A program made the translations under genes and the position numbers. This document shows, piece after piece, positions 1-64,000 of a stretch of 64,000 bases of DNA; the first letter of the stretch is position 1, and every line of letters begins with the position of its first letter. Origin of the DNA: a virus (lineage: Duplodnaviria; Caudoviricetes); IMG/VR virus record IMGVR_UViG_3300050491_000011; one strand, 5' to 3'. The notes beneath the pieces were generated by a model that saw only the letters and a program-made list of their open reading frames with translations, was not told the DNA's origin and did no database searches.

Positions 1-2
1 AC

Positions 3-1661
3 ATGCTACCCGCGTTGCTCTGGATTCTGCATGCCTCGGATGCAGACCTTAAGCACATCGCTCCAATTACACGACTCGATATCACCGAAGGCGCTACTAG
101 CGACTTCCACGATGACGGTCTTTATTCCACTCGAATCTTTGGGATGGTTGGCTCCACTGAGCGTGATGAGATTTACGGCAAGATCGATCTTAAAGTAAAC
201 ATCATCCACCCCAAGGTCTATCGTGATTTGGTAGGTCAGCGCGATCTGTACAAGACTATTCTTGACGGCACCCGCATGGCTAAGTTTGACGAGGCAGAAG
301 GTGACTTCGTTGCGAGCATTGATGAGGATGCCGAAACTGGCTTCTCGTTCTTCATGCGCTACCTCGACAAGATCCAGCTGAAGACAAACAAATCTCCAGC
401 GCGTAACGAGCGGATCAAGTTCCTTGAGAAGTGGCGTCACCGTTGGTTGATGAAGAACCTCATCGTTATGCCTGCTGGTTTGCGTGACGTGGAGATGGGT
501 GAAGATGGTCGCGTGACTAAGCACGAGATCAACGAGTATTACTTCAAAGCGATTTCCATCACCAACACGATTACCCGCTCAAGCGACATGGAGTCGTCGG
601 CGTACGATCAGGCACGTCTTTCCCTGACCTTGATCATCAACGAGCTGTACAAGTACCTGGAGCGCTTCCAGGGCGGTAAGGATGGCTTCCTTAAAGATAA
701 GTGGGCCTCTCGCCGTGTACGTGAAGGTACTCGTAACGTATTGACCTCCATGAACACCACCGGTGTCAGTTTGGACTCCCCTAACGTACCGAGCTTTGAC
801 AGTACGGTGTTGGGTGTTTACCAGACAGCAGTGGGTCTTGCGCCGTTGGTCATACACTGGCTGCGCACAGGATTCCTGTCGAAGGTTATGGCGGCTGGTG
901 AAGGTGACGTTTCTCTGGTTGATCCGAAGACTCTCAAACGTACGTGGGTTTCCCTCTCGGCGTATGAGCGTGACCGTTGGATTACCGAAGATGGTCAGCG
1001 TGATGTCATCAACCACTTGATCGATAACGAAGCTCGTGGTCGTCCTATCATGATCAACGGCTGCTATCTGTCGTTGGTTTATCTGGGCGAGGATACCTTC
1101 AAGGTGTTCGACTCCATTGACGAACTACCTGCTGGCTTTGATAAAGCCAATGTCCACCCAATGACGTTGATCGAACTGATCTACCTCTGCGGGTATTCCA
1201 AGTGGGCGAAGTACTTCACGGACATCGTTCGTTATCCGGTTACCGGTGATGACTCGACTTACCCGTCGCGCATCTACGTTAAGTCCACCTCTGTTGGCGA
1301 AGTTCGCTGGGAGATGGATGAGAACTGGGAGAAGCAGACCGGCGATGAGTTCATGGCCGTTGAGTATCCGAAGTTCGGCTTGACCACGTATCACGATTCT
1401 GAATCACCGCACCCAAGCCGTCTTAGCGGCCTCGGCGCTGACTTTGACGGTGACACCGGCTCATCTACCAAAGTCATGATGAAAGAATCGCTCGAAGAAA
1501 CTGAGCGGTATCTCGGAACACGCGCTGCGTGGGTAACTCCTTCTGGAGCTCCTCGTGCGTCTGTGGTTTACGATACCTCCGAATTGGTCATCCGTAACTT
1601 GACCAGTCGATTCAATCATGTCGTTCAGAATGCTGACACTATTCGTAAGTCGGTGGACTGA
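3..1661 (+). CDS. Virion RNA polymerase beta'-like catalytic subunit (phiKZ gp180-like); the 5' end may lie at or beyond the window edge
   Basis: GADFDGD metal-binding motif (1434-1454). The N-terminus has GLYSTRIFG and the middle has IVMPAGLRD, both beta'-like. It lies directly upstream of a large beta-like gene. Confidence 0.9.
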   Translation: MLPALLWILHASDADLKHIAPITRLDITEGATSDFHDDGLYSTRIFGMVGSTERDEIYGKIDLKVNIIHPKVYRDLVGQRDLYKTILDGTRMAKFDEAEGDFVASIDEDAETGFSFFMRYLDKIQLKTNKSPARNERIKFLEKWRHRWLMKNLIVMPAGLRDVEMGEDGRVTKHEINEYYFKAISITNTITRSSDMESSAYDQARLSLTLIINELYKYLERFQGGKDGFLKDKWASRRVREGTRNVLTSMNTTGVSLDSPNVPSFDSTVLGVYQTAVGLAPLVIHWLRTGFLSKVMAAGEGDVSLVDPKTLKRTWVSLSAYERDRWITEDGQRDVINHLIDNEARGRPIMINGCYLSLVYLGEDTFKVFDSIDELPAGFDKANVHPMTLIELIYLCGYSKWAKYFTDIVRYPVTGDDSTYPSRIYVKSTSVGEVRWEMDENWEKQTGDEFMAVEYPKFGLTTYHDSESPHPSRLSGLGADFDGDTGSSTKVMMKESLEETERYLGTRAAWVTPSGAPRASVVYDTSELVIRNLTSRFNHVVQNADTIRKSVD

Positions 1662-1681
1662 TCCACGGGGATATCTCAATC

Positions 1682-4600
1682 ATGTCTGAAATGTTAAATC
1701 TCGACGTTTATGTCAGACAGTTCAGTTTGTGGCGGCAATCGGAGATCAATGCTCCGAAGCTTTACCCGATCGCAAAGCTCTGTCTGCCTAAGTTGTCGAT
1801 CCTGCATTACGCAAACGTTGACGGTGTGTCCGTAGGTCCTCAAGCATCTGATCAGATCTTTCTGACTCGTCAGGCGCTTTTGTACATCGACCACAAGAGC
1901 CGTTACATCGATCCAATTGGCAACCCTGTGAAGACCCTCAGCAACGTTGAGGGTATGATCACTGAGTACCGTCGCCGTAATCGCGCGTTTCGTCCCATGC
2001 GCAAGCTGGAGCGGCTGGAGAACGATAAACAGTCTCTGGTCATCTACAACTACTCCATGCTGGCGCACATCGTCAAGTATTCAGCGTCTTTCCGCGCTTC
2101 GTACTTCATGTGGTACAACATCTACCACGAAGTTATTCTGAACATGAACCACTTGGCGCAGGTTAGTAACCGCCAACAGTTCATTGAGATTGACCTCCCA
2201 GACGTCATCCCTCCTCTCGCTGCATTGCGTGAGTATTCGAATAACCTCACGGCTCAAACGCTGGCGAAGTTCAGGACACCTGAAGCTAAGCTCTTGGCTG
2301 ACCTCTTCATGTGGGCTGGTCCTGATCGGGCTAAGAGCCTGTTCGGTAAGCTCGAGTCCGATAACCTGAGTAAGATCAACCTGATCGTTCGTCGTTTGAA
2401 TGGCTGGGTGGTGATCAACCTCGGGTGGTTGGATTCGTTCCGTTCCGAGAAGAACCTTCCTGAGGGTCTCGATCCTAAGGAGAAGAAGCGTCGTGAGAAA
2501 GGTGAGGAACCAAAGACCTTCTCGCTGCGTTTCCTGAAGCTGTTGACCACGATCCATCAAGGCACTACGCCGATTGCCACTGAAACCGGTGATTCGGTGT
2601 TGGAAGAGCCTCTGGTTGAAGTTAACCCAGATGACGCGAAGATCGACTCGCAAGACTTCGACCTCGAAGACGAGATGACCGCGCTGGGCGATTCCAATCA
2701 GTTGATGGACGATGACGTTGAACTCTCCAAGCTTGAGAAAGAGCTGGAAGAACTCGACAAGTTGAAAGATCTGTTCGCCACTTCCGAACAAGTCGACGAA
2801 GACGGTGACCTGATTGAACAGAAGGTTATCAACGTTGACCTCATGGCCCAGAAAGCAGGTGTCGCCAAAGAAGGCGAGGCAATGCTCAACAAGGCTAATG
2901 AACTGTACGGCAAGGGGTTGCTTACCCAAGGTGAGTATCGTCGCTTAGAGCGCCTCTCAACCGTCTACGAGACACTCCCTAACCCCTACGGTGGTGAAGG
3001 TAACTTCGTTGACGCGATGAAGATCACTCGTGAAGACGTTTTGGTCGACCCTCAGGAGTTGACCAACGATTCCGTGGTGACTGATAAGTCGTTGGCATTT
3101 AGCCGTGTGGATGCTGTTGATCAGAAGTACATCAAAACTGTACTGAAGAAAGACATCATGCGTGCTGTGTCTTCGATGCAGAAGGGCGCCGTAGCGATTA
3201 CGAGTTACGTGGTCGATCGTAAGATCGATGCCGTGAACGATCGTGAGATGCACATCGTCAAGTTTGCGCCGGCTGTTGGTGTTCCTTCCACAGTCAAGTT
3301 CGAGCTTCCGACTATTCGTGAAGATGGCACGTTCCTGTATAACGGTACTGAATACCGGATGCGGAAACAACGTTCCGACTTGCCTATTCGTAAGGTAGGT
3401 CCTAATCGGGTGGCGCTGTCCAGCTACTACTCGAAGATCTTCGTTGAACGGTCGAACCGCAAGAAGTTCGATTACGGCAAATGGCTCTTGGGTCAGCTGA
3501 CCGTTAAATGTCTCGATCCAGAAGACCCGCACATCTCCAACGCTGTGCTGTCTGATGCAACCAACTTCAAAGCTGACGTACCGATGGTCTACTCGACTAT
3601 CGCCGGTAGCATTGCGGCGTTCACGGTTGACAAGCTGGATCTGTACTTCGATTACAAACACCGGATCAAGAAGTTCAACTACACCAAGGAAGAACTGTCG
3701 CTCGAGAAAGGCGGCTACGTTCTCTGCGGTCGTTCCAAGATGGGTCCGCTGGTCATGGCTCCTAACGGCATGATCTACGTCCATTGGAAGAACGAGCTGC
3801 AAGACCTGGGTACGGTTGAGTCTCTGTGCGGTATCGAGATGAGTGCTGAGTCGACGCCGATGTACATGGCTGAGATGAAGATCTACTCGAAGACCATTCC
3901 GGTAGGCTTCGCACTGGCTTACCTGCTGGGTATCGACGAACTGCTCAAAGTGCTTAACGTCGTTCCACGACGTGCATTGGTTGGCGAACGTCTGAACCTT
4001 CAGCCGGATGAGTACGCAATCCGCTTCAAGAACGAATCGCTGATCTTCAAGCGCAGCGACGTAATGGCGGGGATGCTGCTGAGTGGCTTCAACCTTTACC
4101 ATGCTGTCATCCGCAACTACGACATTGAACTGTTTAACGACAGGGATGTGTACGCTGCTGTACTTGAGCGTAGTGGTGTAGGTTCGCGCTATGTCCGTGA
4201 GCTCGATGCGTTGAACACTTTGTTCATCGACCCGATTACCGAAGACTTGCTCGAATGGATGAAAGAACCTACGACCTTCACCGGTCTTCTGGTTCGTGCT
4301 ACCGAGATGCTCCAAACCAACATGGTGCGTGTGCGCCGTGACGACAAGGACCGTCTGGTAGAAGGTCTGGAAAGGGTTCGTGGTTACGAACGTGTGGCGG
4401 GGGTGGTTTACGAGACACTCTCGAAGGCTATCCGTTCTTACACGACTCGTTCGGCTACTGGCCGGGCATCGGTTGTGGTTAACCCGAACGACACCATCAA
4501 CGCGCTGGTGCAAGATCCAACCACATCTCCAGTAAACAACATCAACCCGATCCACAGCTTGCGGGAACGGGAAGTTATCACCTTCGGTGGTCGTGGTGGT

Positions 4601-5956
4601 CGTAGCCGTCGTGCGATGGTTGCAAACACCCGTCTGTTTACTGATGAAGACATGGGCTTTATCTCGGAAGGTACGGTTGACTCCGGTGACGTGGCAATCA
4701 TCACCTATCTGTCTCCGAACTCCAACCTGACCTCTGTACGTGGTACGGTTCGGATGTACGATGCAGAACGAGACGGTGCTTCGGCATTGTTCTCCACCGC
4801 AGGCTTGCTCAGCTTCGGTGCGGACGGCGATGACCCTAAACGTCTGAACTTCATTCAAGTACAGCACGGTCACGGTATCATGACTGTGGGCTCGGAAGTT
4901 CAAGGCGCTCGTACCGGCATGGAGCGAGTAATCGCTGCCCGGATGAGTCCTGAGTTTGCTGTTACCGCGAAGCAAGATGGCGAGGTTACTGAGATCGCCG
5001 CTGATGCAATCACCGTTACCATGAAGGATGGTACTGTTGCTAAGTACCCACTCGGATTGGTTCACACGACTGCTGAAGGTTCTGTGTATCCGAACATCAT
5101 CGCTACGACCCTTAAGGTCGGTGAGAAGGTGAGCGAGTACGACGTCATTACCTACAACAAAGGCTTCTTCAAACCAAGCATGTTGGACAAGCGTCGTGTT
5201 GACTACATGAACGGTTGCATTGGCCGCATTGCACTTCGTGAAGCCACGTACACCGTAGAAGACAGTAGCTCCATCTCTGTTGATTTCGCCAAGCGTATGG
5301 GTACTTACGTCAGCAAGCTCAAGACGATTGTAGTCGACTTCCATGACGGCATTAGTGGGTTGGTTAAGGAAGGTGATAAGACTGACCTTGACACAATTCT
5401 ATGCACGATTGAAGGCGCGGTTTCGTCTGCTGCCGGGCTTTATGACGACGCTACGCGGGAGACACTCCGTAACTGGGCAGCGATGACGCCGAAGGCTAAG
5501 GCCGTGGGTGTGGTTGCCAAGGTCGAGGTCTTTTACAACGGTGAGATCGACTCGATGTCCGACAGCCTGATGTCTATCGTGGCTGATTCGGAGAAAGAGC
5601 GCAAACGCTCTGCCAAACGTCTGGGCAAGGAATATGTTCCTGCTCGCGTAGGACGCAACGTTCGTATCGACGGACACACGCTTGAAGACCGTCAGGCTAT
5701 CATCATGGTTTACATCACCACCCCGGTGGGAATGGGCATCGGCGATAAGCTGGTAATTGCCAACCAGATGAAGTCTACAGTCGGTGAGATCCTCATCGGT
5801 AGCAACCGGACTCTTGAGGGTGAGTTCATCGACGCGATCTTCGGTGCTAAGTCGGTAATTGACCGGATCGTAACAAGTCCGTTCGATATCGGAACGACCA
5901 ACACCGTCCTGCGCTTTATCGGCGAAGAAGCATACGCTGATTATTTTGGCGAGTAA
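1682..5956 (+). CDS. Virion RNA polymerase beta-like subunit (phiKZ gp178-like) with a long N-terminal extension
   Basis: 1424 aa. Has the beta-type motifs GTVDSGDVA, KRLNFIQVQHGH and the C-terminal GMGIGDKLVIANQMKSTV. An acidic segment spans roughly aa 300-380. Adjacent to the beta' gene. Confidence 0.9.
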   Translation: MSEMLNLDVYVRQFSLWRQSEINAPKLYPIAKLCLPKLSILHYANVDGVSVGPQASDQIFLTRQALLYIDHKSRYIDPIGNPVKTLSNVEGMITEYRRRNRAFRPMRKLERLENDKQSLVIYNYSMLAHIVKYSASFRASYFMWYNIYHEVILNMNHLAQVSNRQQFIEIDLPDVIPPLAALREYSNNLTAQTLAKFRTPEAKLLADLFMWAGPDRAKSLFGKLESDNLSKINLIVRRLNGWVVINLGWLDSFRSEKNLPEGLDPKEKKRREKGEEPKTFSLRFLKLLTTIHQGTTPIATETGDSVLEEPLVEVNPDDAKIDSQDFDLEDEMTALGDSNQLMDDDVELSKLEKELEELDKLKDLFATSEQVDEDGDLIEQKVINVDLMAQKAGVAKEGEAMLNKANELYGKGLLTQGEYRRLERLSTVYETLPNPYGGEGNFVDAMKITREDVLVDPQELTNDSVVTDKSLAFSRVDAVDQKYIKTVLKKDIMRAVSSMQKGAVAITSYVVDRKIDAVNDREMHIVKFAPAVGVPSTVKFELPTIREDGTFLYNGTEYRMRKQRSDLPIRKVGPNRVALSSYYSKIFVERSNRKKFDYGKWLLGQLTVKCLDPEDPHISNAVLSDATNFKADVPMVYSTIAGSIAAFTVDKLDLYFDYKHRIKKFNYTKEELSLEKGGYVLCGRSKMGPLVMAPNGMIYVHWKNELQDLGTVESLCGIEMSAESTPMYMAEMKIYSKTIPVGFALAYLLGIDELLKVLNVVPRRALVGERLNLQPDEYAIRFKNESLIFKRSDVMAGMLLSGFNLYHAVIRNYDIELFNDRDVYAAVLERSGVGSRYVRELDALNTLFIDPITEDLLEWMKEPTTFTGLLVRATEMLQTNMVRVRRDDKDRLVEGLERVRGYERVAGVVYETLSKAIRSYTTRSATGRASVVVNPNDTINALVQDPTTSPVNNINPIHSLREREVITFGGRGGRSRRAMVANTRLFTDEDMGFISEGTVDSGDVAIITYLSPNSNLTSVRGTVRMYDAERDGASALFSTAGLLSFGADGDDPKRLNFIQVQHGHGIMTVGSEVQGARTGMERVIAARMSPEFAVTAKQDGEVTEIAADAITVTMKDGTVAKYPLGLVHTTAEGSVYPNIIATTLKVGEKVSEYDVITYNKGFFKPSMLDKRRVDYMNGCIGRIALREATYTVEDSSSISVDFAKRMGTYVSKLKTIVVDFHDGISGLVKEGDKTDLDTILCTIEGAVSSAAGLYDDATRETLRNWAAMTPKAKAVGVVAKVEVFYNGEIDSMSDSLMSIVADSEKERKRSAKRLGKEYVPARVGRNVRIDGHTLEDRQAIIMVYITTPVGMGIGDKLVIANQMKSTVGEILIGSNRTLEGEFIDAIFGAKSVIDRIVTSPFDIGTTNTVLRFIGEEAYADYFGE

Positions 5957-5966
5957 ATAAAACACA

Positions 5967-5997
5967 CCACTCCCGGAAGACCGGGAGTGGCTGTATG
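5967..5997 (+). terminator. GC hairpin followed by TATG (terminator and/or late-promoter cassette)
   Basis: CCACTCCCGG-AAGA-CCGGGAGTGG at 5967-5990, TATG at 5994-5997, in the intergenic gap. Confidence 0.6.
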
Positions 5998-6019
5998 TAT
6001 ATAGTCGAGGTATTTCCTG

Positions 6020-6211
6020 ATGTCTCCCAATGAAATTAAGAATTTGCCTATTCTGGCAACCGCTATCCAACTGATCGGCGACGTAGCCCTGAACGTTATC
6101 GGCAACGACGTTGCTGCTGAAGTTGATGGCATCAAAGTCACCCAGTCTTCGGTCAAGGTATTGGCTGTTGCTTCCCTGAACAAAGTACTGAGCGAGAAAT
6201 GCCATGCTTGA
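6020..6211 (+). CDS. Small hypothetical protein (63 aa) in the vRNAP/head operon
   Basis: GAGG ribosome-binding site upstream; its stop overlaps the next start; it fills the gap between two conserved genes. Confidence 0.6.
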   Translation: MSPNEIKNLPILATAIQLIGDVALNVIGNDVAAEVDGIKVTQSSVKVLAVASLNKVLSEKCHA

Positions 6212-7595
6212 GCCTAGCGCTATTGCCGCAGCAATTCCTCTTTCCCAGATGTTGTCTGAAAAAGGCATCTCGCTGGATGCCCACGCTGACACCCCGCTTG
6301 CCTGCATCGTACGTGACGCTCCGCTGGTTGGCTTCAATCCAGGCGACGCTTCCTACGACGCTATCAGCGCTGCACTGTTGAACGCTAGCCGCGGTGAATC
6401 CCACGCTGCCATGCTGGCCGAGTGCATCGATCTGGTTACCGTATCGGTTCGCCGTACCCTGGACTTCAGCCGCAACACCGTGATCCCTCACGTCCGTCGC
6501 GTTCTGGAAGCATTCACTGCACGTCTGGAAGGCCTGGACATCGTTCCTTTGCCGTTCACGCTGAAGTTCAACTACCTGCCTGAGATCTACAAGCTGGCCG
6601 CCGGCTTGCAGTTCGTTGAGCGTTGGGAGAACAACCCAACTGCCAGCACTCCGGGCGCGTTGACTCTGGGTACTTACTCCCCAGCTGAAATCGAAAGCCT
6701 GGCACAGCTGACCGACGAAGGTGGCTTCAACGAATCCCTCAAGGAACTGTTGAGCGCTGATGACGGCCGTGGCCTGTCTGCAATCGCTGACGTACTGAGC
6801 GGCCGCGTTGGTATCGCCAACATGCCGGTAGAGTTCTCTCTGCCACTGGCTATTGTTCTGCGCAACATCGAAACGCCGAAAGAAGGCGTGCAGTCTTCGC
6901 TGACTGCGTACAACGATGCTCGCTCGGTTCTGTCCAACGTTGCTGCCAAGCGCGCTCTGGGTCTGATCGATCAACTGAACATCCAGCTCAAGAACAAGTC
7001 CCTGTATAAGGGTAACTTCGTTAAAGAGCTGGGCGTGATCGAACTGACAGGTGAGGTTTACAAGATCCTTCTGAACGAAGGTCTGACCTCTGAAGCCGTG
7101 ATCGGTAACGAACTGATCGGCCGTAAGTACATCGGCGGGCAGATGCTCAGCCCTGAAGTCATTGCTGAACTGACTGACGTCTATGCTCGCGATCACGCTG
7201 TGCGCAAGCAGGCTGTCAGCATCAGCAAGCACGAACACACCCGCAAGGCTCTGCAAGCTGTTCTGCGTGAAGACGTGAACGTGATCGCAGAGAAGGGCGA
7301 GTTCGTGATCGAAGGCGATACCGCTGATAAAGCGTGGGGTCGTCTGCGTGAGTTCATCGACGCTCTGTACGAACACAACGGTCTGCAATTCGAACCGGCT
7401 GGTGTTATCACTGCGGCAATCTGCGTGGTTTGGTACGCCCACACCGACTCGGCCCGCGTGATCGACATCATGTTCAAGATCGAGAAAGAGCAGCCTGGTC
7501 TGCCAGCGAAAGAAGTAGCCACCCTCGCCACCATTCAGTATCTGAGTGAGTGGGTCGGCAGCATGATGCTTCCATCGAAGGCTGAAGCTGCTTAA
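6204..7595 (+). CDS. Virion (head/ejection) protein, phiKZ gp177-like by position
   Basis: 463 aa with strongly biased codon usage, lying between the vRNAP beta gene and the protease block. The assignment is by synteny. Confidence 0.6.
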   Translation: MLEPSAIAAAIPLSQMLSEKGISLDAHADTPLACIVRDAPLVGFNPGDASYDAISAALLNASRGESHAAMLAECIDLVTVSVRRTLDFSRNTVIPHVRRVLEAFTARLEGLDIVPLPFTLKFNYLPEIYKLAAGLQFVERWENNPTASTPGALTLGTYSPAEIESLAQLTDEGGFNESLKELLSADDGRGLSAIADVLSGRVGIANMPVEFSLPLAIVLRNIETPKEGVQSSLTAYNDARSVLSNVAAKRALGLIDQLNIQLKNKSLYKGNFVKELGVIELTGEVYKILLNEGLTSEAVIGNELIGRKYIGGQMLSPEVIAELTDVYARDHAVRKQAVSISKHEHTRKALQAVLREDVNVIAEKGEFVIEGDTADKAWGRLREFIDALYEHNGLQFEPAGVITAAICVVWYAHTDSARVIDIMFKIEKEQPGLPAKEVATLATIQYLSEWVGSMMLPSKAEAA

Positions 7596-7614
7596 TCCTC
7601 AAGGGGCGTGACGT

Positions 7615-8337
7615 ATGCTTTCATCGGTATATAAACGCTCGAAGACCCGTGTGGATGCCTGCTTGAAAAAGGCGGGCACCACATTCATCGCGATGGAACC
7701 TTTGCGGATTCATATCCCTGAACGGTTTGCTGAACGTGGTCTGGCTGTGATCGAGGATGTCTCGTACATCCTCGGTTGTTTGGCCATCATCACCGAAGAC
7801 AACTATTACGCTCCATCCACTGTTACGGCTATGTTGAAGACAGAGCCTGACCGTGTGGGTCGTATCGTGATCGATGACGTCGGGTATATCGAGCTCAGCT
7901 ACAACAAGGGTTCAAAGATCATCGCGTCTACGGAACCGGTAGTGGTAGATAACTTACCTCACCGTATCTATACCGAGCTTCTTGGTAAAGGTCGTATTCC
8001 GTGGTATTACGATTACACCGACATTCCGTTCATCTTCCGTGAATCCCTTAAATACAATGGTGTGCGTTTAGGCGCGGACCTTGCTATTTGGGAATACATC
8101 GCAGCTCAACTGTGCCGTGACCCGGATAACCCAACCAGATACTGGCGGCAAGTTCCGAACGCCAAAGCTCTGCTGGCAACTAAGTCACCGTACTTTGTGG
8201 CTCTTCGTAACGTGAGTATTGGCTCAACCAACATGACGGCCCGTCTGGGCGGCTCTTATTTCGACCCAGGTATGACCAGTACGTTGGCGAATCCATCCGA
8301 TCGTAATGAACGGTTCGAGACGGTATTGCGTCGATAA
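7615..8337 (+). CDS. Probable small additional vRNAP subunit (phiKZ gp176 / SPN3US gp244 position)
   Basis: 240 aa directly upstream of the prohead protease, with a C-terminal LRNVSIGSTNMTARLGGSYF segment. Assignment by recalled synteny. Confidence 0.6.
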   Translation: MLSSVYKRSKTRVDACLKKAGTTFIAMEPLRIHIPERFAERGLAVIEDVSYILGCLAIITEDNYYAPSTVTAMLKTEPDRVGRIVIDDVGYIELSYNKGSKIIASTEPVVVDNLPHRIYTELLGKGRIPWYYDYTDIPFIFRESLKYNGVRLGADLAIWEYIAAQLCRDPDNPTRYWRQVPNAKALLATKSPYFVALRNVSIGSTNMTARLGGSYFDPGMTSTLANPSDRNERFETVLRR

Positions 8338-8348
8338 GGAATAGAATC

Positions 8349-9155
8349 ATGGGCATGCCTTCCATTCAATTGCCGAACTCCAGTCAGGTCAGTTCCTACA
8401 GCAGCATCGCTTTGGCGAATAGCGGCAAGAAGGGCGTTCTGAAGGACGTAGGTAACGGCTACAAAGAAATCCTACTGGGTGCCTTCGGTGCATTCGGTAA
8501 CGGCGGCTGGCTTTATGACACCGCCTCTGCAATGCGTTATCTGGAGAACGACCAAGAGTTCCTGCGGATGATGCAGGCAGGTCGTATCCGTGGCGAGTGG
8601 GGTCACCCAGTTCGTCCACCGGGTATGAGCGACCAAGATTGGTTCGTTCGTATCTGTACGATCGTTGAAGCCAACATGTGCTGCCACATCCGCCGTGTGC
8701 GTCCTTCGTTGGACACCGTGGTTGATGAACGTGGTCGTAAGGTTATCGCCCTCATCGGCGAAGTGAAGCCGTCTGGTAAAGAGGCTAAGGCCTTTGGCGA
8801 CATGCTGGACAATCCGGATGAAGACGTAAACTTCTCCATCCGTTGCTTTGCGAAGAAGAACTTCGGCAACATGACCAAACACATGACCAAGATCATCACT
8901 TGGGACTTCGTGTTTGATCCGGGCATTGCCCTGACCACCAAGTACAACACTCCGAGTATGGAGTCGAAGAGCGTCACTCGACAGCTCGACGAGGCTGAGT
9001 TCAACCTCGAACGTCTGCGCAATGGTTTCGACCATACGCGTCAGAACAACTCCGAAGAGAGCTTCGAAAGCGTTGCTCCAGCGGTTGAGATCCTAGGTTC
9101 TCTCTATGAGAAGACCAAGTCTCAAATCTTCGTCCCTACCTCCCTCGGCTGGTAA
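8349..9155 (+). CDS. Prohead (head maturation) serine protease, phiKZ gp175-like (T4 gp21-like clan)
   Basis: GEWGHP, VNFSIRC and TWDFVFDPG motifs; 268 aa. The C-terminal tail has SME/SFE potential self-cleavage sites. Confidence 0.9.
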   Translation: MGMPSIQLPNSSQVSSYSSIALANSGKKGVLKDVGNGYKEILLGAFGAFGNGGWLYDTASAMRYLENDQEFLRMMQAGRIRGEWGHPVRPPGMSDQDWFVRICTIVEANMCCHIRRVRPSLDTVVDERGRKVIALIGEVKPSGKEAKAFGDMLDNPDEDVNFSIRCFAKKNFGNMTKHMTKIITWDFVFDPGIALTTKYNTPSMESKSVTRQLDEAEFNLERLRNGFDHTRQNNSEESFESVAPAVEILGSLYEKTKSQIFVPTSLGW

Positions 9156-9182
9156 TTAGCCAACACAATTAGGACTGCATCC

Positions 9183-10547
9183 ATGAGCAAAGATCTCATG
9201 CTTCAATACGGCGTCGAATCCGGCGAAGTAGCACCAGAACCAGAAATGGCGAACATCACCGCTGAAGAAGCGCTGACCGACGTGTTGGTTGACGAAGCAG
9301 CCCAAGGCGGCGAAACTCTGTCCAGCCACATGGAACAGGTTGAAGAAACCAAGGACATCGCCGAACAGCTGGAAGAACTGGCTGATCGTACCGAAGCCCT
9401 GGCTGACGCTCAAGAAGAAAACCCGTCGGCTCCTGCCGTTCTCGATGTTGCTACCGAATCCGCTGCTCGCGAATTCCGTGCGATCATGCGCGCCAACAAG
9501 CTGCCGTTCACCGCGTCCAGCTTCGAAAGCAAAGCTACCGACAACCGCCTGCGTGACCTGGCCTCCGACGCTCGTCGTGTTCAGCGTATCGCCGAAGGTC
9601 ACCGTGCCAACCTGTTGGACCTGTCCAACGAAGGCGCCATCTCGCGTTTCCTGAACCGCGATGAAAGCAAGATCGCCAAAGGCATCAACGCCCTGGGCGC
9701 TGCCGAAGCTTCCCTGTCTGGTAGCCTGCAATCCCTGAAAGACCACCCGGTCATCATCACTCACGACGGCATCGCCGGGTTCCTGACCCAAGGTGATTCG
9801 CCAGTCCTGAACCTGAAACAGGGCGTCGAGAAAGATGCTGCTCACCTGGGTCACTGCCATGACGCAGTTACCAAGGCTCTGGCCACCATCGCTTCTCTGG
9901 CTAATGGCCTGAAGGCCAGCGGCGCTACCAAGGGCTCTTCCGTATCGAAGATCCTGAGCGGTAACTTCCTGGGTGACCTGAGCGGCTGCGCTACCAAGGG
10001 TCCTGCTCTGATGGGCAACTACGCTTTCATCGTTGATGGCGCTGCCGTACACGGCGTTCCTAAACTGAAGCGCGTTCGCAACACCGACAAGGCTGACGCC
10101 AAAGGTCGTGGCCGTCAGATCGCCATCGGTGCAGCCATCGGCTTCCTCGTTGGTACAGTCGTAGGCGCTGCGATCGGCGCTGCGATCGGCAACCAGGTTG
10201 GTAAACGTGATAACCGTGAAGGTAGCGGTGCTAAGTCGGCTGCTTCTGCTGCCGATCTGGTTAGCGCTATCAACACAGTGAAAGGCTTCAACAAGATCAC
10301 CGACTACAAAGTCGACACCGATGCTATCGACAAGGCGCTGAAAGATGCGCGTGCTTCCCTGGGCGAACTGTCTGCTGAAGACAAGACCGCTACCAAGAAA
10401 GCGGCCGACGCTCTGGAAGACGCTATCTCCCGTCTGGTGATCATCGCCGACTGCGCTTACGAGCAGGCGTTCTACGACATCACCACCATGGCAGCTGTTG
10501 TTACTGCCGTGGCCAAGCAGGCTGGTCAGCAAGCCGGCGACGAATAA
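9183..10547 (+). CDS. Internal head/ejection protein, paralog 1, with acidic propeptide and glycine-zipper segment
   Basis: Acidic N-terminus. ATES...REFRAIMRANKLPFTASSFES is shared with the next gene. Contains a hydrophobic GAAIG repeat. Confidence 0.7.
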   Translation: MSKDLMLQYGVESGEVAPEPEMANITAEEALTDVLVDEAAQGGETLSSHMEQVEETKDIAEQLEELADRTEALADAQEENPSAPAVLDVATESAAREFRAIMRANKLPFTASSFESKATDNRLRDLASDARRVQRIAEGHRANLLDLSNEGAISRFLNRDESKIAKGINALGAAEASLSGSLQSLKDHPVIITHDGIAGFLTQGDSPVLNLKQGVEKDAAHLGHCHDAVTKALATIASLANGLKASGATKGSSVSKILSGNFLGDLSGCATKGPALMGNYAFIVDGAAVHGVPKLKRVRNTDKADAKGRGRQIAIGAAIGFLVGTVVGAAIGAAIGNQVGKRDNREGSGAKSAASAADLVSAINTVKGFNKITDYKVDTDAIDKALKDARASLGELSAEDKTATKKAADALEDAISRLVIIADCAYEQAFYDITTMAAVVTAVAKQAGQQAGDE

Positions 10548-10557
10548 GGGGTAGATA

Positions 10558-11967
10558 ATGCGTGAATTCATGGAACTCATCTCGACTGAATCCAGCGTAG
10601 TTGCTGAGTCCAGTGATGGTCCTGAAGTCAGCGTATCTGGCATGTTGGTGGAAAGCACCGCCACGGAACCTAGCGTAACTGAGCACTTCGATACGATCGA
10701 AGAAACTCAGGATCTGTCTTCTCAGCTTGACGAGTTGGCAGATCACGCGGACGCCGTGGCGAAGGCTGAAGAAAACGGGGAGATCAGCTCTGAAGCTGCC
10801 TTCCTGTCCACCGAGTCGATGAACCGTGAGTTCCGCTCCATCATGCGTTCGGCTAAGCTACCTTACACTGCTTCGAGTTTCGAAGCTGCTGGTAGTGATG
10901 CTGAGCGTGCGGTGGGTCTTGCTCGCGATGCTCGTCGTGTCAGTAAGCTCGCGTTGGAACATGCAGATCACCTCAGGGACTACACCGAAGAAGGTGCGCT
11001 CCTGAGCTTCCTGCGTCGCGATGAAAGTAAGCTTAACAAAGCTCACGATAGTCTCGATCAAGTTTCCAAACGACTTCAGAAGAAGATCGCTCAGCTGTCC
11101 GAGAAGCCGGTGAAGATTCGTAACCAGGGCTTTGCCCGGTTCATGACTCGTAACAACCGTCAGGTCACCGACCTTGGCGCGGCTATCGGTTCTGAGTCGA
11201 AGTATCTGGCCAGCACTCACGATCAGATCGAATCAGCTATTAAGGCATTGGGCGTAATGTCCAACAACCTTCGTGGCCCTCAGGTTCTGTCTGCCTTGAA
11301 CGGCTTGGTCAACGCCCGTCCATTCGTGTCGGCGTCCAACTTGGGTACGGAAGAAGGTTACCTCATGGGTAACTGCACTATCGAATCCGATGAGACCGAT
11401 GGTCCTTTCCCTCACCTGCTTGTCCCTAAGTACACTCGTACTAGCGGCATCCGGGTTAAGGGTAAGTCCGTTGGTTGGGCGGCTCTCGGCGGTCTGTTCG
11501 GCGCGGTGAACGGTTGGGCTTGGTCTACCATCATCTGCCTTGGCGGTATGGCTGTAGGCGCTCCAGTCGTTGTAGGTCTCGCTTACGCAGCTCTGCCGGT
11601 AATGAAAGTAGGGTTTGGCGCTAAAGGTGCCTACGACTCGTTCCAGAAGTCCGAGGACGAAAGTAACAGTCGTTCTCAAGCATCCGCTCAAGACCTGAAA
11701 CGCGTCGTGGACATGGTGCTGGGCTACACTCGTTACACCAACTACACTGTGGATGCTGATCTGATCCGTGCAAACCTGAAGGCTGCTCGCAAGAACACCG
11801 ACGGAATGACGCCAGAACAGAAGAAGCAGTTGTCCGGTGTAATCAACGCTCTGGACACCAGTCTGGATCGGTTGGTTCGTTTGGCAAGCCAGACGTACGA
11901 GCAAGCGTACTACACGACTACCATGTCGGCTGCGTTGATCTCGGCTGCATGCAATCGTTCGATGTAA
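10558..11967 (+). CDS. Internal head/ejection protein, paralog 2
   Basis: STES...REFRSIMRSAKLPYTASSFEA, FLRRDESK and the C-terminal YEQAYY all align with the preceding gene (FLNRDESK, YEQAFY). Confidence 0.7.
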   Translation: MREFMELISTESSVVAESSDGPEVSVSGMLVESTATEPSVTEHFDTIEETQDLSSQLDELADHADAVAKAEENGEISSEAAFLSTESMNREFRSIMRSAKLPYTASSFEAAGSDAERAVGLARDARRVSKLALEHADHLRDYTEEGALLSFLRRDESKLNKAHDSLDQVSKRLQKKIAQLSEKPVKIRNQGFARFMTRNNRQVTDLGAAIGSESKYLASTHDQIESAIKALGVMSNNLRGPQVLSALNGLVNARPFVSASNLGTEEGYLMGNCTIESDETDGPFPHLLVPKYTRTSGIRVKGKSVGWAALGGLFGAVNGWAWSTIICLGGMAVGAPVVVGLAYAALPVMKVGFGAKGAYDSFQKSEDESNSRSQASAQDLKRVVDMVLGYTRYTNYTVDADLIRANLKAARKNTDGMTPEQKKQLSGVINALDTSLDRLVRLASQTYEQAYYTTTMSAALISAACNRSM

Positions 11968-11970
11968 ACA

Positions 11971-12016
11971 CATATCCCACCTACAGATGCCAAAACATCT
12001 GTAGGTGGGTTTATGC
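11971..12016 (+). terminator. Long hairpin flanked by CATA and TTTATGC
   Basis: 14-bp stem CCCACCTACAGATG / CATCTGTAGGTGGG (11976-12009) followed by TTTATGC. Confidence 0.7.
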
Positions 12017-12032
12017 CGTTAAAATCGTAGTT

Positions 12033-12043
12033 AAAAATATTAC
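12033..12043 (+). promoter_or_regulatory. Candidate phage promoter AAAAATATTAC
   Basis: TATTAC at 12038-12043 matches the phiKZ early-promoter core and lies about 75 nt upstream of the gene at 12119. Confidence 0.55.
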
Positions 12044-12118
12044 AGTCACACATCACTCGAGTACAATACAACAACGATAGCCATTCCGGATATCGTTCTA
12101 TCGACCGTGGAGGTCACT

Positions 12119-12565
12119 ATGTCTAACGCAATCAAAACCCTGCAAGCTGCTTTCGACCGTATCGAAAACGTTGTTGAATACAACGAAGAGTTCAACAACG
12201 GTACTGGCTACTTCGATCACCTCGTAACTCACGAGACTGGTCTGGAAGTTGGTCAGCGTTTCAAGATGATCACCCCAATGCCAAACAACCGCAAGGTTAT
12301 CGGCGTGGTTACTCCTGTCGGTAACGCAGTGTTCTTCGAACGCTACACCGGCGGCGAGAACGGTATCGTTGCCCGTAACATCCCATCGTCCTTCAGCGGT
12401 ATCTTCATTGAAGGTAGTGTTTCCGAAGAGTTGCTCTCGATGGCAATCGGTTCTGCCGAAGGTTACAACCGCAACATCGGCCACATGCTGAAGGCTGTAG
12501 TTTGCAAAGCTGTTGGTAATGGTTTCATGGAAGCTAAGGCTGAGAAGCCAGCAGACTTGAACTAA
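12119..12565 (+). CDS. Hypothetical protein (accessory, probably early)
   Basis: GGAGG ribosome-binding site before ATG 12119; phage-like codon usage. Confidence 0.75.
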   Translation: MSNAIKTLQAAFDRIENVVEYNEEFNNGTGYFDHLVTHETGLEVGQRFKMITPMPNNRKVIGVVTPVGNAVFFERYTGGENGIVARNIPSSFSGIFIEGSVSEELLSMAIGSAEGYNRNIGHMLKAVVCKAVGNGFMEAKAEKPADLN

Positions 12566-12570
12566 AAGAT

Positions 12571-12588
12571 TTATAGCTGCACATTGTA
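12571..12588 (+). promoter_or_regulatory. TTATAG-N4-ACATTGTA motif, copy 1
   Basis: The same bipartite motif occurs at 26671-26688; both copies lie about 45-55 nt upstream of small genes. Confidence 0.45.
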
Positions 12589-12640
12589 ATTTCGTAATAC
12601 CCCAACCCTATCGAAACAATTTGTTATTTGGAGATACACC

Positions 12641-12898
12641 ATGTCTGCTGAAATGATCACCGCTGCTGCTGAAGTTGCAAAGAATGTTTCTTACCTGCAA
12701 CGCCTGAAAGATCTGGCTACCGCTCACCCGGTCGGCGCAGTTGTCGCTGGTACTGTCGTAGCCACTGTTGCAGTGGTCGGCGGTTACAAGCTCGCCACCA
12801 AGATGTTCGGCGAAAAGAAGAAAGAGCCACACGCTGACGTAACTGTCAACGTCGACGCTCGCCCTGCTGCGGATGCGACTGCCAAACCGGCGGCGTAA
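12641..12898 (+). CDS. Small single-pass membrane protein (85 aa)
   Basis: GGAG ribosome-binding site; hydrophobic VGAVVAGTVVATVAVVGGY followed by a Lys-rich patch. Confidence 0.75.
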   Translation: MSAEMITAAAEVAKNVSYLQRLKDLATAHPVGAVVAGTVVATVAVVGGYKLATKMFGEKKKEPHADVTVNVDARPAADATAKPAA

Positions 12899-12904
12899 CC
12901 TCAG

Positions 12905-12950
12905 TCATCAGATCGGTCGGCCAACGGCCGATCTGATGATTTCTTTTTTT
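12905..12950 (+). terminator. Intrinsic terminator
   Basis: 15-bp stem (12905-12939) followed by a T-tract. Confidence 0.85.
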
Positions 12951-12971
12951 GTACTTAAACCAAACACAACC

Positions 12972-12980
12972 ACACATTAC
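12972..12980 (+). promoter_or_regulatory. ACACATTAC, one-mismatch variant of the ATACATTAC motif
   Basis: Intergenic, about 35 nt upstream of the ATG at 13015. Confidence 0.4.
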
Positions 12981-13014
12981 CAAAGGGATAATACAAACAT
13001 GTTGAGGCTTATGA

Positions 13015-13239
13015 ATGGCAATCGCCGAAACACCCTACGCTATTTACGTCGGCCATCACAAAATCCGTGAAGGGATCGAGCATCTCCAATTCCTTGGTGT
13101 ACCAGTAAAGGTTCTGGAACTCATCATCGCGATGGATGTGTTTGATTCGTCCGACACCCTTAGCCTGTACCGCAACGAGAACGATCAAACCGTTTGGGTG
13201 CTGGTTTCGCACTCTTACGAGATCCGCTGCAAACGCTAA
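13015..13239 (+). CDS. Hypothetical protein (74 aa)
   Basis: GAGG ribosome-binding site upstream; fills the intergenic space. Confidence 0.65.
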   Translation: MAIAETPYAIYVGHHKIREGIEHLQFLGVPVKVLELIIAMDVFDSSDTLSLYRNENDQTVWVLVSHSYEIRCKR

Positions 13240-13322
13240 ACCTGTAATTAGTTACAATTGTAGTAAACCCTGTGTTCGAAAGTCGAATACCCCTAACCCG
13301 TGAAATACAAGGAAAGCGCAAC

Positions 13323-13781
13323 ATGAGCAAAGAATTGAACCCTGCCGTACGTTCCCTGGCTGATGACCTGAAACCGATCATCACTCTGGACAACACCACC
13401 GGCGTGGCCGAAGCACCTGGCGCTGAAGACGTATTCGCCAAGCACTTGCCTGAAGGCGTGACCATCGAAACCGTGAAAGTCGTTCAGGACAGCCTGCTGA
13501 CCTACGCTGCTGCCCAGACCCTGGCCAACGGCGAGCTGCAACGCGACGCCATGCTCGAGAACAAAGACCTGGCCTCCGGTTCGCTGAAAACCAAGATCGG
13601 CTACAGCGCCATCGAATCCAGCTACCACCGCCGCAAGTCCGGCACTGCCATGGGCAAGCCGTGGGAGAAGTTCGGCGTTACCAATACCGACGTAACTCTC
13701 GGTGTCGGCCGTAAGGGCGCAGACCTGAAAGCAGTTGTGAACTACCTGGGCGAAGACGCTCAGTCCGTATTCGCAAACTGA
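13323..13781 (+). CDS. Hypothetical protein, probably highly expressed
   Basis: AAGGA ribosome-binding site before ATG 13323; strong C-ending codon bias by eye; followed by two hairpins. Confidence 0.8.
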   Translation: MSKELNPAVRSLADDLKPIITLDNTTGVAEAPGAEDVFAKHLPEGVTIETVKVVQDSLLTYAAAQTLANGELQRDAMLENKDLASGSLKTKIGYSAIESSYHRRKSGTAMGKPWEKFGVTNTDVTLGVGRKGADLKAVVNYLGEDAQSVFAN

Positions 13782-13843
13782 TCGCACTGCCTGGGCGCCG
13801 TATCTGGAGAAGGGGCCAACACTTCTCCAGTGGCAGCCATTCG

Positions 13844-13888
13844 TAAAGCCGGGGGTTCGCCTCCGGCTTTATGCCCTTTCTTTTTTCT
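13844..13888 (+). terminator. Hairpin + TTTATGC + T-tract
   Basis: TAAAGCCGGGGG-TTCG-CCTCCGGCTTTATGC followed by a T-rich run. Confidence 0.8.
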
Positions 13889-13925
13889 TACTGTATTTAT
13901 TTTCTCAACCAGCAGGAACTAAAGC

Positions 13926-14249
13926 ATGATTCTTCGCAATGGCGATTTCAAAACCTTTGGTACTCTTGAACGCGCACTCTTCCGTGAGTGTGGTGTTCGT
14001 ATCGTATTCCGCATCGATACCGATACCCAACTGTTCCCGAGTGTTAGGCTCACCCGTCAAGGTTATCCGATCATCATCGATCGAATGACTGTCGCCCAAT
14101 TCAAGGAAATGATCCGTGGCTCGATGCGGCGTCGGTGCGTGAGTACTAACGACGATCACATCCTCGCCAAGACTTCACTGGATGTCGTTAGTAACTGCGG
14201 CATTATCCCTGCCGGTCAAACTCTCATCAAGAACGTGATCTTCGGATAA
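13926..14249 (+). CDS. Hypothetical protein (107 aa)
   Basis: AGGA ribosome-binding site; ends at a convergent hairpin. Confidence 0.65.
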   Translation: MILRNGDFKTFGTLERALFRECGVRIVFRIDTDTQLFPSVRLTRQGYPIIIDRMTVAQFKEMIRGSMRRRCVSTNDDHILAKTSLDVVSNCGIIPAGQTLIKNVIFG

Positions 14250-14259
14250 GGGTTTGACA

Positions 14260-14309
14260 GCATAAAGACCGGGGCGTAATGCCCCGGTCTATGCCACTTC
14301 TTTTTTTTG
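14260..14309. terminator. Bidirectional GCATAAA-hairpin-TATGC terminator
   Basis: GCATAA-AGACCGGGGC-GTAAT-GCCCCGGTCT-ATGC between convergent genes, with a T-tract on the + side. Confidence 0.8.
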
Positions 14310-14627
14310 TCACCGTTTGGATGTGATCCGGTACTTGGTGCTCTTCGGCAACACAAGCTTACCGACCATCGTACCAATCATGACCTCCCCAGTCATGCTG
14401 ATCGATTCCAAACGATAGTCACTTCCTTCCAGAAAGCGGCTATCTACACAATTCTGGCTGTAGTGGATTACACCACCCACAGCTAGTAGGGCCTCCCCGA
14501 CCCTACGAACCTCATCCCTGACGTTTTCTTTGTCCAGGTATACGATGCCACAGGTTCCCACACCTTGCAGCCTCAAATCGCTTTCCAGCTCCTTGAGTGA
14601 CTCGAGCAGTTTGTGTTGTGCTGGCAT
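14310..14627 (-). CDS. Hypothetical protein (105 aa)
   Basis: Downstream of the tail tube gene on the same strand; ends at the convergent hairpin. Confidence 0.6.
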   Translation of the reverse strand: MPAQHKLLESLKELESDLRLQGVGTCGIVYLDKENVRDEVRRVGEALLAVGGVIHYSQNCVDSRFLEGSDYRLESISMTGEVMIGTMVGKLVLPKSTKYRITSKR

Positions 14628-14701
14628 AGTGCTATCTCTTTTAGTGCTTCACGGTATAAAGCCTGGACTCAACCTTTCGGAAGAGTCCAGGAGTAACGGT
14701 G

Positions 14702-15562
14702 TTACGGAGTTACCAACGAGCCTTTGATCGCATTGATCTGCTCGGTGAAACCCGTTGCAACGGCCGATACGTTGGAGTCAACGCCGGTGACGAAGTTGGC
14801 CTGGTACTGTGGGTCCATACCGCTTACGCGGACGGCGTCCATGAAGCCCTGAGCCAATTTGTCAACTGCGTAACCAACCTTCTGCCAGCCAGTCCAGGAC
14901 AGGTTGTAGGTGGCAAGCTCACCATCCTGCTGGAGTTGACGGTTACCGATGTTCTCACCAATTTCCTGATGCAGCCAGAAGTTGGTGATCAGCCAGGAGT
15001 TCTCGACGTAACGGAAAGTCTTGTCGGGCTCGAAGGCGATGATGGTGCCGCCGTACACGTCTGCCAGTTGGTCGGTAAACCGATCGCTGACGCCAGTGAG
15101 GAGCGGATGCCCGGTGTCCGGGTCCATGAACAGGTAACGAACCATGTCTTCCATGAAGCGCATGATTGGACGACGATCCTTGTCCACCACGGTGGAGGTG
15201 ATCTGCGACCGCGCACGCGATACACGGGATGGGGTCTGGAAGACCTCACCGGCGTTACCCAGCTGAGTTTCCTGGGTGTTAACAGTCAGGGTACGGTTGA
15301 AGCCGTTCCAGGACTGCATCCAGTTTTCGATGAAGTTCTTGTAGGCAGCTACGTACAGCTGCCCATTAGGAAGCATCATCAGACCGGCGGGCGCTTGCAG
15401 CACTTTGATGATCAGCGGCTTACGGATGTAGTCCGTGGCCGATGGGTAGTACTGCATGTCGGTCAGGTAGCCTTGTTGGCCCTGTACCGCCATGTTCAGC
15501 ACTGTCATCTGAGCGCGTTCGGCGTACGCCTTATTGGTCAGAGTATCTGCATACCGTCCCAT
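14702..15562 (-). CDS. Tail tube protein (phiKZ gp30-like)
   Basis: 286 aa, directly downstream of the sheath gene (3-nt gap); beta-rich character. Confidence 0.8.
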   Translation of the reverse strand: MGRYADTLTNKAYAERAQMTVLNMAVQGQQGYLTDMQYYPSATDYIRKPLIIKVLQAPAGLMMLPNGQLYVAAYKNFIENWMQSWNGFNRTLTVNTQETQLGNAGEVFQTPSRVSRARSQITSTVVDKDRRPIMRFMEDMVRYLFMDPDTGHPLLTGVSDRFTDQLADVYGGTIIAFEPDKTFRYVENSWLITNFWLHQEIGENIGNRQLQQDGELATYNLSWTGWQKVGYAVDKLAQGFMDAVRVSGMDPQYQANFVTGVDSNVSAVATGFTEQINAIKGSLVTP

Positions 15563-15565
15563 TTA

Positions 15566-17632
15566 TTAAGTCTCCGAAGAACGACGGTTTTGCGCGATGA
15601 TCGCCAGGTTTTCAACGGTGCGAGCGTTGTCACCAGCCATCTCGATATTCAGGTGCCACGAGAAGTTGCTCTGAGTATCGAACGCATCGAAATAAGCGTC
15701 TGGAGTGACGTCGACGCGGCCGTCGTACTTACCAGCAGTACGAGCGGTAACCTTGTCGTTCACCATGTCCAGGAACTGCTCATCGGTGAGCTGCGAGTCA
15801 CCCGACATTTCACGCCAGGTGATGTGCCCGATCCGCGTCAGGTTGCACGCGATGCAAACGTTGATGTAAGCATGCAGGATCGAGGTCTGCTCTTCGTAGA
15901 TCGACTGGATGCCGGCCCAGAAGAGGCGGCCCATATCGAAGTACTCGGCGTAGTTCATCCCGTTGTCCCAGTCAACCTGACGCACTTCAGGCTCTTGGGT
16001 CACGACGTTGTGGTCGCGATAACGAGTGATGGTGTTCTGCTCACCACGGCCGAACGATTTCTCGTTCTTCATCTCGCCGCCTTCAGCGCCCATGTACTCG
16101 GTGCCGAGGATCAAGATGTATTCCAGGAACGGAACGATGCCGTCGTACAGGTCGTCGATCAGATGACCGGCTTGACCGAATACGCAGAAGCGCAGTGCCT
16201 TGGTGCCGAACTCGGACGATTCCTGCTGCGCACGGAAGTGCGAACGCAAGGTGATAGCGATCGAGGAGTCTTGCGCCGGGGTGTTCAGCGGCTTCAGGAC
16301 GTCTTGGGTGCAGGTGTGAACGTACACGTCAGGACGAGCAGTGTGGAACGCCGAGAACTTCAGCTTGGTGGCAACCGGGAAGCCCGAATCCCAGACGGAG
16401 TCGTACGGCATGCGTGCGATGTCTTTGTATGGGACGCCATTGCTGCTGAGATCGCTCAGAACGCTGTCCATCACGGCGTTGAAGCTTTCGTTACCCAGGT
16501 TACCGTCTGCGCCGCCAGTCATCCACAGGTTGGACAGTTCGCCCAAGAGGATGCCGCCGTCAGCAGGACCTTCGATGATGAAGGTATGGTAAGGGTTGCC
16601 GTTGATGTCGGTGCCTGTCAGGAAGTTGAACAGGTTGACATCGGAGAGTTCTTCAGTGGTGTAGTCCGCTTCGGCCGTAGCCAATTGGGTCAACAGCGCC
16701 TGAATGTTTGCGTCGTAGAACGCGAACTTCTCGCACGGACCCCAGCCGGTGAAGGCTTGTGGGTTGTTGGCTTCGTAGCTCTTCTTGATAACCTTGCCAC
16801 CGTAGTACTCGGTGGAGGTCGCCAAGTCGATGGTGCCTTTCTTGAACGAGAAGTCCAGGTAAGGCTGGCTGCGCAGCGTGCGCTGCAAAGTAGCAGTCGA
16901 AGACTTGTTGGCACGGTTAACGAATTGAACGCGGAACAGACGAGCGCCCAGAGCTTCGGCCAGATCTTCATCAACAGGCTGGCTCGACTTGGTAGTCGGA
17001 GCGATCAGGCGCATGCCGATGTTGTTACCCTTCTCGCCTTCGAAGCGAGCCAGGCCGTCCCAGATTGGGATCTCGCGAGAGACCTCACCGCCGACGGTCG
17101 AAACCAGCAGGCCTTCAGCTTCAGCAGCAGCGCCGAAGGTGGATTCACCAGCTTGGTCATTGGTAACAGCTTTCCAACGCCATTGAGCGCGGAAACCAGT
17201 GGTCTTCTCGCCGGTAGGAATCTTGACGCCTTGAGCGTCGAGCTTCAGGCTACCGTCGGTGTTCCGCTCGTAGAGAGGAACTTGGTCTTCGACGATATCG
17301 AGAGCCAGGCGGAAGGATGCTTGTTTGGCACCAGGCGCAGGCAGACGAACGAAGATCGCTTTACCGGAAGCTTCGAAGTGACTGCGGATGAACTGCGATT
17401 GGTGGGTGAAGAACGGAGACAGCGGGTCCGTCACACCAGAACCGAACAGCAGGCTCAAGCCCGAGTCGTTTACGTAGCGACCGTTACCGTACTCACCCCA
17501 AGGTGCGAACGATTGGAACAAAGGAAGACGAATCGGAAGATTCTCGACCGGAAGGGTCAAGCTCGTTACCGTCTCGTCCTTTACGCCCCGGAACTCAGTC
17601 CGTGGCACGGAACTCAAACGACTTACAGACAT
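15566..17632 (-). CDS. Contractile tail sheath protein (phiKZ gp29-like)
   Basis: 688 aa, sheath-sized. Has DSVWDSGFPVATK and C-terminal GKYDGRVDV/WHLNIEM segments. Divergent from the gp28-27-26-terminase operon. Confidence 0.85.
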   Translation of the reverse strand: MSVSRLSSVPRTEFRGVKDETVTSLTLPVENLPIRLPLFQSFAPWGEYGNGRYVNDSGLSLLFGSGVTDPLSPFFTHQSQFIRSHFEASGKAIFVRLPAPGAKQASFRLALDIVEDQVPLYERNTDGSLKLDAQGVKIPTGEKTTGFRAQWRWKAVTNDQAGESTFGAAAEAEGLLVSTVGGEVSREIPIWDGLARFEGEKGNNIGMRLIAPTTKSSQPVDEDLAEALGARLFRVQFVNRANKSSTATLQRTLRSQPYLDFSFKKGTIDLATSTEYYGGKVIKKSYEANNPQAFTGWGPCEKFAFYDANIQALLTQLATAEADYTTEELSDVNLFNFLTGTDINGNPYHTFIIEGPADGGILLGELSNLWMTGGADGNLGNESFNAVMDSVLSDLSSNGVPYKDIARMPYDSVWDSGFPVATKLKFSAFHTARPDVYVHTCTQDVLKPLNTPAQDSSIAITLRSHFRAQQESSEFGTKALRFCVFGQAGHLIDDLYDGIVPFLEYILILGTEYMGAEGGEMKNEKSFGRGEQNTITRYRDHNVVTQEPEVRQVDWDNGMNYAEYFDMGRLFWAGIQSIYEEQTSILHAYINVCIACNLTRIGHITWREMSGDSQLTDEQFLDMVNDKVTARTAGKYDGRVDVTPDAYFDAFDTQSNFSWHLNIEMAGDNARTVENLAIIAQNRRSSET

Positions 17633-17713
17633 GTTGTACTCCCAGGAGCTAGTTCTGCGCAGAACTTCGAGGAATGGTATGGTCAGCGAACTTCAGCCGA
17701 AACGCCGAAGTAA

Positions 17714-17741
17714 GCATACTATTTTTATTCCCGCTTTATGC
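17714..17741. promoter_or_regulatory. Divergent TATGC sites (candidate late promoters) for the sheath and gp28-like operons
   Basis: GCATA at 17714-17718 (TATGC on the minus strand, toward the sheath gene) and TTTATGC at 17735-17741 (toward 17786). TATG is the phiKZ late-promoter core. Confidence 0.55.
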
Positions 17742-17785
17742 AAACGAATGTAACTTTTAACTCACATAAGTAGGAGACGCGAACA

Positions 17786-18685
17786 ATGTTCGAGACCCCA
17801 TACCAGACCACTCCATGTTCGCGGTTCTCTTTGGACAAAACCGCTGCCGCAATTCGGGCACTGGAAATCAATGAAGAACTGGTCGGAACTGACTTCAGCA
17901 CACAGGGCGTAATGCTTATTCCGCCCGGCGTAGTTGACCTCATGCCGTTCCAACAAGTGATCACTCGTATCCAGATTCCTACCATGCAAGCACCGGCTGT
18001 CATCGATGGCCGCTCGTTGATGCGCGCAGATGGTCGCTTCGTTAAAGATGATGCTGCTAAGCACGCCATCTTGGTTGCTGACTTGGTTGTGATGTGGTAC
18101 ACCCAAGAAGCTTCCTTTAAGCGTGACATGTTGAACGTCGGTGATTTCCCAGCCAAGGTTTTTATCTCCTGGCTCAACGGGGCAATCAGTCAACGGATTG
18201 GGCTTGACCTCGGTCAAAGTACTTTGGTCCGAGCGATGATCGCAATCTACTACGTTCAGCTCTTTGGTCCACTGCCTGACAATGCAACCGAGAACGACGT
18301 TGATCGTTTGATGGTTCGCGCATCCCGTCTGCTACCGGCGATGGACCCTACAACTCTTCGTGGCGCACTGGGTGAGATTCCTCAGCTCAATACGTTGAAA
18401 GATCTGGTTACGTGGATCGTTAAGGTCTTGGATTCTCCAAGAACTCATGACCTGACAGTGGCCTACGTCTACACTGCATTAGGAGCAAGCTTCGGTCCGC
18501 TCCATCGTGAAGCCGTTGCTATCGCAGTCGAATACCCGCCGATGTTCTTGGCGATGCTGTACTCCACCTGCAAAGAACGTAGCTACACCCGCACTGGCCT
18601 TGGCCGTGTTATCGAAGCGGTTATCCGTCAGGGTTCCGATAAAGAATACGTCAAGAACATGAACCACCTCATCGGTCAGAGGTAA
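17786..18685 (+). CDS. Virion structural protein (phiKZ gp28-like)
   Basis: 299 aa; first gene of the operon divergent from the sheath; synteny. Confidence 0.65.
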   Translation: MFETPYQTTPCSRFSLDKTAAAIRALEINEELVGTDFSTQGVMLIPPGVVDLMPFQQVITRIQIPTMQAPAVIDGRSLMRADGRFVKDDAAKHAILVADLVVMWYTQEASFKRDMLNVGDFPAKVFISWLNGAISQRIGLDLGQSTLVRAMIAIYYVQLFGPLPDNATENDVDRLMVRASRLLPAMDPTTLRGALGEIPQLNTLKDLVTWIVKVLDSPRTHDLTVAYVYTALGASFGPLHREAVAIAVEYPPMFLAMLYSTCKERSYTRTGLGRVIEAVIRQGSDKEYVKNMNHLIGQR

Positions 18686-18689
18686 GCAC

Positions 18690-21311
18690 ATGGTTAGTTC
18701 AACCGACTTTCTGGTTGATCACGCCTACCGGAATGCTTGGTGCAGTCCACGGCAAGATCGCCAGCACATCGTAGCACCGACGCGGATCACTAAACGCCAA
18801 GGTGCTATCGGTAACGTCAAGCTCGGGATGAAGACTTACAACCTTCCGTCGCTCGGCAAGTGGTATCACGTTTTCAACATCGGCGACCTCCCACCTATCT
18901 TGGTGGGAATGACTACAATCGTCGATAAGTGGGTATCGGTAATGGGGCAGTGTAATGCTACTTCATTGCTGGTAGATCTGTACACCGAACTCGGTTTACA
19001 CATCCCGGCCCACAGAGCATATTGGCTGTACACTCATACCGGGCAGTTGGTGCTCGCTATTTTGGACACCAAGAAGATCGCAAACCTCGGTATTGAGCAG
19101 CCGTATATCCGTTGGAGAAGCAACGCTTACTTCGATGGTAACGACGGCATGTTCCTCAATGACGGGATCGAGATCGCAGGTCTCACGCCGACTACTCAGG
19201 CTCAGTATTCGCTGTTTCAAGCGAAGTGGCGCGCTGCCAAACTGCTGCCGGGTTACGCTTGGGCCTTCGTCAACGGTAAGCGTGTCAAGGACATCAACCT
19301 GACCACTGCGGTGGTTGGGGACATCCTTGAATACACCTACGACGCTTCGGTGAAAGTTGTTACTGAACTGAAGATCAAAGATCTCAAGTCGTTCCTGAGT
19401 ACCCTCGATACCAAGGGCAAGTATCTGGTGCCGCGTGCTGGCGTGTCTGACATCATCGACTACTGCGATGACATCGATATCTACATGTTGCGCTACCACT
19501 TGACCGCCGCTTACACCGGACACTATTACCACCAGAACCAGCCGGACTCTGTTCGGATGGTAACGCATCGGGACTACTCGATTCCGCAGACTTATCTCCA
19601 GCACTTCATCGATAACATCGAAGGGTGGATCTGGAACGATGACCTGCGTCTGGAAGTGATCGTTCGTAACAGCGGCTGGACGAATCGCCCTCTGGTTAAC
19701 GAGGCGCATCGGATCAAGGAACTGTTCAAGCTTTCTGAGACTAATCGTCTTAAAGCAATGATCGGTGAGCAGTCTCTCGATATCTGGCATGCTGCGGAAC
19801 TTGAGAACAGCTTCTATCCGAAGATCATGCGTGCTGAGTTCGGTGGCATTGATCGTCCGATGGTTGAGAAAGCTTACGGGTACAATGCGATCGCTAAACT
19901 GATCTGCGACGTGCCTTACAAGGTTGCTGTGAATTCGCCGTGGGTGGATCTTCCATTCGCAGTGACGCAGTTCTCGACTGTGTTCGAATACGACAGCTCC
20001 GGCTTGCTGCTAGGTTGGTACGTTCACGATAACTCGATTCAGTATCCGGTTCACAATCCGGAAACGATGTACATCGAGAGCTATGTCGGCCGGGGCGGCA
20101 CTAAGCTGTCGACGATTTACGATACCGATCTGGTTAAGTTGGAATACGGCGTTGACTACCGGTTCTACGTTTGTGACATCTGGAACGGTGTTTCCAAGAA
20201 CAACTGGAAAGACGTAACAGGTGACGATGAGTACTACACCATCTCTAATCGGGTGGTTAGCTGGCACATCGATCAAACGAAATTCCACACGGCAATCCGT
20301 GACAGCAAAGACTTCCTGTGCCATACGCTTCAGTTGAACTATCGTGATGACCTGCTGACTCTCACCGTGAATATCGATGAGGTGTTGAGCGGGCGTGTTC
20401 CGGTTACCGACGTGATGCGTGTTCCGCCTGGTCAGTTCGATGTGATCCTTAACAAGTTCACGTTGGTTCCTGATATCGACTATTACGTCGAGTGGCCTGA
20501 AGTCTGCATCGTCAACAAGATGTATCTGAAACCGGGTGCAATGCAGGACGTGACCATTCGTGGTCGTGGCTTCTGTAACCCTGACATGACTTTGGAACCG
20601 GTCGGTGATTCTGGCTTTGTTGCTTACGAGCAGCTCAGTCATAACGCTCGGTTTAACGTGCGGGACGATAAGGTCTGCCGCATCTCCATTGCAGGTCAGT
20701 TGTACACCCGTGAAGAAGTTGCATTCAGTGAAGACGGGGCAGTGCTTGCCACTGGTGTGAAGAACGGCACGCCGTACCTGATCACTCACCCAGTGATTCC
20801 GATGATGGGCGTTACAGATACCGACACCTACACGTTGAAGGCAGTTTCTGATGCCATCGATGAGAAAGTGGAAGGGTATCTCACTCAGTACCGTCCTGAG
20901 CCGGTGCAACCGTTGCCGTCTGGGATGCCTGCGTGGTACTCGGTATTCAGTCCTTTCTGCGCGAAGCTTATCTACGACATGCTTAACGGCATTCTGTTGA
21001 TGGATGAGTTCATGGGTACTTATACCTTGCAGCAGGTCAAGGAGAAGTTGGTTGGTTACGAATGGATTCTCAAGTACGACCCTGCTATTCGGGGCGTGAA
21101 TGATGAATACGTCAAGATCGATCCGCACCCTGAAGCCGAAGTCATCGAGCTCAACATCTACCAGTATCGGTTCTTGGATCGGGCGGTCGAAGCTTTCCTC
21201 GACGGTAAGGTTCCTCTCAACCACCACTTGGTGATTGTAGAGCCTGGCTACGAGCATGAGCAGGACGATCACCCTCACCCGCATCGTTCTTGGGACGAAG
21301 TGTCGGCATAA
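18690..21311 (+). CDS. Large virion structural protein (phiKZ gp27-like)
   Basis: 873 aa starting with FLVDHAYRNAWCSPRQDRQ; synteny between the gp28-like and gp26-like genes. Confidence 0.7.
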   Translation: MVSSTDFLVDHAYRNAWCSPRQDRQHIVAPTRITKRQGAIGNVKLGMKTYNLPSLGKWYHVFNIGDLPPILVGMTTIVDKWVSVMGQCNATSLLVDLYTELGLHIPAHRAYWLYTHTGQLVLAILDTKKIANLGIEQPYIRWRSNAYFDGNDGMFLNDGIEIAGLTPTTQAQYSLFQAKWRAAKLLPGYAWAFVNGKRVKDINLTTAVVGDILEYTYDASVKVVTELKIKDLKSFLSTLDTKGKYLVPRAGVSDIIDYCDDIDIYMLRYHLTAAYTGHYYHQNQPDSVRMVTHRDYSIPQTYLQHFIDNIEGWIWNDDLRLEVIVRNSGWTNRPLVNEAHRIKELFKLSETNRLKAMIGEQSLDIWHAAELENSFYPKIMRAEFGGIDRPMVEKAYGYNAIAKLICDVPYKVAVNSPWVDLPFAVTQFSTVFEYDSSGLLLGWYVHDNSIQYPVHNPETMYIESYVGRGGTKLSTIYDTDLVKLEYGVDYRFYVCDIWNGVSKNNWKDVTGDDEYYTISNRVVSWHIDQTKFHTAIRDSKDFLCHTLQLNYRDDLLTLTVNIDEVLSGRVPVTDVMRVPPGQFDVILNKFTLVPDIDYYVEWPEVCIVNKMYLKPGAMQDVTIRGRGFCNPDMTLEPVGDSGFVAYEQLSHNARFNVRDDKVCRISIAGQLYTREEVAFSEDGAVLATGVKNGTPYLITHPVIPMMGVTDTDTYTLKAVSDAIDEKVEGYLTQYRPEPVQPLPSGMPAWYSVFSPFCAKLIYDMLNGILLMDEFMGTYTLQQVKEKLVGYEWILKYDPAIRGVNDEYVKIDPHPEAEVIELNIYQYRFLDRAVEAFLDGKVPLNHHLVIVEPGYEHEQDDHPHPHRSWDEVSA

Positions 21312-21356
21312 ACCCAATAGGGGGCGGGCAACCGCTCCCTCTACTGAGTCGAAATT

Positions 21357-23075
21357 ATGGCTGAGAATATCATCCCGTTACCGAACGGTTATACGGTGAT
21401 CACTGACGAGGATCGTGAAAAGGCGTCGGTCTTTAAGATCGCTGACCTCTACTCTTACAGACTCGTGGACGATGGCAGTGATGTTATCAAAGGTGAAGGC
21501 AAATACGTACCGAACGTCGATGACCTGGTCATCATTTATGAACTCGGCATGTTTCGTGTTAGTCGGGTGGATTACACCAGTTACGTCGCTGACCTAGAAC
21601 TCTGGGAACTTCCCAAGTCTGGTGGTGATGTTGGTGTGGTCGACGTTCTGCTCGGTGTTGGCACTGGCTACACCAGCGAAACTTGGCGGGCAATGCTGGA
21701 CACCCGCAAGCTGCCGTACACTCTGGACGTTGATGGTCGACTCCACATGTACAGCGATCTGGCGAAAGAGTTCCGTGTCTTCAAAGGCATTGACATTACC
21801 CAGACTGGCGAAGTCATCAGTGCGTATTACAACGCATCGAACGAATACGTCAATGATGCTATCCCTCTGAAGACCGTTGGTACTGACGTTGTCACTAACC
21901 TCAATATCAAAGCTCCTACAGCGGGCTACAGCACCATTGCGCTTGAAGATGGTGCATTGGTGACGGCTGTGTTCTACAGCTTCACTGGCGCGATCCTGAG
22001 CATCGCTAAGCTGCTGATCCACAACACGAACGTGATCCGCCATCCTGATGATTCGGTTAAACGGATCAAATCGATTGAGCTGATCAGTCCGTACCTGTCG
22101 ACGACTGAGCCGAACGTCCTGAACATCTCCATCTCTGCAACTGTGGCCACTCTGGCACTGCGCGGTAAGGTGACGTACATCGACGGTACGACTTCTATCC
22201 AAGACGTTGTGGATGAAGACTCGAACGGCAAGATGAAGTTGCTGGGCCTGAAGTACTGGTCTCCAACCATCACCGGTCGTTACGCCGACGTTACTCTGAG
22301 CTATGCTCCGAGTGAAGGTGAGGAATTCTCTTACAGTCAAGGCACCACTTACGCCGGCACTGTAACTGTTCCTTATCAGATCCGTGGCCTGCCAGTCGAT
22401 CCTTCGTACAGCCTCAAGCTGTTCGTGTTCCCATCGTGGATCTCGAACCTGCAAGGCTACGCGCTGGAATACTGGCTCTACGACCTGAACCGTCAGGTGG
22501 CTCGTCGTGTACCGAAAGCTGCTGTGGAATTGCACGAAGACTCCATGCCGTTCGACGGCCTGGAATACATCACAGTGCAGACCCTGAAGTTCGGTGTGAA
22601 CCTCGGCGTGGTCGATACCAGTTACGGCAGCAACCGCCATGTGCAAACAGTGCAGGTTGCGTTGCAGCGTGATGGTGGTCTGCGTGCTACCAACTGGAAA
22701 GTCAAGTTTGCGAGCAACCAGCCGGGTTACTACGGTACTGGTATCGAAGCGATCATCCGGGCTGGCAGCAGCGGCCTGAGTACCGTGAATCTGAAATGCG
22801 GTGCTGTTGATAAAGCTGCGTGGCTCAAGCTGGTCTTCGAACCACTGCAAGCACTGTACGATCCGCAAACTGAAGTGTCGGCTCCAGCACCTACTCACTT
22901 TGTCGTGACTACGAAGACTCGCGTCTACGAATTCCCGATCGGTCAGTGGGCTAACGACCTCACATTCATCAACGATCTCCAGGAAGGCGAGACTCTCTAC
23001 GTTAAGTTCCTCAAACGTAACGTCTCTGGCGATCTGCAACTGGCTGTGGCTGGTTTCCCTACGCACTCGGTCTAA
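21357..23075 (+). CDS. Virion structural protein (phiKZ gp26-like)
   Basis: 572 aa, beta-rich, directly upstream of the terminase. Confidence 0.7.
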   Translation: MAENIIPLPNGYTVITDEDREKASVFKIADLYSYRLVDDGSDVIKGEGKYVPNVDDLVIIYELGMFRVSRVDYTSYVADLELWELPKSGGDVGVVDVLLGVGTGYTSETWRAMLDTRKLPYTLDVDGRLHMYSDLAKEFRVFKGIDITQTGEVISAYYNASNEYVNDAIPLKTVGTDVVTNLNIKAPTAGYSTIALEDGALVTAVFYSFTGAILSIAKLLIHNTNVIRHPDDSVKRIKSIELISPYLSTTEPNVLNISISATVATLALRGKVTYIDGTTSIQDVVDEDSNGKMKLLGLKYWSPTITGRYADVTLSYAPSEGEEFSYSQGTTYAGTVTVPYQIRGLPVDPSYSLKLFVFPSWISNLQGYALEYWLYDLNRQVARRVPKAAVELHEDSMPFDGLEYITVQTLKFGVNLGVVDTSYGSNRHVQTVQVALQRDGGLRATNWKVKFASNQPGYYGTGIEAIIRAGSSGLSTVNLKCGAVDKAAWLKLVFEPLQALYDPQTEVSAPAPTHFVVTTKTRVYEFPIGQWANDLTFINDLQEGETLYVKFLKRNVSGDLQLAVAGFPTHSV

Positions 23076-23085
23076 GGGATACGAT

Positions 23086-23117
23086 CTAGGGAGGGCGACC
23101 TCCCTAGGTCACTATGC
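23086..23117 (+). terminator. Hairpin + TATGC upstream of the terminase
   Basis: CTAGGGAGG-GCGA-CCTCCCTAG at 23086-23107; TATGC at 23113-23117. Confidence 0.6.
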
Positions 23118-23134
23118 CGCATTGAGGACCAATC

Positions 23135-25321
23135 ATGACACTTTTGTATTTGGAACAATGGGATACGAAATATCCCAACGCGATTGCCGATACCCAGACA
23201 CGCCGCCAGACGTGGGTTAAGTTGGCAGCAAAGTACCAGAAGATGGGAGTGAAGAACTATTACTTCCACTTGGCTTTGCATAACCCTCTCTTGCAGGGGG
23301 TCGATCCATATTCGGATGACTTGACTCCTGCGCAACAGCAGATGATCTTGCTCGAGTGTTCCGAGAACTTCTGGTACGCTCTACGTGAGGTGATTCGTTT
23401 CCCGGATGCTGGTGGTGATCAGTATTTCCACTTGGATGCGAACCGTGGCAACATCGCCATGTTCTGGTGTATCTTCAACGCCTTTGTTACTTACGTACAG
23501 CAGATCCGTCAGACAGGTAAATCCCTGAACAGTCGGGCAATCATCATCCTGCTGCACATGTTCGCAGCTCAAGGTTCTGACTCCATCCTCTTCACCAAGG
23601 GTGACTTGCGTAAAGGCGAGATCAAGAACTACAAGGCTTATCGGGACGCACTGCCGAAGTGGATGTGGTACAAGGCGGACAAGGACACGGATAACCAGTA
23701 CGAATTCACTACGATGATGAATAAGAACATCACGTACTCGTACGTTCCACAAGGTTCTCCAGAAGAGGCGAACAACGTGGGTCGCGGTAAGACCCCTCGC
23801 TTCATCTACGGGGACGAAATCCCGTTCCTGCCGTACGCTGCCATTTCTCTTCCTGCATTGATCGCATCCACCACGGACTCCTTCGACAAGGCAAGGTCGC
23901 AAGGCCTGTTCCACGGTGTTCTCTACACGACTACGGCCGGTGACTTGTCAACGGATTCGGGTAAGTACGTTTACGAGAAGATCAAGAAGAAGGCGATGTT
24001 CTTCAGTGAGTCTCTGTTCGATGCTCGTAATCGTTCAGAAGCCATTGACATGATCATGGCAAACAGTAAATGCGAATCCCGCGATGCTCCGTTTGTGGAC
24101 ATCTCGTTTAACCACCTGCAACTCGGTAAGACGAACGAATGGCTGCGCGGTAAGATCGCGATGGTTTCAGCATCTCGTGACCAGATCGAACGAGACTTCC
24201 TTGGACGTTGGACTTTCGGTTCCGAGAGTAACCCTATCCCTGAGAAGATCCTCAACAAGATCCGTGACAATGCGCAACAGGCTCCGTATGTTCAGGTCGA
24301 AGAGAAGTACAAGTACCACATCAAGTTCCAGCTCCCTCCTGAGGAAGTAAGGGCTCGTAAAGCTGTAATGGGTCTCGATACATCCAACGCGGTTAACCGA
24401 GATGCCATTACTGGCGTGATGATCGATGTGGAAACCGGTGAGACGTTGATGACGTTCATGGTGAGTGAGATCAGTCTTTCTTACTTTGCCTATTGGTTGG
24501 CTCAGTTCATGGCTGACTTCCCGAACTTCACCCTGATCCCTGAGAACAAGTCCTCGTGGCTTGGTATGTTCGACATCCTTAACAGCCGTCTCCCGATGCT
24601 GGGTGTGGATGTGGGTCGTCGTATCTACTCGGATATCGTAGACAATGCTTACGGTTCTGATGCTGAGAAACGTACCTACCGAGATTACACTTCGGGCGGT
24701 GGTTCTGAGCGTAAGTACTTCCCGTTCCGTAACGACTTTGGTTTCATGACCACAGCCGGTAGTCGTGGCGATCTGTACATCGACATCCTGAAGTTGGCTA
24801 CTGTTCAACAGGCTGAGCTGATTCGTGAGCCTGCACTTATCGATGAGCTATCCAGTCTGGTAGAACGTCGCGGTCGGGTTGACCACAAAGCCTCTGGACA
24901 CGATGACCACGTAATCTCGTGGTTGATGGCTAACTGGTTCCTTCGTTTCGCCCGTAACTTGGATCACTACGGAATCGATCCGCGTAAAGTCCTTTCCCGT
25001 GTACGTTCTGTTACTGCCGGTAATGATCCTAAGGTCGTTGCCAAGAACCGTAAGCGTGAGAAACATGCGGTCGATGTAGAGATCCTTGAAGCACGTATCG
25101 AAGGTGCAGCTACTCTGATCGAACGTCGTTACTTGGAAGCCAAGCTGAAGTCTCTGATGTCTGAGGCTATTGGTGAGGAAGAGTCTGACGTAGTTTCCGT
25201 TGACCGTGTGGCTGTTAGTGAGAAGAACATTCAAACAACTGCTGCTCGTGGGATGAACCGAGATGGTCTGTTCGCAGCCGCTCGCAACATGCCTTTCCGT
25301 CCAGGCTTCAATCGTCGTTAA
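23135..25321 (+). CDS. terL: Terminase large subunit (phiKZ gp25-like)
   Basis: Walker A QQIRQTGKS, Walker B FIYGDE, coupling motif YTTT, and nuclease motifs MGLDTS and HDDHVISW. Confidence 0.92.
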   Translation: MTLLYLEQWDTKYPNAIADTQTRRQTWVKLAAKYQKMGVKNYYFHLALHNPLLQGVDPYSDDLTPAQQQMILLECSENFWYALREVIRFPDAGGDQYFHLDANRGNIAMFWCIFNAFVTYVQQIRQTGKSLNSRAIIILLHMFAAQGSDSILFTKGDLRKGEIKNYKAYRDALPKWMWYKADKDTDNQYEFTTMMNKNITYSYVPQGSPEEANNVGRGKTPRFIYGDEIPFLPYAAISLPALIASTTDSFDKARSQGLFHGVLYTTTAGDLSTDSGKYVYEKIKKKAMFFSESLFDARNRSEAIDMIMANSKCESRDAPFVDISFNHLQLGKTNEWLRGKIAMVSASRDQIERDFLGRWTFGSESNPIPEKILNKIRDNAQQAPYVQVEEKYKYHIKFQLPPEEVRARKAVMGLDTSNAVNRDAITGVMIDVETGETLMTFMVSEISLSYFAYWLAQFMADFPNFTLIPENKSSWLGMFDILNSRLPMLGVDVGRRIYSDIVDNAYGSDAEKRTYRDYTSGGGSERKYFPFRNDFGFMTTAGSRGDLYIDILKLATVQQAELIREPALIDELSSLVERRGRVDHKASGHDDHVISWLMANWFLRFARNLDHYGIDPRKVLSRVRSVTAGNDPKVVAKNRKREKHAVDVEILEARIEGAATLIERRYLEAKLKSLMSEAIGEEESDVVSVDRVAVSEKNIQTTAARGMNRDGLFAAARNMPFRPGFNRR

Positions 25322-25323
25322 CA

Positions 25324-25354
25324 GCATAAAGCCCGGCTCACGCCGGGCCTTATG
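25324..25354. terminator. Bidirectional GCATAAA-hairpin-TTATG element between convergent genes
   Basis: GCATAAA-GCCCGGC-TCAC-GCCGGGC-CTTATG with no U-tract. Confidence 0.7.
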
Positions 25355-25359
25355 TTCGC

Positions 25360-26628
25360 TTACTTCTCGTTGTGGTGCTTTGTGAAGGCCCGCAGGAGAA
25401 TGTAAAGAAGTACAGCGTTACGTACTGATGAGATCAAAACCTTGTTCTTGGACTTGATCGCGATAGTCGTAATATCTTCAGTAAGCTCACGCATCTCGAG
25501 AATCATCGGGTTGTTCGTACGACTGGCTTGATACAACGAGCGCATCTTACGAAGCAGACCTGGGATGTCAGAACTTGACACCATGGTCGATGGATTCTTG
25601 TTCAGGTAATCAAACGCATGCTGCAACGTGATCTCACAGATCCGCTGTACGCGCTTGTCAGCCCGAGGAGAGGCATTGTTGGACATGTACGACAGTGTGT
25701 TCACCAACGCGCTCTTAGGCATCGTAGGGACTGTCTTAACGATAACCTCGACCAACTCCGGGATGATGAAGTTGTTCTTATCGCTAATGATCTCCAATAG
25801 GTAACGGATGTAGCTCGAATACAATCGAGTCTTGTCACGGATCTTGAGCTCACCATCGAGTTCGATCTGCGCATCCGAGTTACGGATCTGAAGCGTTGGA
25901 TCGTGAAGCACGGTTTCAAAGACGTCCCGAATGTTCTTCAGGATATCCTTGATACGACCTTGAGTATCGTTGGCGATCTTGTCGATGTCTTTATCGAACT
26001 TGATCAGGTGGTTGTACCACAGCGTACCTTTACTGACGATGTCAGCAGCACGTTGTTTAAGCAACTCACCCCAACTGCCCGCTACTTTAAGGCCAAAGCG
26101 TTTTGATAGCTGGGCGTAGGTCGCTTGGGCGACGATGGGATCGGCGTCCCAGGTAAACCAATTAGCGAGAATAGATGTGATATACTTGTACTGGAGAACG
26201 AGAGCGCAAGCCATAGCGCCGCTGTGCCGATCACCTTCATTGAGTTTGTCCGCCGTCAGAAATTTATGGATCATCCAAAGACAGGCCAAGTTCATGACGT
26301 CGCTGGATACGTGCCGGTGAGTTACCACTTCAGGAAGAGCATGTAGATCATCCTCAAGGGAATCTTCATCCACGTCCATCACTTCATCGAACCACTTGTT
26401 CCGGTCTTCATCTTTGAATCGTACCGGATCGACGCCCATCAGGTTCCCACCGAAGAATCTGATGTGTACGTCATTCTTGTTTACGAACCGCTGTTCGTAG
26501 TCCATCACCTTACGAAGAAGCTTCTGATCAAAGACAAGGTGGGAGCAGTGATGCTCAAACACTTCTTTGATGTTGCGCATCGTAGGTGTGTGACCGTTGA
26601 TTGTATCTCGAATCATCGAAGTCCCCAC
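25360..26628 (-). CDS. Conserved jumbo-phage protein, probably virion-associated (convergent with terL)
   Basis: 422 aa helical protein with FFGGNLMGV; its position next to the terminase matches recalled chimallivirus synteny. Confidence 0.65.
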   Translation of the reverse strand: MGTSMIRDTINGHTPTMRNIKEVFEHHCSHLVFDQKLLRKVMDYEQRFVNKNDVHIRFFGGNLMGVDPVRFKDEDRNKWFDEVMDVDEDSLEDDLHALPEVVTHRHVSSDVMNLACLWMIHKFLTADKLNEGDRHSGAMACALVLQYKYITSILANWFTWDADPIVAQATYAQLSKRFGLKVAGSWGELLKQRAADIVSKGTLWYNHLIKFDKDIDKIANDTQGRIKDILKNIRDVFETVLHDPTLQIRNSDAQIELDGELKIRDKTRLYSSYIRYLLEIISDKNNFIIPELVEVIVKTVPTMPKSALVNTLSYMSNNASPRADKRVQRICEITLQHAFDYLNKNPSTMVSSSDIPGLLRKMRSLYQASRTNNPMILEMRELTEDITTIAIKSKNKVLISSVRNAVLLYILLRAFTKHHNEK

Positions 26629-26670
26629 CCTGTTAGGGTTCTTTAGTCACAGGATACCTAACGCAAATTA

Positions 26671-26688
26671 TTATAGTCCTACATTGTA
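26671..26688 (+). promoter_or_regulatory. TTATAG-N4-ACATTGTA motif, copy 2
   Basis: Same motif as 12571-12588; 45 nt upstream of ATG 26733. Confidence 0.45.
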
Positions 26689-26732
26689 CTCTTAGAATAA
26701 CCAACACTAACCGACCGTAGGAGGTCAACGCA

Positions 26733-26912
26733 ATGAGCAATCAAGCAACTAATAAGCCGATCTTTCTGCGTTCCGGTGATGATCTTGACTGCGATTGCGG
26801 TCGACGGGGAAGCGTAAAGATTCCGTATAACCCAGCTCCAGGCAAAACCTCGTACCACGTTTTCTGTGATGATCATTACGATGATTGGAAGGAAGACAAC
26901 AAAGGGTCTTAA
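26733..26912 (+). CDS. 59-aa Cys/His micro-protein (absent from the ORF track)
   Basis: GGAGG ribosome-binding site at 26720-26724. Translation is MSNQATNKPIFLRSGDDLDCDCGRRGSVKIPYNPAPGKTSYHVFCDDHYDDWKEDNKGS. Confidence 0.7.
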   Translation: MSNQATNKPIFLRSGDDLDCDCGRRGSVKIPYNPAPGKTSYHVFCDDHYDDWKEDNKGS

Positions 26913-26914
26913 AG

Positions 26915-27103
26915 ATGTCTCAGCAAGAACCTTCAAAGCTCCAATCGGTTTGCTCTCAGTGTGGGCAGCAATCCGAAACGTTGTTCACCACAGCGTTAAA
27001 CATCGGCGGGATCAGCACGGTTGTACCGAATGTCTGTCCTCGTTGTATTTCTTCTAAGGGTGACGTTAGCAAGCATCTTGCCGACTACTCACCAGAAGCA
27101 TAA
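26915..27103 (+). CDS. Zinc-ribbon micro-protein (62 aa)
   Basis: CSQC...CPRC; starts 2 nt after the previous stop. Confidence 0.65.
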   Translation: MSQQEPSKLQSVCSQCGQQSETLFTTALNIGGISTVVPNVCPRCISSKGDVSKHLADYSPEA

Positions 27104-27134
27104 GGACTTGCCGGGGTTTTCCCGGCGCTTATGC
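27098..27134 (+). terminator. GCATAA-hairpin-TTATGC element
   Basis: GCATAA...GCCGGG-GTTTT-CCCGGC-GCTTATGC. Confidence 0.6.
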
Positions 27135-27171
27135 CGCTAAGCACGATTTCTAACTTCTTAAGGATTCCAAG

Positions 27172-27903
27172 ATGATCACCACTGACAACGCTCCAGTAAC
27201 CGCCCTGCAAGCTGCTTTCGCTCACGTTCAACAGGAACATCTGGTAACCGCTGCTGAGTTCCCAGTCGTTTGGTGTAATGCGCCTGAAGCCGAAGTCCTG
27301 AAAGCTTACAACGTCGACGACGGCAAGATGTTCCTCACCGAGGCTGAGTTCCAAGAGATCATGTCAAACTCCGCCAATCGCGCCAACGTTGTTCAACTCT
27401 TCGGTACTCCGAAGCGTGCAGATCTCAACGTAGACCTGTATCGCAACAAAGGTGTCGAGAACAACGTAGACCTGTCCGGCATGAAGTGGGTTATGGCTAT
27501 CCCTGACCTCGACCTGACTTTGGCTGAAGAAGTTCCAGTCGAAGTAGTTCCAGGTCCAATCGAAACCCACATGGGTCTCAGCGTACCGCGCGTCATCGCT
27601 CATGAGGTTCTGGACATCCAGGCTAAAGAAGAACCTATCGTCTGGAACAAGACCGATGGGATCATCGAATATCTCCACATCTTCAAGAACATCCCTACAA
27701 AGGACCTTGATGTGGAATGTTCGTCCAAATGCTTCCGTGAACTGATCGTCGGTCTGAAACGCATCCTCTGGTTCAATGATGATCTCAACGTCGAACTGGC
27801 GCGCCGTCTACGTAAGGAAGGCTTCCCAGTCAACTACGTTAGCTACAAACGTGAACTGACTGTTATCGTACACCCTGATGGACCTTTCGTCTGGAAGGTT
27901 TAA
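27172..27903 (+). CDS. Hypothetical protein (243 aa)
   Basis: AAGGA ribosome-binding site; typical codon usage; followed by a terminator at 27919-27958. Confidence 0.8.
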   Translation: MITTDNAPVTALQAAFAHVQQEHLVTAAEFPVVWCNAPEAEVLKAYNVDDGKMFLTEAEFQEIMSNSANRANVVQLFGTPKRADLNVDLYRNKGVENNVDLSGMKWVMAIPDLDLTLAEEVPVEVVPGPIETHMGLSVPRVIAHEVLDIQAKEEPIVWNKTDGIIEYLHIFKNIPTKDLDVECSSKCFRELIVGLKRILWFNDDLNVELARRLRKEGFPVNYVSYKRELTVIVHPDGPFVWKV

Positions 27904-27918
27904 ACTGAGTCCCCTTTA

Positions 27919-27958
27919 CCTCGCTACTTTTACTCTTTTGAGTAGCGGGGTCTTTTTT
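27919..27958 (+). terminator. Intrinsic terminator
   Basis: CCTCGCTACT / AGTAGCGGGG stem followed by a T-tract. Confidence 0.7.
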
Positions 27959-27983
27959 CTTTGTCCCAAAGTTGGAGTTTCTC

Positions 27984-28556
27984 ATGCCTCTTAGATCCGA
28001 ACGCGATAAACTGCTGTTCCTCTACATCTCTTCCGATGTGCCGATCATCACTCTCGAGAACTACGAGAAGTGGTACAACATCTACGTCGTCTTCCCAGGC
28101 GATATCGTTGAAGCTATTCCAGGTGATCTGGTCGCTGAAGCATGTGGTAATCACGGATTACATATTGACCATGATTACCACCCTCAGCTTCTGCACAACT
28201 TGGCTAAGATTTACTGTGGTCAAGTCGATCATCTGGCGCTTGAAGTTGCTGCTGGTCGCTGGGTTCTTTCTGGGCACGGTAGTATCGGTGATACCGGCTA
28301 CATCGTCGATCAGGAATTTGAAGACACGATGTTCGAAGCCGCTGACGACAACTCGTTCGAGATGGAGCGTAATGTTCGCTGCTGTTGCTGCGTCAAGGTA
28401 GCACGGGAACAGTTCAAGGTTTCTCGCCGTATCGATCCTGTCGGTGAACACAAGCTGTTCCGCTTCTGCTCGGAACATCTCAAAGAGTTCAACGAAAATC
28501 GCCACAATTGGGTCGAAGCACACTTCAGCAAACCCCATCTGTCTCTCGTAAACTAA
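27984..28556 (+). CDS. Hypothetical protein with a C-terminal Cys/His cluster
   Basis: GGAG ribosome-binding site before ATG 27984; CCCVK...FCSEH near the C-terminus. Confidence 0.75.
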   Translation: MPLRSERDKLLFLYISSDVPIITLENYEKWYNIYVVFPGDIVEAIPGDLVAEACGNHGLHIDHDYHPQLLHNLAKIYCGQVDHLALEVAAGRWVLSGHGSIGDTGYIVDQEFEDTMFEAADDNSFEMERNVRCCCCVKVAREQFKVSRRIDPVGEHKLFRFCSEHLKEFNENRHNWVEAHFSKPHLSLVN

Positions 28557-28582
28557 CTACTAATCGACTGAGGAAGTCACGG

Positions 28583-29314
28583 ATGTTTAAAATTACAGCG
28601 CTGCACGTTATCGATGAACTGGGTCCTAAGTTCATGGAGTTCTTGAAGAAGAACCAACTGGTGGAGTTTGTCACCGATCCTGCTGGCTATCTGGATGAGA
28701 AGACCGTTATCGGTACTATCTTCTCGCTGGCTTACGGCAACGGTGTTCACTCCTCCCAGTTCGAGGAATGTAGTAAGCGCCTTGTTTCATTGTTGGGTGG
28801 GCATGTGCCTGAAGAGTTGGTCGATGAGCTTCTCTCGCAGGCACTGGGTTATCGGGATAGAGCTCAACTTCGTTCCAAGGCTGTAAAGCTGAAGTTCAAG
28901 TCGAGAACGTATTACTACCCGAGTGTGTGGCGTCACGGGATGACTGGCCGTAAACAAATCTTCGAGCCAGACTCCATTGCTCCAATCGACGTCAAGGTAA
29001 AGGTCATTGACTACTGGACGCTGTTCCAGGAACGTGGTTATGAAGATCAACCGACCACGTACTACACTCCAGTTGATTACATGGTTAAGGTGGCATTCCA
29101 CTACAACCAATGTCGTAAGACCTTGAAGGAATGTGCGCGTGACATGCAGATCCTGTCGTCTGGTCAACTGACCCTCGGTGATTCGTACAGACTCCTAGCT
29201 AAGGCGATGGGGTACGAGTCTTGGTATCATGCCAAAGTTTCATCCGCTCCTGATGAGAACATCGAAAACTTACGTAACCCACGTCCAAGCATCGGCGTCT
29301 ACGCCCAACACTAA
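28583..29314 (+). CDS. Hypothetical protein with two copies of a small helical (HTH-like) module
   Basis: GAGGA ribosome-binding site before ATG 28583; ELLSQALGYRD and RLLAKAMGYESW are internal repeats. Confidence 0.75.
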   Translation: MFKITALHVIDELGPKFMEFLKKNQLVEFVTDPAGYLDEKTVIGTIFSLAYGNGVHSSQFEECSKRLVSLLGGHVPEELVDELLSQALGYRDRAQLRSKAVKLKFKSRTYYYPSVWRHGMTGRKQIFEPDSIAPIDVKVKVIDYWTLFQERGYEDQPTTYYTPVDYMVKVAFHYNQCRKTLKECARDMQILSSGQLTLGDSYRLLAKAMGYESWYHAKVSSAPDENIENLRNPRPSIGVYAQH

Positions 29315-29326
29315 GAGTTAAGTCTC

Positions 29327-30823
29327 ATGACCATCCGCGAAGAAGTTATCGCTTTGAAACCCCAAACAACCGAACGTGAAACTCCTACTCGTATCTTCGG
29401 TGAAGCTGAAGTTCGTCAGACGTACATCACCAAGGCTAAGTTCGAAAGTGCTGGTCGGGGTTCCTTCAATCCTCTCGTCCTACTCGGCGCTAATGCCGAC
29501 TTCGACGGTAACGCATTGAGCAATCTGTTAGACGATGGTTTAGTGAAGTCTGAACAGTTAAAGCAGGTTCTTTTCACTCGAGGTTACCCGACAGACATCA
29601 ATTCCAACATCTCCCTTACTCCAGATGCGTTGGCTGATTACTCGCGCTTTATGTCTGAGCTGCAAACCACCACTGTTCTCGAGACAGCGGAAGCGGCCAA
29701 AGCTCTGATCATGGAAAGTAAACCTCTTGATGAGAGTGAGTACTTCAACCGTAAGATGTTAGCTAAGGCTGAAGCGACTGAACAGCGCATCCTTAAGTTG
29801 ATGGAACAAGGGATGACTCGCGTTGAGGCTGAGCAGGTAGTTGCTTATAATGCGGATCAGCTCAACAAGATGCGTCAGAAAGAATGGCGTCAACACATCA
29901 ACAGCTACGAGTTGGGTGGTCCTGACGATCCGAACCGCCGGCCGCTACGGAATGACCTGTACGACGATGCGATTGTCAATCGCCGGTATTCTTCGGTAGA
30001 GTTTCATGTGAATGCAATCGAGGACCACATCAACAGCATCCTGTCGGTCAAGGAGGCTGGTTGGGAAGGTCGGGTTATTCGTCTGCGTGAATTCCAAGCC
30101 AAGCTGCTGACTCCACTTGAAGAGCCTAAAGCTATTGAACCTGAGGAGCCGCCACCGCCACCACCTATTCTGGACTTCAGCACTGGTGATCTGGAAATGC
30201 CTGAGCGGTTCATCATCAAGGACCTCAAAGGCTTCGAGTTCAATCCAGATACCAAGTTCGATGGCCTACGTCTGCCGTATGACTCCTGCCTGTTTGTATT
30301 GGGTGATGAGTTGAAGGCTGTCGTTCTGGCTACTCAGGAAGACGAAGACGTCATCACTCTGAAGCTTCTGTCTGAAACCAAGACAGATATCCCTTGGCAC
30401 GCCACTGCAACGCTGTATGCGCGTCTTCAAGGCGATAAGGTTAAGGTTCGTTGGGGTAACACTAAACGCAGCCTGGATAAGCGTTTGGGTATGGTGTCGT
30501 CGATCCTTGCTTTCATCGCTGGTGAGCAGCTTAATGAAGTTGAGATCGAAACAGTTATCACCGCTCCTGAGCAAGATGTCCCACCACCTAAGCCGGGCAA
30601 CTGCTACAACGTGGTTAGTCTGGTACAAGGTCGTCGCGGTAAACGTACTGATTGGAAAGGTGGTACTCACGCCTCTCCTCGTGAACACAAACGCAAAGGT
30701 CACTGGTGGCCTGGCAAACACGGTCCTATCTGGATCAAGGCTACTATCGTGAACAAAGGTGTTCTCGGTAAAGTCGATAAAGAATATCACGTTACTAAAA
30801 TTGAGGAGGTTGTAAATGCCTGA
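29327..30823 (+). CDS. Multidomain accessory protein: N-terminal NADFDGN (RNAP-like) segment, helical middle, polyproline linker, C-terminal HxRxGHW domain
   Basis: NPLVLLGANADFDGN (29468-29512), EPPPPPP linker, and GGTHASPREHKRKGHWW near the C-terminus. Confidence 0.8.
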   Translation: MTIREEVIALKPQTTERETPTRIFGEAEVRQTYITKAKFESAGRGSFNPLVLLGANADFDGNALSNLLDDGLVKSEQLKQVLFTRGYPTDINSNISLTPDALADYSRFMSELQTTTVLETAEAAKALIMESKPLDESEYFNRKMLAKAEATEQRILKLMEQGMTRVEAEQVVAYNADQLNKMRQKEWRQHINSYELGGPDDPNRRPLRNDLYDDAIVNRRYSSVEFHVNAIEDHINSILSVKEAGWEGRVIRLREFQAKLLTPLEEPKAIEPEEPPPPPPILDFSTGDLEMPERFIIKDLKGFEFNPDTKFDGLRLPYDSCLFVLGDELKAVVLATQEDEDVITLKLLSETKTDIPWHATATLYARLQGDKVKVRWGNTKRSLDKRLGMVSSILAFIAGEQLNEVEIETVITAPEQDVPPPKPGNCYNVVSLVQGRRGKRTDWKGGTHASPREHKRKGHWWPGKHGPIWIKATIVNKGVLGKVDKEYHVTKIEEVVNA

Positions 30824-31148
30824 CGTACCAGCTGAATCCGAAATCACCCGCATGCGTAAGATTCACAGCGATGCAGTGATCGATCCTGATGCTCCACCGA
30901 AGACCATGGAAGAACATATCGGCGAAGTCGAGAAGTTCCTCACCAAACCTGCTGTACCGGCGGCCCTTGCTCCATGTGATGACGAGGTATTCAAGAAAGG
31001 TGTAAGTCTTGGTTTCTTCGACATGCCTAAACTGGAGGCGGAAGCTTACTGCGTCGAACAGTCCAAGATAACTGGACGTAAGCATGACTGGCACTATGTT
31101 GGTGGTCGTGTTCACATCAAGGCTATGCCTGAAGTAGAAGCTGAGTAA
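30816..31148 (+). CDS. Hypothetical protein (110 aa)
   Basis: GAGGAGG ribosome-binding site; overlaps the previous stop; followed by a terminator. Confidence 0.75.
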   Translation: MPDVPAESEITRMRKIHSDAVIDPDAPPKTMEEHIGEVEKFLTKPAVPAALAPCDDEVFKKGVSLGFFDMPKLEAEAYCVEQSKITGRKHDWHYVGGRVHIKAMPEVEAE

Positions 31149-31151
31149 ACG

Positions 31152-31192
31152 AGTAGCCTCCCTTCGGGGAGGTTGCTTCATTCTTTTTTTTT
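31152..31192 (+). terminator. Intrinsic terminator
   Basis: AGTAGCCTCCC-TTCG-GGGAGGTTGCT followed by a T-tract. Confidence 0.85.
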
Positions 31193-31536
31193 GTAAGAAA
31201 TGATCTCGGTGCTTATCTCTATGCATCACTCTAATTCATCTTGGGAAAGAGGAGGAAGGGTGGTGTTTACGAAGTAAACACCGGGTTGGTGGTGATAGGG
31301 ATAGACTAGACTCCGTAGCGAAATGAGTGAAACGATATTGAGTAGGAGTATCTTTAGTAGCGAGGAACTCGCTAAGAGGAATTAAGTTTTAACAAAACGT
31401 CCTAATGATATTTATAGGGCGTGTAAAAGGATAGGCCTACTGCCTATCCGAGTGAAAGTGCTTTTATGCTCTTTACTTAAAAAGCCCTAATGAAATGTAG
31501 GCAACTGCTCTTAATTGTTTTTCGAGGATTTCACCG

Positions 31537-32043
31537 ATGACTGAAGCTGAAGAGAAAGAGAAAGCAGCGAAGGCTGTAAAGGATACACAACCGGGTATGC
31601 ACCTGCGATCTCTGCCCGACGCTCGTGAATCGGGTGAGGTCATGATCGAACTCCCAACCACCATGCCGTTTGATGATGGCGTGAATGGATTGATTGAAAG
31701 TCTCGAAGCTAAGGGCTTTAAAGTTCGTTGGCGCCGTGAAGGCGAGGCTTCTTTCGAAGATGCATCTGAAGGCATCGACACTGGTCGCCCAGTAGCCGGT
31801 ACTCAGAATGGTGATAACAACATCATCAATGGCGTGAGCTTACCGAAGGTGGACGATCACTCCGTCTACAAAGTGGTAAAGCTGGTGCGCCCTGAAGATA
31901 CCGTCAAGGATGGCGAGAGCGGTTTGCTCTACCTGATGAATGGTAATGGTGATGTAAAGGAATACCTTCAGAATGAAGGATTCCTCGTTGTGGATGAAGA
32001 AGAACAGTTACACACTGCGATTCTGGAAGATGGTGAGGCGTAA
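31537..32043 (+). CDS. Acidic hypothetical protein (168 aa)
   Basis: GAGGA ribosome-binding site; follows a non-coding region of about 390 nt. Confidence 0.7.
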   Translation: MTEAEEKEKAAKAVKDTQPGMHLRSLPDARESGEVMIELPTTMPFDDGVNGLIESLEAKGFKVRWRREGEASFEDASEGIDTGRPVAGTQNGDNNIINGVSLPKVDDHSVYKVVKLVRPEDTVKDGESGLLYLMNGNGDVKEYLQNEGFLVVDEEEQLHTAILEDGEA

Positions 32044-32050
32044 ACTTGCG

Positions 32051-32079
32051 GCATAAAGACGGGGTGGGATTACCCACCC
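32051..32079. terminator. GCATAAA + hairpin between convergent genes
   Basis: GCATAAA at 32051; GGGTGGG-ATTA-CCCACCC at 32062-32079. Confidence 0.6.
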
Positions 32080-32096
32080 TATCCTAAACTGCTACA

Positions 32097-32109
32097 GTTA
32101 TACATTACC
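32097..32109 (+). promoter_or_regulatory. GTTATACATTACC candidate promoter
   Basis: Identical 13-mer to 58253-58265. Confidence 0.5.
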
Positions 32110-32119
32110 AACACGTCAA

Positions 32120-32959
32120 TCAGTACTTAGGTCTTGCACCCAAGGACAGCTTAAGGATTTTACGCTTAAGCTCCTGATCAGCAAGCATGCCGACTTTCTT
32201 CCAATCGACGTTGAGGTAATCCATGTACATCTGGTCAGCATCAGCGTAACTGTCGACAATCTCCCGGATACGTCCGAGACTTGCGCCAGCACGAATCTGA
32301 CCTTCATCCAGATCGATGATCAGGTTGTTGTAGATGTACGCCTTGACGGCACGGAAGACGAGTTCCGCAAACTCCGAGTAGTACATCGGGTCAAGGTTGT
32401 TGAAGTTCGCCTCGTGGGACACTCTGACACGTACTGCGCCGTCACCGACCAATTGGTTGATGTCGTTTACCAGAATCGTGTTAATACCTACGAGTTGAAC
32501 GTATGCTGTACCCATTACGGTACTGCCGCTAACGGCCCGCATGATGTCACGACCAACCATGAGCATATCGCCAGCACGACGATCGAAACCTGAGTTAGTA
32601 CTGCTACTCAGGCCTTGAGTCAAACCGTAGATAAGTTCATGAACAGTTGTGATGTTCCGACCACCCAATGCTTCACGGGGGAATCGGTACACTACGTTGT
32701 AAGCATCGATGAAATCAACTTCCGCAAAACACAACGGAAGGAACATTTCAGTACCAGAGTTCAGGTTGACATCGATTGCAACACGAGCCTCAATAACAAG
32801 CTCGCGGATACGCTGATCAATTGACAGCCCATTGACGTTATCGAAATAACGCTCTTGGCGAGTTGGGTCGTAACGCTTTGGCATGAATGCTTGCTTCAAG
32901 ATATCCGGTGGAATACCGTTCTTGACACGCATGATTGCCACTGTAACCGGATCTGACAT
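32120..32959 (-). CDS. Conserved jumbo-phage hypothetical (probable virion) protein, divergent from phuZ
   Basis: GGAGG ribosome-binding site before ATG 32959; 279 aa. Confidence 0.7.
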   Translation of the reverse strand: MSDPVTVAIMRVKNGIPPDILKQAFMPKRYDPTRQERYFDNVNGLSIDQRIRELVIEARVAIDVNLNSGTEMFLPLCFAEVDFIDAYNVVYRFPREALGGRNITTVHELIYGLTQGLSSSTNSGFDRRAGDMLMVGRDIMRAVSGSTVMGTAYVQLVGINTILVNDINQLVGDGAVRVRVSHEANFNNLDPMYYSEFAELVFRAVKAYIYNNLIIDLDEGQIRAGASLGRIREIVDSYADADQMYMDYLNVDWKKVGMLADQELKRKILKLSLGARPKY

Positions 32960-33042
32960 AACGAATCCCTCCAATAGGACTCAAGTGATTTCGCTTGAAG
33001 CCTCTTACCATTGTTGCACCAACCATCCATTAGGAGCTGTAC

Positions 33043-34050
33043 ATGTCTGAAGTAATCAACACTGGCCTGATCAACGTTCGTCCTCGCACTATCCGTTTCT
33101 ACGCCTGTGGTGGTACTGCAATCAACCAACTGCGCGCTTACCGTGACAACCATCCGGGCGAGCCGCGTCTGCACGGCGACGAGAAATACAGCTACATCGA
33201 TACTTCCTTCGCCAACCTCGACGGCGCTCTGCTGTCCGAAACCTTCACCCTGAAAGGTGTCGATGGTTCCGGTTCCAACCGTAAACAGAACGCGGCGAAG
33301 ATCGTTGCTGCGCTGCCTGAAATCATGTTGGCTCATCAGGCTGCTGATTTCAACGTCGTGATCTTCTCTCTGTCGGGCGGTACTGGCTCTGTTGCCGGTC
33401 CGATCATTCTGAAAGAACTTCTGGCCAAAGGTCACAAAGCTGTCGGCGTTACTTCCGCAGCCTTCACCTCCGGCAAGAAATCCTCCAACGCCATCGATAC
33501 CCTGACTGGCCTGGAGCTGGCTGTTGCGTCCGTCGGCCGTCCGGTTGTTCTGAGCTACACCCCGAACGATCCGAACAAGACCGATTCCGACAACAACATC
33601 AAACCACTGTTCGTTCTGCAAACCCTGGCCAAATTGGCGAGCGGCAAGAACGGCCATCTGGATTCGTCCGACGTGGCGAACCTGTTCGACTTCCACACCG
33701 TAACCAACTACAAGCCATCGCTGGCTCTGCTGGATGTTTACGCCGGTGAAGAACAACTGAAAGCTGACGTCACCAGCGCCATCGGCATTGCCGGTTTGCT
33801 GAAAGACCGCACCAGCGTCATGCCAGCTATCAACGCTGCGTACGACACTGTGGGCTACCTGCCTGAAGACAACCGTGACTTCGCCAACTCCTTCTACTTC
33901 GTCGTTTCCATCGAGAAACTGAACGGCGTCGTGAAAGACATGAACGACCGCAAAGCTCAGGCTGAACTGAAAGAACGCGTCACCAACACTGTCTCCACCC
34001 TTGCTACCGCTGGCGTTGTGGTAGATGAAGCAACCGGCCTGGTCCTCTAA
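33043..34050 (+). CDS. phuZ: Phage tubulin PhuZ
   Basis: FYACGGTAIN nucleotide-binding loop, tubulin signature SLSGGTGS and an acidic-hydrophobic C-terminal knuckle (VVDEATGLVL); 335 aa. Confidence 0.93.
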   Translation: MSEVINTGLINVRPRTIRFYACGGTAINQLRAYRDNHPGEPRLHGDEKYSYIDTSFANLDGALLSETFTLKGVDGSGSNRKQNAAKIVAALPEIMLAHQAADFNVVIFSLSGGTGSVAGPIILKELLAKGHKAVGVTSAAFTSGKKSSNAIDTLTGLELAVASVGRPVVLSYTPNDPNKTDSDNNIKPLFVLQTLAKLASGKNGHLDSSDVANLFDFHTVTNYKPSLALLDVYAGEEQLKADVTSAIGIAGLLKDRTSVMPAINAAYDTVGYLPEDNRDFANSFYFVVSIEKLNGVVKDMNDRKAQAELKERVTNTVSTLATAGVVVDEATGLVL

Positions 34051-34068
34051 GACCTGAGCCGTAATTAG

Positions 34069-34099
34069 ACTGCGGGGCCAAGTGCCCCGCGGTTTATGC
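34069..34099 (+). terminator. Hairpin + TTTATGC after phuZ
   Basis: ACTGCGGGGC-CAAGT-GCCCCGCGGT-TTATGC. Confidence 0.65.
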
Positions 34100-34125
34100 T
34101 CTTAACATGAAACAGGTATACGAAC

Positions 34126-34350
34126 ATGGCTGTAAATCTGAATATGCGTTTTGTCTGTGACCACTGCGGTAACGTAGACGATCTGCATCACACTCATCAA
34201 TCGGGCGGTAACGGTTTTGAATGCCATCGTTGTAAGTTTGGCTACTGGCACAACCACTTCTCCGAAGACAAGTACGATGAAGTCCACCACGTCTGCACCA
34301 ACCGCGTCAACCCATACTTCAATGAAGACGGTTCACCGAAGTTCTGCTAG
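34126..34350 (+). CDS. Zinc-ribbon micro-protein (74 aa)
   Basis: CDHC...CHRC plus further His and Cys residues. Confidence 0.7.
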   Translation: MAVNLNMRFVCDHCGNVDDLHHTHQSGGNGFECHRCKFGYWHNHFSEDKYDEVHHVCTNRVNPYFNEDGSPKFC

Positions 34351-34361
34351 AACCACAAACG

Positions 34362-34407
34362 CTAGGAGATCCGTAAAACGGTCTCCTAGTGGCGTTCTTT
34401 CTTTTTT
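34362..34407 (+). terminator. Intrinsic terminator
   Basis: CTAGGAGA...TCTCCTAG stem followed by a T-tract. Confidence 0.7.
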
Positions 34408-34517
34408 GTTATCACGGTATTCATTTGTAACTGAAACGGCTCCTATGCATCCTGTAGAGCCTTGTAGATGTATTTATCTACAAAACGACCTAATCATGTA
34501 GGCTATAGGGGACACGT

Positions 34518-34910
34518 ATGTTCGAGAATTTAGAGTTACCTGACAGGGTGCTAGATGAAAGACACTTCACAGTTGTCGACATCACCGATCAGGTCGATCT
34601 GCTTAAGAGACACGGTCCATTCCATGAACCAGTAATGGAAGCATGGATGGCGCGGCACTACGCTAAGAATCATGGCGTAGCTTGTGTTAGTGCTAGTTTG
34701 TTCGATAGACCAGCCGAGCACAGCATGTTTGAAAGAATGCAAATGTCGTTAACTGCGACAGAGCTAGGGCTTCGTCCTGTTGACTTCCTTCCAGAGCCAG
34801 AAGATAACTGGCTGGATGAATGCGGCGTCTGGTTCTACGTTCGTGGAAACTATTTAGCAATGGGGAATAGCCGTGCTATTGAAAAATGTTGGCGACGACT
34901 GCGTAATTGA
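34518..34910 (+). CDS. Hypothetical protein, first of the small-gene array
   Basis: GGGGA ribosome-binding site; 130 aa. Confidence 0.7.
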   Translation: MFENLELPDRVLDERHFTVVDITDQVDLLKRHGPFHEPVMEAWMARHYAKNHGVACVSASLFDRPAEHSMFERMQMSLTATELGLRPVDFLPEPEDNWLDECGVWFYVRGNYLAMGNSRAIEKCWRRLRN

Positions 34911-35325
34911 TTTCTCAGAGATCAGTGACAATTTCTTCGGTGAAGCTACAAAGTTTACAAAAGAGCCAACATCCAGAGATAGACGAACTGTAGAACGTGT
35001 AGTTGGCGAGATGTTCGATGACTACATGACGAAGAGCATGACTTGGACTAAATCGTTCCATGACTTCAATGAGGGGTACTTCATCAATCGGTTGCCTAAG
35101 TGCTGCCGCGATCATCCGAACATCCGTACGATCATTATCGATGTTTACGATGAGATCTCCGATGTGATGGCTGAGGTGATGTCATTGCCTACATGGTACG
35201 ACGTATCAATGCGTGTATCAGGAACCGCCATCCGTATGGAGGTCGGTGAAGACCAGCGTATAGTTCAGTGGACAGAAGAGCACGGTCATGAGTATTCGAC
35301 TAACTACAACGGTAAAGGATGGTGA
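34873..35325 (+). CDS. Small acidic hypothetical protein (array member)
   Basis: 150 aa, acidic, with a C-terminal beta-hairpin-like YDVSMRVSGTAIRMEV. Confidence 0.65.
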   Translation: MLLKNVGDDCVIDFSEISDNFFGEATKFTKEPTSRDRRTVERVVGEMFDDYMTKSMTWTKSFHDFNEGYFINRLPKCCRDHPNIRTIIIDVYDEISDVMAEVMSLPTWYDVSMRVSGTAIRMEVGEDQRIVQWTEEHGHEYSTNYNGKGW

Positions 35326-35779
35326 TACTAACGTCCACGCTGTGGACGAGTGGTACTCACGGTTCAAATACACCATGGAGAACAATGGTACAGAGCTCCG
35401 TTGGCTTGACAGGGATGTAAGGAAGTTGATGGTAGACACCGCTCAACTGGTTCTTGATCCTTACTCATCCTCTCTCCAACAGCTCGTTACCAGAAACACC
35501 CGCAATCGGAGGCAGTACCTTGACCTCTTAGATCAGCTGGTGGAGTTCGACAATGAAATTCGGGAGGTTATCAGGGCGTGCTGTGGCAACGGCGGTACAG
35601 TTGCTGACGTCTATATCCCCCACGACAAACTTATACTCGTCTTCCAATTGGAAGAAGTTCGGAGGCCCAATGAAACTGGATTTGAAACTTATATCGAATC
35701 TTGTCGAGGAAGCGGTGAATACATCCACCCAGAACTCGACAAGCACCTCAGGCACTGGAGATCCATCGGCGGCGCCTAG
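35288..35779 (+). CDS. Small hypothetical protein (array member)
   Basis: 163 aa with VADVYIPHDKLILVFQLE; the exact start is uncertain. Confidence 0.6.
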   Translation: MSIRLTTTVKDGDTNVHAVDEWYSRFKYTMENNGTELRWLDRDVRKLMVDTAQLVLDPYSSSLQQLVTRNTRNRRQYLDLLDQLVEFDNEIREVIRACCGNGGTVADVYIPHDKLILVFQLEEVRRPNETGFETYIESCRGSGEYIHPELDKHLRHWRSIGGA

Positions 35780-36209
35780 CTATTCGTATAAGTACGTTAT
35801 TGTTGATGTCGGTGACTTCAACATGACTGACATATCCGAAAGCACGTTGATCGATCCGGGCGCTCTACTGAAGGCTGTATTGAAGTACGAGTTCTGGGAC
35901 GACGACTTCGACTTCAAACATCTGTCTCAGGACATCCCAGATCCGTCTGAAGGCAACGTATCTCTGGCACTCGACGCTTGGTACGCCGACAACGTAGATC
36001 GCATGCACGACACGTTTGAGTTTCTGCGTGATGTACGGCCGGCTGTTATCAGCGACTGCATCATCGTACACGGTCAATGCCTGATCGAAATCTGTAAGGC
36101 GTTGTCTCCTGAAGCCCAACTTGAATTGGACGATCCAGATCTCCACCTCGAGCCGGCTACGGATCTGGACGAGGATGACGCGGACGTTCAGGACGAAGGT
36201 GATGAATGA
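35670..36209 (+). CDS. Small acidic hypothetical protein (array member)
   Basis: GGAGG at 35661-35665 before ATG 35670; very acidic C-terminal tail. Confidence 0.65.
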   Translation: MKLDLKLISNLVEEAVNTSTQNSTSTSGTGDPSAAPSYSYKYVIVDVGDFNMTDISESTLIDPGALLKAVLKYEFWDDDFDFKHLSQDIPDPSEGNVSLALDAWYADNVDRMHDTFEFLRDVRPAVISDCIIVHGQCLIEICKALSPEAQLELDDPDLHLEPATDLDEDDADVQDEGDE

Positions 36210-36613
36210 AACTCGGAAGGGGAACACCGCGTTCTCTGATCGTGGATATCGATAACGAATTCCACGAAGCTCTGGTACGTTTGGGCGATCATGTCCCTTC
36301 GTACGAGCGAAACCAGTTCATCCAGTACACCGCTAGCATTCTGTTGATGTCGTTGTTGATGTGCGATAGGGATGGTGCAGTCGATGCATTCGAACGCATT
36401 ACCTCTCTTGCACACATCGATGACCAGAAGAAGCATGCGACTATCTGGGGTGAGTTCTTAGCGTTAGCCAACTACTTCCACAGCCACTACTACCATCATG
36501 ACGAATTGATAAGGGATCTTGAAGACATGATCCCTAAGAACCCGAAGGAATTCGCGGAGCTTATATTCGAGGTAGAGGTTGCTGAGAAGGGTGGTTATCT
36601 GAAGGTGAGTTGA
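36206..36613 (+). CDS. Small hypothetical protein (array member)
   Basis: ATGA overlap with the previous stop; 135 aa. Confidence 0.7.
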   Translation: MKLGRGTPRSLIVDIDNEFHEALVRLGDHVPSYERNQFIQYTASILLMSLLMCDRDGAVDAFERITSLAHIDDQKKHATIWGEFLALANYFHSHYYHHDELIRDLEDMIPKNPKEFAELIFEVEVAEKGGYLKVS

Positions 36614-37051
36614 ATGACTACAAACCGTGACTCGATTCGGATCATTGCTGAGATCGACGGACACGGCAGCCAGTGCTTATTCAATATCGCTGATGACTTG
36701 CAGAAGATGCCAGACTTTGAAGGTGAAAGCCTCGATTATCTGGCATCTCTGGTTCTCAGTTCGATTGTTGACTATTGGTGTCTAGCGGAGATGGACGAAC
36801 TGTCCTACATCCTAGGCGCCTGCGATGAGTACGATGATGTTGAAATAGGTCGTCGGGCTAAACGCGCACTAATGGATCTGTCGAAAGCCGATCTTATCGA
36901 TTTCCCGGATTTCTATAACACCAAGCTAACTCTGGTTGAGATAGCGCAAGAGCAGGAGAAGAAAGGTTGGAAGAAGTACAGGTTCACTGAGCCTGAAGTT
37001 AACCCCAACCGGAAGTTCTTCGTTGTCTGGATGGAATACCTCGAAGATTAG
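36614..37051 (+). CDS. Small acidic hypothetical protein (array member)
   Basis: Abuts the previous stop; 145 aa. Confidence 0.7.
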   Translation: MTTNRDSIRIIAEIDGHGSQCLFNIADDLQKMPDFEGESLDYLASLVLSSIVDYWCLAEMDELSYILGACDEYDDVEIGRRAKRALMDLSKADLIDFPDFYNTKLTLVEIAQEQEKKGWKKYRFTEPEVNPNRKFFVVWMEYLED

Positions 37052-37060
37052 GGAGGTCAG

Positions 37061-37378
37061 ATGTTGGAAACAGAACAATTTGTTATCGAGATAAATCCTA
37101 ACCACGGCGTATCTGACTCCGCCGTGGGTTTTATGCTGTCTAACTGGGTATTGGACTCCGCTGCCCGTAAGGAATGGCTGAGTACGGAAGTGCTGGTTAC
37201 CCTCACCCATGACTACAACCTCAACCTTAAAACCATTGAGAAGATGTCTGGTGATGTACTGGATGCCTTGGAGGACTGCGGGTTATATGCGCAACTGATG
37301 ACCGACGATCGCAGGCTTAGCTCAGTAACATGTAGGGTTAAGCGCGATGTGGCATTAATTGATCTGGAGTGGACATGA
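37061..37378 (+). CDS. Small acidic hypothetical protein (array member)
   Basis: GGAGG ribosome-binding site; 105 aa. Confidence 0.7.
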   Translation: MLETEQFVIEINPNHGVSDSAVGFMLSNWVLDSAARKEWLSTEVLVTLTHDYNLNLKTIEKMSGDVLDALEDCGLYAQLMTDDRRLSSVTCRVKRDVALIDLEWT

Positions 37379-37746
37379 AAGCAAATACGTTACCAGCTGT
37401 CGCCAACAAAACGATGATCGCTGTTCACAACGACTCACTCAACAGCTTCATTAATACCGAGGATCTATCAGAACACGTCAAGGTTCTATCAGGGATCGCG
37501 TTTGATTTCGTAGCAGCGATGCCAATCTGTCAATATGTTTATAACTGGCCGCCTGCTGAAATCATCCTCGATCGCTGCACCGGGAAGTCAAAGCTTTCCA
37601 CGTTATACAACGCTTTGTTCGATGAACTGTCTGAGAACGGATACCCAGTGTCTGTCCTTATGACCATGCAGGTTGTCCAACATGTCCCGAAACGATATAC
37701 CTTGCTTTCCGTACCACTCGCGTCGCGCCTCGGGAGCCTCCACTGA
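37369..37746 (+). CDS. Small hypothetical protein (array member)
   Basis: Overlaps the previous stop; 125 aa. Confidence 0.65.
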   Translation: MDMKANTLPAVANKTMIAVHNDSLNSFINTEDLSEHVKVLSGIAFDFVAAMPICQYVYNWPPAEIILDRCTGKSKLSTLYNALFDELSENGYPVSVLMTMQVVQHVPKRYTLLSVPLASRLGSLH

Positions 37747-38110
37747 TAAGGAGTTCATCGTTGTAGATATTAGCGACCTTGTTCGTGAGTTCTGCAATGA
37801 TGTCGACAGGCAGGTGGAAAGTCTCTCGTACGACATCGAAGGCATCATCAGACAGTATTCGGCTTACCGCCATGTAGGACGGTATGATGAGATCGTAACA
37901 GGTCTGTCAAACAAGTTCCTAGAGCTAGGTTGCGTAAAAGTTGAAGATGATGCGCCAATAATAGCAAGAGCTGCCCTCACGTTGTATCGTGCTATCACCG
38001 ACCATATTCGAGACTTAGAATACTTGGTCGGAGCAATCCACGATGTGAAGTTGAAGCTGAACAGTATCAACCGGCAGATAAGATGTAACGCAATCATGAT
38101 GGTTATCTAA
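37673..38110 (+). CDS. Small hypothetical protein (array member); start uncertain
   Basis: 145-aa ORF with IVVDISDL and a C-terminal IHDVKLKL. Confidence 0.6.
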   Translation: MSNMSRNDIPCFPYHSRRASGASTDKEFIVVDISDLVREFCNDVDRQVESLSYDIEGIIRQYSAYRHVGRYDEIVTGLSNKFLELGCVKVEDDAPIIARAALTLYRAITDHIRDLEYLVGAIHDVKLKLNSINRQIRCNAIMMVI

Positions 38111-38128
38111 CCAGTACGGAGCTGTTTC

Positions 38129-38494
38129 ATGAAAAACCACTGTATCGTAGGCTACAGTCCGGGGTTCTACGATTACCTGCAATCAGTGGGGTATCGTGAA
38201 GTCCCGGAACAAGTGTCAGCGGATGAACCGGACTCCCCTCTGGCCTCCATCGACACACAGTTCGTAAACTGGGAACGCGTTGAGTTCCTTGACTACCTGA
38301 CCAATTGCATGATCGGTATCGAGTCTATTGATCCGGATTATCGGGCTACCGTTGAAAGTCTCTATGAGGCTATTGATGACGATGATTTGAGACAACTGGT
38401 CGAAGAAGGTTCGATCGAAGATTTGATATTTAATGACCGAGGCTATTATCTGGCTCGGCTGGAGAGTGTAAATGCCCCTCAACGAATCTTTTAA
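38129..38494 (+). CDS. Small acidic hypothetical protein (array member)
   Basis: GGAG ribosome-binding site; 121 aa. Confidence 0.7.
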   Translation: MKNHCIVGYSPGFYDYLQSVGYREVPEQVSADEPDSPLASIDTQFVNWERVEFLDYLTNCMIGIESIDPDYRATVESLYEAIDDDDLRQLVEEGSIEDLIFNDRGYYLARLESVNAPQRIF

Positions 38495-38867
38495 AGGGAA
38501 GGTGCTCAGTTTCGAGCTGAGCTCTGGTATCCGGTATACGAACTACAAGCTGCTGGCCCTGCTCGATGTGGGGACGGTTGTAGCGGTGGGTTTCCAAGCA
38601 GCAGGGGAACATCACCAGAACTTCCCGTACATGCCAGCAGATACTCCAGATGACTTCACGGCGTATTCGTATGCCAAGTTCGTCGATCCGGAGAACAAGA
38701 TCCTGTACGTTGGCGTCCCGTGGATCAAGGAAGGTTCGATTACCGTCCTCGACAACGTCAACTACAACTGCCTGCTCCTGAACCCAACCGCTGCCGAGAT
38801 GGACACCTTCCGTTCAATCCTCGTGGCCTCTGGGTTCGAAGGACGATTCAAGCTCACCGTAGCCTGA
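38472..38867 (+). CDS. Conserved chimallivirus hypothetical protein directly upstream of the DNA polymerase
   Basis: GGAG ribosome-binding site; beta-rich, with VGVPWIKEGSI. Confidence 0.7.
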   Translation: MPLNESFKGKVLSFELSSGIRYTNYKLLALLDVGTVVAVGFQAAGEHHQNFPYMPADTPDDFTAYSYAKFVDPENKILYVGVPWIKEGSITVLDNVNYNCLLLNPTAAEMDTFRSILVASGFEGRFKLTVA

Positions 38868-38872
38868 TCACG

Positions 38873-38919
38873 CACATCCGCCAGCCGAAAGGTTGGCGGA
38901 TGTGTAGCGTCTTTTTTTT
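38873..38919 (+). terminator. Intrinsic terminator
   Basis: 14-bp stem with a GAAA loop, followed by a T-tract. Confidence 0.85.
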
Positions 38920-38976
38920 GTTTTGTTGAAAGATACAAACCGTGCCAACAATACGTAGAGTACCTCAGAGGTTTGA

Positions 38977-41109
38977 TTGATGGCTAACGATAACCCGTTC
39001 CTCTTACCAGTAGAGGAATACAAACGTGACATCGATGTCAAGAAAGGCTATATCCAACAGGTAGCCAAGTATCTTTCACTTCAGCTTAAACTCCCTTACG
39101 AGAACACGCTGAAGTACGTCCTTAAGAAAGTAGCTAAGGGCGGCATGTTTGCATTCAAAGATCCTGCAATGCAGCAGTTGATCAAGAAGGCTCGCGGTCA
39201 CCGGGTAGAAGATGAAACCACCTTCCTCGGTTATATCGAAGAGATTCGTGAGTCCGGCCGTATCGTTTCCCCGTCGCTGGTGGTTTACGAACGCCCAGAA
39301 GTAGAACGTTCCGTTACAGCTGAATGGCTGGACGATAACATCGCGGCTCGTAAGAAGTCGAAGAAGGCGATGTTTGAGTTGAAGCAGATCGGTGAACTGA
39401 TGAAGTCTGCTCTTGCGGACTATGATCAGAACGCCCGTAAGATCCGTATCAACTCAGTTTCCGGTATGCGCGGCTTTGAAGGTAACCCAATCTTCTTGGC
39501 AACCGGTCACTCCAGTCTGACATCTATGTGTCGGGCAGCAGCGGGGTACGGTAACGCCACTGTTGAAAGGTTCATGGCGGGGTCGAAGCATTACCATACG
39601 CCAGAGATAGCCAAAGCCAACCTGACAGCCATTACGACTATTGAGCAACTAAGTCGTGTCCAGTTGGTGATCGATGAGTACAACCTCGTCTATCCAAACG
39701 TGGATGACGTGGTAGCAATGGTTAAGCGTTCTGCCGAATTGTACTGGGACATTCCTCACGAGATGGAATTGATCCGCGGTATGGCAGAAGGGATGACTCC
39801 ACTGGAACGTGCCACCGTCTGCTACTCGGGCGACATGTACCACTTGGCTAAGTTCAACCCAGAAGTTGTTCGTAACCTGATGGGTGAGATGATCGCCATT
39901 AATATCGATGACATGGAAGACGTTGATACTGACGCCATCCTCATGACTGTCGATACCACGGCCATCGCTTACATCAACGCCCTGTGTGCAAACATCCTGA
40001 AAGGTAGTACGCACAAGCTGGTTAAAGAGAACAACCCGGCAGGGTGGCAGACCATCGGTCGTACAGCACAACGCTTTAAAGAGGCGTCTGCGAAGTACGC
40101 AACCCTGATCACTAACCTATTTGCGCCTAAGCATCTTCCGCCGACTGTAGCCGCTCTCAAGGGCATTCAGCGCCGTGTATGTCTGGCAGCAGATACCGAC
40201 TCCTCCATCTTCAGTACTGAATACTGGGTTGAGTGGTACACCGGCAGCATGAAGCGTGGGGAAGTAGAGGACCGTATCTGGTATCTCGCCACCTACATGT
40301 CGTGCCAGTGCATTGCGCACAGTCTGGCAATGTTGTCGGCTAACGTTGGTGTGGAACGTTCGCAACTCTTCCGTCTGGCAATGAAGAACGAGTACGCCTT
40401 CCCGGTGTTTGCTCTGACCAACCTTGCTAAGCATTACTTCTCCTTCATGTCCATGCGGGAAGGTAACGTTTACGAAGAGAATGAACTGGAGATCAAAGGT
40501 GTGGAGCTGCGTGGTTCTACTGCGCCTAAGCACATCTTGAAGGCGGCTGAGGAGATGATGGAGAACATCGCTACTCACGTCAACGAAGGTCGGAAGATGA
40601 ATGCGGGTAAACTCCTGCGGTTCGTTGCTGATCACGAGATCGAAACCATCCAGTCCATTAAGCGTGGGGAATACAAATACCTACGTTCTGCTCAGATCAA
40701 GCCGGACAGTAACAAGATGCTTCACCACGAACTGTGGCAAGAAGTGTTTGCTCCTAAGTACGGTGAATCTGTAGCGCCACCGTATCCATGCGTAAAGATC
40801 ACTTCTGAGTTGTCTAACAAGACTAAGACTCAGGAATGGTTGGCGGGTATGGAAGATCAGGAGCTGGCCAAGCGTATGGCAGCGTGGATGATCAAGTGGA
40901 ATCGTAAAGAGATCACTACCTTCTATCTGCCGACCATGGTTATCAAGAATGGTGGTCTTCCAATCGAACTACAGGAAGCTGCAAACGTCCGGAAGTTGGC
41001 CTACCAGATCAACTCAGGCTTCTACCGGATCTTGGAGTCTACTGGCCTTCATTTGGTGGATCGTAACAACTACCGTCTCATCTACGACTTCTTGGGACTG
41101 ACAGCATGA
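38977..41109 (+). CDS. Family B DNA polymerase, polymerase-domain subunit (phiKZ gp50-like)
   Basis: Motif B-like KIRINSVSG, motif C ADTDS, and IKGVELRGS. No N-terminal proofreading domain is apparent. Confidence 0.88.
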   Translation: MMANDNPFLLPVEEYKRDIDVKKGYIQQVAKYLSLQLKLPYENTLKYVLKKVAKGGMFAFKDPAMQQLIKKARGHRVEDETTFLGYIEEIRESGRIVSPSLVVYERPEVERSVTAEWLDDNIAARKKSKKAMFELKQIGELMKSALADYDQNARKIRINSVSGMRGFEGNPIFLATGHSSLTSMCRAAAGYGNATVERFMAGSKHYHTPEIAKANLTAITTIEQLSRVQLVIDEYNLVYPNVDDVVAMVKRSAELYWDIPHEMELIRGMAEGMTPLERATVCYSGDMYHLAKFNPEVVRNLMGEMIAINIDDMEDVDTDAILMTVDTTAIAYINALCANILKGSTHKLVKENNPAGWQTIGRTAQRFKEASAKYATLITNLFAPKHLPPTVAALKGIQRRVCLAADTDSSIFSTEYWVEWYTGSMKRGEVEDRIWYLATYMSCQCIAHSLAMLSANVGVERSQLFRLAMKNEYAFPVFALTNLAKHYFSFMSMREGNVYEENELEIKGVELRGSTAPKHILKAAEEMMENIATHVNEGRKMNAGKLLRFVADHEIETIQSIKRGEYKYLRSAQIKPDSNKMLHHELWQEVFAPKYGESVAPPYPCVKITSELSNKTKTQEWLAGMEDQELAKRMAAWMIKWNRKEITTFYLPTMVIKNGGLPIELQEAANVRKLAYQINSGFYRILESTGLHLVDRNNYRLIYDFLGLTA

Positions 41110-41324
41110 GTGATATCGAATCTATTGACATGTTCTCTGCGAATACCCAGTTCCCAGAAGCTGGGGATATTTGTGAACGCTTCATGGTTCAGATCTTTGG
41201 ATCGGTTGCGAAGATCATGGATCATATTCGCGATGAGATCGTGCGTGGCGAGAAGGCGGTGATCGGCATTGTTCTTAACCGTAAGGGTACTTCCATCGAG
41301 GAGTTCTTGGGGGTGAGTGAATGA
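41106..41324 (+). CDS. Hypothetical protein (72 aa)
   Basis: ATGA overlaps with both neighbours. Confidence 0.65.
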   Translation: MSDIESIDMFSANTQFPEAGDICERFMVQIFGSVAKIMDHIRDEIVRGEKAVIGIVLNRKGTSIEEFLGVSE

Positions 41325-41725
41325 GGCGGTACAGTGAACTACTGTTAAACAAACCTCTAGGTGATGGACCTAAGCCTCAGATCGATATGACCAAGGGCGG
41401 TCAGGGCTGGGTTCCTTGGCAGGCAGCGATGTACCCAGGTTCTAAGTTGTTCGAGTTGAAGGCTACCCACGGCCTTCCTCTCGATATAGCTGTGGACCGG
41501 GTCATCAATCTGGAGAAGCTTCGTATCGAATGGCCAAGCTTTATTGAAACGGCCAGGAAGAACGGGTGGTGGGATTACATGACGATCGAGGCTATGGAAG
41601 TAGCCCTGACGGATGCTGACGTAAACCGGTTGCTGCGGGATGAGATTATCCTTAGCGCCAAACAGTATATGTTGGCCAATCCAATCGATCTATCCACAGC
41701 TCTGGTCAGCAAGACAGGAGAGTAA
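41321..41725 (+). CDS. Small protein with an alanyl-tRNA-synthetase-like motif
   Basis: GSKLFELKATHGLPLD resembles the AlaRS G..AFKLYDTYGFPLD segment. Confidence 0.6.
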   Translation: MRRYSELLLNKPLGDGPKPQIDMTKGGQGWVPWQAAMYPGSKLFELKATHGLPLDIAVDRVINLEKLRIEWPSFIETARKNGWWDYMTIEAMEVALTDADVNRLLRDEIILSAKQYMLANPIDLSTALVSKTGE

Positions 41726-41727
41726 CC

Positions 41728-41859
41728 ATGTTGATGAACGTCCTCTTGGGGCCTGACGGCTTACCAGCCATGTCACCAGTTCCCGGTGTAACTGAAGTGC
41801 CACCAGAGCCAGAAGTAGCCGAGGAACCTACCGAAGAAGTTGAACCGGTAGACGAGTAA
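41728..41859 (+). CDS. 43-aa acidic, proline-rich micro-protein (absent from the ORF track)
   Basis: AGGAG ribosome-binding site at 41716-41720. Translation is MLMNVLLGPDGLPAMSPVPGVTEVPPEPEVAEEPTEEVEPVDE. Confidence 0.55.
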   Translation: MLMNVLLGPDGLPAMSPVPGVTEVPPEPEVAEEPTEEVEPVDE

Positions 41860-41862
41860 ACA

Positions 41863-41900
41863 GCATACAGAGCGGGGCAGTGCCCCGCTCTGCTTTATGC
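41863..41900. terminator. Bidirectional GCATA-hairpin-TTTATGC element
   Basis: GCATA-CAGAGCGGGGC-AGT-GCCCCGCTCTG-CTTTATGC between convergent genes. Confidence 0.75.
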
Positions 41901-42980
41901 CTTGGGCATGCGTTCTACAACCAGTCTCTGAAGCCGCTCATTCAAGAAAGAGGAGGCAGCTCCAGTAAGACCATTATCAAACGTCTTCTCTTCCTTGACT
42001 TGGATGAAGGTTCGTTTGAGGATGGTTGTTTCTGGGAGGATGCGGTCATATCCGCTCTTAGCAGCCAATGCCAACATCACCGCAACGGAATCCATCTTCT
42101 GCGCCATGAGTGCCCACTCTACTTGATAGGTAGGAGTCATGGATGGAAGACAAACGCTGTCGAGGTAGTTGCTGCCAAAGATAGTCGGAATAGAAGCCAT
42201 CATCTGCCCACCAGTCATTGCCTTACCCGATACCTTATTAAAGACATCAAAGATAATAGCCTGACCTTCAGCATTGACGGATGTCTGGCTGGATGGGAGG
42301 TTGGTCCTGACGCTACACTCTTCACGAATGTTTAGATCGACCATCAGCTTATTGAACAGAGCCACGTTCAAGTGACTCTTAACCATGTTCAGTAGAACTA
42401 CCTGAGTCAGGAAAGCTTCAATCAACTTGCCGGGGTTAGCTGCCTGCCACATCTTCCACTGTGCCGCTAATAGAGGAATGTCGATGTTGATGACAGCCAA
42501 GTCTGGCTTATCGATAGTGATGGAGTTCTTGACACCCAGCTCTACCATCGTCAGATCACTGATTGGATGGTTGACCACGGTTACTGCCTGAAGGTCCTTC
42601 CAACCACGCCACAGATCCATGACGGTGTAGGATTCATCCCGCGAATACAGGATGATCTCAGGACAACCCGGATAGAAGACGCCTTCTGTGAATAGGGTCC
42701 CTTTGCTGAAGCTGGAGGCAATCCCCAGACCTGAACACATTCGTCTGGCAGAGATCTCACAGTCAGACATGTACTTGACCAGATCCCCACTGAATTCCAC
42801 GTTGAGGCTGATCAGGATCTTGGACAATAAGTGAGAGCTGTCAACACGACCCGGATAACTGGTGCGCTCGGTTACGTACCGCTGGTAGTTCTCGTTAACC
42901 CGCCCACGCAGATAGTCCATCCGGGGGAAGGCAAACGGAGAATTCTCGAACCGTGTGGTTCTATTAAGTAGCTGATACAT
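41895..42980 (-). CDS. Conserved chimallivirus protein divergent from chmA (probable virion protein)
   Basis: 361 aa, on the opposite strand between the DNA polymerase and chimallin; synteny. Confidence 0.7.
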   Translation of the reverse strand: MYQLLNRTTRFENSPFAFPRMDYLRGRVNENYQRYVTERTSYPGRVDSSHLLSKILISLNVEFSGDLVKYMSDCEISARRMCSGLGIASSFSKGTLFTEGVFYPGCPEIILYSRDESYTVMDLWRGWKDLQAVTVVNHPISDLTMVELGVKNSITIDKPDLAVINIDIPLLAAQWKMWQAANPGKLIEAFLTQVVLLNMVKSHLNVALFNKLMVDLNIREECSVRTNLPSSQTSVNAEGQAIIFDVFNKVSGKAMTGGQMMASIPTIFGSNYLDSVCLPSMTPTYQVEWALMAQKMDSVAVMLALAAKSGYDRILPETTILKRTFIQVKEEKTFDNGLTGAASSFLNERLQRLVVERMPKA

Positions 42981-43144
42981 TTCAATGCCCCGGATAGATG
43001 GTTGCGTAAAAAGTTACACATGTTCACTATTATATAGTAGATCCCTCGAAGACACTCGTAACCCGAGTGTCTCGACAGCGTCTGCTACCCCTGCACGCTG
43101 TTTAGAGTCATTTTATTTGGATCGCGACCAACTTATTTTGGATG

Positions 43145-43215
43145 ATACATTACCGTCTAGCATATAGAAACACGCTGATGGATTTGAATCTAAAAACATT
43201 ACAGGTATACATTAC
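43145..43215 (+). promoter_or_regulatory. Three tandem CATTAC-type candidate promoters upstream of chmA
   Basis: ATACATTAC at 43145-43153, AAAAACATTAC at 43192-43202, ATACATTAC at 43207-43215. Confidence 0.6.
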
Positions 43216-43461
43216 CTTGATGAGTTTAACCATTAAAGATAAGGAACGTCGAATTGATCTAGGTAAAAAGTCACACAGCAACAGAATCTTAAGACCCGTA
43301 GCGTAAAGCCGATTAAGGTACATTCGGTTCAAGCCCGTGCTATTCACGACGGTGGGTATTGCCGGGAATCCCTGATAGCGATAAGGGTAAGAGTACCGTA
43401 ACGCCGTATTGGCACCATCGCAATAAATGTGTACACAAAAAATCTTTAGGAGAGCAGTACT

Positions 43462-45474
43462 GTGAGCAAAGAAAACGACGGCTTCGAAATGAAAGACGAA
43501 CCAACCACCCAACGCGCTGAAGCACCAGCTTCTGAGCGTCGCGAAGAACGCCGTGAAGAGCCACGCCGTGAAGAACGTAGCACCCGCCGTGATCGCGATG
43601 ATCGTGAAGAAGGCGAAGAACGTGCGTTCACAATTGCAGACATCGGCCGTACCCTGAACGTTCGTCCTTCGAGCGGTGGCCTGTCCGACGCAGCTCTGTC
43701 TGCTCTGATGACCGCGTTCGAGAAGAACAAGGCATTCGACAAACCGAACCTGCCTGATGCAATCAAGCGCGACCGTTTCAAAGTGATTCCGCTGGACGGC
43801 TCCCTGGCCAAGTCCTCGCTGAACTCGCTGCTGGTAACTCTGCCAATCGTCATCGGCGCTGGCAAGGCTACCCTGGTTTACGTTCTGACCATCGAACCAG
43901 CTGGCGGCCATGGCACTCGCAGCCAGGTCGATCGCGGTACGACCTACGACGCCATCGTCCTCCCTGAGGACCAACTGGCTACCAAGCCGTACAAACGCGC
44001 CATCGAAGATCAGGTCTCCGGCCTGAACAAAGATGCCAAGGTTGTGGTGATCGGTTCGCAAGTTCTGCTGTCGTCGGTTGTGGCGAAGCTGAACAAAGAA
44101 GAAAACAGCGCCGTCGTCGATCGTATCTTCGACAACGCCCTCGATGCACTGTGCGGCTATCGCGAAAACCTGGTCGACAAGGCCGGTGGTTCCCGCAACA
44201 GCGCATTCCGCATCAGCCCGAAAATGATCGGCCGCACCGGTCGTCTGGAAACCACCTGGAACTACAGTGGCCAGCCAGGCGAAGACAGCTCGGGTCAACC
44301 GATCCGTTCTGACTGCACCGGTAACCTGTTCTACAGCGAAGCCAGCAACGAAGACGACAACCAGTACGACCGTACCCCAATGGGCGAAATCCGTGCCGGT
44401 ATCGACCTCTTCCTGGCCGACAACCGTGAACAGCAGAACGGTCCTTCGTTCAGCCGTCGCCGCAAGTCGCAAGAAGATGGTGAACCGTTCATCCAAGCGG
44501 TATTGAACATCACCTCGATCGCGCCTGCTGCGAACTTCCCGTTCTCCCTGGAACTGGCGCTGCTGCTGTTGGCTCAGGCCAACCTGCAATCGAACGACTA
44601 CCGCTGGGCTTCCCAGCTGCGTCCTCGCACTGCAATCAGCAACCCAGACGGCACCGGCGTGATGAAGCCTACCAGCAACATCAACTGCCTGCACCTCTTG
44701 AATCCGAACCGCGACTTCGCCAAGATCTTCGACGACGTGTCTCCGAACATGGACGACAACGATCTGAGCGATTACCTCGCGTTCACCGTGTTCCCGAAAC
44801 TGGCGATCGGCATGATGATCCCATCTTCGGGCGAGAAGTCCTCGGTTCTGTCGATCTTCGAAAGCATCGCGACCACTCGCGATACCGACGTTGCTCGTCG
44901 CCACACCAAGACGCTGTTCGAAGCTGCCGACGTTCTGTCGGGTAACCGCTTCAGCCGCGCCTACAAGGACCTGGCTGGTTCCGTCGACGTAGCTCCAGTT
45001 CGTTCGATGGGTACTCGTCAACTGATCGGTACTTGGGTCGACACTCAGGGCAACCTGCGTGACCTGCGTGAATGGAACGTCCAGTCTCTCCTCACCGAAG
45101 TTGGCGAGAAGAACATCGATCTGGTGCAGGACTTCCAGTACACCTACGAAAACGACCGCAACACCGTGGACTTCTGCCTGGCAGAACGTCTGGGCTACCT
45201 CCAGAAGGTTGTTCCGGGCATCCGCGTTACCACCACTGCACCGCTGCTGGGCTTCGAGCCTGACTTCCTGGAAGCGCTGTCGCGTTCCCTGGACGCAGCT
45301 GACATGTCGAGCTACATGACTGCCGAAGGCGGTCTGAACACTCGTCGTCACGTTGGTGGCAGCGCCTACTCGCAGCTGGCAACTTCCGACATCGGCATCA
45401 GCCGTCGTCGTGGTTCCGACCGTACCACTGCCGATCGTGGCCGTGGCGGTCTGTTCGACTCGATCGACTACTAA
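43462..45474 (+). CDS. chmA: Chimallin, the major phage-nucleus shell protein (phiKZ gp54 / 201phi2-1 gp105-like)
   Basis: 670 aa with charged disordered N- and C-terminal tails and very strong codon bias. Has GTWVDTQGNLRDLRE and LAER motifs. Lies between the DNA polymerase block and the nvRNAP beta' gene, the canonical position. Confidence 0.88.
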   Translation: MSKENDGFEMKDEPTTQRAEAPASERREERREEPRREERSTRRDRDDREEGEERAFTIADIGRTLNVRPSSGGLSDAALSALMTAFEKNKAFDKPNLPDAIKRDRFKVIPLDGSLAKSSLNSLLVTLPIVIGAGKATLVYVLTIEPAGGHGTRSQVDRGTTYDAIVLPEDQLATKPYKRAIEDQVSGLNKDAKVVVIGSQVLLSSVVAKLNKEENSAVVDRIFDNALDALCGYRENLVDKAGGSRNSAFRISPKMIGRTGRLETTWNYSGQPGEDSSGQPIRSDCTGNLFYSEASNEDDNQYDRTPMGEIRAGIDLFLADNREQQNGPSFSRRRKSQEDGEPFIQAVLNITSIAPAANFPFSLELALLLLAQANLQSNDYRWASQLRPRTAISNPDGTGVMKPTSNINCLHLLNPNRDFAKIFDDVSPNMDDNDLSDYLAFTVFPKLAIGMMIPSSGEKSSVLSIFESIATTRDTDVARRHTKTLFEAADVLSGNRFSRAYKDLAGSVDVAPVRSMGTRQLIGTWVDTQGNLRDLREWNVQSLLTEVGEKNIDLVQDFQYTYENDRNTVDFCLAERLGYLQKVVPGIRVTTTAPLLGFEPDFLEALSRSLDAADMSSYMTAEGGLNTRRHVGGSAYSQLATSDIGISRRRGSDRTTADRGRGGLFDSIDY

Positions 45475-45500
45475 GTCGGCAGATGCGGTAAACTGACACG

Positions 45501-45536
45501 GGAGGAGGGGTTACCCCTCCTCCTGTTTCTTTTTTC
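45501..45536 (+). terminator. Intrinsic terminator after chmA
   Basis: GGAGGAGGGG-TTA-CCCCTCCTCC followed by a T-tract. Confidence 0.85.
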
Positions 45537-45555
45537 TTTATCTGCGAGAAGTGCC

Positions 45556-47046
45556 ATGGATTTGATTAATTACGATATCTACGAGCCACGTCAGCGTTAT
45601 CCGGGGCGGAAGGGTATCTATCCGATGATTGAAGACTTCGACAAGATGTTCAAGAACTTGAGCATTAAGCCGATGTTAGCAAACGATCTGGATCTCGAAA
45701 CAGATGAAGGTAAGCAGAAGTTCAACGATCTGGTCTACACTAAGTACGACGGGGATGTATTCTCGAACGTGCCATCGTGCCCATGCCGTAAGACTTCCGG
45801 TGGTAGCCGTATTCATGACAACTGCATTCACTGTGGTTATGAAGTTCTGCCGATCACTGAACAGACGATCGAACCTATCGTCTGGGTAATGGCGCCCCCA
45901 GAAGTTCCTGGGTTCATCAACTTGACAATCTACCGGTTGCTCAAGGCCAGATTCACCAAGTCCTCATTCAGCGTCTTCGACTACATCCTTGATCCAAAGT
46001 ACCGCCCTCCTAAGCTTAACAGCAAAGAAGAGCGTCTTATTGAAGCGATCGTACCTACTCGTGGGTTGGTCTACTTCCATAAGAACTTCGATGAGATCAT
46101 GTCCAAGTTGTGCGCAATCAGGCACTTCGTAACAGCGGCCAAAGCTGCTAGCACGATGCGATTCATCGATCTACACAAACACCTGATCTTCTGTCGTTAC
46201 ATGCCGTTCCCATCCAAGATTGGTTTCATCGTCGAAGATGTGGGCGACCGTACGTATGTCGATCCAAAGATGGCGCCCGCACTGGATGCGCTCATCTGTC
46301 TTGGCAAGGTAGCATCGGCCAAGCGCATCTCGCTGTACGATCTTGAATCCCGGATCGCACGGTCAAGCAATAAGCTCTGCACCTATTACTCTGGTAACGA
46401 GCATCTCAAAATCTTTGACAAGAAAGGAGTATTGCGAAAACTGGTTTACGGTGTATCCCCGCACTTTACCTTCCGGACGGTGATTACCTCGAACCACAAA
46501 CCTCACGATCACGAGTCTCTCGAGATTCCATGGGGTTCCGCTGTTCTGACGTTTAAGCTACACATCGCGAACAAGCTACGGAAGGAGAAGTATACTCCTA
46601 ACGAAATCTTGACGCTGATCTACGATAACGTCCTCCGCACACACCACCGCATTGAGAAGATCTTCGACGAGCTGATCGCCGAGTCTCCGGGTGGACGTGG
46701 GATGATGGCAGGCTTTACGCGGTTTCCATCGCTTAAGCGTGGTTCTACGCAAGGCTTCTATATCGACACGATCAAACGTGACCCTACCCAATTGAGTACA
46801 TCCATCTCTGTGTTGACGCTTGTAGCGCCTAACGCCGACTTCGATGGTGACTACATGTCTGGACAATTGGCACTGGATAACGTGACTACACGGGCTTTCG
46901 AGCGCCTGAAACCAAGTACTGGGTTCATGGATCTCAAGAAGGTCTTCGGAGTGAGCAACCACGCCAACATACCGGCGCCGGTGATCTCAACTATCAACGC
47001 ACGTATTGAGGAAGGAAACGACCTATCAGTACCCATGGGAGATTGA
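45556..47046 (+). CDS. Non-virion RNAP beta'-like catalytic subunit (phiKZ gp55-like)
   Basis: Zinc-binding CPC...CIHC, RFPSL and NADFDGD (46831-46851). Confidence 0.92.
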   Translation: MDLINYDIYEPRQRYPGRKGIYPMIEDFDKMFKNLSIKPMLANDLDLETDEGKQKFNDLVYTKYDGDVFSNVPSCPCRKTSGGSRIHDNCIHCGYEVLPITEQTIEPIVWVMAPPEVPGFINLTIYRLLKARFTKSSFSVFDYILDPKYRPPKLNSKEERLIEAIVPTRGLVYFHKNFDEIMSKLCAIRHFVTAAKAASTMRFIDLHKHLIFCRYMPFPSKIGFIVEDVGDRTYVDPKMAPALDALICLGKVASAKRISLYDLESRIARSSNKLCTYYSGNEHLKIFDKKGVLRKLVYGVSPHFTFRTVITSNHKPHDHESLEIPWGSAVLTFKLHIANKLRKEKYTPNEILTLIYDNVLRTHHRIEKIFDELIAESPGGRGMMAGFTRFPSLKRGSTQGFYIDTIKRDPTQLSTSISVLTLVAPNADFDGDYMSGQLALDNVTTRAFERLKPSTGFMDLKKVFGVSNHANIPAPVISTINARIEEGNDLSVPMGD

Positions 47047-47047
47047 C

Positions 47048-47674
47048 ATGGCTTACATCGTAAGTGCTGATGATGACGTAATCCACGCTGCCACTCACGG
47101 CATCATGGACAGGGATGACTTGAGCTTCCTGCGAGATCGCATGGACAGCGCAATGACATCTGCTGGCGGATATGCATCCAGCTTCTTAAAGGCAGCTAGC
47201 GAAAAGCTGGCTAACTTCGATCTCGGCCGTCTACGGGATCGCGTGAGCGGCCTGCGGGATAGGTTCGGGAAACGTTGGGATGAAGATCGCATCGTTCTTC
47301 TGGCAACTCGTGAAGGGTTGCGTAATGCTAAACCGAAGATGCGTCGATTCACAATGGCTGAACCAAGAACCCGACTTCTCTGGCAACAGGGACGCTTGGA
47401 AGGCTATGGCGAATTGTACGAAGACGAAGAACCAGGCATGATCGGACGGGATCACACTCCGTACCGTGAAATCATGAACGGCGCTTACGTCAGCCACGAC
47501 ATTCCGGATGAGGATCACTTCGTGACCTACCTCGGCGTGCAGGATGAACATGGTGATGAACCATGTACGTTCAATGAGAAAGAAATGACCCGTCATGGGA
47601 CATGGGCAGCTCAGCGTGGTTTCATCGATGAAGGCAAGCAAGATCCACTCAGCCCGATTGGTAACACACTGTAA
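47048..47674 (+). CDS. Conserved nucleus-block hypothetical protein
   Basis: ATG 47048 directly after the nvRNAP stop; 208 aa. Confidence 0.7.
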   Translation: MAYIVSADDDVIHAATHGIMDRDDLSFLRDRMDSAMTSAGGYASSFLKAASEKLANFDLGRLRDRVSGLRDRFGKRWDEDRIVLLATREGLRNAKPKMRRFTMAEPRTRLLWQQGRLEGYGELYEDEEPGMIGRDHTPYREIMNGAYVSHDIPDEDHFVTYLGVQDEHGDEPCTFNEKEMTRHGTWAAQRGFIDEGKQDPLSPIGNTL

Positions 47675-47681
47675 AACGTAG

Positions 47682-47707
47682 AGCCCGGTGAAAGCCGGGC
47701 TTTATGC
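47682..47707 (+). terminator. Hairpin + TTTATGC
   Basis: AGCCCGG-TGAAAG-CCGGGCT-TTATGC. Confidence 0.6.
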
Positions 47708-47738
47708 CACCCACTTTATTTTTGTTAGGAATAGATGT

Positions 47739-48275
47739 ATGTTTTTAGTTAACGCGATGTTCAAACAACCCACCGCAGAAGATCCTGAAGCATTCGTAGA
47801 AATGACCCTCGAAGGGTCAAGCTTCGATACACGCGAAGATATCCTTCCAGAGTTAGGTATTGCTCTGAGTACAACTGACATCAGGTTTAGCTGGGAAGAA
47901 GCCCATGGTTTCGTAGCCGTATTACGTGGATATGGTAAAGACATATCCACGTACATGGTTCCTTTCAAGTTCGATAGTGCTGAATTCGGTGCTGATGAGT
48001 TCAGTCTGTTAGACGGACATCGTGTTGCCGAAAGAATCGGCATGATCGTTGCCGGTCAAGTGGAAGAGTATGATAGACCATCGTGCATCTACTTCATGGA
48101 TGAGTTGGAAGATATCAGCTATAAACCTTACGTCAAAGGAATGTATCGTAACCGTAAGTACGGGGCAGCTTTCTTCGTACATGGAGCAAGGCGGGGAATA
48201 CACGCTAAACCACCATCTAAAGATCCAGGAGCTGAACATGTCGAAACACGTAGGGCAATACACGACCCGTTGTGA
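47739..48275 (+). CDS. Hypothetical protein
   Basis: AGGA ribosome-binding site before ATG 47739. Confidence 0.55.
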   Translation: MFLVNAMFKQPTAEDPEAFVEMTLEGSSFDTREDILPELGIALSTTDIRFSWEEAHGFVAVLRGYGKDISTYMVPFKFDSAEFGADEFSLLDGHRVAERIGMIVAGQVEEYDRPSCIYFMDELEDISYKPYVKGMYRNRKYGAAFFVHGARRGIHAKPPSKDPGAEHVETRRAIHDPL

Positions 48276-48456
48276 AATCGCATTAGCTATCCTAAGCATG
48301 GAGGAGGATAACGCACTTACGCCAGAACAGGGCGATGTATTAGTTGTAGCCACGATGGAAGCTCCAGATGACGCTGTAATGGAAATCTCTCTCGCTGATA
48401 CCGGTTATCTGGTTAAGCTCACCTCAGGCAAGACTACTATCACGGTAGATCCGTAG
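48238..48456 (+). CDS. Hypothetical protein (72 aa)
   Basis: AGGAG at 48227-48231 before ATG 48238; overlaps the previous ORF by 38 nt. Confidence 0.55.
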   Translation: MSKHVGQYTTRCEIALAILSMEEDNALTPEQGDVLVVATMEAPDDAVMEISLADTGYLVKLTSGKTTITVDP

Positions 48457-48459
48457 GCA

Positions 48460-48507
48460 GCATAAACACGGGGAGCTTCGGCTCCCTAGTGCTTACTTCT
48501 TTTTTTT
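48460..48507 (+). terminator. GCATAAA-hairpin intrinsic terminator
   Basis: GGGAGC-TTCG-GCTCCC followed by a T-tract. Confidence 0.8.
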
Positions 48508-48546
48508 GTCCAAATAGGATGTCCGATTCTATTAGGCAGATCCGTT

Positions 48547-48972
48547 ATGGCCACTAAAGTAGCAACACTCGGTAAGGCCGGTTGTGTCGAAGATATTGAT
48601 CTCAAGATCGATTACATGATGTGCTGTTACTTCTTTTCGAAATACAGCCAGACAACCTACTTCAAAGACAACGTACACTCGCTTACAAAGGTCATACAGC
48701 AATACGGCAACGATCCCTTTGCCATTGCTGAGAAGTTGAAACAAGACCTCTACAGCTTCCTCTCAGAAGGTTTCACGAATGTGACCTTGGATGTTACTTT
48801 GGACACCACAACGGTGGGTCCAGGTATTTCTTTACTAATCGAGGGAATAGTAAGCGACGGAGACAGCATCGATGTAGATTCACGAAGCATCGGTTACGCT
48901 CTCACCGCCAAAGATTCCATGCTTAAAACCATCCTAAACACCAACAGCGGTACTCCGCTGTACTCTTCCTAA
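48547..48972 (+). CDS. Conserved hypothetical protein, possibly T4 gp25-like (sheath initiator / baseplate wedge) fold
   Basis: 141 aa with a helix-then-strand pattern (LKQDLYSFLSEGFTNVTLDVT). The fold call is an inference. Confidence 0.5.
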   Translation: MATKVATLGKAGCVEDIDLKIDYMMCCYFFSKYSQTTYFKDNVHSLTKVIQQYGNDPFAIAEKLKQDLYSFLSEGFTNVTLDVTLDTTTVGPGISLLIEGIVSDGDSIDVDSRSIGYALTAKDSMLKTILNTNSGTPLYSS

Positions 48973-48981
48973 GGAAGCACC

Positions 48982-49500
48982 ATGTCCACCGAAATCAAAG
49001 AAGCAGCAGTTGAAGCAGCAGCCCCTCAAGCAATCATGATGCCAGAAACTCCTGAGCAGCTGAAAGTGTTCGTGGCCGCCGCCGTGACCGATCTGCTGAA
49101 CATCCCGGAAAACGCTACCCACTTCGCCCGCGTCGTTCTGTCCGGCGCCCTGCGCGCTCTGAACAACGAAGCTCAGCACAAAGCCCAACTGGCCATGCGT
49201 CCGGTCCTGACCCGCACTCCGTACCCAGGTTGCCTGCGCGCCGTGATCACCGCCAATGCCGAAGCCAGCGACGAGCCGCTGACCGTGGACATCACCATCC
49301 GCGAAGTTGGCAGCGAAGAGTGGACCGACTCGAAAGCCTCCCCAGTAGTTCTGCAAGAGCTGGCCAAGCTGGTTCTGTCGCAAGCTACCGTGCCTGGCGA
49401 CGTGTGGTACATCACCACCAACCAAGCGGTCGACAAGCAGCTGGACGCAGCCGCTGAAGCCCTGCTGAACCAGGCTCAAGCTGACGCCGAACCGGTTTAA
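48982..49500 (+). CDS. Hypothetical protein, probably highly expressed
   Basis: AAGGA ribosome-binding site; strong codon bias; followed by a GGGAGC-TTCG-GCTCCC hairpin (49514-49531). Confidence 0.8.
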   Translation: MSTEIKEAAVEAAAPQAIMMPETPEQLKVFVAAAVTDLLNIPENATHFARVVLSGALRALNNEAQHKAQLAMRPVLTRTPYPGCLRAVITANAEASDEPLTVDITIREVGSEEWTDSKASPVVLQELAKLVLSQATVPGDVWYITTNQAVDKQLDAAAEALLNQAQADAEPV

Positions 49501-49549
49501 TTACCGGCATGACAGGGAGCTTCGGCTCCCTCGTCTCAAGGAGTTCTTT

Positions 49550-50251
49550 ATGTCCCGCACTGGTTTACCTCGTGAAAGAAAGCCTGTAATCCGCAACAAG
49601 CCCCGTGAGGATCTTGAGGATAAGGGCTCTGAAGCTTATCGGGCTTATGTCGCGGAAGGTCTGGAACGGATGGCTAAGGCTGCCACAGAGATCAACGACT
49701 CCACGGCTGAGCGTAAGCGTAAAGTCCCTGAGCAATACTTCGTCAACATCCTACTGCCGGTTCTGCGTAAGTGGATTCGTCGGGAAGAAGTTGAAATCGG
49801 CCACTACCTGAACGTAGCCGATGGTCTCAACAATGAGATCGAAGTTGTCGATCAGGAAGGCGTGAAACTGTACGATGTGCCCCCATTGTTTGTAGACGTA
49901 CCCACTCGAGTGGCGCGTCATGAACCGGGTGTCAACATTCCGACCATCCACAAGATGGTTCAGATTCAGGGGATGCATGTTGATAACAACGACATGCGTC
50001 AGGTCTTTACGATCGAGAACGATCTGGTAGACATCCTGGCTCCGCGTGCAGAAGACGCCTCCAAGACGCGATGCTTGGTGATGTTGTGCCACATCTACGA
50101 CCGCTATGAGCTACCTCTTGAGGAACTCGTTGGCGAAACCCTCGCTCCCGTTATTGCAGCGGCCTTACGGGCTGCTAAAAAGCCCGGCTCTAAAGCCATT
50201 GTAGAGAGCGGTAATAATGCAAGATCAGACGACGACTTTATCATCGACTAA
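49550..50251 (+). CDS. Conserved nucleus-block hypothetical protein
   Basis: AAGGAG ribosome-binding site; 233 aa; overlaps the start of the SbcD gene. Confidence 0.75.
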   Translation: MSRTGLPRERKPVIRNKPREDLEDKGSEAYRAYVAEGLERMAKAATEINDSTAERKRKVPEQYFVNILLPVLRKWIRREEVEIGHYLNVADGLNNEIEVVDQEGVKLYDVPPLFVDVPTRVARHEPGVNIPTIHKMVQIQGMHVDNNDMRQVFTIENDLVDILAPRAEDASKTRCLVMLCHIYDRYELPLEELVGETLAPVIAAALRAAKKPGSKAIVESGNNARSDDDFIID

Positions 50252-51404
50252 AGGCACCGTCATTAAGGTGGGGCTTAGCCGCCTCACCTACGCTATCAGA
50301 CAAGCGGGTGACCTGCTTATCGCTGTTATCAGCGACGTACACCTCGGCCATAGCCGAGTCAAGTCTGCAAAGATTATCGATGTACTGGAGAAGACCTTCC
50401 ACGAAGCGCGCATGATTGCTCTGGATGTGATCATTATCTCCGGTGATCTGTTTGACAAGCGTCTGGCTTATGACAGCGATGACGCGTTTGTAATCACCCG
50501 GTGGATGGAACGGTTCCTGAGACTGGCTGCGAAACACAACGTAGCTATACGAATCCTTGAGGGTACGCCTAGCCACGACAACAGACAGTCCCGCTGGATG
50601 ATTCAGTACAACGAAATGATTGAGGCTAACGCCGACATCAAGTACTACGAGAACATCGTCATTGATGAACTCATCCCCGGTGGTCCGACTGTTCTGTATA
50701 TTCAGGATGAAGTGAACCACGACGCTAACAAGACCTGGAAGATGGTTCAGGAATTGATGCGGGAGCAAGGCGTAGATCAGGTAGACTTTGCCGTAATGCA
50801 CGGCATGTTCACTTATCAGGAGCCTGTACGCAGTATCTCGAGCCACCTTGAGGAACGGTACGAAGCAATCGTGCGCCACTTGATCATCATTGGTCACAAC
50901 CACCATCACACGACCAGTGGAAAGATTCGAGTACCATCTTCTACAGAAAGACTTAGGTTTAACGAAGAGGATGACAAAGGACATCTCCAGTTCTGCTATT
51001 CCCCAACGGATGGCGTTTACGATGAGTTCTTTGTGGTCAATGAAGAAGCAACACTCTTCACGACAATAGATGTAGTGGGCAAGACACTCAACCAAGTGAT
51101 CGCAACCCTCAAGAAACTCAATGGCAGCCCAGACGGTAGTTGGTTCCGTTTGAAGCTTAGCCGAAACGATGAGGCTTATACAGCCTTAACCCGAATAACC
51201 GTAGAGTTCCCGCAGTTCAACATCTCCACCAAAGTAGTGGATGGCGTTGGCGACCTCGATGTAGATGACACTGGATTGGTTGTTGAGACCGTGACCCTGA
51301 CTTCGATCAGGCCAGACACGCTCATGCAGCTTATCCTCCCACGTCTCGATGGTACGCCTGATGACATCATGAGGGAGATCGTGAAGGTGCTGGAGAAAGG
51401 CTAA
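50217..51404 (+). CDS. sbcD: SbcD/Mre11-like metallophosphoesterase nuclease (phiKZ gp65-like)
   Basis: Calcineurin-like motifs SDVHLG, SGDLFD, GTPSHD, MHG and GHNH. Confidence 0.9.
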   Translation: MQDQTTTLSSTKGTVIKVGLSRLTYAIRQAGDLLIAVISDVHLGHSRVKSAKIIDVLEKTFHEARMIALDVIIISGDLFDKRLAYDSDDAFVITRWMERFLRLAAKHNVAIRILEGTPSHDNRQSRWMIQYNEMIEANADIKYYENIVIDELIPGGPTVLYIQDEVNHDANKTWKMVQELMREQGVDQVDFAVMHGMFTYQEPVRSISSHLEERYEAIVRHLIIIGHNHHHTTSGKIRVPSSTERLRFNEEDDKGHLQFCYSPTDGVYDEFFVVNEEATLFTTIDVVGKTLNQVIATLKKLNGSPDGSWFRLKLSRNDEAYTALTRITVEFPQFNISTKVVDGVGDLDVDDTGLVVETVTLTSIRPDTLMQLILPRLDGTPDDIMREIVKVLEKG

Positions 51405-51417
51405 CAGGAAGAGATAC

Positions 51418-52275
51418 ATGACCGTTGAGAATATTTCACGAGAGAAGCTGTCCGAAAGAGCCATGGGACAGTTTCCAATCTCCATTGCTACAAGTCTGGC
51501 AATTGAGTCTCTGGTCGGTATCCTTCCTGAGGCTCCTACGGACGCGCCTGAGATCTTCAAGCGCGACCTGCTACTGATCAACATCCGTACCCTTATCCGC
51601 AACCTACTGGGCTCTGTGGACAAGGAGGCACGCGCATTACTCGAAGAGTACACGATGGCTGAAGCCGTCAGTAACGAGATGCGTGTAATCGAAGAGATCA
51701 TCTCTGAGACTTCGGATGGTCGCTGTGAAGTGAAGTTCTATCACTGCACTTACGGTGATGTTCCACGCAAGTACAAGCAAGCGTTGTTGAAAGGTCCAAC
51801 CACAACAGCGCAACACATGTACTGGGCTCAGAAGAATCTGGTGATCAAGAATCTCCTGACTCAATTCGAGAGCGGTTCTCCTATTGAACAGTGGACAACT
51901 GACTTCCCGGACTTCAATTACAAGACAGTGCTTCTGACGCATTATCCGGTGGACCTGCTACAAAGGTATCGGTTCACCTCGCTAGCGCTCTTAGAATCGC
52001 ACACAGGGGCTATAAAGACACCTCTTATGTGGAACACGAAGTTAGTCAGTGGGAAGGAACATCCGAACCTTCCTTTTGACAAGATGACCTTGCAGATGTT
52101 TGGTGATGGGATTCTATTCAGCCCGATGCCTATCAAGATCCGCAAACGTGTTCTGGAGCTAGCCGAGACCTACAAATGGACTCCGGCTACCACTAAGGCT
52201 TTGATCATCGACTCAGCTGCGTCTCGGAAAGACCCAGCCTTGGAGATGTTGATCAAGGATCTCTATAGTGCGTAA
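51418..52275 (+). CDS. Conserved chimallivirus protein (phiKZ gp66 position), possibly nuclease-like
   Basis: 285 aa with LLINIRTLIRNL; lies between SbcD and the ChmC-like gene. Confidence 0.65.
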   Translation: MTVENISREKLSERAMGQFPISIATSLAIESLVGILPEAPTDAPEIFKRDLLLINIRTLIRNLLGSVDKEARALLEEYTMAEAVSNEMRVIEEIISETSDGRCEVKFYHCTYGDVPRKYKQALLKGPTTTAQHMYWAQKNLVIKNLLTQFESGSPIEQWTTDFPDFNYKTVLLTHYPVDLLQRYRFTSLALLESHTGAIKTPLMWNTKLVSGKEHPNLPFDKMTLQMFGDGILFSPMPIKIRKRVLELAETYKWTPATTKALIIDSAASRKDPALEMLIKDLYSA

Positions 52276-52340
52276 ATAGTTATGAATAGGGACAATGGAA
52301 TGTCCAGAAACCACATTCATCCTCCCTCAGGTGATTTTAC

Positions 52341-53153
52341 ATGTCGCAACAACCCGAAAAGAAACGCCGCGAACCAGAAGCCATTGACGACGGTAAACTC
52401 CGTCTGTACGGCGCTCCTCAAAAGGAAGGCGCACGTCAGACAATGATCCGGGTGAAGCTGGATTCGAACAACAACAACCCGATCATCGAGGTCGACTTCG
52501 GCTACAAGACCGAACCGAAAGCGGGCAAGTCTGAAGGCTTCCCTGTCAAGATCGATACGCCGATGGCGCCGATCCCTTTCCGTACCCTGATGAACCTGAT
52601 CGTCCGCGTTGCGAACTACAACGGCGAAGTGTCGTTCGAAGTCGACAACTGGGGCTTCCCATTCATGTGGGATGCGGATCAGCGTAAGAGCGTTCGTGCC
52701 AAAGAGAAGATGATCATCTCTCGCTTCCAAGTGGCCAAACGTGAAGACGGCGTTGTAACCTTCGGCATCACTGCCAAAGGCAAGCCAGACATGGTTCACG
52801 AGTTCAAATCTGACGAATACCACATGATCATGCAAAATGGTCAGCCGGTTGACGTGAAGATCTCCAGCCGTGAAGCAGCGATCGCTACAGCCGAAGCCTG
52901 GCTGGAAGTGTACTACGAGCGTTTCACTAACAAGTGGGAAGAGCCTGAGTACCAGAAGAAGCGCCGCCTGGAAAACATGCAGAAAGCTCAAGGTGGTGGT
53001 GGCGGTTACCAACAGCAGCGTCAGAACAATGGCGGCGGTGGTGGCAACTACAACAACAACCAACAGCAGCGTCCTCCTCAGCAACAGCAACAGCAATCTG
53101 CGCCGAACCTCGGCGACGGTGGCAACGGCTTTGACGACGATATCCCTTTCTAG
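52341..53153 (+). CDS. chmC: ChmC-like nucleic-acid-binding protein (phiKZ gp67 position) with a Q/N/G-rich tail ending in DDDIPF
   Basis: Beta-rich core plus a low-complexity GGGGGYQQQ...NNNQQQ tail; directly upstream of the gp68-like gene. Identity rests on recalled synteny. Confidence 0.7.
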   Translation: MSQQPEKKRREPEAIDDGKLRLYGAPQKEGARQTMIRVKLDSNNNNPIIEVDFGYKTEPKAGKSEGFPVKIDTPMAPIPFRTLMNLIVRVANYNGEVSFEVDNWGFPFMWDADQRKSVRAKEKMIISRFQVAKREDGVVTFGITAKGKPDMVHEFKSDEYHMIMQNGQPVDVKISSREAAIATAEAWLEVYYERFTNKWEEPEYQKKRRLENMQKAQGGGGGYQQQRQNNGGGGGNYNNNQQQRPPQQQQQQSAPNLGDGGNGFDDDIPF

Positions 53154-53175
53154 GGTCTGAGAGCATTTAGCGTTT

Positions 53176-53216
53176 GTGATACAGGGCCTCACAGCCTTGT
53201 ATCACGGGCTTTATGC
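53176..53216 (+). terminator. Hairpin + TTTATGC
   Basis: GTGATACAGGGC / GCCTTGTATCAC stem followed by TTTATGC at 53210-53216. Confidence 0.65.
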
Positions 53217-53241
53217 CGCCTTAACGTAAAAATACACAGGC

Positions 53242-53250
53242 ATACATTAC
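53242..53250 (+). promoter_or_regulatory. ATACATTAC candidate promoter of the gp68-picA-gp70 operon
   Basis: Exact motif about 45 nt upstream of ATG 53294. Confidence 0.6.
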
Positions 53251-53293
53251 TTATTAGAGCAAGCACCATATAGTGACCAAGCGGAGTGTATTG

Positions 53294-54883
53294 ATGGAAT
53301 TCAGCATCACTGGATTTACCAAACGAAGTTTCTCAGCCGTCGCAGTTTCTCATCCCGGTGAAAACGATATCATCATCAATGCCGCAGGTTACGCTAACGC
53401 GAAACCCGGTGCAGTAAAGAATGATGAAGAGTTCGGAATGCGCGTCGAGCTGTTCAGCGAGATCAACGATCTCATCAGCCGTTATAGCAAGGGGGAACAA
53501 CAAAAGCTGTACGATTGCTACGCCCGCCTTGACACGGTGCTGGACTCGTACGGTACAGATGTGAAAGCCAGTGAGTTCATGGAGCTGTTGCAAGATATCG
53601 TTAAAGGTATCTTCGACATCGTGAAGTTCGAAGACCTGCGTGATTACCTGACCAGTAATAAGAACATCAAGTTCCCCGCAGAACTGGCTGACACTTACGT
53701 TACAGCAGATAAGATCACTCCGATCTACATGGAGCGTACTTATCTGAAACGGGAATACATCGATCTGGCAGCAGTGGCATTGGGCCTGCGGTGCATGATT
53801 CCTGTTTGGGGTGCTTTCCTTCCAATCGCTATAAAGGAAGAAGGGCCGAAGAAGAAGGAGTACGTTGCGTACAAGCTTCTGGATACCTGCCTGCTTAAGG
53901 AGTGTCCTGCATTCGATCGTCTGGAAACTTACGTTCGGGCAAACACTACCGAGATGGAACACGAGATGGCTATCATCTTCGAGTTCCTGTCATCTGAGGA
54001 GATCCCTGTCTTCTTGATGGCATTGGCATTGATCCGTAAGGTTTCGATTGCACCGTTGTCCGCTGAGACGGATAAGGATCACTTGATGAAGGTGGTCTTC
54101 AACTACGTCTGCGGTAACAACAACAGACTTCCAGCGGCATTCGGCGGTAACATCCGTTCGAAGATCGATGTGGAAGCAGCAACAGACGACAATAGTTCGG
54201 TCTGGTGCTACTACAAAATGAAGGAGCAGATCAGTACTGGCGACCTCTGCATCTTCCAGCTGTACATCACCGATTATCTTGAAGCGGCTCGCGCCATTGA
54301 TCAAGAGATCACCGACGAACAAACCGAGATGTGCGTAGCACGCGCGCAGAAGCTGGCACGGTTTGATCCGAATGACGCACAGATCGCTCTCTGCATCTGG
54401 GTAATGTCTACAGTGGTAGCAGGTTGTGCGATCGAGATGTTCGACCGTAACACTCTGTTCACGGCCATGGGTATCTCCCAGACCGTACTGTGGAAGTGGG
54501 GTTTCCATCAATTGGCAATCCTGCAAACAGCAGCTCCCGTCCAGATGGCTGACGACGAGATGATGACCCCGGTTCCTAGAACCAAGATCAGCGACGAGAA
54601 CATGAAACAACTGGAATACATCTATCCTTACACAATGCCGGAGAGCAAGAAGGATAGTGGTCAATCACCAAACGTTGGGGTACGTGGGGTAGAAGACGCG
54701 GCAAATGTATTCTTCAAGAACGAATGGGAACCTCAGTGCCCGCGCCAATTGGCAGCGAAGTTCGAAAGGTCAGACGTTACCCGGCGTCTCCAGGTTTCCA
54801 GTGACTTCCGCGATGAGCTGGCTGAGTTGTTTATCAAGCTGGACGGTTACGTACGTCACATCCCTATCCCGGTAATGGACTGA
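53294..54883 (+). CDS. Non-virion RNAP promoter-specificity subunit (phiKZ gp68-like)
   Basis: About 530 aa, helical. Lies between the ChmC-like and PicA-like genes and upstream of the beta/beta' pair. GGAG ribosome-binding site. Confidence 0.75.
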   Translation: MEFSITGFTKRSFSAVAVSHPGENDIIINAAGYANAKPGAVKNDEEFGMRVELFSEINDLISRYSKGEQQKLYDCYARLDTVLDSYGTDVKASEFMELLQDIVKGIFDIVKFEDLRDYLTSNKNIKFPAELADTYVTADKITPIYMERTYLKREYIDLAAVALGLRCMIPVWGAFLPIAIKEEGPKKKEYVAYKLLDTCLLKECPAFDRLETYVRANTTEMEHEMAIIFEFLSSEEIPVFLMALALIRKVSIAPLSAETDKDHLMKVVFNYVCGNNNRLPAAFGGNIRSKIDVEAATDDNSSVWCYYKMKEQISTGDLCIFQLYITDYLEAARAIDQEITDEQTEMCVARAQKLARFDPNDAQIALCIWVMSTVVAGCAIEMFDRNTLFTAMGISQTVLWKWGFHQLAILQTAAPVQMADDEMMTPVPRTKISDENMKQLEYIYPYTMPESKKDSGQSPNVGVRGVEDAANVFFKNEWEPQCPRQLAAKFERSDVTRRLQVSSDFRDELAELFIKLDGYVRHIPIPVMD

Positions 54884-54923
54884 AAAGTTCAATCCCCTAG
54901 AGTATTAAGCACAGGAGTAATTC

Positions 54924-56513
54924 ATGGAACTTGTTAAACTTATCTTCGTGGAAACTGAAGGCAGCGACACTCCAGTCATTCGCCCTTACGAAACCTCGTT
55001 GAAGAAAGACGACCTCGATCTGTTTGCAAAGGCAACCGATGATGGTGCGAACCTCAGCACTATCCGGCTGGCCAAGGTTGTAGCTCCACTCCTCGGTCCA
55101 TCGAACCGCCGGCAGCACAAGTCCCACATCGCCAACGGCTGGTCCGAATCCCGGATCATGTTCGGCATGGTTGTTAAGGTGATGAACCGTGACAACGCCA
55201 GCACCTACGAGTATATCGTGGGCTATACCGACAACAGCGAACACGCCCGTCGTGGCGACACCGCGAAGTTCGATGCTGGCATGAAAATGTACTTCAATAA
55301 CATTACGAGGGTTCACATGCAGGAATCCCGTCACCGTAATGATAACATCTGGGTGCCGAAGATTCAGGCGCATGACCAGATCCTCCTGCGTTCCAGCCTG
55401 ACCGGTTCTGATCGTGGCACTACCCGTGGCGGCGATCGTCCAGTTACTCTGCGTCCTACCGACTTGTTCAAGCGCGGTGGTGCAGATGCGGCATTCGGGT
55501 CGTTCATGCGTGATAACGATTCGAACGTAAACAATACCGTTGGTTCGTTCAGCTCGGCTATCCGTGCATCGAACGTTGTCAACAACAGCCAGACCGCATA
55601 CGCGGCCCGTAACCTGAATGCGTGGATGCAGGCGAGTAATTCGCCTAACGATGCGTACGTTGGTGACGGTAATGATGAAGACACCATCCAGGCAGCTTCT
55701 GATCGTTTGGCAGAGAACTCTCTGGAACTCGATCCGTATCTGGAGCGTATCAAGCGTGATACCAATATTCTCCGTGAAGGTTGCATTACTTTCGGCGAAC
55801 TGATGGACATGAACGAAGACTTCGATGAAGATCGTCAGTTGATGTTCGTTCCGTTGGACAAGCGTAAGCGCGGTGGTTTCATCAACAACTCCGCATGGGG
55901 TGAAGATACCAACGAGGCAATCGCTGCGACCATCATCGCAAACTCCCTGCCCGGCATTCTGATCAACTCGATGTATTCGTCGGTATCTGGTCTGGTGCTG
56001 AACAGCCGTGCGCGCTTCGGCGAGTACAAAGTGGTCTGCTCTGAGCCAACTCCGTTTGCTCCAGGCATGTCGGTTAAGGCGAACTGGCCATACTTCGAAA
56101 GTCAGATCGAACACGTTCTGATGGAAGAAGTTGGTTGCGGTGGTGCGTTTGAGTTTGAAGCGTACATCGACGCGAACATCGACCAGTACATCAAGATCCG
56201 TATCCGGATGGATGGTGGTGAAGAAGCATCGTTCAACTTCCCAGCTTACGCGTCCAGTCTTCTGGCGCCTACGCAGGATAAAGACTTCAAGTCGCTGGAC
56301 AAAATGTCGAAAGGCGTTATCGATCTGGCTTCCGGTCTGTCGAACATGCGGATGTCTCGCGCAGGCATCGGGTCTCAAGAAGATGGTCTCAACACTGGCA
56401 GCGAAAGCCGCATCAAGTTGGGCGCCAGCAAAGAGCCTCGTTCTCGTGACAATGATTACAGAGCCGCTCCAGCAGCAGCCTCTGGCGATAAGAAAGGTGG
56501 TAAGGGCTGGTAA
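54924..56513 (+). CDS. picA: Phage-nucleus import factor PicA/Imp1-like (phiKZ gp69-like)
   Basis: 529 aa with VIRPYET and IANGWSESRIMFGMVV; canonical position after the gp68-like gene. Confidence 0.75.
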   Translation: MELVKLIFVETEGSDTPVIRPYETSLKKDDLDLFAKATDDGANLSTIRLAKVVAPLLGPSNRRQHKSHIANGWSESRIMFGMVVKVMNRDNASTYEYIVGYTDNSEHARRGDTAKFDAGMKMYFNNITRVHMQESRHRNDNIWVPKIQAHDQILLRSSLTGSDRGTTRGGDRPVTLRPTDLFKRGGADAAFGSFMRDNDSNVNNTVGSFSSAIRASNVVNNSQTAYAARNLNAWMQASNSPNDAYVGDGNDEDTIQAASDRLAENSLELDPYLERIKRDTNILREGCITFGELMDMNEDFDEDRQLMFVPLDKRKRGGFINNSAWGEDTNEAIAATIIANSLPGILINSMYSSVSGLVLNSRARFGEYKVVCSEPTPFAPGMSVKANWPYFESQIEHVLMEEVGCGGAFEFEAYIDANIDQYIKIRIRMDGGEEASFNFPAYASSLLAPTQDKDFKSLDKMSKGVIDLASGLSNMRMSRAGIGSQEDGLNTGSESRIKLGASKEPRSRDNDYRAAPAAASGDKKGGKGW

Positions 56514-56553
56514 AGCCCTTTTCACAAAACCCTATTAATGACCACGGGAATCA

Positions 56554-57831
56554 GTGATGAGTGTAAGTAAGCTCGATCGAATGAATGCCTTCAATCGGAA
56601 GATCCTACTCGAAGTAGGCGTTTTCGAAGAAGAAGTTGATGATGGGCATCTGTCCTATCTGAAGGACGGTAAGCCGTCTCCAGTAACCTTGAACAAGACG
56701 CGCCTGTGCATTACTGTACAGCGTATCCTGAAAGAAGGTCTGGGTGAAGAACGTACCGGGTTCCAGCCTCTTGCTGAGCAGATCACCGAAGGTCCAAGTC
56801 CTGTACTGAACGCCTTCAAGAACTACATCGGTGAGCGCATCAAGGCAACGGTTCGCCATATCGGCCTGTCGTTGATGGAACTGGCATCCGACTCCAAGCG
56901 GCATAAAGGCATGTCTGCCAAGGCTTCCAAGTATCTGACCGCTCTGGCAGGTATTGGTGAAGTCGATGAAAAGACTGTCGATACCATGCGCAAGGTGTTC
57001 GATGCGGTAAGTCAGGTTCCTGAGAAGCACCTGATCTCCATTATCCTGAAGGCTAAGACCGACGACGGTAGTCTGCGTCAATCGTTCGTATCCTTTCCGA
57101 TCATGGATGAAGCCGATAGCGAAGAGACCGAAACCTTCTTTGGCGTGAAGATGCCACGGAAGACCAAGGACAAAGCGCTGATTGTATCGGTTCTCGAATA
57201 CATCCTGGGCGACGAGCCAGCTCGCAAGATGTACACCTCCGGCAGTAAGAACGGCAACTCGCCGTACTTCCACAGCCTGTTGTTGTCCTTCCACAAGCTG
57301 GCAACTCGGTTGAACGACATCCTCAACGTGCATTCGGCCAAGTGCCCATCGTTCGAAGAGCTGAAGTTCAATCTGGACTGGACCGACGAACTCGATAACT
57401 TCGACGACTTCGCGAAGGTTTGCAGCCGAGCAGTTCCTGCTCTGCCGGGTAACACCGGTAAGGAAATCGACGAAGAACGTTCTGCGTTCGAAGCAAGTGC
57501 AAGTGATGTTGGTGCCGATGATGATCTGCCGTGGAATGAACCTAAAGCCAAACTCAGCATCGGTAGCGATGACGAGAAGCGTCCGGCCGCTGGTTCGAGT
57601 TTCCGCGACACTGTTAACAGCTCTCGTTCGAGCCGTGATCGTGATGATGATCGCTCGGATAGCCGTTCGAATCATGGAAGCTTCCGTGACCTGATGGGTG
57701 GCAAGAGCCGTGACCGCGATCGTGATGATCGTGACAGCCGTCGTGAAAGCCCGAGCTGGCGCTCAGGCCGTGACCGTGACGACCGTGACCGTGATAGCGG
57801 CCGTGGTGGACGCGGTGGCCGTGGCTGGTAA
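56554..57831 (+). CDS. Nucleus-associated protein (phiKZ gp70 position) with an RD/RS/RGG-rich C-terminal tail
   Basis: 425 aa ending ...RDRDRDDRDSRRESPSWRSGRDRDDRDRDSGRGGRGGRGW. Confidence 0.75.
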   Translation: MMSVSKLDRMNAFNRKILLEVGVFEEEVDDGHLSYLKDGKPSPVTLNKTRLCITVQRILKEGLGEERTGFQPLAEQITEGPSPVLNAFKNYIGERIKATVRHIGLSLMELASDSKRHKGMSAKASKYLTALAGIGEVDEKTVDTMRKVFDAVSQVPEKHLISIILKAKTDDGSLRQSFVSFPIMDEADSEETETFFGVKMPRKTKDKALIVSVLEYILGDEPARKMYTSGSKNGNSPYFHSLLLSFHKLATRLNDILNVHSAKCPSFEELKFNLDWTDELDNFDDFAKVCSRAVPALPGNTGKEIDEERSAFEASASDVGADDDLPWNEPKAKLSIGSDDEKRPAAGSSFRDTVNSSRSSRDRDDDRSDSRSNHGSFRDLMGGKSRDRDRDDRDSRRESPSWRSGRDRDDRDRDSGRGGRGGRGW

Positions 57832-57837
57832 TTAGCA

Positions 57838-57882
57838 GCATAGAGAGGCGGGGACTTCCCCGCCTATTCTACTTTTCTTTTT
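57838..57882. terminator. GCATA-hairpin bidirectional terminator
   Basis: AGGCGGGGA-CT-TCCCCGCCT between convergent genes, with a T-rich 3' side. Confidence 0.75.
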
Positions 57883-57887
57883 GTCCC

Positions 57888-58229
57888 CTAACTAGCGTTC
57901 AGGCTAGTACGGTAGATTTGTTTAAACCGCGCAACCAAGGCCATGTCAGGCACGAGGATGTGGTTGATCGTTTCATCAATCTGGTGGATAGAGGTAAACC
58001 CGTTAACTCGCATCACCAGATAATGATCCTCAAGTGGTACGCTGTTCGCTAAAAGGAACTGCGTTAGGTCGAACCTGTAGAGATATCCAGTCTCAGGAGC
58101 TACCGGTACTTGACGGGTGGAATCCGATTCTCTGAAGTACATGATCAGAGAGTCTACGTACGTCCGATATTCTTGAGTGAGTGTGAAGCTTGAGGGAGAC
58201 GCTACGATCCACTTGGAGATGCCAGTCAT
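57888..58229 (-). CDS. Small antisense gene, possibly LysM-like (T4 gp53 / tail X-like baseplate) protein
   Basis: YRFDLTQFL...YLVMRVNGF...ILVPD pattern; AGGTAAG ribosome-binding-like site. Confidence 0.55.
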   Translation of the reverse strand: MTGISKWIVASPSSFTLTQEYRTYVDSLIMYFRESDSTRQVPVAPETGYLYRFDLTQFLLANSVPLEDHYLVMRVNGFTSIHQIDETINHILVPDMALVARFKQIYRTSLNAS

Positions 58230-58252
58230 GTGCTTACCTATAAAAGTCTTGA

Positions 58253-58265
58253 GTTATACATTACC
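58253..58265 (+). promoter_or_regulatory. GTTATACATTACC candidate promoter of the nvRNAP beta/beta' operon
   Basis: Motif about 42 nt upstream of ATG 58307. Confidence 0.6.
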
Positions 58266-58306
58266 GAAATAGAATCTCAGCCCAAAGTAATAAGGAGACC
58301 GATTGA

Positions 58307-60487
58307 ATGAATCCATTTGATCCAACCGATCATTTACCTCAAGAGCGCTACACCATTCCGCCGGAGATGGTTCCGATCAGTGGTTTGAACTCTCAATTCA
58401 AATGTGTCTCTGGTGCCCGTCAGGCAATGTTCACCGGTAACCTGTCCCAAGTATTGATCGTGGATGGCCGTACCCGTAAACGCCAGCAGACTGGGTTGGA
58501 ACGTGAGATTGCCAAAGCTACATTTAACCATCAGTTTCCTCGTGAAGCTGTGGTACTGGCAATCATCCCCCGCTTTACATCCCGTAACTTCGGCGATAAG
58601 TTCCAGATCAACCCGTTCGATCTGGTGATCTACGAGGATTGGGAAACGAAAGAACTGGACGTGGTTGAACTCAGCAAGTTTCACGTAATGCACCAGCATT
58701 ACGGGTTTGAGTTCGAGTACGATCAGGACGTCTACGACGCCATCACCAAAGGTAAGCGCTTCAAGGCAGGTACTGTAATTGCTCGTTCTCCGGCTGTAAC
58801 GGATGATGGCGACTACATGTACGGTCTGGAAACCAACGTCTGCATGATCTCTGATCCGGCAGGTACTGAAGACGGTGTAAAGATCAGTCAGAGTTATGCC
58901 AAGCGTATTCGCTCGACAGGCTTTGAAAGTCGGATTGCTCGCTTCGGCGGCAGCCATTACCCGATTAACTGGAACGGTAACCTGGAAGAGTACAAACCTA
59001 TTCCAGACATCGGTGATTTCATCCAGTCAAACGGTCTGATCTGCGCTTCACGGCCTTTCGATCCAAAGTACGATCCAGTCTACATGACTCGTACTAAGCT
59101 GCTTAAACCGCAGTATGGGTTGGATACACCGCTGTACGGCGTACCTAACGCTCAGGTCGTAGACATCCGAGTCCTTCATAACGATAGGCTGTCTTCCCCG
59201 AAACTACCTAAGGAAATGACTAAACAGTTCCTGAAGTACTACGAGGCTGACCAAGAGTTCTACACCAAGATCGTTAAGACGTGCCTCTGCCGGAAAGGTA
59301 ACTTCCTGGCTGACGACGTTGCAATGTCTCCACGTCTGCGCATCCTCCTGTACGAAGCAATCGCACGTAGCGGTGAGCGTCTGCTGGAAGAAGGCATCTG
59401 GCCGAAGAGCAAAGCCGACCAACTGCGTGTTCGCACGAAGTATCGCGGTGAGATCTTGGATGAGTTCCGTGTGGAAATCATCTATCAGTACAAGACCTCT
59501 GTGGGCGAAGGCCCTAAGGTTACTGACCAATCTGGTGGTAAAGGCGTTACTTCGGCGGTTGCTCCAGACGAAGACATGCCTACTGACGAGAACGGCGTAC
59601 GCGCCGACGTAGTGATCTTCTCGAACTCTACGGTAAACCGCCTGAACAACGGTCGTCAGCATACTCAGGTTATCGGCGCTGCTGGTCGTGACATCATCAA
59701 ACGTGTACGTAAGTCCTACGGTCTGCCACCTGTTGGCGCGATCGACAAGGCTGAAGTCAAGCGTGTGGTGACGTCTCAGAACAACGTGGCTGTGACCATG
59801 AAGAACTTTGCGTACATCATCGGCTTCTATAAGCTGGTGGCTCCGGCGATGTACGAACGTCTTACTCGCAACGATATCATTCCGCAAGGTATTCACTTGC
59901 AGCATGTAATCGAAGTGATCATGGACGGTGAAGTTGACCACGGTCTGTTCCTGCAACTCGCTTCCAGTGATGAGGTCTACATGGACCAAGTCATCCGGGA
60001 GATCGAGGCTGGTCCGTACATGCCAGACTTGACTCCGGTTAAGTATCGGAATCTGGCTGGTGAGATGGTAACTACCAAGACCAAGATCCTGATCGGTCCT
60101 GACTACTACCTGCCTTTGGAGAAGACGGCTACCGACGGTTCCGGTGTATCGTCCTCCAAGACAAACCACTTCGGCGTTACTGCCCGTCTGACGAATGCTG
60201 ACAAGTATTCCAGCCCTGGCCGTGAAACCGTAACCAAATCTACCGGTGAGTCCGAAGCGCGTAACCACGCTCACGCCTACGGTGCTGAGCCCCTTGCTCA
60301 CATCATGGACTTGAACTACAACCCGGTGGTTCACAAAGAAGCCTGTATGACGATCCTCACTCACGAGACACCGACCAACATCGAATGTCTTGTTGACCGT
60401 GAGAAGTTTAAGCTTGGTGGACATCGTCCGCTGGCTTACGTTCGCCACATGATGGCCGTATCTGGTAAGAATATCTCCAGGGAGTAA
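58307..60487 (+). CDS. Non-virion RNAP beta-like subunit, C-terminal half (phiKZ gp71-73-like), uninterrupted
   Basis: SGARQAMF, TEDGVKIS, GPKVTDQSGGKGV, ADVVIFSNS and TGESEAR, all beta region H/I-like motifs. Confidence 0.9.
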   Translation: MNPFDPTDHLPQERYTIPPEMVPISGLNSQFKCVSGARQAMFTGNLSQVLIVDGRTRKRQQTGLEREIAKATFNHQFPREAVVLAIIPRFTSRNFGDKFQINPFDLVIYEDWETKELDVVELSKFHVMHQHYGFEFEYDQDVYDAITKGKRFKAGTVIARSPAVTDDGDYMYGLETNVCMISDPAGTEDGVKISQSYAKRIRSTGFESRIARFGGSHYPINWNGNLEEYKPIPDIGDFIQSNGLICASRPFDPKYDPVYMTRTKLLKPQYGLDTPLYGVPNAQVVDIRVLHNDRLSSPKLPKEMTKQFLKYYEADQEFYTKIVKTCLCRKGNFLADDVAMSPRLRILLYEAIARSGERLLEEGIWPKSKADQLRVRTKYRGEILDEFRVEIIYQYKTSVGEGPKVTDQSGGKGVTSAVAPDEDMPTDENGVRADVVIFSNSTVNRLNNGRQHTQVIGAAGRDIIKRVRKSYGLPPVGAIDKAEVKRVVTSQNNVAVTMKNFAYIIGFYKLVAPAMYERLTRNDIIPQGIHLQHVIEVIMDGEVDHGLFLQLASSDEVYMDQVIREIEAGPYMPDLTPVKYRNLAGEMVTTKTKILIGPDYYLPLEKTATDGSGVSSSKTNHFGVTARLTNADKYSSPGRETVTKSTGESEARNHAHAYGAEPLAHIMDLNYNPVVHKEACMTILTHETPTNIECLVDREKFKLGGHRPLAYVRHMMAVSGKNISRE

Positions 60488-60518
60488 TCCCTGGCGGTAC
60501 AACGTAGGAGCGTGTTAA

Positions 60519-62498
60519 TTGGCAAGTCACCGTCGATTCAGAGCCCGTGATCTGTTCGAACAAATGGTACATCTTTGGCCGTGTAAAGAATACGAGGAGT
60601 TCATCCTCGAGTTTGATGACGGCGATACGATGACCACCACAACAATCAATACCCAGATCTCCCGCAAGCTCTGGTTGCCACACGAGGTGTACAACAAACT
60701 CGGCATCTATAAACGTCACCACATCGGTAACGGTTCGATGTCCAATGAACGCATCCATGAAGTACAGGCTGCGATCACTGAAGACATGTACAACACGTAC
60801 GGTGAGAAAGGCTTTAACCGTGAAGAGTTGTGGCGACACAACTATTACGGCACCAACCGTCTGTACAACGAATCGATCATCGAGTATGCGGCGTATGTTC
60901 GCGGCAGTAACTCGTTCGACTTCAGCCATCTGTACGAGTATCCGCCAATCCACAAGATCCGGACCGAATGTAAGCCTAACAAGCTATCAATCGAGAAGGC
61001 TTACGATGCGGCGAAGTTGGTTCTGGAACGTGACCCTGCATTGGCACGTAACGTAATCATCTCTGACCTGCGGGCTGGTCTGCTCAAGATGGAGCAGTTG
61101 CTTCAGATCCTCATCGTGCGTGGCTACAACACCGACATCGATGGGCACGTATACAGCAAACCAATCATGGGCAACTACTTCGCAGGGATTCATGATCCAG
61201 CTGAAGCCATGATGGAATCCACACTGGCCGCTAAGGCTATCATCTTTACTGGTGCGCCGCTCGAACAAACCGAGTATGCAAACCGGAAGATGCAGTTCAC
61301 TACCCAGCAGGTTGACTTGCTGGTAATGGCTGACTGTGGATCGACTGAGTACGGAGAGATTGAGATCACCAAGTTCAGGTTCAAAGCCATGGACGGTCTC
61401 AACTATCTCGATCCTGATACCAACAAGCTGAAACCCCTGCGGATGGCTGACACTCACCTGATCGGTGAGACACGCAAGTTCCGTCTGGCGTTCAACTGTA
61501 AGTACCGGCATCACAACAACGTCTGCAAGATGTGCTACGGCTTGCTGGCGTATAACGTGCCGTTCGGTGCTAACATCGGCCACATCGCATCTACAATGAC
61601 CCAATCGGAAGTATCTCAGGCAGTGTTGAAGGTTAAGCACTCTGAGGCGTCTGCTTCTTCTGATCCGATCATCATTCAAGATGAAGAAAGACCGTACATC
61701 CTCCCAGCATCTGAAGGTCACCAGATTCGTCTGAACCCAAGGCTGGGCGTTAAGGGTATTCCGCTGATGCTTCGCGGTGGTTACTCTCAGGGTGTTCACA
61801 ACGCATCGAAGCTGCCTGTACTGAAACGTAACGATCTGCGTGCTGGCGTAAACATCGCCAAGTTCAGTCAGTTCCGTGAAGTCAGCTTTGAGCTGCCTAG
61901 CGAGAACAAGCAGTCGAACCGGGTACACGTCACGGTATCCCGTGGCGCTCGCATGTCGAACCTGACTCGTGAGTTCCTGGACTACTTCCTGAAGAAAGGC
62001 TTCCGAATCGATGATGATGGTTATTATCGGATTGATCTGAAGGATTGGAACTTCGACCTGCCAGCCTTTGAAATGCCAAACCGTCACGGTAGCATGAAGG
62101 ATCACGCAGCAGTAGTGGAAGTAATGATCCGCTCTACTCGTGACTCTAACCAGCGTCACCTCGGCCGGTTGAAGCAACTCAAGGACTATGCTAACCCAAC
62201 TGAAGCAATGTTGGATACGCATGAACTGATCGCGCTGAAGGTTCCTGTTCACTTCACCCACGTCGCTATTGTGTTGCTGTCTATGATGGTATCCAGTACG
62301 AAGTCCGGTGATTACAGGATTCCACCTCTGGGCGAACCTACACGGTTTGCTAAATACGATCACGTAATCAGTGGTCGTTCCATGGGTGCGTTCTTCGCCT
62401 ATCAGGGTGGTCGTAACCTGCTAGATACACTTGAGCAGTACATGATGAACGAACGGGAACAACATCTGCTTGATCCACTGCTGATGCCCGGCTGGTAA
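60519..62498 (+). CDS. Non-virion RNAP beta'-like subunit, C-terminal half (phiKZ gp74-like)
   Basis: TTG start; DCGS; zinc site CKY...VCKMCYG; IGHIASTMTQSEVSQAVLKVKH bridge/trigger-like region. Confidence 0.88.
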   Translation: MASHRRFRARDLFEQMVHLWPCKEYEEFILEFDDGDTMTTTTINTQISRKLWLPHEVYNKLGIYKRHHIGNGSMSNERIHEVQAAITEDMYNTYGEKGFNREELWRHNYYGTNRLYNESIIEYAAYVRGSNSFDFSHLYEYPPIHKIRTECKPNKLSIEKAYDAAKLVLERDPALARNVIISDLRAGLLKMEQLLQILIVRGYNTDIDGHVYSKPIMGNYFAGIHDPAEAMMESTLAAKAIIFTGAPLEQTEYANRKMQFTTQQVDLLVMADCGSTEYGEIEITKFRFKAMDGLNYLDPDTNKLKPLRMADTHLIGETRKFRLAFNCKYRHHNNVCKMCYGLLAYNVPFGANIGHIASTMTQSEVSQAVLKVKHSEASASSDPIIIQDEERPYILPASEGHQIRLNPRLGVKGIPLMLRGGYSQGVHNASKLPVLKRNDLRAGVNIAKFSQFREVSFELPSENKQSNRVHVTVSRGARMSNLTREFLDYFLKKGFRIDDDGYYRIDLKDWNFDLPAFEMPNRHGSMKDHAAVVEVMIRSTRDSNQRHLGRLKQLKDYANPTEAMLDTHELIALKVPVHFTHVAIVLLSMMVSSTKSGDYRIPPLGEPTRFAKYDHVISGRSMGAFFAYQGGRNLLDTLEQYMMNEREQHLLDPLLMPGW

Positions 62499-62506
62499 TT
62501 GACAAA

Positions 62507-62537
62507 CATATCGGCGGGGTAATCCCCGCCTTTATGC
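62507..62537 (+). terminator. CATA-hairpin-TTTATGC element
   Basis: GGCGGGG-TAAT-CCCCGCC followed by TTTATGC. Confidence 0.65.
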
Positions 62538-62560
62538 TCCAATTTATAAGAGAGGTTGTA

Positions 62561-62977
62561 ATGGCTAAGCAACAATTTGTATCTGTAAGGTTTGAAGGGG
62601 ATAGCGCCTCGACTCTCTTCAGCGGAGTCGTTTATAAGAAGCTACCCGTTAAAGACGATGCGTTACGTTTCCTACATATCGAACGTAAAGGCAACACTAA
62701 CTTCATCTTCGATGCTACCCGCGCCGTAGACGAGCTTCCAGACTCTCTGGCGATAACTTGGGAACGTGAAGGTGCCGGCGCAACATTCACACTGGCCGAG
62801 CGTAAGTACGCGGTCAGCATCTATACGGTAATTGATGTTGAGCGTGACAGCCCGTTCTACTTCCTTGACGAACTTCCTGACGGCACATGGCGTCTATGCC
62901 ACAGCAAGTTCTTTATCCCATGGCATCATGATTGCGTAGAAACAATCACAATCCAGAAGGTCCAATACACTGACTGA
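62561..62977 (+). CDS. Hypothetical protein
   Basis: GAGG ribosome-binding site before ATG 62561; followed by a hairpin at 63005-63026. Confidence 0.65.
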   Translation: MAKQQFVSVRFEGDSASTLFSGVVYKKLPVKDDALRFLHIERKGNTNFIFDATRAVDELPDSLAITWEREGAGATFTLAERKYAVSIYTVIDVERDSPFYFLDELPDGTWRLCHSKFFIPWHHDCVETITIQKVQYTD

Positions 62978-63128
62978 GTTGTCCAAGGAAGTCCAGTAGT
63001 GTCCGAGGCGGAGTGATCTCCGCCTTAACTCTGGGTTTTCTTTTGTGGTAAGAACTAACTAGAGACGTATATCTATTATAGGCGAAGTGTGCCGTAAACG
63101 CACTAGGTAGATATTTGGGGAGAACGTC

Positions 63129-64000
63129 TTGAAGATCGACGTCTATAGCCATTCGTTCATGGTCAGTGATTTGAACGAGCGACAGAAGAAAGCCGTCGAA
63201 CAGTTCTGCAAAACACTCATCCAGCATGAGATGGTTATTGAAGACGGCCGTAAGGAAATGGTGGCTGCACGGGTGTTCGCATCCTCTACAGCTGCCAGAC
63301 AGTACTACCGTTTCCACATCAACATGAAGGTAGAATTCTTCCAGACCCTGAACTACAACTTCATTAAGTCTGATGAATTCACAATCGTTAAGCACGATAA
63401 CACTCCAACGGATCGCTTCAAGGTTGAACATGAAGTAATCCACTTGTGGCCACCCCGTCATCCTCAACCGGCTATCATTAACCACGTTGTGAATGAGGAG
63501 GGTAGTAACAAGGTCGTAACCCTCCAGACTGGTAAGGGTAAGACGGAGCTGACGAAGCACTGCATGCACCAACTGGGGCTACGCACTGCTATCTTCATGA
63601 AGGGTGGTTATCTAGACCGTTGGGTGCCTGACCTTGAGTCATCATTCAAACTGAAGCGCGGTCAACTCCTTGTTGTCCGAGGAAGTCCAGCGCTGAAGGG
63701 TCTGATGGAAATGGTGCTGGAGAAGCGTGACATCGGTAAGGTCATCCTTATCTCCACAAACACCTACGTCAACTACATCAAGGAATTCGAAGCGGAAGGG
63801 TACGATTCAGGTTTCCCTATCGCTCCTATCGACTTCTTTGAGATGTGCGGTATCGGTTTCGGTGTACTCGATGAGGGTCACCAATATCCACACGCCATCA
63901 TGAAATTCTTCGCGTACATGAACATCCACAAGTTCCTGACCTTGTCTGCAACACTCGACACCAAAGACAAGTTCATGAACAAAATGTACGAGATCATGTA
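63129..64000 (+). CDS. SF2 DExH helicase (phiKZ gp75-like), 3'-truncated by the window end and missing from the ORF track
   Basis: TTG start after GGGGAG. Motif I LQTGKGKT (63522-63545), motif II DEGH (63870-63881), motif III SAT; open frame to the window end. Confidence 0.9.
   Translation, partial: MKIDVYSHSFMVSDLNERQKKAVEQFCKTLIQHEMVIEDGRKEMVAARVFASSTAARQYYRFHINMKVEFFQTLNYNFIKSDEFTIVKHDNTPTDRFKVEHEVIHLWPPRHPQPAIINHVVNEEGSNKVVTLQTGKGKTELTKHCMHQLGLRTAIFMKGGYLDRWVPDLESSFKLKRGQLLVVRGSPALKGLMEMVLEKRDIGKVILISTNTYVNYIKEFEAEGYDSGFPIAPIDFFEMCGIGFGVLDEGHQYPHAIMKFFAYMNIHKFLTLSATLDTKDKFMNKMYEIM

Follow-up and report, generated by a model that had tools for sequence, protein, structure and literature searches.

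An SSB-type C-terminal tip is a family-wide ending of the ChmC/Imp6 proteins of nucleus-forming jumbo phages

The gene described here encodes an orthologue of ChmC/Imp6 of nucleus-forming jumbo phages, and the protein ends in a tip of the type found at the C-terminus of bacterial SSB. We found that this tip is a selected linear motif across the ChmC family. The gene is another case of a family-wide feature and is not peculiar to the phage that carries it. The ChmC family itself is known; an SSB-type tip across the family is not reported in the ChmC literature that we searched, and no link between ChmC and SSB was found there. Overall, the tail is best explained as an SSB-type docking and self-regulating module of ChmC, a reading that we hold to be somewhat more likely than not.

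The window, i.e., the whole stretch of DNA that was analysed (64,000 nucleotides), belongs to an uncultured nucleus-forming jumbo phage from soil or rhizosphere; its source DNA is from soil and rhizosphere metagenomes. The features discussed below are collected in Table 1. The ATG at 52341 is the first start past an in-frame TGA (52332-52334), and homologues share the same MS... beginning. The protein translated from the ORF ends in ...GGGGGYQQQRQNNGGGGGNYNNNQQQRPPQQQQQQSAPNLGDGGNGFDDDIPF, followed by TAG. A DDDIPF end past a Q/N/G linker had been claimed earlier for 52341..53153; the translation bears this out, and the coordinates are exact. The linker contains 30% Q, 28% G and 17% N. The tip FDDDIPF is identical in 7/7 positions to residues 172-178 of E. 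coli K-12 SSB (NC_000913.3). It is acidic, and the N-terminal domain is basic (pI 8.9). Promoter and terminator scans flanking the gene gave background level only.

Table 1. Features of the window, with positions counted from its first letter
Feature	Coordinates	Strand	Size or residues	Basis
PhuZ tubulin	33043..34050			
Divergent chimallin (ChmA)-like shell protein	43462..45474	+		BLASTP PhiPA3 gp053 E 4e-6, 425 residues
SbcD/Mre11-like nuclease (phiKZ gp65 position)	50217..51404	+		Pfam Metallophos, phrog_100; PhiPA3 gp059 position
Conserved protein, phiKZ gp66 position, no assigned function	51418..52275	+		phrog_3229 E 9e-80, synteny
ChmC/Imp6 orthologue	52341..53153	+	270 aa, TAG stop	ORF, translation, phrog_3284, hhalign
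N-terminal folded domain, Whirly/PUR-like	52341..52985	+	residues 1-215	AF2 model, structural matches
Disordered Q/G/N-rich linker	52986..53126	+	residues 216-262, 47 aa	pLDDT, composition
Acidic C-terminal tip GFDDDIPF, SSB-Ct type	53127..53150	+	residues 263-270	
gp68-like nvRNAP subunit	53294..54883	+		phrog_3209 E 2e-92; tblastn to PhiPA3 gp062, Goslar gp175
PicA/Imp1-like nuclear import factor	54924..56513	+		phrog_3141 E 3e-58; BLASTP PhiPA3 gp063 E 3e-13

The protein matches phrog_3284 (E 1e-26), into which PhiPA3 gp61 (6e-81), Goslar gp176 (1e-35) and DT01 (2e-41) also fall. The profile of the tail-less N-terminal domain was aligned by hhalign to PhiPA3 gp61 with a probability of 96.8% (E 2.6e-10). 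Thus the protein had correctly been labelled “ChmC-like”. Its identity to the studied members is about 20-25%. Neither megablast (6.3 kb) nor tblastn with the full protein gave a match among 50,697 phage records, and the tail-less domain matched Goslar gp176 (tblastn, E 1e-4). Since among those searches Goslar gp176 was reached by the tail-less domain only, the window phage appears to have no close cultured relative. As a stand-in for its whole genome we used a 91% identical complete IMG/VR genome (253.9 kb, direct terminal repeats).

The order of the block SbcD-like, gp66-like, ChmC, gp68-like and PicA-like is common to PhiPA3, Goslar, DT01, a phiKZ-type phage, Eowyn and FLC9. In the gp68-like gene, the ATG at 53294 is the probable start rather than the GTG at 53273 (homologues have 529 aa). 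The ChmA-like ORF is flanked by DNA polymerase and an RNAP beta subunit, an arrangement as in PhiPA3. The window also contains multi-subunit phage RNAP genes and a divergent family B DNA polymerase. The ChmA-like ORF, PhuZ, the RNAP genes and the DNA polymerase support the view that the window phage forms a nucleus. A 733-aa minus-strand ORF (43150..45351) was considered as ChmA and rejected; it has no PHROG, Pfam or tblastn match and is an antisense shadow of the plus-strand ChmA-like ORF.

The AF2 model has a mean pLDDT of 79.8 (80-98 across residues 10-218) and contains two repeats of a beta-sheet plus a helix; pLDDT below 50 for residues 221-270 marks a disordered tail. The four best matches among 48,161 PDB representatives are all Whirly/PUR proteins (StWhy2, Z 8.1; MRP1/2, Z 7.8; PBF-2, Z 7.8; Pur-alpha, Z 7.7), with about 125-140 residues aligned. 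The Foldseek top ten consists nearly entirely of MRP1/2, PBF-2 and WHY1-3 (E about 0.01). The individual scores are moderate, and we call the fold Whirly/PUR-like because the matches agree with one another. Proteins of the Whirly/PUR/MRP1-MRP2 group (WHY1-3, StWhy2, T. brucei MRP1/2, Pur-alpha) are single-strand binders, and those of the Whirly and MRP kinds form tetramers; plant Whirlies protect organelle DNA. They have no detectable sequence similarity to ChmC, and we know of none with an SSB-type linker and tip. The domain of residues 1-215 is presumed to bind single-stranded nucleic acid.

A profile of the N-terminal domain had no meaningful match among PDB sequences. A phmmer search of PDB sequences with the tail gave a single spurious low-complexity match, to condensin, and did not recover full-length SSB chains, probably because of composition filters. 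The protein has no match to any Pfam family at E up to 0.1, and so none to PF00436 (SSB), PF08804 (the gp32 family) or PF10991. We conclude that it does not belong to the SSB family, because there is no Pfam match and the predicted fold is Whirly-like rather than OB. The SSB of phage Enc34, considered as a precedent with a Whirly fold, was dropped, as that protein is gp2.5-like (PF10991, Enc34_ssDNA-bd).

The likeness to bacterial SSB is one of layout: a single-strand-binding domain, a disordered G/Q/N/P-rich linker of about 50 residues and an acidic tip at the extreme C-terminus. Both proteins form homotetramers and tail-dependent condensates, as published for PhiPA3 on the ChmC side. The core of bacterial SSB is an OB fold, in contrast to the Whirly/PUR-like one of ChmC, which works in a compartment built by the phage and, in the studied relative, prefers RNA. 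The linkers of the window protein and E. coli SSB are alike in composition (Q/G/N versus G/Q/P), but their alignment is no better than that of shuffled sequences (p 0.40). Linker homology was therefore rejected, and the likeness is analogy or homology eroded past detection. The tails of ChmC and of E. coli SSB share matches to two PHROG tail models, phrog_18154 and phrog_2544. Condensation of E. coli SSB depends on its linker and tip. T4 gp32 and T7 gp2.5 are also phage-encoded single-strand binders with an acidic C-terminal tail, which masks their own binding surface and recruits phage polymerase, helicase or recombination proteins. They differ in having an OB fold and tail sequences of their own that are not of the bacterial DDDIPF type. 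E. coli SSB, too, forms condensates (PMC7584906).

The original prediction treated the tip as a special, host-mimicking trait of this one protein and proposed to check its conservation across ChmC homologues. We ran this check with a family search profile built from the N-terminal domain without the tail, which found 832 cluster representatives; 174 homologues were read. An SSB-type tip, i.e., a run of at least two acidic residues and then a hydrophobic-Pro-hydrophobic end, is present in 141/174. It is thus the consensus ending of the whole family and not a special trait. A hydrophobic last residue together with an acidic run occurs in 159 of the 174 homologues, and the exact DDDIPF end in 23. 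The core pattern (acidic residues at -5 and -4, Pro at -2) fits 106 tips, in which the commonest residues are D at -6, -5 and -4, I or L at -3 and F at -1; the family consensus is F-D-D-D-I-P-F. About one third of the canonical-looking tips close with M, L or W instead of F. In an alignment of 26 homologues, P269 never varies, and conservation reaches at least 90% at D267 and F270.

Without exception, the motif closes the protein chain. In four homologues with a tandem duplication (404-466 aa) there is one tail at the end, not one per domain, and the D-x-D-I-P-F tip is clear in three of them. The linker is hypervariable, indel-prone and unalignable among homologues, whereas the tip is fixed. 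The 91%-identical relative has 18 synonymous changes and one non-synonymous change in the codons of the N-terminal domain; its linker differs by three indels, and the last 10 residues are identical. Among 1,253 six-frame ORFs of at least 50 aa in the genome of this relative, one ends in [DE][DE][ILVMFW]P[FWMLYIV] (0.07 expected), and this single ORF is the orthologue of the ChmC gene.

The tips of cultured phages are ...DEDMPSF (phiKZ-type), ...DDEIPNF (PhiPA3), ...AFDGLAF (Goslar) and ...DDDVWG (Eowyn); in phiKZ and PhiPA3 an additional residue separates Pro from Phe. Cultured phages with a canonical tip exist too, for example Xanthomonas RTH11 and Burkholderia FLC9. The best-studied proteins, those of phiKZ, PhiPA3 and Goslar, have degenerate tips and yet function, which counts against docking.

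The studied ChmC (Chimallin C) proteins are PhiPA3 gp61, phiKZ gp67, Goslar gp176 and 201phi2-1 gp123 (Enustun et al., NAR 2024, PMC11077065). With them the window protein shares phrog_3284, the N-terminal domain, the neighbourhood, the predicted Whirly-like fold and a disordered tail, rich in N/G/Q, whose end is acidic. Homology predicts that it is made early and abundantly, that it binds ssRNA and ssDNA at the shell as a tetramer and that it binds PicA/Imp1. It differs from ChmC of phiKZ, PhiPA3 and Goslar in its clean FDDDIPF tip and in a linker richer in Q.

PhiPA3 ChmC forms homotetramers, binds ssRNA (Kd 58 nM) more tightly than ssDNA (Kd 184 nM) and makes condensates that require the tail; when the tail is deleted, condensates and shell localisation are lost while the tetramer and RNA binding are kept, and Goslar titre is not rescued by tail-deleted ChmC (PMC11077065). 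In the published reading, an “electronegative cluster” suppresses non-specific RNA binding and the N/G-rich region condenses. The papers describe the end of ChmC only as “S/D/E-rich”, a wording that may arise because the tips of the three published models are degenerate. ChmC was found on phage mRNAs by eCLIP. It was identified via its proximity to the recombinase UvsX and occurs at the shell as well as in the cytoplasm. When ChmC is knocked down, the nuclei hold less DNA. The proteins that co-purified with GFP-ChmC were ribosomal proteins, host RNAP, ChmB and phage RNAP subunits. ChmC also co-purifies with Rhc and DNA polymerase, and an AlphaFold screen of phiKZ Rhc versus all phiKZ proteins did not pick gp67 (PMC13648698). 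In phiKZ, gp67 (ChmC/Imp6) binds Imp1/PicA directly, and host TopA enters the nucleus; FLAG-tagged gp67 still bound Imp1, the tag placement being ambiguous in the text (bioRxiv 10.1101/2024.03.27.586873). If the tag was C-terminal, the contact between gp67 and Imp1 needs no free tip.

We propose that the tail would work as follows. The Whirly-like domain would bind ssRNA and ssDNA, as published for PhiPA3 ChmC and expected here by homology. The tip would be a short docking peptide that tethers partners to single-stranded nucleic acid coated with ChmC, as in SSB, gp32 and gp2.5. Without a partner or nucleic acid, it would fold back onto the basic binding surface and tune binding, and this fold-back together with the linker would tune condensate formation. 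The partner would most probably be encoded by the phage and act in the nucleus or on the shell; candidates from the published pull-downs are PicA/Imp1, ChmB, the nvRNAP subunit gp68, Rhc with DNA polymerase, and UvsX. A phage-encoded partner is more likely than a host-encoded one because the tips of phiKZ, PhiPA3, Goslar and Eowyn differ from the SSB tip of their hosts and because the terminal residue varies (F, M, L, W). When ChmC tail residues 231-270 were paired with the gp68-like nvRNAP subunit in a complex prediction, the score was 0.01 (mark 0.32), which speaks neither for nor against docking.

Another explanation, which follows the published one, is self-regulation only. The acidic end would shield the basic surface and keep the protein soluble, and together with the N/G/Q-rich linker it would drive RNA-protein condensates at the shell, with no separate docking protein. 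We regard it as possible but doubtful. It agrees with the PhiPA3 tail deletion and with the opposite charges of the folded domain and the tip. The view of an electronegative cluster plus condensation covers the tail-deletion phenotypes without docking, and this counts against docking. Those phenotypes could also stem from the linker alone, because the published deletion took linker and tip together. In E. coli SSB the tip itself binds the core. Contacts of the globular core with the disordered tail contribute to condensation of this protein (PMC7584906, PMC11947617). However, charge by itself does not account for a Pro at -2 in 141/174 homologues (invariant among the 26 aligned), for the hydrophobic positions -3 and -1 on either side of it or for the fixed place at the C-terminus. 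Pockets for SSB-Ct recognise just such features, namely the Pro-Phe end and the free carboxylate. Besides, self-regulation and docking are compatible: in SSB, gp32 and gp2.5 the self-binding tail is the partner-binding tail.

Docking to host proteins is an unlikely explanation. The tip would copy the C-terminus of host SSB, and ChmC would capture ExoI, RecQ, PriA, RNase HI, Ung or topoisomerases, either to keep them off host or phage DNA or to carry selected ones into the nucleus, in its role as Imp6 alongside PicA/Imp1. The original prediction, which proposed such recruitment, was right that the protein is ChmC-like and has an SSB-like tail, and the tip is under selection; its view of the tip as a special trait of this protein is not supported. 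In the window phage and its clade the tip equals the proteobacterial SSB tip residue for residue, and the exact DDDIPF of 23 homologues points the same way; a peptide of this type should fit the SSB-Ct pockets of host enzymes. The presence of ChmC in the cytoplasm as well as at the shell is consistent with capture of host proteins, and so is its identity with Imp6, given the direct binding to Imp1 and the import of host TopA. On the other hand, the tips of phiKZ, PhiPA3, Goslar and Eowyn should fit host pockets poorly, as the SSB of the hosts, which we take to end in DDDIPF (checked here for E. coli), is different, and the Goslar tail is required for titre despite its AFDGLAF end. About one third of the canonical-looking tips end in M, L or W, whereas bacterial SSBs, to our knowledge, keep the terminal Phe. 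No host SSB partner was reported in the GFP-ChmC co-purification, and the phage nucleus keeps out most host proteins (PMC11077065).

Chance, i.e., a compositional artefact without function in a low-complexity tail whose likeness to the SSB linker is compositional only, is effectively refuted by the family-wide conservation of the tip: the exact hexapeptide is expected at a given C-terminus with a probability of about 2e-8 (from the amino-acid composition of the window itself), the tip is kept across hundreds of clusters (at most 50% identity) as the linker drifts, and it is unchanged in the relative with three linker indels.

A broader version of the docking and self-regulation reading concerns the SSB of these phages. 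PF00436, PF08804 and PF10991 had no match in five complete related phage genomes, including the 253.9-kb relative, and PF00436 had none in PhiPA3, Goslar and DT01. Among jumbo phages, an OB-fold SSB is listed with the defining genes of group 2 but not with those of the phiKZ-like group 1 (Iyer et al. 2021, PMC7824862). With no recognisable SSB of their own, these phages may rely on ChmC for SSB-like work on their ssDNA as well. In the fullest form of this idea, ChmC/Imp6 would be the “missing SSB”, a Whirly tetramer that coats nascent RNA and phage ssDNA, with the tip as a hub for the phage enzymes of replication, recombination and R-loops (Rhc with DNA polymerase, UvsX, nucleases); via PicA/Imp1 at the shell, the tip might even license the few host SSB partners required by the phage to enter. 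We put this forward tentatively and do not consider it probable. An SSB-like role on DNA would be secondary at best, because ChmC prefers RNA and sits on phage mRNAs.

ChmC, an essential protein and one of the most abundant that nucleus-forming phages make early, is the meeting point of mRNA export (as ChmC) and protein import (as Imp6). It also shows clearly that a tail of the SSB type can sit on a fold other than OB. With the SSB docking peptide as the family ending, the loosely described “acidic, disordered tail” becomes a precise hypothesis open to test by mutation, and there is a hint as to where partners of ChmC might be sought. No recognisable gene provides these phages with a single-strand-binding function, and ChmC is a candidate for it. 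If it is indeed their “missing SSB”, mRNA export, protein import and DNA replication would be tied to one C-terminal peptide.

The ORF that the original prediction had placed at 52341-53153 and labelled ChmC-like with a DDDIPF tip translates correctly into 270 residues that end in GFDDDIPF, followed by a TAG stop. The start of the gene is secure because a TGA closes the reading frame three codons before it and the first residues of homologues coincide with the chosen start in the alignment. Residues 1-215 (the N-domain) are unremarkable in composition. Residues 216-262 form a low-complexity linker (Q 30%, G 28%, N 17%), in agreement with the Q/N/G linker named in the original prediction. The ssb product of E. 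coli K-12 (NC_000913.3) ends in ...PPMDFDDDIPF, and thus the final seven residues are the same in both proteins. Given the window's own amino-acid composition, DDDIPF would occur at a given C-terminus by chance with a probability of about 2e-8.

A Pfam search with the whole protein gave no match. Among PHROGs, it is matched over its full length by phrog_3284 (E 1e-26), which also takes in the DT01 orthologue and the two characterised ChmC proteins, PhiPA3 gp61 and Goslar gp176 (PMC11077065). An N-domain profile made from 26 tail-trimmed sequences matches PhiPA3 gp61 with 96.8% probability (E 2.6e-10), and in a tblastn search of the tail-less domain against 50,697 phage records Goslar gp176 is the sole match. 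In an AlphaFold2 model based on a 26-sequence alignment (mean pLDDT 79.8), residues 10-218 are folded and residues 221-270 are disordered. The best four of 48,161 PDB representatives are StWhy2, MRP1/2, PBF-2 and Pur-alpha (Z 7.7-8.1), and the best Foldseek matches belong to the same Whirly/MRP/Pur families. These scores are moderate, yet they are mutually consistent and agree with the Whirly fold published for ChmC. Based on the PHROG and profile matches, the gene neighbourhood and the structural matches, the window protein is a ChmC orthologue, so its initial label holds. An OB-fold SSB was rejected as the identity of this ORF, since Pfam is blank and the predicted fold is Whirly-like.

The surrounding gene block corresponds to phiKZ gp65-69 and PhiPA3 gp059-063. 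Its order is SbcD-like nuclease, phrog_3229 protein, ChmC-like protein, gp68-like nvRNAP subunit and PicA/Imp1-like protein. The chimallin-like protein of the window is strongly diverged, with 21% identity to PhiPA3 ChmA over 425 residues. The source phage is uncultured, and its DNA was found in rhizosphere and soil metagenomes. A complete IMG/VR genome of 253.9 kb, which has direct terminal repeats, is about 91% identical to the window (below, the 91% relative).

Features of the window considered in the analysis
Feature	Coordinates	Strand	Details
ORF	9156..10664	-	502 aa; no PHROG or Pfam match
ORF	14699..17713	+	1,004 aa; no PHROG or Pfam match
Antisense frame opposite ChmA-like gene	43150..45351	-	733 aa
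Divergent ChmA-like ORF	43462..45474	+	E 4e-6 to PhiPA3 shell protein
SbcD-like nuclease			
gp66-like protein	51418..52275	+	phrog_3229, E 9e-80
Antisense frame opposite ChmC	52317..53192	-	291 aa
ChmC-like protein	52341..53153	+	
gp68-like nvRNAP subunit	53273..54883	+	opens at GTG 53273
Antisense frame opposite PicA-like gene	54897..56525	-	542 aa
PicA/Imp1-like protein	54924..56513	+	ends ...GDKKGGKGW
PhuZ			
Divergent family B DNA polymerase			
Several phage multi-subunit RNA polymerase genes			

In the window, and in those related phage records where the upstream genes are seen, the gp66-like gene is flanked by the SbcD-like nuclease on one side and ChmC on the other. The gp66-like product is without known function, and a mild effect was reported for antisense knock-down of the gp66-type gene in phiKZ/PhiPA3 (PMC12571901). 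Homologues of the gp68-like subunit have 529 aa and begin where ATG 53294 stands (MEFSITGF...), so the true start of this gene is probably 53294. No family matches were found for the three antisense frames, which have an unusual V-, R- and L-rich composition. They resemble shadow ORFs of the genes on the plus strand, and a gene caller that prefers the longest ORF could be misled by them; the minus-strand ORF 9156..10664 may be another.

Nearly all of 27 close metagenomic homologues of ChmC end in FD[DE]D[IL]PF. In their alignment P269 is invariant, D267 and F270 are at least 90% conserved, and the linker is unalignable. A search with the tail-less domain profile yielded 832 cluster representatives at <=50% identity; the tails are an independent observation because they were left out of the profile. 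We read the endings of 174 homologues. A hydrophobic-Pro-hydrophobic end, at most one residue from the C-terminus and closely preceded by two or more acidic residues, is present in 141 of the 174. A hydrophobic final residue with an acidic run occurs in 159/174 and exact DDDIPF in 23/174; the consensus ending is F-D-D-D-I-P-F. Four family members from this search (P0069, P0079, P0113 and P0165; 404-466 aa) are tandem-duplicated, with two ChmC-domain profile matches each and only one tail, located at the C-terminus. The D-x-D-I-P-F tip is clear in the last three, and P0069 has only ...VENDIF.

Between the window and the 91% relative, the folded domain differs by 18 synonymous and one non-synonymous codon changes, the linker by three indels as well as substitutions; the final ten residues agree completely. 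In the genome of the relative, the ChmC gene alone among 1,253 ORFs ends in the tip pattern. A selected short linear motif on a drifting tether would look like this at the sequence level.

The likeness to bacterial SSB concerns both the plan of the tail (a linker of about 50 residues and an acidic tip) and the tip sequence. The tails of ChmC and E. coli SSB both match the PHROG tail models phrog_18154 and phrog_2544. The two linkers show no likeness beyond composition (shuffle p 0.40), and for this reason convergence and an old domain transfer are indistinguishable. The condensates of E. coli SSB are driven by linker and tip. Published work on the ChmC proteins of PhiPA3 and Goslar offers further parallels with SSB: ChmC is very abundant, and the PhiPA3 protein is homotetrameric, binds ssRNA (58 nM) and ssDNA (184 nM) and requires the tail for condensates (PMC11077065). 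Condensate formation is also described for E. coli SSB (PMC7584906). Tail deletion abolished shell localisation in PhiPA3, tail-deleted Goslar ChmC did not rescue the titre, nuclei contained less DNA after ChmC knock-down, and ChmC was first identified through its proximity to ChmA and the recombinase UvsX (PMC11077065).

PF00436 gave no match in PhiPA3, Goslar and DT01, nor did PF00436, PF08804 (gp32 family) and PF10991 (Enc34 ssDNA-binding family) in five complete relatives. As a control, PF00436 registered in 12 of 14 genomes, in 10 of them over the cut-off. Iyer et al. 2021 count a classic OB-fold SSB as one of the genes that define group 2 of the jumbo phages, but do not list it for the phiKZ-like group 1 (PMC7824862). 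An SSB that has diverged very far could have escaped these searches.

Three explanations of the tip compete without excluding each other. We lean slightly towards docking: the tip would bind phage-encoded partners, as in the T4 gp32 / T7 gp2.5 model, and would also serve in self-regulation and condensation. In phiKZ, Imp6 is gp67, which associates stably with Imp1/PicA at a ratio of 2:1 (bioRxiv 10.1101/2024.03.27.586873). GFP-ChmC pulled down ChmB, the gp68-type nvRNAP subunit and a vRNAP subunit (PMC11077065), and GFP-Rhc pulled down ChmC, DNA polymerase and nvRNAP (PMC13648698). These published associations make Imp1/PicA, ChmB, both polymerase subunits and Rhc candidate tip partners. The 91% relative encodes a 495-aa protein with RNase H and an extra domain (L016:1261-2748; G001:C1 ~58 kb, outside the window), which is an Rhc (RNase H-clamp) orthologue. 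Since E. coli RNase HI is known to bind the SSB-Ct, this orthologue is, by analogy, a candidate partner. In Goslar, Rhc co-purifies with ChmC (PMC13648698).

In Pseudomonas and Klebsiella, which are hosts of cultured members, SSB ends in DDDIPF. The same holds for the E. coli host (NC_000913.3), whereas the tips of cultured phages differ: ...DEDMPSF (phiKZ type), ...DDEIPNF (PhiPA3), ...AFDGLAF (Goslar) and ...DDDVWG (Eowyn). Moreover, M, L or W is final in about a third of canonical-looking ChmC tips. Such variation is consistent with a partner whose evolution follows that of the phage. Self-regulation and condensation only, through the published "electronegative cluster", is a doubtful explanation by itself, as charge accounts neither for the Pro found in nearly all tips, nor for the hydrophobic residues beside it, nor for the strict terminal position. 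Mimicry of the host SSB tip for recruiting host SSB partners is improbable as a conserved function in view of the variation among tips, although the clade of the window has a perfect SSB tip, a peptide to which host enzymes would probably bind in vitro. The first reading is partly supported, with its tip observation confirmed.

ChmC itself is known, and its tail was described as N/G-rich and then S/D/E-rich (PMC11077065). "SSB" is absent from that paper and from two recent reviews, "C-terminal" is absent from the Imp6 preprint (bioRxiv 10.1101/2024.03.27.586873), and a full-text literature search for ChmC together with SSB returned unrelated papers only. The match may have been overlooked because of the degenerate tips of the three model phages. 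The window protein is a new divergent ChmC/Imp6 member with a textbook tip, and the family-wide SSB-type tip is unreported in the literature searched. Also new are the synonymous/non-synonymous/indel contrast among the folded domain, the linker and the tip, the finding that a single gene in a whole genome has such a tip and the argument from the cultured-host tip mismatch. A bolder and less likely reading is that ChmC would be the phage's SSB-like hub, tying replication, transcription and nuclear traffic together.
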